From Methanothermus fervidus DSM 2088 (GTDB lineage Archaea > Methanobacteriota > Methanobacteria > DSM-2088 > Methanothermaceae): a DNA stretch of 32,000 nt. Every line of letters begins with the position of its first letter. Positions within the stretch are counted from its first letter, which is position 1. Of this stretch, positions 1-32,000 are shown piece after piece. Location: positions 780,001-812,000 of the forward strand of contig CP002278.1 of NCBI GenBank assembly GCA_000166095.1, in the 5' to 3' direction. The translations under genes were made by a program, and so were the position numbers. The notes under the pieces were generated by a model. It had not been told where the DNA came from and ran no database searches. It saw only the letters and a program-made list of their open reading frames with translations.

Positions 1-725
1 TCATTTTTCATAAAAGACAACATTGCAGAATCTATCCAAAAATAAATATTTGTAAATATTCCTGTTATACCAAAAGGTAAGGCTTCTGGTAATATTTTTT
101 TCCATAAATCAGAATTGACAGCGATACCAACTTTTAAAAATTTTGAATTACAGATAAGATATGAATAAAGTAAAGATATAAATGCTGAAAGTGTGTAGGC
201 CATTCCAATTTCAATTATTCCTAATTTTAAATATATTACACCCAAAATGAAAATAAGGAGGAGAGAGTTATTTAAGATCGTGCTTATTGTTTGATACTCC
301 ATTTTTTCAAATCCTTGGAACACGCCATAAAACACGTTATTAAAAGATTGTAGTATTACATAGATGCCAATAAGAATTGTTACAATTTTTCCATAAACAG
401 GATATTTACGGATAAAAATAATAACAAGTAAAAATGTGAAGGTTATAATCGAAAAAATTGTTTTGAGTGAAATAACGTTTCTAAATAAATTTAAAGATTT
501 TTCACGTTTTCTTGCAATTTCTCTTGTTAAATATATGCTTAGGCCTAGATCTGCAAATATACCAAATATACTTGTAATAGCAAGGGAAGCTGAAATAATA
601 CCAAATCCACCAGCACCTAAATATCTAGCCATTGCTACAGTCCATATAAATCCTGCAATGTTTGTAAAGATTGATGCCAAAAGCAACACAAATGTGTTTT
701 TTACTACTGTACGAACTTTACTCAT
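1..725 (-). CDS. Polysaccharide/oligosaccharide flippase (Wzx, MOP superfamily), N-terminal ~241 aa; 3' end runs off the left edge of the window
   Basis: Missing from the ORF track because it is open to the window edge. Reverse-strand translation from ATG (complement of 723-725, GGTGAT motif 5 nt upstream) reads MSKVRTVVKNTFVLLLASIFTNIAGFIWTVAMARYLGAGGFGIISASLAITSIFGIFADLGLSIYLTREIAR... followed by serial hydrophobic helices. This is the typical N-terminus of Wzx-type polysaccharide biosynthesis proteins. Confidence 0.75.
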   Translation of the reverse strand, partial: MSKVRTVVKNTFVLLLASIFTNIAGFIWTVAMARYLGAGGFGIISASLAITSIFGIFADLGLSIYLTREIARKREKSLNLFRNVISLKTIFSIITFTFLLVIIFIRKYPVYGKIVTILIGIYVILQSFNNVFYGVFQGFEKMEYQTISTILNNSLLLIFILGVIYLKLGIIEIGMAYTLSAFISLLYSYLICNSKFLKVGIAVNSDLWKKILPEALPFGITGIFTNIYFWIDSAMLSFMKN

Positions 726-799
726 TCCATCACCTTTTTATTTTTTTGAATTTAAAAGTAAAAATGTGTGTTGATGTATTTTCATTAAGAGGTGGTATT

Positions 800-2113
800 T
801 TGAAAATTGGAATTATAGGTACTGGTTATGTAGGACTCACAACAGCAGTATGTTTTGCAGAGTTTGGTCATGAAGTTATGTGCAGTGATAAAGATGAAAA
901 GAAATTAAAATTATTAAAAAAATGCAAGTCTCCTATTTATGAGCCTAAATTGGAAAATCTATTACATAAAAATTTCGAAAGGCTAAAATTCACATCTAAA
1001 AATAAAGAAGTTGTGGATTTTGCTGATGCAATATTCATATGTGTAGGAACTCCTGAAAAAAATGGTAAGCCAGATCTTTCACAAGTTGAAGAAGCTGCCA
1101 GAGAAATAGCCCTATCTTTGAAAAATGATTATAAATTGATAATTGAAAAATCTACAGTCCCTGTCAATACTTATCAATGGGTAAAAAAAACCTTAAAACG
1201 CTATTCCAAATCTTCCATTAATTTTGACGTTGCATCAAATCCAGAATTCCTTAGAGAAGGATCTGCCATTGATGACTTCATGAATCCCGACCGAATAATC
1301 GTAGGAGTTGAAAATAAAAAGGCTGAAAAGATTTTAAGAAAAATTTATAAACCATTGATTAAGAAAGGTGTTCCCTTCCTTGTAACTGATCCTGCAACAG
1401 CTGAAATTATAAAACATGCATCTAATTCATTTCTTGCAATGAAAATTTCTTATATAAACATGGTTGCTAATTTGTGTGAGAAATTAGGTGTAGATGTTAC
1501 CACGGTAGCAAAAGGAATGGGATATGACCCAAGAATTGGAGATAAGTTTTTAAATGCTGGAATAGGTTATGGAGGATCTTGTTTTCCAAAAGATGTTAGG
1601 ACATTTATAAAAATAGCTGAAGAACATGGCATTAATTTTAGTTTATTACGGGAAACTGAGAAAATAAACAAAGCTCAAAGAAAAAGATTTATTGAAAAAG
1701 TTGAGAACGTACTTTGGATAAATAAAAATAAAAATATTGCAATATGGGGATTATCATTTAAACCAGGGACTGATGACATCAGGGATGCTCCATCAATTGA
1801 TATTGTATCCGAACTTTCGAAGCAAGGGGCAAACCTAAGATTATATGATCCAAAAGCTATGGAAAATTTCAAGAAGATATTCCCAGAAAGTGAGAATATA
1901 AAATATTGCAATGATAAATATGAAGCACTCAAAAATGCTGATGCACTGCTAATATTAACAGAATGGGATGAATTTAAAAATCCTAATTTTAATAAAATGA
2001 AAAAATTAATGAGGTTGCCCATAATTATCGATGGAAGAAATATTTACGAATTAGATGAGATAGAAGAAGGTTTTGAATATTATTCTGTAGGACGACGAGC
2101 GGTGAAAAAATGA
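800..2113 (+). CDS. ugd: UDP-glucose 6-dehydrogenase (UDP-glucose/GDP-mannose dehydrogenase family)
   Basis: Rossmann N-terminus (M)[12 protein letters not shown]. Also [15 protein letters not shown], the catalytic-Cys motif GGSCFPKD and the C-terminal [16 protein letters not shown]. The track ORF starts at 671, but TTG at 800 follows a GAGGTGG ribosome-binding motif and gives the canonical N-terminus. Confidence 0.9.
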
Positions 2114-3054
2114 GAATACTCATAACAGGTGTCGCTGGCTTTATAGGTTCACATTTAGCTGAAAGGTTTATAAAAGAGGGTCATAAAGTTTTAGGAGTCG
2201 ATAATTTCATTACAGGTAATTTTAGGAATATAAAAAAGTTAGTTAAATCGCCTAATTTCAAATTTAAAAAATTAGATATCTCAAAAAAAACTATAGATTT
2301 TGATGCAGATATTGTAATGCATTTTGCTTCTCCAGCAAGCCCTGTTGATTATTATAGATATCCACTAGAAACTTTGAAGGCAGGTTCGTATGGTACATTC
2401 AATACATTGAATATAGCAAGAAAAAATGATGCAAGGTATATTTTAGCATCTACTTCTGAAGTTTATGGAGATCCAGAAGTACACCCACAAAAGGAATCAT
2501 ATTGGGGTAATGTAAATCCTATTGGACCTAGGGCAGTGTATGATGAGGCTAAAAGATTTGCTGAGGCCACAACCGCAGCATATCATAGAGAATTTGGATT
2601 AGATACAAGGATAATAAGAATATTTAACACTTATGGACCTAGAATGAAGCCAGACGATGGCAGAGTTATTCCAAATTTCATAACACAGGCATTAAAAGGA
2701 GAAAAAATAACAGTTTATGGAGATGGTACCCAAACAAGGAGTTTTTGTTATATAGACGATTTAGTGGAAGGTATTTACAGATTGTCAATTAAAGACAACT
2801 TAGATGGTGAAGTTGTAAATCTCGGAAACCCTGAAGAATATAGGATAATTGATTTAGCAAAACTTATAATTGATCTTGTAGGTAAAGATTTGGAGATAAC
2901 ATATAAAAAGTTACCAAAAGATGATCCAAAACGCAGAAGGCCTGATATTACCAAAGCCAAAAAATTAATTGGATGGGAACCAAAAACTCCATTGAAAATA
3001 GGACTAAAAAAAACGATAAAATACTTTAAAAAAATATTGGGTGAAAAAACATGA
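2110..3054 (+). CDS. uxs: UDP-glucuronate decarboxylase (UDP-xylose synthase, extended SDR)
   Basis: [14 protein letters not shown] glycine-rich motif, YDEAKR catalytic Y-x3-K, and [10 protein letters not shown], which is characteristic of UXS-type decarboxylases. ATGA overlap with ugd suggests translational coupling. Confidence 0.8.
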
Positions 3055-3881
3055 AAGACGTTGCGGTTGCTTATAGAATCTACCCAGGAGTTTCTAAAAC
3101 ACCTGCAATATTTCAGGAGGATAAATATAAACTTTCAAAATTATGTTTGGAATCATTTAGAGAGTCTCTTGGGGATTTAGATGTGAAAATTTTTGCAATT
3201 TTAGATGGCTGTCCTGATAGATATGTGGATTTATTTAAGGAATATTTTAATGATATCGAATTTATTAGGTTAGATTCAGTAGGTAACCAGAAAACATTTG
3301 AAAAACAAATAAATTTACTTTTAAATCAAAAAGACTCTGACATTGTTTATTTTGCTGAAGATGATTATTTTTATTTACCAAACACGTTTGAAGAAATGAT
3401 AGAATTTCTTGAATATGAAGACGTTGATTTTGTAACTCCTTATGACCACTTGGATTACTATGAACATCCTCTACATCAGCATAGAAAAGAAAAAAGGACA
3501 TACAAAGGTAGAATATGGAGGACTGTTGCATCCACATGCTTAACTTTCTTAACAAGTAAAAAAGTGCTTAAGGAAACCAAAAAAATAATGGAAAGTTATG
3601 TACATGGAAATCATGATGCTAGCCTATGGATAAGTTTAACAAAAATAAATATAAACCCTCTGAAGTGTTTAAAATCACGGGAAATGAGGTATATAATTTA
3701 TTTAGCTTGGAAATATTGTTGGAAACAAATATTATTTGGAAAGAGATATAAACTCTGGGCTCCTAAGCCATCAATAGCTACACATATGGAAAGTACGAAA
3801 TTAGCTCCAAGTGTAAATTGGAAAAAGTTAATAATGGCTAAAGCTAAGAAGATTGACCCTGAATGTAAATTTGTTGTTTAA
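3051..3881 (+). CDS. Putative GT-A fold glycosyltransferase (GT2-like)
   Basis: ATGA-coupled to uxs. N-terminal beta-alpha pattern [13 protein letters not shown]...[17 protein letters not shown] and an acidic FAEDDY (DxD-like) motif. Assigned by motif and context only. Confidence 0.45.
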
Positions 3882-4794
3882 ACCATTCTATTGTTTCTTT
3901 TAGTTGTTCTTTAAAATTCCCTGGCTTAAATTTCAATTTTGATTTTAATAGGCTAATGTCTGCCCATGAATGTTTAATATCTCCTGGTCTAGGGTCTGTG
4001 TATATAGGTTCAACCTCTACATCTAAAATCTCCTTAATTAATCTAAATAATTTATTTACAGAGATGGATTCTCCTCTAGCAACGTTCAATACACCTGTAA
4101 AATTTGACTCTGCAACCTTTATATTTATTTTCACAACGTCTTTAACATAAATAAAATCTCTTGTTTGGGTACCATCTCCATAAATTTTTGGAGGCTCATT
4201 TTTAATCATTTTATAAATAAATTTAGGAATAACTGCTGCATATTGTGAATGTGGATTTTGTTTTGGCCCAAAAACATTAAAATATCTCAAAGAAACTGTT
4301 TTTAAGCCATACACTTCATTAAACACCTTACAATATAATTCAGATGAAGCTTTAGACGCTGCATATGGTGACAAAGGATTCAAAGAATCGTCTTCTGAGA
4401 GTGGTAAATTAGGATTGTCACCATATACTGCAGAAGATGATGCATTTATGACTTTTTTAACATCTGTGTCTCTAGCTGCTAATAATACTTTTAAAGATCC
4501 AGTTACATTAACTTTATGACATTCTATGGGATTTTCAATACTTCTAGGTACACTTGCTATTGCTGCATGATGAAAAACATAATCTTTATCTTCAAATATT
4601 TTTTTTAAATTGACTTCATTAATGTCTTTCATTATGACCTCTATATTCTCGTTTTCTAAATTTTTCAAATCACCTGTTGATCCATTGTCTATCACTGTAA
4701 CTTCATTATTTTTAGATAATTCATTGGCTAAGTGAGAACCAATGAACCCTAAACCCCCCGTTATCACTATTTTTTTATCTTTCATTGTAGACAT
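3844..4794 (-). CDS. NAD-dependent sugar-nucleotide 4-epimerase (WbpP/TviC-like extended SDR)
   Basis: KIVITGGLGFIGSHL, FHHAAIASVPRSIENP...VNVTGSLKVLLAARD, SSSAVYGD and PYAASKASSELY (Y-x3-K). The start was moved to ATG 4794 (MSTMKDKK), which has GGAGGT 6 nt upstream. The 3' end overlaps the convergent GT gene by 38 nt. Confidence 0.8.
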   Translation of the reverse strand: MSTMKDKKIVITGGLGFIGSHLANELSKNNEVTVIDNGSTGDLKNLENENIEVIMKDINEVNLKKIFEDKDYVFHHAAIASVPRSIENPIECHKVNVTGSLKVLLAARDTDVKKVINASSSAVYGDNPNLPLSEDDSLNPLSPYAASKASSELYCKVFNEVYGLKTVSLRYFNVFGPKQNPHSQYAAVIPKFIYKMIKNEPPKIYGDGTQTRDFIYVKDVVKINIKVAESNFTGVLNVARGESISVNKLFRLIKEILDVEVEPIYTDPRPGDIKHSWADISLLKSKLKFKPGNFKEQLKETIEWFKQQIYIQGQSS

Positions 4795-4980
4795 TAGATT
4801 ACCTCCCACTGAAAAGCTAAAGCTAAATACAAAAGAAATCTTTTTTGTTTGTCTGTTCTGTTCCTTTTATTTCTATAGCATGGTTAAACTTTTTACATAA
4901 TTCTATTCATAAATAACTTTTCACTTAATGTGAAAAATTAGTTTTGAAAAAACAATAATTTAAAAGGCAAAAAATTAGTT

Positions 4981-5013
4981 AAAAAAATTTAAAAAATAGG
5001 TGGAAAAATAAAA
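4981..5013 (-). terminator. Oligo-T archaeal terminator region downstream of mtd
   Basis: On the minus strand, T5, T6 and T7 runs follow directly after the mtd stop codon (complement of 5018-5020). Confidence 0.4.
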
Positions 5014-5017
5014 GAAG

Positions 5018-5848
5018 TTATTTTGGTTTGGCCATTAACTCTACTTTTTCTAATAATTCTCCTTTTTTACCATGTGGAGTTCTCTTTACAGTGTCATTTG
5101 ATTTTTCTATTTCTCTAGCTTCTGAAGCTAATTTAGCAGCGATTGATACCATTTCGTGTGCTGAAGCAACAATAGGTATATATTTCTCTGGATCTTGTAC
5201 CATAAAGCATCCTTTTACATCTAGATCAGCAGCTTTTGCTGCTATTTCATACGCTGCCATGGCTTTTGCTTTAGCATATGGATTTTCAAATTCTCCTGCT
5301 TCTACAGCCTTTTCACTGTCTATAATTAATTTTGGAAGTTCTATTTCTTTTCCTGCCTCAAGATCTGATATTAAATCATCTAAAGTTTTATGTATTAATC
5401 TGTATGCACCAGTACATGCTAAAACTTTAATTACATCAGCATTAAATGATGCCATTTCTGTTGGATCAAGGAATTCTCTTCTAGCACCTATCATAGGATC
5501 TGCTTCAACTATTATATATCCAAGACCCTGTTTTTCGATTTCATCTTTAACTCTTTTACCAGGAGCATCTCCTATGATAATGCTAGGTACATCGCTCTCA
5601 GATAACAATTCTCGAGCTTTTGCTGGACCTGGGGCACCAGGATTTGGACTTATGAATATCACTAAATCTCTGTCCATGTCTAACATCTTGGGTACAACAT
5701 CTTCAACTTGTTCAGGATTCATTTTTGCGCTAGATCCAATAACTCTCACATCAATGTTTGGCCTATCAGCTCTTTCATCTAAAAGAAGATCTATCACCGG
5801 AGATGTCCCAATATTTCCACATTTAATTACGCCAATTTTTACAACCAT
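5018..5848 (-). CDS. mtd: F420-dependent methylenetetrahydromethanopterin dehydrogenase
   Basis: Recognisable along its full length: MVVKIGVIKCGNIGTSPVIDLLLDERADRPNIDV..., FISPNPGAPGPAKARELL, GYIIVEADPMIGARREFLDPTEMA, YAKAKAMAAYEIA. GAGGTGA motif upstream of the ATG. Confidence 0.95.
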   Translation of the reverse strand: MVVKIGVIKCGNIGTSPVIDLLLDERADRPNIDVRVIGSSAKMNPEQVEDVVPKMLDMDRDLVIFISPNPGAPGPAKARELLSESDVPSIIIGDAPGKRVKDEIEKQGLGYIIVEADPMIGARREFLDPTEMASFNADVIKVLACTGAYRLIHKTLDDLISDLEAGKEIELPKLIIDSEKAVEAGEFENPYAKAKAMAAYEIAAKAADLDVKGCFMVQDPEKYIPIVASAHEMVSIAAKLASEAREIEKSNDTVKRTPHGKKGELLEKVELMAKPK

Positions 5849-5896
5849 AAATTCACCTCAGTATTAATTATACACGAACTTATAATACATGTTTTC

Positions 5897-5913
5897 AATA
5901 TTAATATTTTTCG
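5897..5913 (-). promoter_or_regulatory. Candidate BRE/TATA promoter of mtd
   Basis: The minus strand reads CGAAAAATATTAATATT (purine-rich BRE-like CGAAA followed by an A/T box), about 50-65 nt upstream of the mtd ATG. Confidence 0.35.
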
Positions 5914-6056
5914 ACTTATTCTTAACCATTATTCATATCTTCAACCTCTTACAAATGCTAACAGTTTAATTTTTAATTTTCCAAGATTAAAAATTTTGGG
6001 AAAACAAAATTTTTATTATTTTTCATCGAAAAATTATTTTAGAGAGAATCCTATTT

Positions 6057-6935
6057 TTGGTGATATTATTGAGAATTGTGTTAAGTAGTGAAACATCCAA
6101 CAAATTAGAAAAAATTGTTGGAAATTTAAAAGTATCTAAACATTGTGTAGGTTGTGAAGGTTTAGATATTAAAAAAGAAGATCCACAACATCATCCATCA
6201 ATTGAAATTACCCAAAAATGCAATCATAATTGTATTTTTTGTTATTCAAGATTAGTAAAAGTAAAACCAGGTATTTATGGAGATTTTGAGAAATCTAGTG
6301 CTGTAACTATAAGTCAATATGGAGAACCATTATTGTATCCAAAAACTGTTAAAAAATGTATAGAATATGTAAAATCATTTGGTTTAAGATGTGATTTACA
6401 AACTAATGGTTCTTTATTAAACAAAAAACTAATGGAAGAATTTAAGGAGTTGGGTTTAGACATTGTTATGATAAGTTTAAGTTCTTCTAATAAAGAAACA
6501 CACCAAAAAATAACAGGTGAATGGAATTTTGATAAGATATTTGAAAATATAAAAATGGCAGGAAAATATTTTTATACAATTATTAGGGCTGTACATATTC
6601 CTGGCTTTAATGATAATGAGTTAATTGAGTTAGCTAGCATGCTTAACAAAACTGAAGTAGATGAGATGATGATACATAATTTAATTATTCATAAAGGAAA
6701 CAAAGACAAAATTAAATATAATGAAAATATAGGAAGAATAAAAGATTTATTACTTTTAGTAGATGAAATACAGAAGAAGGCTCCAAAACTAAATGTCACT
6801 ATAAAAGGATGTTTGCTTACTCACTTGAAAAAAATGGATGGGTTTACTCTTGAAGGAATAACTTTTAATAGTTTTTCAGATGTCCCAACCATTAAAAGAA
6901 AATATTCTCCTTTACCCTTTGACATCGCTGATTAA
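6057..6935 (+). CDS. Radical SAM domain protein (function unknown)
   Basis: CNHNCIFC (CX3CX2C) cluster motif after a Cys-rich N-terminal stretch (HCVGCEG). GEPLL and a TIM-barrel-like alternation follow. There is no in-frame ATG before the cluster motif, so the start must be TTG or GTG (6057, 6060 or 6078); the start is uncertain. Confidence 0.75.
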
Positions 6936-7969
6936 TTTTCAATAACTTCTAAATATTTCTCAAGAGCTTTAGTTAATAATTTTATACAATTCTTAACATC
7001 GTCTAAATGTGCAACACTTACTGGAGTATGGATATATCTTGTTGGAACTGAGAGAACTCCTGATGGTATACCAGCCCTAGTAAGATGTATAGCTGTTGCA
7101 TCAGTAGTTCCACCTTCACTTACTTCTAACTGATATTCTATATTTTCCTTCTCAGCAGTAGTTATTAATAATTTTCTAACTTTTGGATGTGTTATTATCC
7201 CTCTGCCACTTGCATCTGTTAAAACTATAACTGGTCCTTTACCTAATTCAACTGGTGCATCTTCTTTTTTTATTCCTGGATGATCTCCTGCTATAGTTAC
7301 ATCTAGTGCTATAGCTAAATCAGGGTTTATCTGATATGCAGAAGTTCTTGCACCTTTAAGACCTACCTCTTCTTGAACGGTTCCAACGCCATAAATAGTT
7401 GCAGAACTATCAACTTTCTTTAAAACTTCAATCATTACTAAACAACCAAGTCTATTGTCTAATGCTTTAGCTTTAAAAATTTTATCAGATAACATCTCAA
7501 AATTTCCTTCAAAGGTTATAGGATCACCCACAGATATTAATTTCTTAGCTTCTTTTTCATTTTTAACACCAATGTCTATGAACATGTTTTCATAACTTAT
7601 AACTCTCTTTCTTTCTTTAGGCTTCATTCGATGTGGTGGTTTAGATCCTATAACTCCTGTAACTGTTTTTTCACCATGAATTTTAACTGTTTGGTTTAAC
7701 AACATTTGATCGTTTATTCCTCCAATTTTAGAAAATTTAACAAAACCTTTTTTATTAATATGCTTGACCATTAATCCAATTTCATCCATGTGAGCTGCTA
7801 ACATTACTTTTTTATCTCCTCCTTTTTTTACAGCAATGAGATTTCCAAGAGAATCATATTTTACTTCATCTACATAATCCTCTATTTCATTTTTTATGAG
7901 TTCTCTTATCTTTTCTTCAAATCCAGAAATTCCGGGAGTTTCAGTTAATTTTTTTATCAATTTTTTCAT
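6932..7969 (-). CDS. M42 family metallopeptidase (TET aminopeptidase / FrvX-like)
   Basis: [25 protein letters not shown]..., [25 protein letters not shown] and YIHTPV motifs. The start was moved to ATG 7969, which has AAGGTGGA upstream; the track's 8044 start adds an unlikely extension. Confidence 0.85.
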
Positions 7970-8534
7970 TTTTTTTTCCACCTTTACCAATGTTTTTCCA
8001 ATTTCTAATGATCTCATATATTTCTTCAGGAGTTTTAAAAACATGAGTATTGTTCATTTTTTTTATTCTTCTTACATGTTCTACATCATGTTTAGTTATT
8101 GTTAATTCTAGTTTTTCTCCATTAGGCAACGTTGTCAATGTTTTTCCTTCTTTAAAATCTGTTGGCATAATATAAACTGGAACTCCTGATTTTTGTGCCA
8201 TTATTGCTGCATTGGTAAGTAATGTGTCTCCAATTCTTAGAGAAATTTTTGCCACTGTATTCGACGTACATGGTGCCAATAAAAGAAAATCATATTTTCC
8301 TAATTGTATTTGCCCTGCCAAAAATGGAGAATTCGAATTAATTTCAACCCAAATTTTTCCAAAATTTTCTTCTAATTTTTCTGCTATTCCGTAATATTTT
8401 ACAACTTGTTCTCCTGCTTTCGACATGAAAACCCTTATATCAATGTCTTTGTATTTTTTCTTAATATTCTTCATGGTTTCAAAAGTTTCAACAAGTTTTT
8501 CTCCAGCTCCTGTTATTCCCCAAGCTATTTTCAT
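7941..8534 (-). CDS. afpA: Archaeoflavoprotein AfpA-like flavoprotein (PF02441-type fold)
   Basis: [14 protein letters not shown]..., NSPFLAG...[26 protein letters not shown] pattern. GGAGG upstream of the ATG. Overlaps the M42 gene start by 29 nt. Confidence 0.6.
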
Positions 8535-8623
8535 ATTCTTTCCTCCAACTTATACAGCATAATTAAATTCTTAAATATTTTATGGCAAAATTTTATTAGT
8601 AAATATAAAGAAAAAAATTATTC

Positions 8624-9301
8624 ATGACAAAAAGAGAAATTTTAAACAAGGCTTCATTGTTGCTTAACATGGGCAGGTTTAGCGATGCATTATACCTCTA
8701 CAACAAAGTTCTTGAAGAAGATCCTGACAATTGTGAGGCTCTAAACAATTCAGGTATAGCATTGCTCTTTCTAGGCAAATATGAGGAAAGTATCCAATAT
8801 TTTGATGAAGTATTAAAAATAAAAAATGATAGTGGGGCATGGATTAATAAGAGTAATGCATTAATAAACCTCGGGAGATATGAAGAAGCTATTGAATGTT
8901 GTGATAGAGCTTTAGAGATAGCAATCAATGATTCAGAAAAGGTTTATGCATTAGTAAATAAAGGTAATGCGCTTTTTAGTATTGATGAATACGATGAAGC
9001 TTTAGATTGCTATGATGAAGCATTGAAAATAAATCCAAACGACGTTGGTATATGGAACAATAAAGGTAATTTATTAAAATCAATGGGTAAGTATGAAGAA
9101 GCTATTGAATGTTTCGATAAGGCTCTGGAAATAGATCCTAGAAGTATTGGCAGTTGGTACAATAAATCATTGGCTTTGGAAGCATTAGGTGAATACGAAG
9201 AAGCTCTAAAATGTATAGAGAATGTCATTAAAGCTTATCCTGGATTTAAACCTGCCATGAAAATAAAAGAAAAGCTTAAAAAGAAATTGAAAAATGAATA
9301 A
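8624..9301 (+). CDS. TPR repeat protein (about six 34-aa tetratricopeptide repeats)
   Basis: Repeated G.YEEA(I/L).C(F/Y)D.AL.I.P motifs. At the DNA level the first 22 nt of two repeat cores are identical (tatgaagaagctattgaatgtt at 8879 and 9092). An A/T box about 20-26 nt upstream of the ATG and no ribosome-binding motif suggest a possibly leaderless mRNA. Confidence 0.85.
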   Translation: MTKREILNKASLLLNMGRFSDALYLYNKVLEEDPDNCEALNNSGIALLFLGKYEESIQYFDEVLKIKNDSGAWINKSNALINLGRYEEAIECCDRALEIAINDSEKVYALVNKGNALFSIDEYDEALDCYDEALKINPNDVGIWNNKGNLLKSMGKYEEAIECFDKALEIDPRSIGSWYNKSLALEALGEYEEALKCIENVIKAYPGFKPAMKIKEKLKKKLKNE

Positions 9302-9338
9302 AATTTTGTGTGAAAAATTAACTAGGTGGAAGGGAAAA

Positions 9339-9662
9339 ATGAAAGAGGAAGTTTTTTATGCAAAAGGAGTTAAGTATATAAAGGAGGAATATCCTGAAAT
9401 ATATGAAAGTCTTGTCAAGTTAAATGAAGCTGTTTACACAGGAAAGGTTTTAGATTATAAGACACAAAAGTTAATAGCTTTGGGAATAACTGCAGCTAAA
9501 TCTGATGATAGAGCCATTAGGCAACAAATAAAAAGCGCTATAGAGGAATTTGGAGTCACAAAAGATGAAATTATGGATGTATTAAGAGTTGTGTTATTAA
9601 CATCTGGAAATCCTCCATTTATGAAGGCAGTGAAAATATTACATGAAGTTTTAGAAGAATAG
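9339..9662 (+). CDS. Carboxymuconolactone decarboxylase (CMD/AhpD-like) family protein
   Basis: [50 protein letters not shown] is typical of the CMD domain. The start was moved to ATG 9339 (GGTGGAAGGG upstream). Confidence 0.65.
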
Positions 9663-9673
9663 AGGTGCAAAAA

Positions 9674-10222
9674 ATGATGTATAAATACATCAGAGAAGCA
9701 TGGAAAAGGCCAAAAGATTCATACGTCAAAGAAATAATGATGGAAAGAGCCCCAAAATGGAGAAGAGAAAATGCAGTTCAAAAAATAAAAAGACCAACCC
9801 GTATAGACCGTGCTAGATCTTTAGGGTACAAATCAAAACAGGGATTTGTTGTTGCACGTGTTCGCGTTAAAAGAGGAGGTAGAAAAAAATCTAGATTTAA
9901 AGCAGGAAGAAGACCAAAAAGGATGGGAGTCAAAAAAATAACTTCTAAAAAGAGCCTTAAGAGAATCGCAGAAGAAAGAGCAGCAAGAAAATTCCCAAAT
10001 CTCGAAGTCTTAAATTCATATTGGGTGTGGGAAGATGGTGTATACAAATGGTTTGAAGTTATATTAGTCGATCCACACCATCCTGTTATAAAGAGTGATC
10101 CTGATATTAACTGGATATGTGAACCACAGCATCGAGGACGTGTATTTAGAGGTTTAACTAGCGAAGGCAGAAAGAATAGAGGATTAAGAAAGAAAGGAAA
10201 AGGCGCTGAAAAAGTAAGATGA
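9674..10222 (+). CDS. rpl15e: 50S ribosomal protein L15e
   Basis: [14 protein letters not shown]..., [32 protein letters not shown] 9674 is preferred over the track's GTG 9665, which lies inside the AGAGGTG ribosome-binding motif. Confidence 0.95.
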
Positions 10223-10638
10223 TACATAATATTTCTTATAGGGTTTTTGTACATGCAACAGAAAATGAAGACAAGGTCTTAGAAGCTCTTAGGACAATTA
10301 TCCCCAATGCAAAACCAGAGAAAGAAGAAATAGAAGGTCACCATCATAATCCAATTCTTGTAATGAAAGAAAAGATAACTGACAAAAAAACAATTAAAAA
10401 GTTTATTGAAACAATGAAGGAAATAGGTAAAGAGATAAACAATGACCTTGAGAACATGATTGATAACCATGCAAATTTATTTTTGAGATTTGATAAACAA
10501 GAAGCATATAAAGGAAGAATAAAGTTAACAACGCATGGTGATGCAATCCATATAAAAGCAAAAATAAAGGCATATCCAGCAAAGAAATCTGTAGCCATAA
10601 AAAAACTTAGAGAATTTTTGACAAATGAAGTTCTATGA
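10219..10638 (+). CDS. Conserved archaeal RNA-binding protein of the exosome superoperon (COG1325 family)
   Basis: [21 protein letters not shown]-terminus. Sits at the conserved position between rpl15e and the RNase P subunits. ATGA overlap with rpl15e. Confidence 0.65.
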
Positions 10639-11329
10639 GTTATGTATTGTTGGCAGTGACTATGATTCTGATCTACAACTTTTATTTGAAAGTAAAAGGC
10701 TAGGTTATACAGGGGCATGTATCAAATACTCTCCAAATAATTTACCTGAAAAATCATATTTTAAAGATCTTGAAGAGGAAGTTGGAATAAAGGTAATACC
10801 TCGGATAGAACTTAAACCTGAAAATTTTCCAGATCTTAGAAAGAAAGTAAATAAATATAGAGATAAATACAAAGATTACTTGATATCAATACATGGAGGA
10901 ACTATAAAAGTTAATCGTGCTGCTTGTGAAAATTTACGGGTAGATATTCTTTCACATCCTTATCGTGGTAGAAGAGACCCAGGAATGGACCATATACACG
11001 CACGTGCAGCAAGTAGGAACAACGTTGCAATAGAATTATCACTGAGAGATCTCATAATGTCATGGTCAAATGTAAGAGCAAAACTGATGCAACATTTTAG
11101 AGATATAATAAAGTTACATCGTAAATTTAAATTTCCACTCATAGTTTCAAGTGAAGCAAAATCTCCATATGATTTAAGGAAACCAAAGGATATAATGTCT
11201 ATTTTAGAATGTTGTTTTGATCTTTCTAAAGAGGAAATAATTAACATAGTTCTCAAGACACCAATAGATATCATTAAATTTAATGAAGAAAGACCTAAAA
11301 TGGTAGTATTAGGTGTCAAAGTTTTATGA
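10625..11329 (+). CDS. rnp3: RNase P protein component 3 (Rpp30 homolog)
   Basis: MKFYELCI..., VDILSHPY, NNVAIELSLRDL, PLIVSSEAKSPYDLRKPKD. Conserved superoperon position. Confidence 0.85.
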   Translation: MKFYELCIVGSDYDSDLQLLFESKRLGYTGACIKYSPNNLPEKSYFKDLEEEVGIKVIPRIELKPENFPDLRKKVNKYRDKYKDYLISIHGGTIKVNRAACENLRVDILSHPYRGRRDPGMDHIHARAASRNNVAIELSLRDLIMSWSNVRAKLMQHFRDIIKLHRKFKFPLIVSSEAKSPYDLRKPKDIMSILECCFDLSKEEIINIVLKTPIDIIKFNEERPKMVVLGVKVL

Positions 11330-11724
11330 AGTTAAAAATACTTCCTTCAAGTTTGCGATACAAAAAAAGATATATCGCATTTGAAATTATATCAGAACTT
11401 TCATTAAATAGACGAGACATAATAAATATTATATGGGATTCATGTCTCAAAGTTTATGGAGAATGTAACGTTAGTAAATTTCGAATATGGGTTACAAAGC
11501 TTTGGTGTCCTCCATCTTTACAACATGGAAGAGTAATGGCAGGTTTATTAAGATGTAAGAGAGGAGAAGAAAAAAAAGTTATTTCAGCATTGTCTTTAGT
11601 ATCTCAATATAAAGGTAAGAGAGTTGTGATACATACTCTTGGAGTATCAGGTACTATGCGTGCTGCAATGCGAAAATTTATATTACCACTACTTAAAAAT
11701 TCTTCAGGAAAGCTTGAGAAATAA
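11326..11724 (+). CDS. rnp2: RNase P protein component 2 (Pop5 homolog)
   Basis: LPSSLRYKKRYIAFEI N-terminus and HTLGVSGTMR near the C-terminus. ATGA overlap with rnp3. Confidence 0.8.
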   Translation: MKLKILPSSLRYKKRYIAFEIISELSLNRRDIINIIWDSCLKVYGECNVSKFRIWVTKLWCPPSLQHGRVMAGLLRCKRGEEKKVISALSLVSQYKGKRVVIHTLGVSGTMRAAMRKFILPLLKNSSGKLEK

Positions 11725-11846
11725 AATTTTGAGGATAATGACAATAATTCTGATAACATCGTAAGCTTTATTATAAAAATCATTAAATAAATTTATTTTT
11801 TTAGTCTAAGTATTTAAATAAGAATTATAAAAAGGTGGGATATTAT

Positions 11847-12602
11847 ATGCAACCATTACAAAGTGCAGGATACGATAGAGCAATAACAGTTTTTAGCCCA
11901 GATGGTAGACTCTTCCAAGTTGAATATGCTAGAGAAGCTGTTAAAAGAGGTACAACATCATTAGGTGTAAAATCAAAAGAAGGAATAGTATTATTAGTAG
12001 ATAAAAGACCAACAAGTAGATTAGTGGAACCAAAATCTATAGAAAAAATATTTCAAATAGATGAACACATAGGCGCTGCAACATCTGGTTTAGTTGCTGA
12101 TGCTAGAGTAATAATCGAAAAAGCTAGGATTGAAGCACAAATTAATAGAATTACCTACAATGAACCTATAAGAGTTGAAACTTTAGTTAAAAAAATATGT
12201 GATATGAAGCAACTCTACACCCAGCATGGCGGAGTAAGGCCATTTGGTTCTGCATTAATAGTTGGCGGTGTTAATGGAAAGAAACCTAGACTTTTTGAGA
12301 CAGACCCTAGTGGAGCATTAATTGAATACAAAGCTACAGCTATAGGTGCAGGCAGGCCAATAGCTATGGAAGAGTTTGAAAGGAAATACAGAGACGATAT
12401 AACATTAAAAGAAGCTATAGATTTGGCATTGGATGCTGTATACGAAGCTACAGAGGGTAGAACAACAGCAAAAAGTATAGAAATAGCTACAATTACCACT
12501 AAGGATAGAAAATTTAGATTGTTACCAGATGAAGAGGTTAAAAAATATGTAGATGAATTGTTAGAAAGAAAGAAAGAAGAAAAGGAGGAAAAAGAGGAAT
12601 AA
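11847..12602 (+). CDS. psmA: Proteasome subunit alpha
   Basis: [34 protein letters not shown] is the canonical alpha-subunit N-terminus. ATG 11847 with GGTGGG upstream is preferred over the track's GTG 11835. Confidence 0.95.
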
Positions 12603-12605
12603 AAA

Positions 12606-13307
12606 ATGGTTAGCATCGAAGATGCAGTTATTGCACGTTTTGAATCTCATGGAGAAAGATTTGAAATTCTTGTAGATCCAGATTTAGCTTTAGAATTTAG
12701 AAAAACGCCAGAAAAATATGATATAGAGGATATAATTGCCGTAGAAGAAATTTTTAAAGATGCCAAAAAAGGAGAAAAAGCTTCTGAAAAAAAGATGGAA
12801 GAAGTGTTTGGTACAGCTGATCCTTTAGAAGTTGCAAAAAAAATTATACTCAAAGGCTCTATTCAACTTACAGCTGAACAGAAAAGAAGGATGATGGAAG
12901 AAAAATTTAAAAAAATAGTAAATAAAATTTCGCGAGAAGCAATAAATCCACAGACAGGTCACCCGCATCCACCAAAAAGGATAGAAAGGGCAATGAAAGA
13001 ATGTAAAATCCATATAGATCCATTTAAACCTGTGGACGAACAAATAAAGGAAGTTTTAAAAGCTATACGTACAAAAATACCAATAAAATTTGAAAAAGTT
13101 AAAATAGCAGTTAAAATACCTGGTAAATATGTAGGATCTTCCTATGGTACTATAACTAAATACTGTAAAATTTTAGAGGAAGAATGGCAGGATGATGGAT
13201 CCTGGATAGGGATTGTCGAACTACCAGGAGGTCTACAAAACAAATTTTATGAAGAACTTAGTAAATTAACTGCTGGTGAAGTAGAAACAAAACTCCTCAG
13301 AGAATAG
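12606..13307 (+). CDS. SBDS-family ribosome maturation protein (SdoA)
   Basis: [25 protein letters not shown]-terminus and conserved superoperon position after psmA. Confidence 0.85.
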
Positions 13308-13318
13308 GAGAGATAACC

Positions 13319-13987
13319 GTGTTGTTCGTCAAGGAAAGGGACATTGTGGTCCCTGGAGAAAAATTGGCAGGAAATGATTATATTGCGGGTAGAGGAACTT
13401 TTATTGAAGAAGATAAAATATATTCTTCTGTTGTAGGATTAGTATCAATAAAAGGGAAAAGAATTGAAGTTATTCCTCTCCAAGGTAAATATATACCTAA
13501 AAAAAATGATAGTGTTATTGGGAAGGTCGTTGATGTAAAATTTGCAAGATGGATTGTCGACATAAGATCTCCTTATTCTGCTATTTTACCAGTTTCTGAA
13601 GTTATAGATAAAGGTAAAAAGAATTTAGAAGAAATATTTGGCATTGGAGATACATTATTTTTAAAAATTATAGAAGTAGATGAAGTTAAAAAAGTTAAAC
13701 TAGGTTTACATGAGGGTGGCCCAATAAAACTTGAAGGTGGAACATTAGCATATATAACACCTAGTAAGGTTCCTAGAGTCATTGGAAGAAAAGGATCAAT
13801 GATAAAAATGTTAAAAAAATTGACGAATTGCGAAATCTTACTAGGACAGAATGGCGTAATTTGGGTTAAAGGCGATAAAAAAATGGAAGAAATTGTTAAA
13901 CGTGCATTAGAGATGATAGATAGAGAAGCACATACTTCTGGACTTACTGATCGTGTTAAAGAATTTATAATTAGATCTATAGAATAA
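13319..13987 (+). CDS. rrp4: Exosome complex RNA-binding subunit Rrp4 (S1 + KH domains)
   Basis: VVPGEKLA...[21 protein letters not shown]....WIVDI (S1) and [13 protein letters not shown] (KH). GTG start with GGAGAG upstream. Confidence 0.9.
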
Positions 13988-13989
13988 GG

Positions 13990-14703
13990 TTGATGATAAT
14001 CGTGCCAGATACAGTAGAATTCGTTAGAAAAGATGGAAGAGCATACAACGAACTTCGACCAGTAAAAATTAAAGCAGGAGTATTAAAAAGAGCAGATGGA
14101 TCATCCTATATTGAGTTAGGGTCCAATAAAATATTAGCAGCGGTATATGGTCCTAGAGATCCTCAAATAACAAAAATAAAGAGACCAGATAGGGCAATAA
14201 TTAGGTGTAGATACAATATGGCACCATTTTCTGTAGAGGAACGAAAAAGACCAGGACCTGATAGAAGATCAATAGAGATTTCAAAAATAACAGCAGAAGC
14301 TTTAGCGCCTTCTATAATTTTAGAAAAATTTCCAAGATCATCAATTGATATTTTCATTGAAGTTTTGGAAGCAGATGGTGGAACAAGATGTGCAGGAATA
14401 ACTGCTGCATCTGTTGCACTTGCAGATGCAGGAATACCTCTTCGTGATTTGGTAGTCGCATGTTCAGCAGGTAAAGTTAATGGTCATGTAGTATTAGATT
14501 TAACTGAAGAAGAAGATAAAGAAGGTGAAGCAGACGTTCCTGTGGCAATAATGCCCAGAACTAAAGAAATAACATTATTACAAGTTGATGGAGAATTGAC
14601 ACCTGAAGAACTTGAAAAAGCTATAGATCTTGCTATTGAAGGTTGTATGAGTATAAATAAACTTCAAAAAAAAAGCATTGAAAGAAAAATATGGGTGTAT
14701 TGA
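13990..14703 (+). CDS. rrp41: Exosome complex exonuclease Rrp41 (RNase PH fold)
   Basis: [64 protein letters not shown]. The exact start is uncertain (TTG 13990, ATG 13993 or GTG 14002). Confidence 0.9.
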
Positions 14704-14705
14704 CC

Positions 14706-15503
14706 ATGGAAATAATTCCGGAAATAATGAAAGAAGATATAATAAGTCTTATTAGCAATAACAAAAGATTGGATGGCAGGTCTTTCTATGAATTTAGAGA
14801 TATAAAAATTAAAACAGGTGTAATATCTAAAGCAGAAGGTTCAGCAAGAGTCAAATTAGGAGATACACAAGTTCTTGTTGGTGTAAAACCAACAATAGGT
14901 GAACCATTTCCAGATAATCCTAATTTAGGAATAATAATAACAAATTCAGAGCTTTTACCAATGGCATCTCCTACTTTTGAGCCAGGGCCTCCTGATGAAA
15001 GATCCATAGAGCTTGCTAGGGTCGTTGATAGGTGTATAAGAGAAAGTAATATGCTTGATTTAGAAAAGCTATGCATAATTGAAGGTGAAAAAGTTTGGAT
15101 ACTTTTCATAGATCTCCATATTTTGGATTATGATGGGAATTTGTTTGATGCCTCTGTACTTGGGGCAGTAGCAGCATTAATGGATACAAAGTTACCAAAA
15201 GTTAGCATTGAGGATGATGAAGTAGTCATTGATGACAGTTCAGTTGAGTTACTTGATATCAAAGATAAAGTTGCTATGTGCACATTTGCAAAAATAGGTG
15301 ATGAATTAGTATTAGATCCTTCTTTAGAGGAAGAAGAAATACTTACAGCAAGATTATCAATAGGAATGAATTCAGAGGGAAAAATATGTGCCATGCAAAA
15401 AGGTGGAAAAGGTTCATTAAGTAGAGAGGATATATCAAAAGCTATAAATATTGCAGAAGAAAAAACACCTGAACTGTTACAACATTTAGAGAATATTAGG
15501 TGA
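14706..15503 (+). CDS. rrp42: Exosome complex subunit Rrp42 (RNase PH fold, non-catalytic)
   Basis: [41 protein letters not shown] and [21 protein letters not shown] 14706 is preferred; the track start is 14691. Confidence 0.9.
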
Positions 15504-15508
15504 TACTT

Positions 15509-15781
15509 ATGGGTAGGACAAAAAAAGTTGGAATAACTGGTAGATTTGGGCCAAGATATGGAATGAAAATAAGAAGAGCTGTTAAGAGAATTGAAGAAAA
15601 AATGAAAGAAAAACATATATGTCCATATTGTGAAATGCCACGCGTTAAAAGGATAAGTAGAGGTATATGGAAATGTAAAAAATGTGGAGCTGTTTTCACT
15701 GGCGGTGCATATTTACCACAAACATCTGTAGGTAAATCTGCATCCAGGACAATTAAAAGGATAATTGAAGGAGGATCTTAA
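15509..15781 (+). CDS. rpl37ae: 50S ribosomal protein L37Ae
   Basis: [18 protein letters not shown] and the CPYC...CKKCG zinc ribbon. GGTGAT upstream of ATG 15509. Confidence 0.95.
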
Positions 15782-15913
15782 TTGTATAAGTGTTTAAGAT
15801 GTGGGACTACTATAGACCCCAAAAAACAGAAAAAATACATGTGTCCTAAATGTAGGTACAGGATATTACTTAAAGAACAACCGGAAATTGTGAGAGAATT
15901 AAGAGCTAGGTAA
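15782..15913 (+). CDS. rpoP: DNA-directed RNA polymerase subunit P (Rpo12/RpoP), 43 aa zinc ribbon
   Basis: Too short for the ORF track. The TTG start lies immediately after the rpl37ae stop, with GGAGGA 8 nt upstream. Translation: (M)YKCLRCGTTIDPKKQKKYMCPKCRYRILLKEQPEIVRELRAR, with CxxC...CxxC. Occupies the conserved position between L37Ae and the Brix gene. Confidence 0.85.
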   Translation: MYKCLRCGTTIDPKKQKKYMCPKCRYRILLKEQPEIVRELRAR

Positions 15914-15915
15914 TC

Positions 15916-16419
15916 ATGCCTAGTATTTTAATTACAACTTCCCGTAGACCTTCACCCCGCACTAGGGCTTTTTGTCAGAGATTTAAAAATGGATTAGATG
16001 CACTTTATATTAATCGTGGAAAAATGAATATGCAAGAAGTATTTCTGAAGGCATGTGAAGAAGGTGCACATGTTGTAGCTATTGTACTGGAGTTAAAGGG
16101 TAATCCCAGTCGTATAACTTTCTATGATGTGAGTGGTGAAGAATTAGCTTATATATTAATGAATGTTGCAATTCCAAGGAGAAGGGAATTTAATATTGAT
16201 CGTAAAAGAGTTACAGCCAAAGTAGAGGTGGAAGAGTTACTTCCATTAACATATTTACTGTTCTTAACTCCCCATGATAGCCCAATGTCAAATTATTGGC
16301 ATATAAAAAAAGGACATGGGAAATATATGGCAATAATGGAATTAATTGATGAAGAAGGTAAAAGTACTGGTCTTAAATTATTTATATTGGATTTTGAGGT
16401 TGTAAAGCATGGGACTTGA
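15916..16419 (+). CDS. Brix domain ribosome biogenesis protein (Imp4-like)
   Basis: ILITTSRRPSPRTRAFCQ N-terminus typical of archaeal Brix proteins; superoperon position. Confidence 0.8.
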   Translation: MPSILITTSRRPSPRTRAFCQRFKNGLDALYINRGKMNMQEVFLKACEEGAHVVAIVLELKGNPSRITFYDVSGEELAYILMNVAIPRRREFNIDRKRVTAKVEVEELLPLTYLLFLTPHDSPMSNYWHIKKGHGKYMAIMELIDEEGKSTGLKLFILDFEVVKHGT

Positions 16420-16675
16420 ATCCATAATTTCAGATATTGAAATTTCCTTAAACTTAGAAAAAGATGCAGAAATTGTTTATAAATCCATTAAGCCAGAAGT
16501 TTTGACAGCACCATCACAAAGGTCTAAGTTAAATATTAAACGTGATAAAAAAAAGATATTATTTAAAATAATTGCAGAAGATTCACATGCATATAGAGCA
16601 TCTTTAAATTCTATTTTACGTTGGGTTATAATTTCTCTAGATATTCTTAAATTAATGAAAAGAGGTGATATATAA
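16409..16675 (+). CDS. pcc1: KEOPS complex subunit Pcc1-like protein
   Basis: About 88 aa. The motif AEDSHAYRASLNSILRWV matches the Pcc1/CTAG signature (A.D...LRA..NS.LRW). Lies upstream of prefoldin beta, as in other archaea. Confidence 0.65.
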   Translation: MGLESIISDIEISLNLEKDAEIVYKSIKPEVLTAPSQRSKLNIKRDKKKILFKIIAEDSHAYRASLNSILRWVIISLDILKLMKRGDI

Positions 16676-17031
16676 TGGAACAACTTCCAAAAAGTGTGCA
16701 ACATCAAATAGCTCAATTTCAGCAATTACAACAACAAGCTCAGGCTATAACTGTCCAAAGACAAAGTATAGAGATGCAAATAAAAGAAGCTGAGAGAGCA
16801 TTAGATGAATTAAATAAAGTTAAAGAAGATGCTGAAATTTATAAGTCTGTTGGAAATATATTGATAAAATCTAATAAAGAAGAAGTCAAGAAAGAATTAG
16901 AAGATAAGTTGGAGACTCTTAAGCTTAGGGAAAATACAATAAAAAGACAGGAAGAACGTGTAATGAAAAGGTTACGTGAAATGCAGGCTACAATACAGGA
17001 AGCATTGAGGGGAGGAGGATTAGGAACTTAA
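16675..17031 (+). CDS. pfdB: Prefoldin subunit beta
   Basis: 118-aa coiled-coil protein with QHQIAQFQQLQQQAQAI and the central beta-hairpin YKSVGNILIK. TAATG overlap with pcc1. Confidence 0.9.
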   Translation: MEQLPKSVQHQIAQFQQLQQQAQAITVQRQSIEMQIKEAERALDELNKVKEDAEIYKSVGNILIKSNKEEVKKELEDKLETLKLRENTIKRQEERVMKRLREMQATIQEALRGGGLGT

Positions 17032-17052
17032 TCTCATACCCTTCCTTTAAAT

Positions 17053-17058
17053 TTTTTC
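17053..17058 (+). terminator. Oligo-T run downstream of pfdB (end of the superoperon)
   Basis: A T6 run lies 22 nt after the pfdB stop and is followed by a 280-nt non-coding gap. Confidence 0.3.
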
Positions 17059-17334
17059 ATTACAGGTTAAAAAATTTAAAACTATCAAACCTAGAATAAT
17101 TCAAGTAAAAACTCGTTAATGTTGTATTGTAAAACATAAGTTAATTCATGAGTATTTTATATGGTGTTGACTATGATAATTTGTTTTCAGGAAATATAAT
17201 CTACTCTTATTTTTTGGAATGGAATATAATGTGGATTTAATACAATATTAAGCTTACAATAACCAGTATATAGCTAGATATACAGGAAAAGAAGAAGGAT
17301 ATGTTGGCATGTGGTAATAGTGGAGGAAATATTG

Positions 17335-18267
17335 ATGAGTCTTATTTTAGCATATGTCGGAAAAAAAGGTTGTGTTATAGCTGGAGACAAAAGAAAAATT
17401 GCATATTTTGGTGATAAGTCTTCTAGGAAAATTCTAGAAGAAAAATTGTATACCGGTAAAATAAAAACTTTAGATGAGCTTTTTGAAGAAGCTAAAAAGT
17501 TAGGAGTATCAATAAATATAACTGATAATGCAAAGAAAGTAAGAGAAAAGGGGCATGTTGCAATCGGAGAAGTAGGAATAAAAGCTACACATAGTGCAAA
17601 AAGAAGAAGATTATATGCGACAACTAACTGTTATGAAATTATAGAACTTGAAGGCTCAAAAATTGTTAAAAGAAAAAAAGGTAATAGTGCTCTGATTGTT
17701 TTTGGAAATAGAATAACAAAAAAAATTTCCAATGAAATTTTAAAAAAAGAGTTTAATCCAAAAATGAGTTTACAAGAAATAGCAAATTTATTTAAGAAAA
17801 TAATAAAAAAAGCATCGGAATTAACTCCAACAATAAATAAGTCTTGTGATATCGTGATTAAAAATCCTATACTTAATAAAGAAATGGCAGAAAAGATATT
17901 GGAGATGAGTATATCAGAAGATATTAAAAACTTGCGAAAATGGAGAAAATCTTTAAAAGATAAGATGATAAAAGCTGCAAAAGAAATAACTTTAGCTTCC
18001 AAAATTATTACAGAAGGAGATGTCGGAGAAATAGTTGATATAAAAGATGGAAAAATAATGGTCAAATTAAATCAAGACGTTTGTGCATATGACTTAAATT
18101 GGGAAAAAGTTGCTAATCCGGGAGAAATTGTTACAATGACTGCTGACAATCCTTCAGAGATTAAAGTTGGAGACAAAGTAGTTATAGAAAATGAAGAATT
18201 ATATGTGGAGCGTTGTAAAGAACCTTTACAATGTGAAGTAATACTAACATATTGTAACAGAGGATAA
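17335..18267 (+). CDS. Proteasome-beta-like Ntn-fold protein, DUF2121/Connectase candidate
   Basis: ATG 17335 has GGAGGA upstream. N-terminus MSLILAYVGKKGCVIAGDKRKIAYFGDKSSRKI mirrors the proteasome-beta pattern: nucleophile at mature position 1, G-D-x-R 16 residues later, and K-I about 30 residues in. Has a C-terminal beta-rich domain and is about 310 aa. Found in a methanogen. Confidence 0.5.
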   Translation: MSLILAYVGKKGCVIAGDKRKIAYFGDKSSRKILEEKLYTGKIKTLDELFEEAKKLGVSINITDNAKKVREKGHVAIGEVGIKATHSAKRRRLYATTNCYEIIELEGSKIVKRKKGNSALIVFGNRITKKISNEILKKEFNPKMSLQEIANLFKKIIKKASELTPTINKSCDIVIKNPILNKEMAEKILEMSISEDIKNLRKWRKSLKDKMIKAAKEITLASKIITEGDVGEIVDIKDGKIMVKLNQDVCAYDLNWEKVANPGEIVTMTADNPSEIKVGDKVVIENEELYVERCKEPLQCEVILTYCNRG

Positions 18268-18302
18268 GGAGGTGGAATCTGTGTATTTAACATTCCTAGG
18301 AA

Positions 18303-19088
18303 GTGGGGGAGGTAGGTTTTGCTACCATAACACAAAAAAGAATGACTGGTGGATTTAGGATAGATCACCTAGATAACAAAAATTTTCATATTGATCCAGG
18401 ACCTGGAGCATTTATAAGAACATATCAATTTGGTTTAAATCCCATAAACCTTGATGTTGTACTTGTATCTCATGCACACACTGATCATTATTCAGATGTT
18501 GAAGTCATGATTGAAGCAATGACAAAAGGAATGACTAGAAGAAGAGGAACTATAGTTGGAAGTAGGAGTGTAATAGAAGGTTATAATGATTTTGGTCCCT
18601 GCATATCAAAGTATCATTTAACAAAATCTGATGTTGTAGTGATGGAACCTGGAGACACGACAAAAATTGGAAATGTTAAAATTAAGGCCACACCCACACA
18701 ACATGGAGACCCAACAGGTATAGGTTTTCAATTTAAAACAAAAGATATAGTTATATCCTATACATCAGATACAGCATATTTTGAAGATTTAGGAAAATAT
18801 CACAAAGGCGCTGATATATTAATTGCCAATGTTATAAGGCCAAATGGTGAACGTATTAGAGGGCATATGTGTACAGATGATCTCAAAAAACTTTTAAATA
18901 TTGTAAGACCAAAATTAACTATAATGACACATTTTGGTATGAAAATGATTAATAATAACCCTGCTAAAGAGGCTAGAGATCTATGTAAAGAAACATCGTT
19001 AAGAGTTATTCCAGCATCTGATGGAATGAAAATAGATTTATCAAATATTGCACAAAGAACCTTAAATGATTTTTTCATGCCTCGGTAG
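18303..19088 (+). CDS. MBL-fold metallo-hydrolase, apparently frameshifted near the N-terminus (see finding); likely true start GTG 18281
   Basis: HAHTDH metal motif, later His/Asp ligand positions (TQHGD, SYTSD, MTHFG). A strong AGGAGGTGG ribosome-binding motif serves GTG 18281 in the -1 frame, which encodes VYLTFLGSGGGRF. The last 10 nt overlap tRNA-Thr. Confidence 0.75.
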   Translation: MGEVGFATITQKRMTGGFRIDHLDNKNFHIDPGPGAFIRTYQFGLNPINLDVVLVSHAHTDHYSDVEVMIEAMTKGMTRRRGTIVGSRSVIEGYNDFGPCISKYHLTKSDVVVMEPGDTTKIGNVKIKATPTQHGDPTGIGFQFKTKDIVISYTSDTAYFEDLGKYHKGADILIANVIRPNGERIRGHMCTDDLKKLLNIVRPKLTIMTHFGMKMINNNPAKEARDLCKETSLRVIPASDGMKIDLSNIAQRTLNDFFMPR

Positions 19089-19151
19089 CTCAGTTGGTAG
19101 AGCGCGGGACTCGTAATCCCGTGGTCGCGGGTTCAAATCCCGCCCGAGGCT
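19079..19151 (+). tRNA. tRNA-Thr (anticodon CGU)
   Basis: Cloverleaf folded by hand. Acceptor GCCTCGG/CCGAGGC; D arm GCTC-AGTTGGTA-GAGC; anticodon arm CGGGA-CTCGTAA-TCCCG; variable loop TGGTC; T arm GCGGG-TTCAAAT-CCCGC; discriminator T. CCA is not encoded. It is a GC-rich island in AT-rich DNA. Confidence 0.92.
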
Positions 19152-20239
19152 TTTATATTACATGGATGTATAATCCCACTTCTTATTAGATGATCAGCTA
19201 TAACTATTGCAGCTGATGCTTCTGCAACAGGTACAATTCTTGGACAAATGCATGGGTCATGTCTACCTTCTATTTTTATTTTTGTTTCTTCCATTTTCTC
19301 TAAATCGACAGTTTTTTGAGGTATTGATATTGAAGGTGTTGGTTTGACAGCCATTCTTAATATTATTGGCATCCCATTAGATATTCCACCCAATATGCCT
19401 CCAGAATTATTTGTCACGGTTTTTATTTTATTTTTATCTAAATAAAATTCATCATTGACCTCGCTGCCCATATGTCTAGCAACTTCAAATCCCATACCTA
19501 TTTCAACGCCTTTAACAGATCCTATACCCATTATTGCATGAGCTAAATCTGCATCTAATTTTGAAAATACTGGATCTCCAACCCCTGGAGGTACACCTAA
19601 AATAACTAATTCTACAATCCCTCCAATAGAATTTCCTTCTTTTTTTACTTTTAATATTAACTCTTCCATTTTTTTGGCAGTATTTTTGTCTATACACCTT
19701 ACAGAATTTTTAAAACGTTCTTTTCTTTTTGAATAATCAATTTTTCCTGCTTTTATGTTTCCAACTTGTATTACATGTGCAAATACTTCAATGTTAACAG
19801 TTTTAAGTAACTTTTTTGCAACAGCTCCTCCAATTACATGTCCTATTGTAACTCTACCGCTGCCTCTTCCACCACCACGATAATCATAATGCCCATATCT
19901 TTTTATCCAACCATAATCTCCGTGACCGGGCCTTGGTTTATTCTTTAATTTTTCGTATGCAGAAGAATCAACATCTTTATTATACACCAAAGCTGCAATT
20001 GGAGTACCATCTGTTTTACCATTGAAAACTCCTGATAATATCTCAACCTTATCAGGTTCTTTTCTAGGGGTCGTTATTTTGCTAATCCCAGGCCTTCTTT
20101 TATCTAATTCTTTCTGAATATCTTTTTCACTCAACTCTAAGCCAGCCGGACATCCATCAATGACAGCGCCTAATGCTTTCCCATGGCTAGATCCAAACGT
20201 TGTTACTCTAAACATTTTTCCAATAGTATTTCCTGGCAT
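19133..20239 (-). CDS. aroC: Chorismate synthase
   Basis: [42 protein letters not shown] and GRHDPC motifs. The 3' tail overlaps the tRNA on the opposite strand by 19 nt. Confidence 0.95.
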
Positions 20240-20393
20240 AGTATCCCCAGACTTAATATACTACTCCTGACTAAGTGGAAATGTATTTTTCACAATCTTT
20301 TCTTTTATTTTAAAAATATACAAACTCTCTTTTATTTCTTCTTTCTCCAAATGCAATAATATATAGAAAATTTATTAATCCTTACTTTTCTTT

Positions 20394-20552
20394 ATGTCAT
20401 ATATCTATACATATAAATCCAGACTTTATCCAAGTAAAGAACAGGAAGACAAGCTATTGAAAAGTTTAGAGATTTGTAGGAATGTTTATAATTATTTTCT
20501 AACATCTAACATAAGAATTAAGTCTATATGTATAGTATTGTTGAAGAGATAA
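20394..20552 (+). pseudogene. tnpB: Truncated tnpB (IS200/IS605-family OrfB) remnant, N-terminal signature only
   Basis: The 52-codon ORF MSYIYTYKSRLYPSKEQEDKLLKSLEICRNVYNYFLTSNIRIKSICIVLLKR* carries the hallmark TnpB N-terminus (Y-K-x-R-L-Y-P-x-K-E-Q-x4-L-x5-C-R-x-V-Y-N) and then terminates. It lies in an otherwise unexplained 400-nt spacer. Confidence 0.6.
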
Positions 20553-20637
20553 GGTAGCTCTGATCACTTGTTTAGGAGAATGCTCTACTCAGGACTATAC
20601 TTTTTCTTGATGAAGCTGGAAGCTCCACAAGGGTGGC

Positions 20638-21393
20638 TCACTGTCTGTAACCATGAGCAAAATCTCCATTATAAAGTTTTGAACGTTTAAAATCTTTTGC
20701 TTCTAAGATTTTACCAACTATTATTATTGCAGATCTCTTTATTCCTTTATTTTCAACCTTTTCAACAATATTCTCTAAGGTACCTTGTAAAATAGTTTCA
20801 TCTTCCCATGATGCGTTTTTAACTACTGCAACAGGAGTATTTGGTGGATAATGCTTTAACAGCTTATCCACAATTTCTCTGATTTTATGTACACCAAGAA
20901 ATATACACATAGTAGCTCTATGTTTTGCTAACTTTTCTATATCTTCTCGTTTGGGAACTGGAGTTCTTCCAGCAGGTCTTGTTATTATAACAGTTTGAGA
21001 AATTTCCGGCAGTGTTAATTCAACTTTTAAAGCTGCCGCAGCTGCGAATAATGAACTTACTCCAGGTATTATTTCATATGGTATACCTCTTTTATCTAAC
21101 TCCCTCATTTGTTCTGCGATAGCTCCATATATTGAAGGATCCCCAGTATGGATTCTAGCAATTATTTTATTTTCCTTAGCTTTATCTTCAATTATCTCTA
21201 TTATTTCCTCCAATGTCATAGATGCACTATTGTAGACTTCTGCATCATCTCTTGCAAATTCTAAAATTTTTTCATTCACTAATGATCCTGCATATATGAT
21301 TACATCAGCTTTTTTTATTATTTTATAAGCTTTAAGAGTTAACAATTCAGGATCTCCAGGACCACCACCAATAAAAAATACCTTTCCATGCAT
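20638..21393 (-). CDS. cbiF: Cobalt-precorrin-4 / precorrin-4 C11-methyltransferase
   Basis: VFFIGGGPGDPELLTLKA....ADVIIYAGSLV, HTGDPSIYGA, GVSS and the C-terminal FAHGYR motif. Confidence 0.9.
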   Translation of the reverse strand: MHGKVFFIGGGPGDPELLTLKAYKIIKKADVIIYAGSLVNEKILEFARDDAEVYNSASMTLEEIIEIIEDKAKENKIIARIHTGDPSIYGAIAEQMRELDKRGIPYEIIPGVSSLFAAAAALKVELTLPEISQTVIITRPAGRTPVPKREDIEKLAKHRATMCIFLGVHKIREIVDKLLKHYPPNTPVAVVKNASWEDETILQGTLENIVEKVENKGIKRSAIIIVGKILEAKDFKRSKLYNGDFAHGYRQ

Positions 21394-21395
21394 TT

Positions 21396-21647
21396 TTACA
21401 CCCTATAGAATAAAATATAAGCTAGTATCATCAATATTATCGCAAGTACAACTCCCAATATCGCCATCTGACGGTCACTGCCAAATATAATTGGAATAGG
21501 GCCTATCATTACAACTCCGCCAGTTTTCACTTCAGATTTCCCAGTTTTAGAAACACTAGCATATTGAAGAATACTTCCAACAATTACTAACAACATTCCA
21601 AGGAATACAATGACAATCCCAAATAACACTACTAGATCGGCTCGCAT
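21396..21647 (-). CDS. Small two-TM membrane protein (DUF131/TIGR00304-like)
   Basis: Two hydrophobic helices flank the GGVVMIGPIPIIFGSD motif. ATG 21647 with AGGTG upstream is preferred over the track's GTG 21656. Tightly linked upstream of cbiF. Confidence 0.5.
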   Translation of the reverse strand: MRADLVVLFGIVIVFLGMLLVIVGSILQYASVSKTGKSEVKTGGVVMIGPIPIIFGSDRQMAILGVVLAIILMILAYILFYRV

Positions 21648-21694
21648 ATTTGACACCTATGTTTATTGCTACAACTGTGTGTTAAGTGAAACTA

Positions 21695-22159
21695 TTAATC
21701 TTTTATTTTGTATTTTGCATTTTTTTCCTTTATTATATCCATTTCAACCATTGCATTGAGAATTTCCTTTAACCATTCTTTTGAACATAATTTTTCTTCA
21801 CAGAAGAAATAGTCACATGGACAAGATATCTTATTTTTTATTTCTTTTTTATCCATCCAATCTCCTGACTTTGACAATATATCATATACTGCCAGACACC
21901 ATAAAGACTTTTCCTTGACTTCATCTTCTACATCTATAGTTTCTATTTCACCTTTTAAATTTTTGGCAAATTTTTTGACTTTATCTATTTCACATTCTGG
22001 TACAAGTGTTAATGCCTTTATTTCTTCCCTTAAAAAATATATGCCTCTATGAACCTCAAATTTGTCTTGTCTAAGTATTAATCCACCTATATCTTCTATG
22101 AATTCTTCAAATTCATCGTACTTATAAACACCACCTGTAAACAAAACTAATTCATACAT
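21695..22159 (-). CDS. Hypothetical protein with a C-terminal CPC-x4-C-x4-C cysteine cluster
   Basis: Good coding composition. ATG 22159 (MYELVLF) is preceded by GGGGAA; the track's TTG 22174 is unlikely. I recognise no family. Confidence 0.5.
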   Translation of the reverse strand: MYELVLFTGGVYKYDEFEEFIEDIGGLILRQDKFEVHRGIYFLREEIKALTLVPECEIDKVKKFAKNLKGEIETIDVEDEVKEKSLWCLAVYDILSKSGDWMDKKEIKNKISCPCDYFFCEEKLCSKEWLKEILNAMVEMDIIKEKNAKYKIKD

Positions 22160-22250
22160 ATCTACATTCCCCAAAAACTTATATAATTTTTTGACTTAAT
22201 TTGTGTATTTGTATATTAAGATTTGAAATTATTTACTTATTAAGGTAGGG

Positions 22251-23033
22251 GTGGGTTTCTTGAACATCAAGAAATACCTCCTACTAGCTTTAGTTCTGTC
22301 TTTGCCATTTACATTTAGCTTTAGCTATGGATGGAAAGAAGAATCTCATCGCTACATAGTTGAATTGATCTACAACAACCTACCTTCTGAATATCAAAGC
22401 AAAATTGACCTCGAAGCTATGAAGGAGGGTTCAACAGCCCCTGACTTAAAATTTAAGGACTTTAAAAAACACCATTTCCCTCCAGCTTATTATGAAGCTA
22501 AGAAATGGCTTAATAAAGGCAAAGATGCCTGGAAGAAAGGAAATTACAAATATGCAAGTTATTGCTTTGGAGTTGCAACTCACTATATATCTGATTCTTT
22601 CTGTGCACCGCATTACGTCTCAGGAGAGTCAAAAAAGGATCATGAGATGTATGAGTCTCAAGTTATTGATTATATTCCAACTATCAGGTATATTCCAGGA
22701 GATCTCTATACTTTGATGTCATCAGGTGTCTCCACACAAGAAGAATGGGATGCATGGTTAAAAACTAGAGATCCAAATATACCTAGAAAACATTTTGATA
22801 AGGCTGCATCAGTTGCATATTCTGCGATAAAAGATACTATAGATCCTATAGAAGGCAAAGACAAAAGAGGCTATTACCCATCTAATACAAATACAACTAT
22901 AGAACAAAAACCACTGTTCAATAATTCAGAAACAATCCCAACAAAAAAAACTGGCGTACCTCTCGCTCCACTACTGCTCAGTGCATTAATGATGGCGGTT
23001 GTAGCTATATACACAAGATACTTTAGACCTTAG
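22251..23033 (+). CDS. Exported, C-terminally anchored zinc phospholipase C / S1-P1 nuclease superfamily protein
   Basis: Signal peptide (LLLALVLSLPFTFSFSYG|W). The predicted mature N-terminus WKEESH matches the W1...H6 ligand spacing. Also APD, HHF, HYISDSFCAPH (H-x3-D-x5-H) and HEMYE (H-x3-E). An N-x-T/S-rich stalk, then a TM helix plus basic tail (PLAPLLLSALMMAVVAIYTRYFRP). Confidence 0.6.
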   Translation: MGFLNIKKYLLLALVLSLPFTFSFSYGWKEESHRYIVELIYNNLPSEYQSKIDLEAMKEGSTAPDLKFKDFKKHHFPPAYYEAKKWLNKGKDAWKKGNYKYASYCFGVATHYISDSFCAPHYVSGESKKDHEMYESQVIDYIPTIRYIPGDLYTLMSSGVSTQEEWDAWLKTRDPNIPRKHFDKAASVAYSAIKDTIDPIEGKDKRGYYPSNTNTTIEQKPLFNNSETIPTKKTGVPLAPLLLSALMMAVVAIYTRYFRP

Positions 23034-23034
23034 A

Positions 23035-23056
23035 TTTTTTCTTTTTAAAGTTTTTT
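23035..23056 (+). terminator. Triple oligo-T terminator after the PLC/P1-like gene
   Basis: T6, T5 and T6 runs lie within 25 nt immediately after the stop codon at 23031-23033. Confidence 0.45.
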
Positions 23057-23169
23057 AGATTTCTATACTATTTTAGTCTAGACCTTGAAGCTATGAAAGA
23101 AGTTCAATAACTCTCAGTCCCAGATGAGGCTAACATATTTAAAAGAAATAAAATATGACATTTCCAGGG

Positions 23170-23198
23170 AAAATTAAAATAACGTCAATTTTAATTTT
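23170..23198. promoter_or_regulatory. Perfect 11-bp inverted repeat (aaaattaaaat-N7-attttaatttt) upstream of modA; candidate operator
   Basis: Read directly from the sequence. The arms at 23170-23180 and 23188-23198 are exact reverse complements. It lies about 60 nt upstream of the candidate modA TATA box. Confidence 0.3.
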
Positions 23199-23257
23199 AA
23201 AGAGATTCTAAAATTCTATTTATTTTATTTTTTATACGTTTTTACTTTATATTTAGT

Positions 23258-23273
23258 CGAAATGTTTATATTT
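23258..23273 (+). promoter_or_regulatory. Candidate BRE/TATA promoter of modAB
   Basis: CGAAATGTTTATATTT (BRE-like CGAAA plus TTTATAT box) lies about 45-60 nt upstream of ATG 23318. An AGGAGG ribosome-binding motif sits at 23305-23310. Confidence 0.4.
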
Positions 23274-23317
23274 GCTTATCACTTTTAATTATATGTATAT
23301 CGTTAGGAGGCTAAAAA

Positions 23318-24103
23318 ATGAAAAAAGAAATTGGAATCATTGTTTTAGCGGCTATAATCATTGCCATTGTTGGATTATATGCAACAGGATTTTTTGAAAC
23401 AAAACACGAAACAATAACAGTCTATGCAGGAGCCGGATTGATGAAAGCCGTAAATGAAATGAAGTCAGAATTTGAAAAATCAAATCCAGGAGTTACTGTG
23501 AACGTTAGGTATGGATCTGGTGCTGAGATCGTAAGTTTATTGAAAACACAGAAATCTGCAGATGTACTAATTGCTCCAGCAAATGATTATATGAAAACAG
23601 CGATAAAAGATGGATTAATAAAACAAGAAACCGTAAGGAATGTTACAAAACACGTACCTGTTTTAATTGTGCGTAAAGGTAACCCTAAGAATATTAAATC
23701 TATTTATGATCTCACAAAACCAGGCATAAGAGTAGCTGTTGGAGATCCAAAAAGTCCAGCAATAGGAAAAAAGACGTGGAAAATATTGAAAAAAGCAGGG
23801 ATAGAAAAAGAAGTGGAAAAAAACATTGTAGCTAAAACGGGCACTGTCAATGAGTTATTGACATATGTTGCAACAGGACAAGCAGATGCAGCAATAATAT
23901 GGGAAGACATGGCAACATGGAGTGAAGCACAAGGTAAAATTGAAGTTATACCAATACCAAAAGATATTAATGCTATAGACACTGTTTCTATAGGGGTGAC
24001 CACCTGCACAAAGAATTACAAATTGGCTAAAAGTTTTGAAGATTTTGTTTTAAGTCCAAAAGGCAAATCAATTTGGCAAAAATGGGGATTTAAAGTTTTA
24101 TGA
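23318..24103 (+). CDS. modA: Molybdate/tungstate ABC transporter substrate-binding protein (ModA family), N-terminal TM anchor
   Basis: ITVYAGAGL..AVNE....F, VRYGSGAE, ADVLIAPAN, VAVGDPKSPAIGK and TGQADAAIIWE match the type II periplasmic-binding-protein ModA pattern. Confidence 0.8.
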   Translation: MKKEIGIIVLAAIIIAIVGLYATGFFETKHETITVYAGAGLMKAVNEMKSEFEKSNPGVTVNVRYGSGAEIVSLLKTQKSADVLIAPANDYMKTAIKDGLIKQETVRNVTKHVPVLIVRKGNPKNIKSIYDLTKPGIRVAVGDPKSPAIGKKTWKILKKAGIEKEVEKNIVAKTGTVNELLTYVATGQADAAIIWEDMATWSEAQGKIEVIPIPKDINAIDTVSIGVTTCTKNYKLAKSFEDFVLSPKGKSIWQKWGFKVL

Positions 24104-24113
24104 GGGTCTAAAG

Positions 24114-24878
24114 ATGAAATTTAAACATGTTCTTATTTTCTTTTCTTTTTTAGTTATAATATTGTTTTTTGTTACATTGACAAGTTTATTTGGAATGATA
24201 GATACAAAGAAATTTCTTACATCAGTTTTTTCCTATGAAATGCTATATTCGATAAAATTAACAATTTTAACATCTGTTTGTGCGACTTCATTAACAATGT
24301 GTACAGCTATACCTGTTTCATATGCTATGAGTAGGTATAAATTGCCATTTAAAAAATTAGGCAGAAGTATTTTAGTTGTTCCAATAGCATTGCCGGAATT
24401 AGTAGTTGGAGTTGCATTGGTATTATTATTCAGTCCTGATCATTTAGGTAGAATTATACCTTTAAGTTTTACAGTTCCTGGAATAATTTTAGCCCAATTC
24501 TTTGTTGCACTACCTTATGCAATTAGAATATTACATACGACTTTCAACTATATAGATGAACGTTATGAATTTGTTGCAAGATCTTTAGGATGTTCTGAAT
24601 TTGGAGCTTTTAGACGTGTGACACTACCATTAGCAAAAAATGGTATATTAGCATCATCTATCATAGCTTTTGCGAAATCTATGGGTGCATTTGGTGCAGT
24701 ACTAATGATGGGGGGAGGAACCTACTTAAAAACTGAAACATTGCCAATCACTGTATATTTGAACATGTCTTATGGTAATTTAGACATGGCAATTTCAGCT
24801 GCTTGTGTGTTGTTAATCATTTCATTCGCAATTCTAATAATAATTGAAAAGTATTTTAAGAATGTTCCTGTTTATTGA
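24114..24878 (+). CDS. modB: Molybdate/tungstate ABC transporter permease (ModB family)
   Basis: Six hydrophobic segments and the EAA-type loop YIDERYEFVARSLGCSEFGAFRRVTLPLAKNGI. Confidence 0.8.
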   Translation: MKFKHVLIFFSFLVIILFFVTLTSLFGMIDTKKFLTSVFSYEMLYSIKLTILTSVCATSLTMCTAIPVSYAMSRYKLPFKKLGRSILVVPIALPELVVGVALVLLFSPDHLGRIIPLSFTVPGIILAQFFVALPYAIRILHTTFNYIDERYEFVARSLGCSEFGAFRRVTLPLAKNGILASSIIAFAKSMGAFGAVLMMGGGTYLKTETLPITVYLNMSYGNLDMAISAACVLLIISFAILIIIEKYFKNVPVY

Positions 24879-25680
24879 AAACTTTCATATTATTTTTTCT
24901 GTAATCATTTAAAGATCTTCTTTTCATTTTTCCATCAGGAAAAACTGTTATCCATGTCTTTATTTTCTTTTTAGGAAGAGTTTCACGCCTACAGCTTTTA
25001 CTTAAAAATACATTTTTAAGATATTTTTTAGCTATTTTATATGCATTGAGCATTTCAGAATAAGTAGGTTCTCTTGAAAAATTTTTAATGGGCCTGTATG
25101 GATTTATTCTGTACTCTATTTCTGGATTTAATTTTGATAGAAATCTTGCTATATTCTTAATTTCTTTTTCTTCAACCCATCCAGGAATATATATTGTCTT
25201 AATTATTAAGTTAATATCTTTTTTACAAATGTTTTTCAAATTTCTCAAAATCCTTTTGTTTGAAAATCCAGTATATTTTTTATGTATTTTTTCGTCAAAT
25301 GCCTTTAAATCAAGCATTATTCCATCTAAACCTGCCTTTATTAATTCATCAACATACTTATCATCTAGTAAATAACCATTGGATTCTATGATTATTTGGG
25401 AAGATCTCAAAGATGAAATAAGTTTTTTTAAATATTTTTTATTTAAGGTAGGCTCCCCACCAGTTATTATAATTTCTTTAGGTAAATCACCATAGTAACT
25501 TCTTGATGAATCCTCAACTAATTTTACGAGTTCTTTAACTGTCATTGGTTTACCAACAATGTCCTTTGCAATGCTAAAACAACCTAAACAATTAAAATTA
25601 CAACCTGACAATGTTATCCAAACTCTTGGTGAAATTTCAGATAAAGTTATAAAAGGAACATGTCTTTTTCCTTTAAACAA
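24856..25680 (-). CDS. Radical SAM protein (PflA/activase-like, COG1180-type)
   Basis: WITLSGCNFNCLGCFS (CX3CX2C), ITGGEPTL, and a TIM-barrel-like remainder. TTG start with GGTG upstream. The 3' end overlaps modB by 23 nt (convergent). Divergently transcribed from the CobN-like gene. Confidence 0.75.
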   Translation of the reverse strand: MFKGKRHVPFITLSEISPRVWITLSGCNFNCLGCFSIAKDIVGKPMTVKELVKLVEDSSRSYYGDLPKEIIITGGEPTLNKKYLKKLISSLRSSQIIIESNGYLLDDKYVDELIKAGLDGIMLDLKAFDEKIHKKYTGFSNKRILRNLKNICKKDINLIIKTIYIPGWVEEKEIKNIARFLSKLNPEIEYRINPYRPIKNFSREPTYSEMLNAYKIAKKYLKNVFLSKSCRRETLPKKKIKTWITVFPDGKMKRRSLNDYRKNNMKVFNKQEHS

Positions 25681-25819
25681 TGCCTACACCATTTTATTAT
25701 ATTTTTTATTTGGATTTTTTATTTTCTTTGTTGTTAAGAAAATATTTATATATTATAAAGTATATTTTAAAATGAAAAATATTTGAAAATTATTAAAAAT
25801 AAATTGAAAGGGAAGAGAG

Positions 25820-28800
25820 ATGTTATCAAAAATAATAAAATCATGGGGGCTCATGATATTTGTTGTATTGTTTTGCTTATTTATCATCGAAACATCGTTT
25901 GCAATGCCTGTAAAATTGGATAACACAACAAAGCCAAAAATAATCATAATAAGCTCAAGCCCCAATGAAGTTGCAATTATAAATAAAGTGGCAAATGATA
26001 GTAATGTTAAGAATATTGTAAATGTAACTGCAAAACTTGGCACTACTTATGCTAATTTATCATTTGATTTGGATGGTGATTTAATAATTTTTGGAACACG
26101 AAGTGGTTTATCAGCGCCAGTATGGGAAACACTCAAACCAAAATTAGAAAAAGCAAAAAAAGAAGGCTCAACTATCATGATATGTGTTGAACCATCTACA
26201 AGAAACAACTATGCCCCAATTTTGGGTTTTCAAACAGTGAGTACGTCTGACCCTCGTTTCAATAAAACACTTGCATACTTAGAATATACTTGTGAGAAAA
26301 ATATAAAAAATTTGATCCTTTATTTAGCAGCTTCATTTTTTAACTGTACTGTGTCCTTTGAGCCACCAGAACAACGTCCGTTGTGGGGGATATATCATCC
26401 AGATGCACCTAAAGTATTTAGTAATCTAACAGAATATTTGGAGTGGTATATCAAAACTGGTAAATATCATTCAGATTCTCCAACAGTTGGGATAATAACC
26501 ACAGAGTATAGTGATATGGCACGAGATCGTCCACTTTTAGACAAACTTGTAAAAACCTTTGAATTAAAAAATTGCAATGTAATAGTTTCTACTTATACAT
26601 ATAGAGATCCAAATTCACTTAATTATCTTATGATAAACGGTACGCCAGCTATTGATGCTGCCATAGTAATTTCGAGGGGATCTACACTTAATTCGCAAAA
26701 TTGGACGAAAGGAATTGAAGATCTTCAAAAACTTAATGTTACAGTTCTCAATGGTATTAGGATATTCTCAACCAACGTAACTCTTGACACTTGGGAAAAT
26801 AGCATAGAAGGCGTGCCATCGGCAGAACTTTATCAGCTGGCATTTGCAGAAATGGATGGAATAATTGAACCAATAGTTATAAGTGTTAAAGCTCTTGACC
26901 CTGAAACTGGCGTTATATACAATAAACCTATTGATCATCAAGTAGAATGGCTAGTAAATAGGACTATTTCATGGATGAAACTCAAAAGACTTAACAACTG
27001 GAACAAAAAAATAGTGATAACATACTATAGTGAAGATGGTGGTAAAGCCAATATAGGAGCAGACATCGACTATTATCTTAATGCTCCAGAAAGTATAGCA
27101 ACTATACTTAAAGCTTTGAAAGAAAGAGGTTATAATTTAGGTAATAAAACATTGCCCTCAGGATCAGAGCTTGCAAAACTCATGGCAGAAATAGGAAGTA
27201 ATATAGGAACATGGGCACCTGGAGAACTCCAAAAAAGAATAAAATTAGGTCAAGTAATACTTATACCTGAAGATGAATATCTTAAATGGTTTAATGAATT
27301 ACCTCCTGAAAAACAAAAAGAAGTTATAGATGTTTGGGGTCCACCACCAGGAAAAATAATGGTATACACAAATGGTACTAAGAAATATATTGTTATACCT
27401 AAATTAGAGTTTGGAAATGTTCTTCTCCTACCTGAACCTGTATGGGGATGGTTACAGAACAAAACTACACTTTACAATGTGGGAAAACTTCCTCCAACTC
27501 ATAACCTACTTGCATTTTATTGGTGGATTAAAAAAGTTTTTGGTGCAAATGCAATCCTATCAATATTTAGTTTAGTTGAACTGATGCCTGGAAAGCAGAA
27601 TGGACTTTCAAGTAAAGATTGGGGAGCTATAATGCTCCAAGATATGCCCATAATCCATGTATTACCTACAGATGCTCCCGCAATTTTTGATAAACGAAGA
27701 GCTAACATGCTTATTATAAATTTCATGCCGCCGGTTCTTTGTTCTTCAGAACTTTATGGAAATTTTTCGGAATTATATGAAAATATTAAACTTTATAAAG
27801 AATGTGCTGATGATATGCTAAAAAATGCTTATAAAAATAAAATTATTTACTTAGCTAAAAAAATTGGTTTTAATTACAAAAATGATAATTTTGATGAATT
27901 TGTTGCAAATATTACAGCATATCTTGAAGATATCAAAAATAGTTACATACCTAAGGGGTCCCACATATTAGGGAAAGCACCAGAAGGTGATGAACTTTTA
28001 CAGTTACTTATTGCTATGCTTCCAGAAATTCGAGACCAGAATACTACATTAATAAAACTTTTACTAAAAGAGTGTATAATTAATAATTTAACACCTGAAG
28101 AAGCTCAAATGAAAATAATTGGAAAATTGAATGTTAATTTAACAAATTTACTTCAACTTGCACTTGATTATGCTCAAAGAATCCGCAATGTTAGTAATGA
28201 AATAACTGCTATACTTGCTGCACTCGAGGGAAGATACATAATCCCTGGTCCAAGAGGCGATCCTATACGCAATCCTGAAGTTCTCCCAACCGGTAGAAAT
28301 TCTTATCCATTTGATCCAAGAACCATACCCACAAAAGTTGCATGGGAAACAGCGGTTAAACTTGTGGATACATTCCTTAAGAAATATGTTAATGAACACG
28401 GAACATATCCTACTAAAGTTGCATATGTACTTTGGGCTTGCGAAACAATGAGACATCAAGGAATTATGGAAGCAGAGATACTTTATTTAATGGGTGTTAA
28501 ACCTATATGGGATTCCAGAGGTAGAATTAAAGGCATTGAACTTATAGAAAATCTTACAAGGCCACGCATAGACGTTTGTATTATTACATCAGGACTTTAT
28601 AGAGACTTACATAGAGACATGATAAACCTTCTTGATAAGGCTGTTAAAATTGCCGCAAATGCTAATGATACTATTAACTACATTAAACTTAATTCTGAAA
28701 AAATATATACGAAATTAAGAAGTGAAGGTTACAATGAATCTTATGCAAGGGAATTATCGCTCATTAGAATATTTTCTGAAGAACCTGGTGCATATTCACC

Positions 28801-29989
28801 TGGACTTCAAGAAATTATACCGGCTGCCAATATGTGGAATGAGCGAGAAGAGTTAGCTAACTTTTATATCGAAAGACTTTCATCATCTTATGGTGAAAAT
28901 GTGACAGGATTAAAAAATTCATTAGTTTTTAGAGAAAATCTTCGGGATGTAACAGTGGCTATGTTTAGTAGATCTTCAAATGTTTACGGTGTTCTTGATC
29001 ATCCTATGGTTGCAGCATATTTTGGAGGTCTCAGTCTTGCAATTGAAAAGGTTCGGGGAACAAAACCTGAAATGTACATAAATAATCTTAGGGTTGAAAA
29101 AAATGCAAAAATTGAAACACTAGAGCAATTCATTAAAAGAGATCTTATATCAAGATACTTCAATCCTAAATGGCTTATAGGCATGATAAGTAGTGGATAT
29201 GATGGTGCAAGATATATGGATTCATTTGTAGAAAACCTTTGGATATGGCAAGTTACAAATCCAGAATTCGTGTCAAAATCTACTTGGGACACAGTAGTAG
29301 ATGTTTACGTCAAAGACATCTACAACCTAGGCCTTAAACAATTCTTCAACACCCATAACCCCTGGGCAAGACAATCATTAATAGCTACGGCATTAGTGGC
29401 AGCATACAAAGGATTCTGGAAAGCAGATAGAGAAACTTTAACTTTCCTAGCAAGAGAATACATTGAAAGTGTCAATAAGTATGGAGTTACATGCTGCCAT
29501 CACACATGTGGCTATATCGACCTAAACAACTTCATAGTTAGAATATCAAATATGCCACTTCCATCATTACAAAAATTTGCAGCTGCATTTGCAGAAGCTA
29601 CTGGAGTTAAGTTATCAATCCCTGGAATTCCAACTACACCACAACCTTCAATTCCAGGAGCACCATCACAACTAGGAGCTCCAACTGCATTAGGAAGAGT
29701 AGGAATTGGAACTGCAGCAACAAGGGGAGTTTCACCAGGAATTTCAGGTCCTTCAGGTAGAGTTGGTGGTGAAGTTGGTGCAAGAGGAGCAGCTCAAGCT
29801 GCTGGAGCAGCAGGTAAAGCAGGAATTACAGGTGCTGCAGCAGGTAAAGGAGCAGGAAAAGCATATGAGATTACACCAGTGTCTAAAGGAATTGGAAAGC
29901 CAGGAATTCCATTCGCAGGAATAATCGGAGTTATAATATTGATTGCATTAATAGCAGCAGGATATCTATTGAGGAGGCCTGAGCGATAG
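25820..29989 (+). CDS. CobN/BchH-family (class I chelatase large-subunit homolog) protein with signal peptide, Pro/Gly/Ala-rich stalk and C-terminal membrane anchor
   Basis: Family motifs LEGRYIIPGPRGDPIRNPEVLPTGRNSYPFDPRTIPT, HILGKAP, YVLWACETMRHQG, SRSSNVYGVLDHPMVAAYFGG. N-terminus KSWGLMIFVVLFCLFIIETSFA|MP resembles a signal peptide. About 25 N-x-S/T sequons by my count. C-terminus GKPGIPFAGIIGVIILIALIAAGYLLRRPER. Confidence 0.85.
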   Translation: MLSKIIKSWGLMIFVVLFCLFIIETSFAMPVKLDNTTKPKIIIISSSPNEVAIINKVANDSNVKNIVNVTAKLGTTYANLSFDLDGDLIIFGTRSGLSAPVWETLKPKLEKAKKEGSTIMICVEPSTRNNYAPILGFQTVSTSDPRFNKTLAYLEYTCEKNIKNLILYLAASFFNCTVSFEPPEQRPLWGIYHPDAPKVFSNLTEYLEWYIKTGKYHSDSPTVGIITTEYSDMARDRPLLDKLVKTFELKNCNVIVSTYTYRDPNSLNYLMINGTPAIDAAIVISRGSTLNSQNWTKGIEDLQKLNVTVLNGIRIFSTNVTLDTWENSIEGVPSAELYQLAFAEMDGIIEPIVISVKALDPETGVIYNKPIDHQVEWLVNRTISWMKLKRLNNWNKKIVITYYSEDGGKANIGADIDYYLNAPESIATILKALKERGYNLGNKTLPSGSELAKLMAEIGSNIGTWAPGELQKRIKLGQVILIPEDEYLKWFNELPPEKQKEVIDVWGPPPGKIMVYTNGTKKYIVIPKLEFGNVLLLPEPVWGWLQNKTTLYNVGKLPPTHNLLAFYWWIKKVFGANAILSIFSLVELMPGKQNGLSSKDWGAIMLQDMPIIHVLPTDAPAIFDKRRANMLIINFMPPVLCSSELYGNFSELYENIKLYKECADDMLKNAYKNKIIYLAKKIGFNYKNDNFDEFVANITAYLEDIKNSYIPKGSHILGKAPEGDELLQLLIAMLPEIRDQNTTLIKLLLKECIINNLTPEEAQMKIIGKLNVNLTNLLQLALDYAQRIRNVSNEITAILAALEGRYIIPGPRGDPIRNPEVLPTGRNSYPFDPRTIPTKVAWETAVKLVDTFLKKYVNEHGTYPTKVAYVLWACETMRHQGIMEAEILYLMGVKPIWDSRGRIKGIELIENLTRPRIDVCIITSGLYRDLHRDMINLLDKAVKIAANANDTINYIKLNSEKIYTKLRSEGYNESYARELSLIRIFSEEPGAYSPGLQEIIPAANMWNEREELANFYIERLSSSYGENVTGLKNSLVFRENLRDVTVAMFSRSSNVYGVLDHPMVAAYFGGLSLAIEKVRGTKPEMYINNLRVEKNAKIETLEQFIKRDLISRYFNPKWLIGMISSGYDGARYMDSFVENLWIWQVTNPEFVSKSTWDTVVDVYVKDIYNLGLKQFFNTHNPWARQSLIATALVAAYKGFWKADRETLTFLAREYIESVNKYGVTCCHHTCGYIDLNNFIVRISNMPLPSLQKFAAAFAEATGVKLSIPGIPTTPQPSIPGAPSQLGAPTALGRVGIGTAATRGVSPGISGPSGRVGGEVGARGAAQAAGAAGKAGITGAAAGKGAGKAYEITPVSKGIGKPGIPFAGIIGVIILIALIAAGYLLRRPER
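29615..29900 (+). repeat. Low-complexity, locally GC-rich Pro/Gly/Ala-coding region (stalk of the CobN-like protein)
   Basis: Encodes SIPGIPTTPQPSIPGAPSQLGAPTALGRVGIGTAATRGVSPGISGPSGRVGGEVGARGAAQAAGAAGKAGITGAAAGKGAGK. Short direct repeats are present (gcagcaggtaaag twice; ccaggaatt/ggaattcca several times). All frames are open here, which generates spurious ORFs. Confidence 0.7.
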
Positions 29990-31039
29990 TCACATAAATT
30001 TAGATCTTGCATCCCATATTTTTTTTAAACTTTTAAAACCACTTTTTTCTTTTTTTTCAAATGAGAAATTTTCTATTATTTTTACAACATTATTCACAGA
30101 TTTTTTAGAACCTTCAATTAAACTTTTAGCTTTGGGTTTTTTAAGATTTGGTAGATATTTAGGTATATCTTGAATTTTAACAATAGGTATGCCGACTTCT
30201 TTAGCTAAATCAACACTTGCATGTTTATAGTGAAATCCAGCGACCTTTATTGATGGAATCTCTAAAACAGCGACTTCAATAGTTACACCCATACCAGCAC
30301 AATAAATAACAGCGTTAGCATTTTTAATATAACTTAGAAGATCTACAAAACCTTCTAAAACTTTAACCTTTGAAGAAGTAATAAGACTTTTTATATAACT
30401 AGTTTTAAATCTAAAAGGAACAATTAAAACTTTTTCATCTAGGGATTCAATTGTTTTTATCAACTTTGGAACATCATGATATTTAATGTCTCCTCCAAGT
30501 ACCAACAAGATAAAATCATCTTCTTCACATGTTTTTATTTCAGATTCAAGAACATATAGGGCGTGTGGATACCCACCAATGTTTCTTACATTTTTTAATA
30601 AATATTCTCTCTCTAAATATTCTTTATAATCTTTTGATGGAGCTGTAATAATATCTGCAAATGCTATCATTTCAATTGGGTTGTAAATATCCTGCTCAAT
30701 ATGTAATACAGGAATATGGAGTATGTTAGCTGAGATAATTCCTTTCCTTACATCCCCAGCATTTCCACATGTTAGCAATAAATCAGGTTTAATTTTTCTT
30801 AAAACTTTGGTAGTTCTAATTATGTCCTTAAATATTAAATAACAAGATTTTAACTTATTTTTTTTATAAGTTATTTTTCTACCTTTTCCAATATAATATA
30901 ATGAAGAACAATATGGTTCCAATATATTTTTAACTTCTTTTCCATGCATTAATCCAATTATCTCATGCTCTTCTAGTCTTTTGATTATTGGAATAAAGGT
31001 TTTTGCTGGTGCTAACTCTGCTATAATACAAATTTTCAT
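29990..31039 (-). CDS. GT-B fold glycosyltransferase-like protein (MurG/GT28- or DUF354-like)
   Basis: Two Rossmann-like halves. N-terminal MKICIIAE...IPIIKRL, then CGNAGDVRKGIISANILHIPVLHIEQD, which resembles the MurG G-loop/HEQN region. Assignment is tentative. Confidence 0.4.
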   Translation of the reverse strand: MKICIIAELAPAKTFIPIIKRLEEHEIIGLMHGKEVKNILEPYCSSLYYIGKGRKITYKKNKLKSCYLIFKDIIRTTKVLRKIKPDLLLTCGNAGDVRKGIISANILHIPVLHIEQDIYNPIEMIAFADIITAPSKDYKEYLEREYLLKNVRNIGGYPHALYVLESEIKTCEEDDFILLVLGGDIKYHDVPKLIKTIESLDEKVLIVPFRFKTSYIKSLITSSKVKVLEGFVDLLSYIKNANAVIYCAGMGVTIEVAVLEIPSIKVAGFHYKHASVDLAKEVGIPIVKIQDIPKYLPNLKKPKAKSLIEGSKKSVNNVVKIIENFSFEKKEKSGFKSLKKIWDARSKFM

Positions 31040-32000
31040 TTTTTACACCTTTTTAAACATTTAAGTGCAAAAACAATTCCAAAGAAATACAATATCCAAA
31101 CAACTAAATCTGTAGGTCCAGTTTCAATCCATGTAAGTGCATGCGACATCATTATTGAATAAAATGCGGTGATCAATCCTTTTTCCTTCAATTGTAAATT
31201 ATGTAAAAATTTAAGTATGAAACCTAAAAGGAACATTTGAATCAACATTCCTCCAATACCAAAATCTAAAAGTGGAGGGCCAATTATTGTGGATGTAGTG
31301 GAATGATGATATCCAAGAACTTTTAAACCTACAATTGCTCTTGGATCAACTGACGTGAAAAATCCTACCAATGTGTAATAAAACAGTAAGCCATGAGTTA
31401 TCCCCTGAAGTTTCGTTGCCTTTTCCACAACTAAAAGTGTGTAACCTGCCCTATACAACAATAATTGTATTGGATTTAAAGTCCAATGTTGCCATTCTAT
31501 AAATTTGACAACTACGTATCCTAAAATTGAAATTATGAAGAATATAATTAGTATGCCTACTAACGAATATTCTACTGGTATTTTCTTTGTATAGTATAGT
31601 GTCATTAAGACGCTCAAAATTATAACAACTACAGGGGTTCTATAACCTGTCAATGAAAATAGAACCACACCCAGAATTAAAAATATAAAGTATTTTTTAT
31701 TGTAAAATTTGGCAAACAAAATATTTATGCTTGGTAAAAACAGCAAATATGAGAAAAACCAAAAAAGATTGACAGCCTTAGATTTTAAGTGACCACTAAA
31801 AAGAGGTATTCCCCCTAAATAATAAAAATTAAAAATCTGTAACACGAATGCTGTATAAATAAAATATTTTAAAAGATTTTTGTTTATTTGTAACTTACAT
31901 TTACAACCATCTCTCACAAATTTTACAGGATAAAAACCTAAGAGATAAAAAGCCATTGCAAATAAAAAATAAATATACACATACACAGATGGCAATTTAA
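31036..32000 (-). CDS. Polytopic membrane protein, Wzy/oligosaccharide-repeat-unit polymerase-like; 5' end may lie beyond the window
   Basis: About 9-10 hydrophobic helices with a larger loop (KATKLQGITHG). ATGA overlap with the downstream GT-B gene. The reading frame is still open at the right window edge; the track start at 31995 is TTG. Confidence 0.4.
   Translation of the reverse strand, partial: KLPSVYVYIYFLFAMAFYLLGFYPVKFVRDGCKCKLQINKNLLKYFIYTAFVLQIFNFYYLGGIPLFSGHLKSKAVNLFWFFSYLLFLPSINILFAKFYNKKYFIFLILGVVLFSLTGYRTPVVVIILSVLMTLYYTKKIPVEYSLVGILIIFFIISILGYVVVKFIEWQHWTLNPIQLLLYRAGYTLLVVEKATKLQGITHGLLFYYTLVGFFTSVDPRAIVGLKVLGYHHSTTSTIIGPPLLDFGIGGMLIQMFLLGFILKFLHNLQLKEKGLITAFYSIMMSHALTWIETGPTDLVVWILYFFGIVFALKCLKRCKK

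Follow-up and report, generated by a model that had tools for sequence, protein, structure and literature searches.

A CobN-like protein of Methanothermus fervidus, predicted to be exported and anchored, without the usual metal-site residues

The gene and its predicted topology

The window that we analyzed is a 32,000-nucleotide stretch of the Methanothermus fervidus DSM 2088 genome, and it contains a complete gene for a large CobN-like protein (Table 1). In nr the product matches the entry "cobaltochelatase subunit CobN [Methanothermus fervidus]" at 100% identity; that entry takes Met12 as its start. A Pfam search delimited the CobN domain with the whole PF02514 model covered (E = 2.7e-292), and the translation has the GPRGDP, LPTGRN and VLDHP..YFGG motifs. 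An AF2 model of residues 29–1228 (pLDDT 92.1, pTM 0.91) gave Foldseek TM-scores of 0.80 to HmuS (9d26), 0.80 to M. tuberculosis CobN (7c6o) and about 0.70 to ChlH. With phmmer and the single sequence, the best PDB match was HmuS at 413 bits (CobN 352, ChlH 343), and a family profile also placed HmuS (772 bits) above ChlH (650) and CobN (605).

Table 1. Features of the CobN-like gene and its product (positions in the window).
Feature	Position	Strand	Basis
Complete gene, CobN-like predicted surface protein, 1389 aa; stop codon 29987-29989	25820..29989	+	ORF list, nr identity, PF02514
Predicted Sec-type signal peptide, aa 1-28	25820..25903	+	hydropathy, -3/-1 rule, ortholog layout
Predicted extracellular body, aa 29-1245, with all 25 N-x-S/T sequons	25904..29554	+	sequon count, shuffles, family excess, AF2 model
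CobN/Mg-chelatase domain, aa 152-1207, six-domain class I chelatase fold	26273..29440	+	Pfam, Foldseek
Domain III loop LSIFSLVELMPGK, aa 580-592, where the superfamily has HFG(T/A)HG	27557..27595	+	phmmer alignments to HmuS, CobN, ChlH; family alignments
Segment PIIHVLPTDAPAIFDKRR, aa 610-627 (nucleotide span begins one codon earlier, Met609)	27644..27700	+	alignments
Domain V motif VLDHPMVAAYFGG, aa 1058-1070	28991..29029	+	alignments
CCHHTC cluster, aa 1225-1230, kept in both archaeal clades	29492..29509	+	conservation
Low-complexity Pro/Gly/Ala-rich stalk, aa 1246-1358	29555..29893	+	composition
C-terminal anchor: KPGIP motif, TM helix FAGIIGVIILIALIAAGYLL (aa 1365-1384), predicted cytoplasmic tail RRPER	29897..29986	+	hydropathy, relatives

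The predicted signal peptide has an n-region with two lysines (MLSKIIKSW), the h-region GLMIFVVLFCLFII and the c-region ETSFA. Its hydrophobic core is 14–16 residues long and runs into ETSFA/MP, where cleavage probably occurs after Ala28 and before Met29; close orthologs share this layout (MQKQ..TSFA/E, MKKH..TSFA/E and MKQ..TVSA/E). Hydropathy identified only two TM-like segments in the whole protein, aa 5-23 and 1366-1384, and both are flanked by positive charges on the cytoplasmic side. The second lies in a hydrophobic run of 20 residues, and none of the archaeosortase signal models passes at this C-terminus (PGF_CTERM reaches 14 bits vs a cut-off of 24.5). Proline, glycine and alanine make up 51% of the stalk vs 17% of the body; the DNA that encodes the stalk reaches a GC of 0.40, and its only repeat is a trivial one of 12 bp.

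These ends are not peculiar to M. fervidus. Among 212 family members from methanogens and ANME archaea, a hydrophobic region at the N-terminus is found in 183, and a TM run followed by a net-positive tail at the C-terminus in 196; some relatives carry surface-type domains (DUF11, CarboxypepD_reg).

All of the sequons, defined as N-x-S/T with x not proline, fall within aa 35-1027, and 20 of the 25 are N-x-T. Counted across the 34 ORFs of the window, the density per 1000 aa is 18 here and 3.6 for the remaining 33; aroC and mtd have one sequon each, as the initial annotation had counted. Shuffles that keep the composition yield 10.1 (z = +4.9). The excess is seen throughout the family (median z = 4.0), with several positions common to 65–73% of homologs. 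Density alone is no proof, since the repeats of a cytoplasmic TPR protein (8624-9301) bring it to a similar value.

The initial annotation had listed the reading frame, the motifs, the N-terminus, the sequons, the stalk and the helix with its tail, and all of them are present, position for position. It had proposed an exported, glycosylated and anchored protein; on the conserved ends and the family-wide sequon excess, we consider export well supported and believe that the protein is probably exported, C-terminally anchored and N-glycosylated.

The metal site in two archaeal clades

The metal site of CobN consists of H554, E593 and D1100, which are marked as critical; the role of the histidine is also described in a 2026 bioRxiv preprint, and in HmuS the H538A variant is inactive (PMC12583661). 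In our alignments these three positions, whose residues bind the metal in all relatives studied so far, are occupied by Phe583, Pro620 and Pro1062. The domain III loop has a two-residue deletion and places Phe583 at the catalytic His (HmuS His538, Brucella CobN His554), Pro620 is at the catalytic Glu (HmuS Glu577, ChlH Glu660, CobN Glu593), and next to Pro1062 in domain V, Met1063 is aligned with HmuS His1209. The "clear CobN motifs" of the initial annotation are indeed there, but they conceal these missing residues, which are the main anomaly of the protein.

The query belongs to a clade, group A, that by alignment has replaced the metal-site His, Glu and Asp, which is a new point. With the motif columns left out, a tree recovers group A as monophyletic (55/55); its mean identity is 54% over about 1000 columns. 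The other archaeal clade, group B, retains HFGTHG with the His, the Glu, and LDxDD with the Asp, as in true chelatases. Group A has gained a conserved His613, seen in 113 of its 126 sequences, and group B has Tyr there. Glu at position 620 occurs in 79 of these 126 sequences and in 80 of the 85 of group B. His1061 is also confined to group A, which has gained a DHPM motif as well. The replacement residues are 81–95% conserved in group A, which argues for remodelling of the site and against its decay. The CCHHTC cluster may be a metal-binding site.

Gene neighborhoods

We examined 80 loci of relatives. Genes for a DUF2162 membrane protein with an invariant PCPxC motif, a MotA/ExbB protein and a DUF2149 protein (T/U/V) adjoin the CobN-like gene in 42 of them, and in 23 of the 30 loci that have full flanks. 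This linkage is a second new point and it resembles hmuSTUV, whose U and V belong to the same families as MotA/ExbB and DUF2149. The module often adjoins cbiMNQO and cobalamin genes, and cbi or cob genes are found in 13 of the loci. The group A gene often lies directly downstream of a group B paralog. In Methanoculleus, Methanocalculus and Methanosarcina it occurs alone with T-U-V, so it can be the sole CobN-like partner of that module. One locus from a bacterial MAG (L030), the single case of a riboswitch link, has two cobalamin riboswitches, a TonB-dependent receptor, T-U-V, a group-A-type gene and then cbiK. Some Methanosarcina homologs are named "CobN-like chelatase BtuS for metalloporphyrine salvage" in nr, and homologs in M. 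barkeri go up on a change of iron/sulfur source.

In M. fervidus the gene stands as an orphan within its window, which is also new: the 32 kb contain no T/U/V genes, no canonical group B paralog and no cbiMNQO, so the argument from context is borrowed from relatives at 37–67% identity. The loci of its closest relatives (L001 and L041) are orphans as well. The neighbors cited in the initial annotation are present, namely a ModA-type binding protein and permease without an ATPase gene, a divergent radical SAM gene, an O-antigen-polymerase-like gene and a weak, sub-threshold UDP-GlcNAc 2-epimerase-like match (26.4 vs 30.6 bits). However, they are not conserved beside homologs: the radical SAM gene turns up again solely at L001, the closest locus from a MAG, and neither the ModA-type importer nor the glycan genes turn up beside any homolog.

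The nr and NCBIfam names imply the CobN subunit of a cytoplasmic cobaltochelatase that serves cobalamin synthesis, which here would be tail-anchored and start at Met29, and cbiF does lie 4.4 kb upstream. We consider this highly improbable. The NCBIfam score is 1033 vs 1619 and is under every equivalog cut-off, the metal-site residues are missing, and the sequon excess points to the cell exterior. The initial annotation had named a Met29 start and orthologs lacking both ends as grounds for doubting export, but orthologs retain both terminal segments, and the Lys-rich n-region of their N-terminal signals suits the start at 25820 better. Its statement that no AAA+ partner is encoded nearby holds for the 29 window ORFs scanned with Pfam, which include no CobS/T or ChlI/D (four ORFs at 13319-15503 were outside the scan). 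Methanogens insert the metal early, through CbiX (PMC3087415), and in L030 a CbiK gene stands beside the CobN-like gene. We agree with the initial annotation that this is not a classical ATP-driven chelatase.

An orphan gene with a long stalk, a heavy sequon load, a membrane anchor and no metal-site residues could also encode a structural or adhesive envelope glycoprotein, with the CobN fold as a mere scaffold and no role related to a ligand; the surface-type domain fusions of relatives fit this too. Against it, the putative cavity-lining segments FSIFS, IHVLP, DHPMVAAYFGG and CCHHTC are conserved at 81–95% across three orders, which is beyond what a scaffold needs, group A has the 54% mean identity given above, and its genes are repeatedly tied to transport and cobalamin genes. 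We think that such a role is improbable.

Possible roles and known systems

HmuS/BtuS proteins of Bacteroidota have a signal peptide and a helix at each terminus, face the periplasm and take iron out of heme without ATP (PMC12583661, PMC13227078), and the periplasmic exposure of HmuS is backed by an E. coli model. A CobN fold outside the cytoplasm therefore has a precedent, and the view of the initial annotation, in which class I chelatases are cytoplasmic, is outdated in this respect. It is possible, although we are doubtful, that the query is likewise an active extracellular de-chelatase that strips Co, Ni or Fe from environmental metal-tetrapyrroles with a remodelled site of His613, His1061 and Met1063, and that T/U/V encoded elsewhere may power or assist it. 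HmuS is its closest characterised relative, the replacement residues are of ligand type and strongly conserved, group A can be the only CobN-like gene with T-U-V, and the group A gene of L030 belongs to an operon with cobalamin riboswitches in which a separate CbiK is available for biosynthesis. On the other hand, all three CobN-critical residues are missing, including the one tested in HmuS, the HmuS-specific heme ligands are missing as well, and the M. fervidus window has no T/U/V. The catalytic Glu also varies freely in group A, a sign that the reaction for which it was needed has probably been lost.

We favor, with about even confidence, a protein that corresponds in archaea to the HmuS/BtuS branch, is exported and binds or hands on a metal or a metal-tetrapyrrole/corrinoid without canonical chelation. 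The Sec pathway would export the protein and the signal peptide would be cut after Ala28. The CobN-fold body of about 1200 residues would be N-glycosylated and held outside the membrane by one C-terminal helix and a flexible stalk some 110 residues long, with the basic tail in the cytoplasm. There it would bind a metal ion, metal-tetrapyrrole or corrinoid and pass it on, and in relatives it would work beside the canonical exported paralog, the DUF2162 protein and the MotA/ExbB-DUF2149 pair. A conserved group A set of His613, His1061, Met1063 and Met589, together with the CCHHTC cluster that group B also has, would replace the canonical site, and metal would thus be neither inserted nor removed by the known mechanism. 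CbiMNQO and cobalamin genes are often adjacent in relatives, so the likely currency is the supply of cobalt, nickel or corrinoid, and extracellular capture of these is probably the function. This gene, although annotated as CobN, is then likely to encode a glycosylated surface protein of the HmuS kind; the annotated role in making vitamin B12 is unlikely, and the probable one is to capture or hand over, outside the cell, metals or compounds in which a ring holds a metal.

Among known systems, HmuS and BtuS1-BtuS2 (B. thetaiotaomicron HmuS, PDB 9d26/9p4s; P. gingivalis PG1553) come closest. HmuS, which has a methionine-rich insertion, gives the highest sequence score and ties with M. tuberculosis CobN for the best structure match. 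HmuS and the query share the CobN/ChlH fold, a signal or helix at the N-terminus and a TM helix at the C-terminus. The body of HmuS is exposed beyond the cytoplasmic membrane and works without an AAA+ partner or ATP, as is predicted for the query, whose relatives adjoin genes of the HmuU and HmuV families. The differences are that HmuS His538, Glu577, Asp1208 and His1209 are absent in register and that the query has no counterparts of Met79 and His254, the heme ligands of site 1. The Pro/Gly/Ala stalk and the dense sequons are additions of the query. HmuY and HmuR are missing because M. fervidus has no outer membrane. M. fervidus is a methanogen without cytochromes, and the context of the query's relatives points to cobalt/cobalamin where that of HmuS points to heme/iron.

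CobN of CobNST (Brucella 9uk9, M. tuberculosis 7c6o) has the same Pfam family, six-domain fold and GPRGDP and LPTGRN motifs, but it is cytoplasmic and soluble and needs ATP with CobS/CobT, whereas the query is predicted to be exported and has Phe, Pro and Pro for its metal site. ChlH/BchH (Synechocystis 4zhj) is of the same superfamily and fold; it has HFGTHG and Glu660 (altered in the deposited variant structures E660D and E660W), requires ChlI/ChlD and is cytoplasmic or plastidic. Archaeal group B (e.g. ANME-1, Syntrophoarchaeum and Methanobacterium) shares with group A the signal peptide, C-terminal anchor, CCHHTC and T-U-V partners, and differs in keeping HFGTHG and LDxDD. The cobN-exbB-exbD-tonB cluster on Geobacter lovleyi pSZ77, where a CobN homolog of unknown role lies without CobS/T beside cobalamin biosynthesis clusters (PMC3403914), is similar in gene content to the query's family, in a bacterial setting with an outer-membrane receptor and TonB.

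Fold, ends and sequons of the CobN-like protein

The product of the CobN-like gene is identical to the nr entry 'cobaltochelatase subunit CobN [Methanothermus fervidus]', whose start is at Met12. PF02514 matches it from model position 2 to 1090 of 1090 (E = 2.7e-292, Pfam), which delimits the CobN domain, end to end, at aa 152-1207. The GPRGDP, LPTGRN and VLDHP..YFGG motifs by which the initial annotation had placed it in the family were all found in the translation. None of the nine NCBIfam CobN/BchH equivalog models reached its cut-off, the top one being NF004645 with 1033 bits vs 1619. We modeled aa 29-1228 with AlphaFold2 from a 78-sequence alignment (mean pLDDT 92.1, pTM 0.91), and Foldseek gave this model a TM-score of 0.80 to both HmuS (9d26) and M. 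tuberculosis CobN (7c6o), and of about 0.70 to ChlH (4zhj). In the predicted structure the six-domain head-neck-body architecture of class I chelatases is whole. Sequence matches in the PDB ranked HmuS (413 bits) ahead of CobN (352) and ChlH (343), while family-profile matches ran from HmuS (772) through ChlH (650) to CobN (605).

There are just two hydrophobic segments of transmembrane (TM) grade in the protein, at aa 5-23 and 1366-1384. The N-terminus reads MLSKIIKSW, then GLMIFVVLFCLFII, then ETSFA/MP (the slash marks the cleavage-like site), which gives a positive n-region and a core below the length needed for a stable TM helix, with small residues at positions -3 and -1. Its nearest orthologs are laid out alike (MQKQ...TSFA/E, MKKH...TSFA/E and MKQ...TVSA/E). 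This shared plan fits a start at 25820 better than one at Met12, and makes a start at Met29, which would remove the signal peptide, unlikely. Toward the other end, a stalk at aa 1246-1358 is 51% Pro, Gly and Ala (17% in the body), with no tandem repeats beyond one 12-bp, 1.9-copy match, and is followed by KPGIP, a hydrophobic run of 20 residues and RRPER. Because the positive charges lie on the same side of both helices, the positive-inside rule places the body outside the cell. The N-terminal hydrophobic region is found in 183 of 212 non-redundant family members, and the C-terminal TM run with a net-positive tail in 196; the exceptions are mostly truncated gene calls. This conservation bears out the initial prediction of an exported and C-terminally anchored protein, and we consider it highly probable from the sequence that the CobN body stands outside the cell. 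The stalk would let it reach into or past the pseudomurein layer.

We scanned the C-terminal 41-58 residues of the protein, of six homologs and of a phospholipase C-like neighbor against NCBIfam for archaeosortase signals. PGF_CTERM reached 14 bits against a cut-off of 24.5, covering helix and tail only, and no other CTERM model matched the scanned C-termini. We rejected the protein as an archaeosortase substrate and, with PGF_CTERM at a mere 14 bits, treated its C-terminus as a plain TM anchor.

The gene of that neighbor lies 2.8 kb upstream of that for the CobN-like protein, and its product looks to be another exported protein with a C-terminal anchor. Its N-terminus carries a hydrophobic leader, and its C-terminus a TM helix followed by a basic tail (..PLAPLLLSALMMAVVAIYTRYFRP), with two sequons nearby (NTNTT, NNSET).

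The count of N-x-S/T sequons (x not P) in the CobN-like protein came to 25, as had been claimed approximately; they range from aa 35 to 1027, and 20 of them are N-x-T. Composition-preserving shuffles gave an expectation of 10.1 (z = +4.9). The excess spans the family (median z = 4.0), and the sequon positions at Asn68, Asn518 and Asn756 are common to 65-73% of homologs. The claim that sequon density sets the protein apart holds against the other 33 window ORFs taken together (18 vs 3.6 per 1000 aa) but not against each of them, as a cytoplasmic TPR-repeat protein has a similar value. Since that ORF reaches it through repeats, density is weakened as a unique marker, and we take the sequon signal as support, not proof. 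The S-layer protein of M. fervidus is N-glycosylated. On the sequon pattern, the CobN-like protein is probably N-glycosylated.

Coordinates of features in the window and at homologous loci of relatives (L numbers)
Sequence	Feature	Positions	Strand	Remarks
Window	TPR-repeat protein, 225 aa	8624-9301	+	5 sequons, 22 per 1000 aa, z = 3.9
Window	MJ0548-type connectase homolog	17311-18267	+	PF09894 and PF25274
Window	tRNA gene	19079-19151	+	76 bits
Window	cbiF (precorrin-4 C11-methyltransferase), then DUF131 and McrC-like	20638-22174	-	cbiF 354 bits
Window	Zinc-dependent phospholipase C-like protein, 260 aa	22251-23033	+	PF00882, E = 4e-19
Window	ModA-type binding protein and Mo_ABC_porter-type permease	23318-24878	+	molybdate/tungstate type
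Window	CobN-like gene	25820-29989	+	1389 aa
L002	Tandem CobN-like array	1-12518		
L003	Tandem CobN-like array	225-18811		
L003	DUF2162 gene, example of PCPxC	19282-20010		
L015	Tandem CobN-like array			
L055	Tandem CobN-like array			
L030	Tandem cobalamin riboswitch aptamers	5285-5778	+	94 and 83 bits
L082	FeoB to DUF4198 gene cluster	1-15000		bacterial

Metal-site residues in two clades

At the metal-site positions of class I chelatases the protein has Phe583 (in LSIFSLVELMPGK, with a 2-residue deletion), Pro620 (in TDAPAIF) and Pro1062 (in VLDHPMV). The metal-site His of HFG(T/A)HG, the catalytic Glu (ChlH E660/CobN E593) and the Asp of LDxDD (CobN D1100) are all absent from it. In Brucella CobN, two Co(II) ions have been placed among H554, E593 and D1100 (2026 preprint), and deposited ChlH variant structures are altered at Glu660, the equivalent Glu. 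PMC10206600 gives no active-site residues.

An alignment of 212 sequences contained 126 without the His motif, which we call group A and which include the M. fervidus protein, and 85 with it, the canonical exported paralogs that we call group B. In a neighbor-joining tree built with the motif columns left out, group A is monophyletic (55/55, with no group B sequence inside). Judged from this alignment and tree, the loss of the metal-site residues is a character of the clade and not a lesion in a single gene.

Residues at query positions in group A (126 sequences) and group B (85 sequences)
Position	Group A	Group B
583 (His of HFGTHG)	Phe 115/126	His 81/85
589	Met 116/126	Leu 79/85
613	His 113/126	Tyr 81/85
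620 (catalytic Glu)	Glu 79/126	Glu 80/85
1061	His 120/126	Asn 59/85
1062 (Asp of LDxDD)	Pro 93/126	Asp 81/85
1063	Met 102/126	Asp 74/85

The domain V motif of group B, LDxDDxxQxxGG, is like that of canonical CobN (LLDSDDYYQFEGG). Three further conserved His of group B are lost in group A (query positions 405, 553 and 635). The M. fervidus protein has all of the marks of group A: the (L/F)(S/T)IF(S/T) loop, the His of IHVLP, (D/E)HPM..(F/L)GG and the CCHHTC cluster, which together with His193, His561 and His715 is common to groups A and B. A Pro in place of the catalytic Glu is found in its own sub-clade (M. fervidus, the homologs P0002-P0006 and the protein of L001).

The replacement residues are strongly conserved, which argues for a remodeled site and not for decay. 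The main rival to the reading we prefer starts from here, and holds that the protein is an active de-chelatase with a remodeled His/Met site; Met ligands are favored in extracytoplasmic metal sites (review PMC7689651). Against this rival, the residues lost are those at which class I enzymes hold their metal. The best-supported reading, less certain than export, is of a surface protein akin to HmuS that acquires cobalt, nickel or corrinoids and in which the canonical chelatase site is probably no longer used. It would serve as a binding or hand-off component.

Gene neighborhoods in the window and in relatives

The window has a G+C content of about 31%. No ChlI/ChlD or CobS/CobT was found among the 29 window ORFs scanned (all but four ORFs at 13319-15503), so the earlier statement that no AAA+ partner is encoded here stands for this set. 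We likewise found no second CobN-like gene in the window. We compared ten window neighbors with 80 homologous loci by tblastn. The ModA-type protein, the permease, the phospholipase-like ORF and the glycan genes did not recur at any of the 80, and the radical SAM gene recurred solely in L001, from the closest MAG. The neighbors that the initial annotation had brought forward thus did not hold up as functional partners, the one recurrence in L001 aside.

The ModA-type protein passes the cut-off of TIGR01256 with 108 bits, and the permease scores 209.5 bits vs a cut-off of 210.3; no ATPase gene follows. The permease gene and the radical SAM gene (activase-like), which is convergent with it and divergent from the CobN-like gene, overlap by 23 nt at the 3' end of the latter's neighbor, the radical SAM gene. 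Downstream of the CobN-like gene are a polymerase-like gene and an ORF with a weak, sub-threshold epimerase-like match. The single tRNA gene lies between an ORF with a metallo-beta-lactamase fold and aroC, and overlaps the annotated ends of both by a few bases. After cbiF come a DUF131 membrane protein and a short protein that corresponds to the N-terminal part of McrC only (PF04609, residues 7-79).

We found 387 relatives in a scan of species-representative genomes, in which M. fervidus itself was not among the results. Nearly all are from Methanobacteriales, Methanosarcinales, Methanomicrobiales, Methanocellales, ANME-1/-2 and Syntrophoarchaeum, with a few from bacterial MAGs. When all ORFs of 80 loci were clustered, three neighbor families emerged, present in 42-44 loci: DUF2162 (PF09930; here T), a polytopic protein of about 240 aa with an invariant PCPxC motif; MotA/TolQ/ExbB (PF01618; U); and DUF2149 (PF09919; V). 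Two or more of these families are present together in 42 of the 80 loci; among the 30 loci with at least four genes visible on each side, 23 have them. AAA+ chelatase subunits did not adjoin the homologs in any of the 80 loci. In the M. fervidus window itself, tblastn and an HMM search of the six-frame translation found none of T, U and V.

In hmuYRSTUV of P. gingivalis, HmuU is MotA/ExbB, HmuV is DUF2149 and HmuT is an uncharacterized membrane protein. As U and V match the HmuU and HmuV families, the archaeal loci carry an hmuSTUV-like core. In Bacteroidota, U and V are assigned to serve the outer-membrane receptor. The archaea of this set are not known to have an outer membrane or TonB receptors, so U and V cannot serve an outer-membrane receptor there. 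The simplest reading is that they are linked directly to the CobN-like protein. The PCPxC motif lies in a predicted membrane segment in 44 of 44 DUF2162 neighbors and in 119 of 120 database homologs. We take it to resemble the CPC metal-translocation motif of P1B-type ATPases.

The order of the genes varies (S is the CobN-like gene, with its group in brackets). In Methanobacterium it is S-T-U-V, as S(B)-S(A)-T-U-V. Methanoculleus, Methanocalculus and Methanosarcina have T-U-V-S(A), Methanosarcina and Methanolobus have S(B)-S(A) tandems, and a few S(A) genes are orphans. Among 41 group A genes, T/U/V lie at most five genes away for 17 and a group B paralog at most two genes away for 14; four are clear orphans. 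Methanobacterium, Methanosarcina and Methanolobus have three or four exported CobN-like genes (1400-2100 aa) arrayed in tandem; some members are fused to CarboxypepD_reg/DUF11-type surface domains, and group B is mostly directly ahead of group A.

Cobalamin genes are present at 13 of the loci. In ANME-1 and Syntrophoarchaeum the order is T-U-V-S(B)-cbiM-(small ORF)-cbiQ-(ABC ATPase)-cbiT-cbi methylases, and in L001, the locus of the closest relative (67% identity), cbiM lies 1 kb downstream of the CobN-like gene. Given this cbi linkage elsewhere, the position of cbiF 4.4 kb upstream of the M. fervidus gene is suggestive, but weak.

A role as biosynthetic CobN, as annotated, is very unlikely for the M. 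fervidus protein, and a locus from a Desulfobacteraceae MAG (L030) bears on this reading. It runs from two cobalamin riboswitches through a TonB-dependent receptor, T, U, V and the CobN-like gene (group-A type, 43% identical to the query) to cbiK, cbiA and cbi methylases. With B12 in control of this operon and a class II chelatase encoded in it, biosynthetic chelation there does not fall to the CobN-like protein. L030 alone has riboswitches; searches of the window, of nine archaeal loci and of four further loci, bacterial or perhaps mis-binned, found none. Other bacterial relatives adjoin TonB-dependent receptors, DUF4198 and FeoB. One bacterial locus, L082, has the order FeoB-DUF3793-DUF2162-MotA/ExbB-DUF2149-DUF4198-TonB-dependent receptor-CobN-like-TonB-dependent receptor-DUF4198, which suggests a metal-uptake island. 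A similar cobN-exbB-exbD-tonB cluster by the cobalamin genes of Geobacter lovleyi was left unexplained (PMC3403914).

Function and comparison with HmuS

Methanogens have a high demand for cobalt, nickel and iron, their sulfidic habitats are poor in these metals, and their acquisition routes are poorly known. CobN homologs are abundant in methanogen genomes; they have been assigned to cobalamin synthesis, or conjectured to act as nickel chelatases (PMC3087415). Some Methanosarcina homologs carry the name 'CobN-like chelatase BtuS for metalloporphyrine salvage' in nr, and the abundance of the M. barkeri 'BtuS' proteins shifts with the iron or sulfur source. We can picture, though we regard it as doubtful, a widespread extracellular metal-harvesting machine in methanogens and ANME archaea, homologous to the hmuSTUV core. 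A proton-driven pair of MotA/ExbB and DUF2149 would take the place of the AAA+ ATPase motor, and the DUF2162 permease with its PCPxC motif would import the released metal. Canonical group B proteins would do the chemistry, with His-less group A proteins such as the query as substrate receptor or hand-off partner. Cobalt or nickel would be fed to cobalamin and possibly F430 synthesis, and in M. fervidus the orphan would act on its own, as a surface receptor. A purely structural role for the protein is possible; the stalk and anchor would suit it, but the conserved replacement residues speak for a remodeled site.

We found no paper on the export of archaeal CobN homologs or on DUF2162. The interest of the family is in two features that we found in no paper: a catalytic motif supposed to be universal is replaced throughout a clade, and archaea link an hmuSTUV-like module to genes for cobalt and cobalamin. 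What we add on archaeal CobN-like proteins is their predicted exposure at the surface, a partner module in common with the bacterial heme system, ties to genes for cobalt transport and cobalamin, and a split into canonical and His-less clades. These results correct the annotation 'cobaltochelatase subunit CobN' as a systematic error and make the question of the archaeal homologs open to experiment.

HmuS (= BtuS) of Bacteroides and Porphyromonas, a homolog of CobN and ChlH, has a signal peptide and helices at both termini; bound to the membrane and facing the periplasm, it converts heme to protoporphyrin IX and Fe(II) with NADH and without ATP (PMC12583661, PMC13227078, PMC6460266). Its authors noted many archaeal homologs of unclear role (PMC12583661). 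Given this precedent, an extracytoplasmic, ATP-independent CobN fold is already a known kind. The initial annotation had argued that a CobN fold outside the cell, where ATP is unavailable, would need another role; this reasoning about ATP is sound, but it presumed that there was no precedent, which no longer holds. Overall, the observation was confirmed and the interpretation partly supported.

Like HmuS, the M. fervidus protein has a predicted N-terminal signal and C-terminal TM helix with the body outside the membrane, as judged from hydropathy, charge and conservation. Unlike HmuS, it lacks the site-1 heme ligands Met79 and His254 (HGR motif): in the profile alignment the Met79 column has a Leu consensus, and the query has R-G-S at the H-G-R of HmuS. 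It also lacks the essential His538 and the LSLDHxxEFMGG motif, with its D-H pair two residues earlier than in HmuS, Met1063 at the position of His1209 and Ala at that of Glu1212. Genes of the HmuT/U/V type are missing from its window, whereas 42 of the 80 loci of relatives have them. The M. fervidus protein is of a kind already known, the extracytoplasmic HmuS-type CobN-fold protein, and the variant is new.
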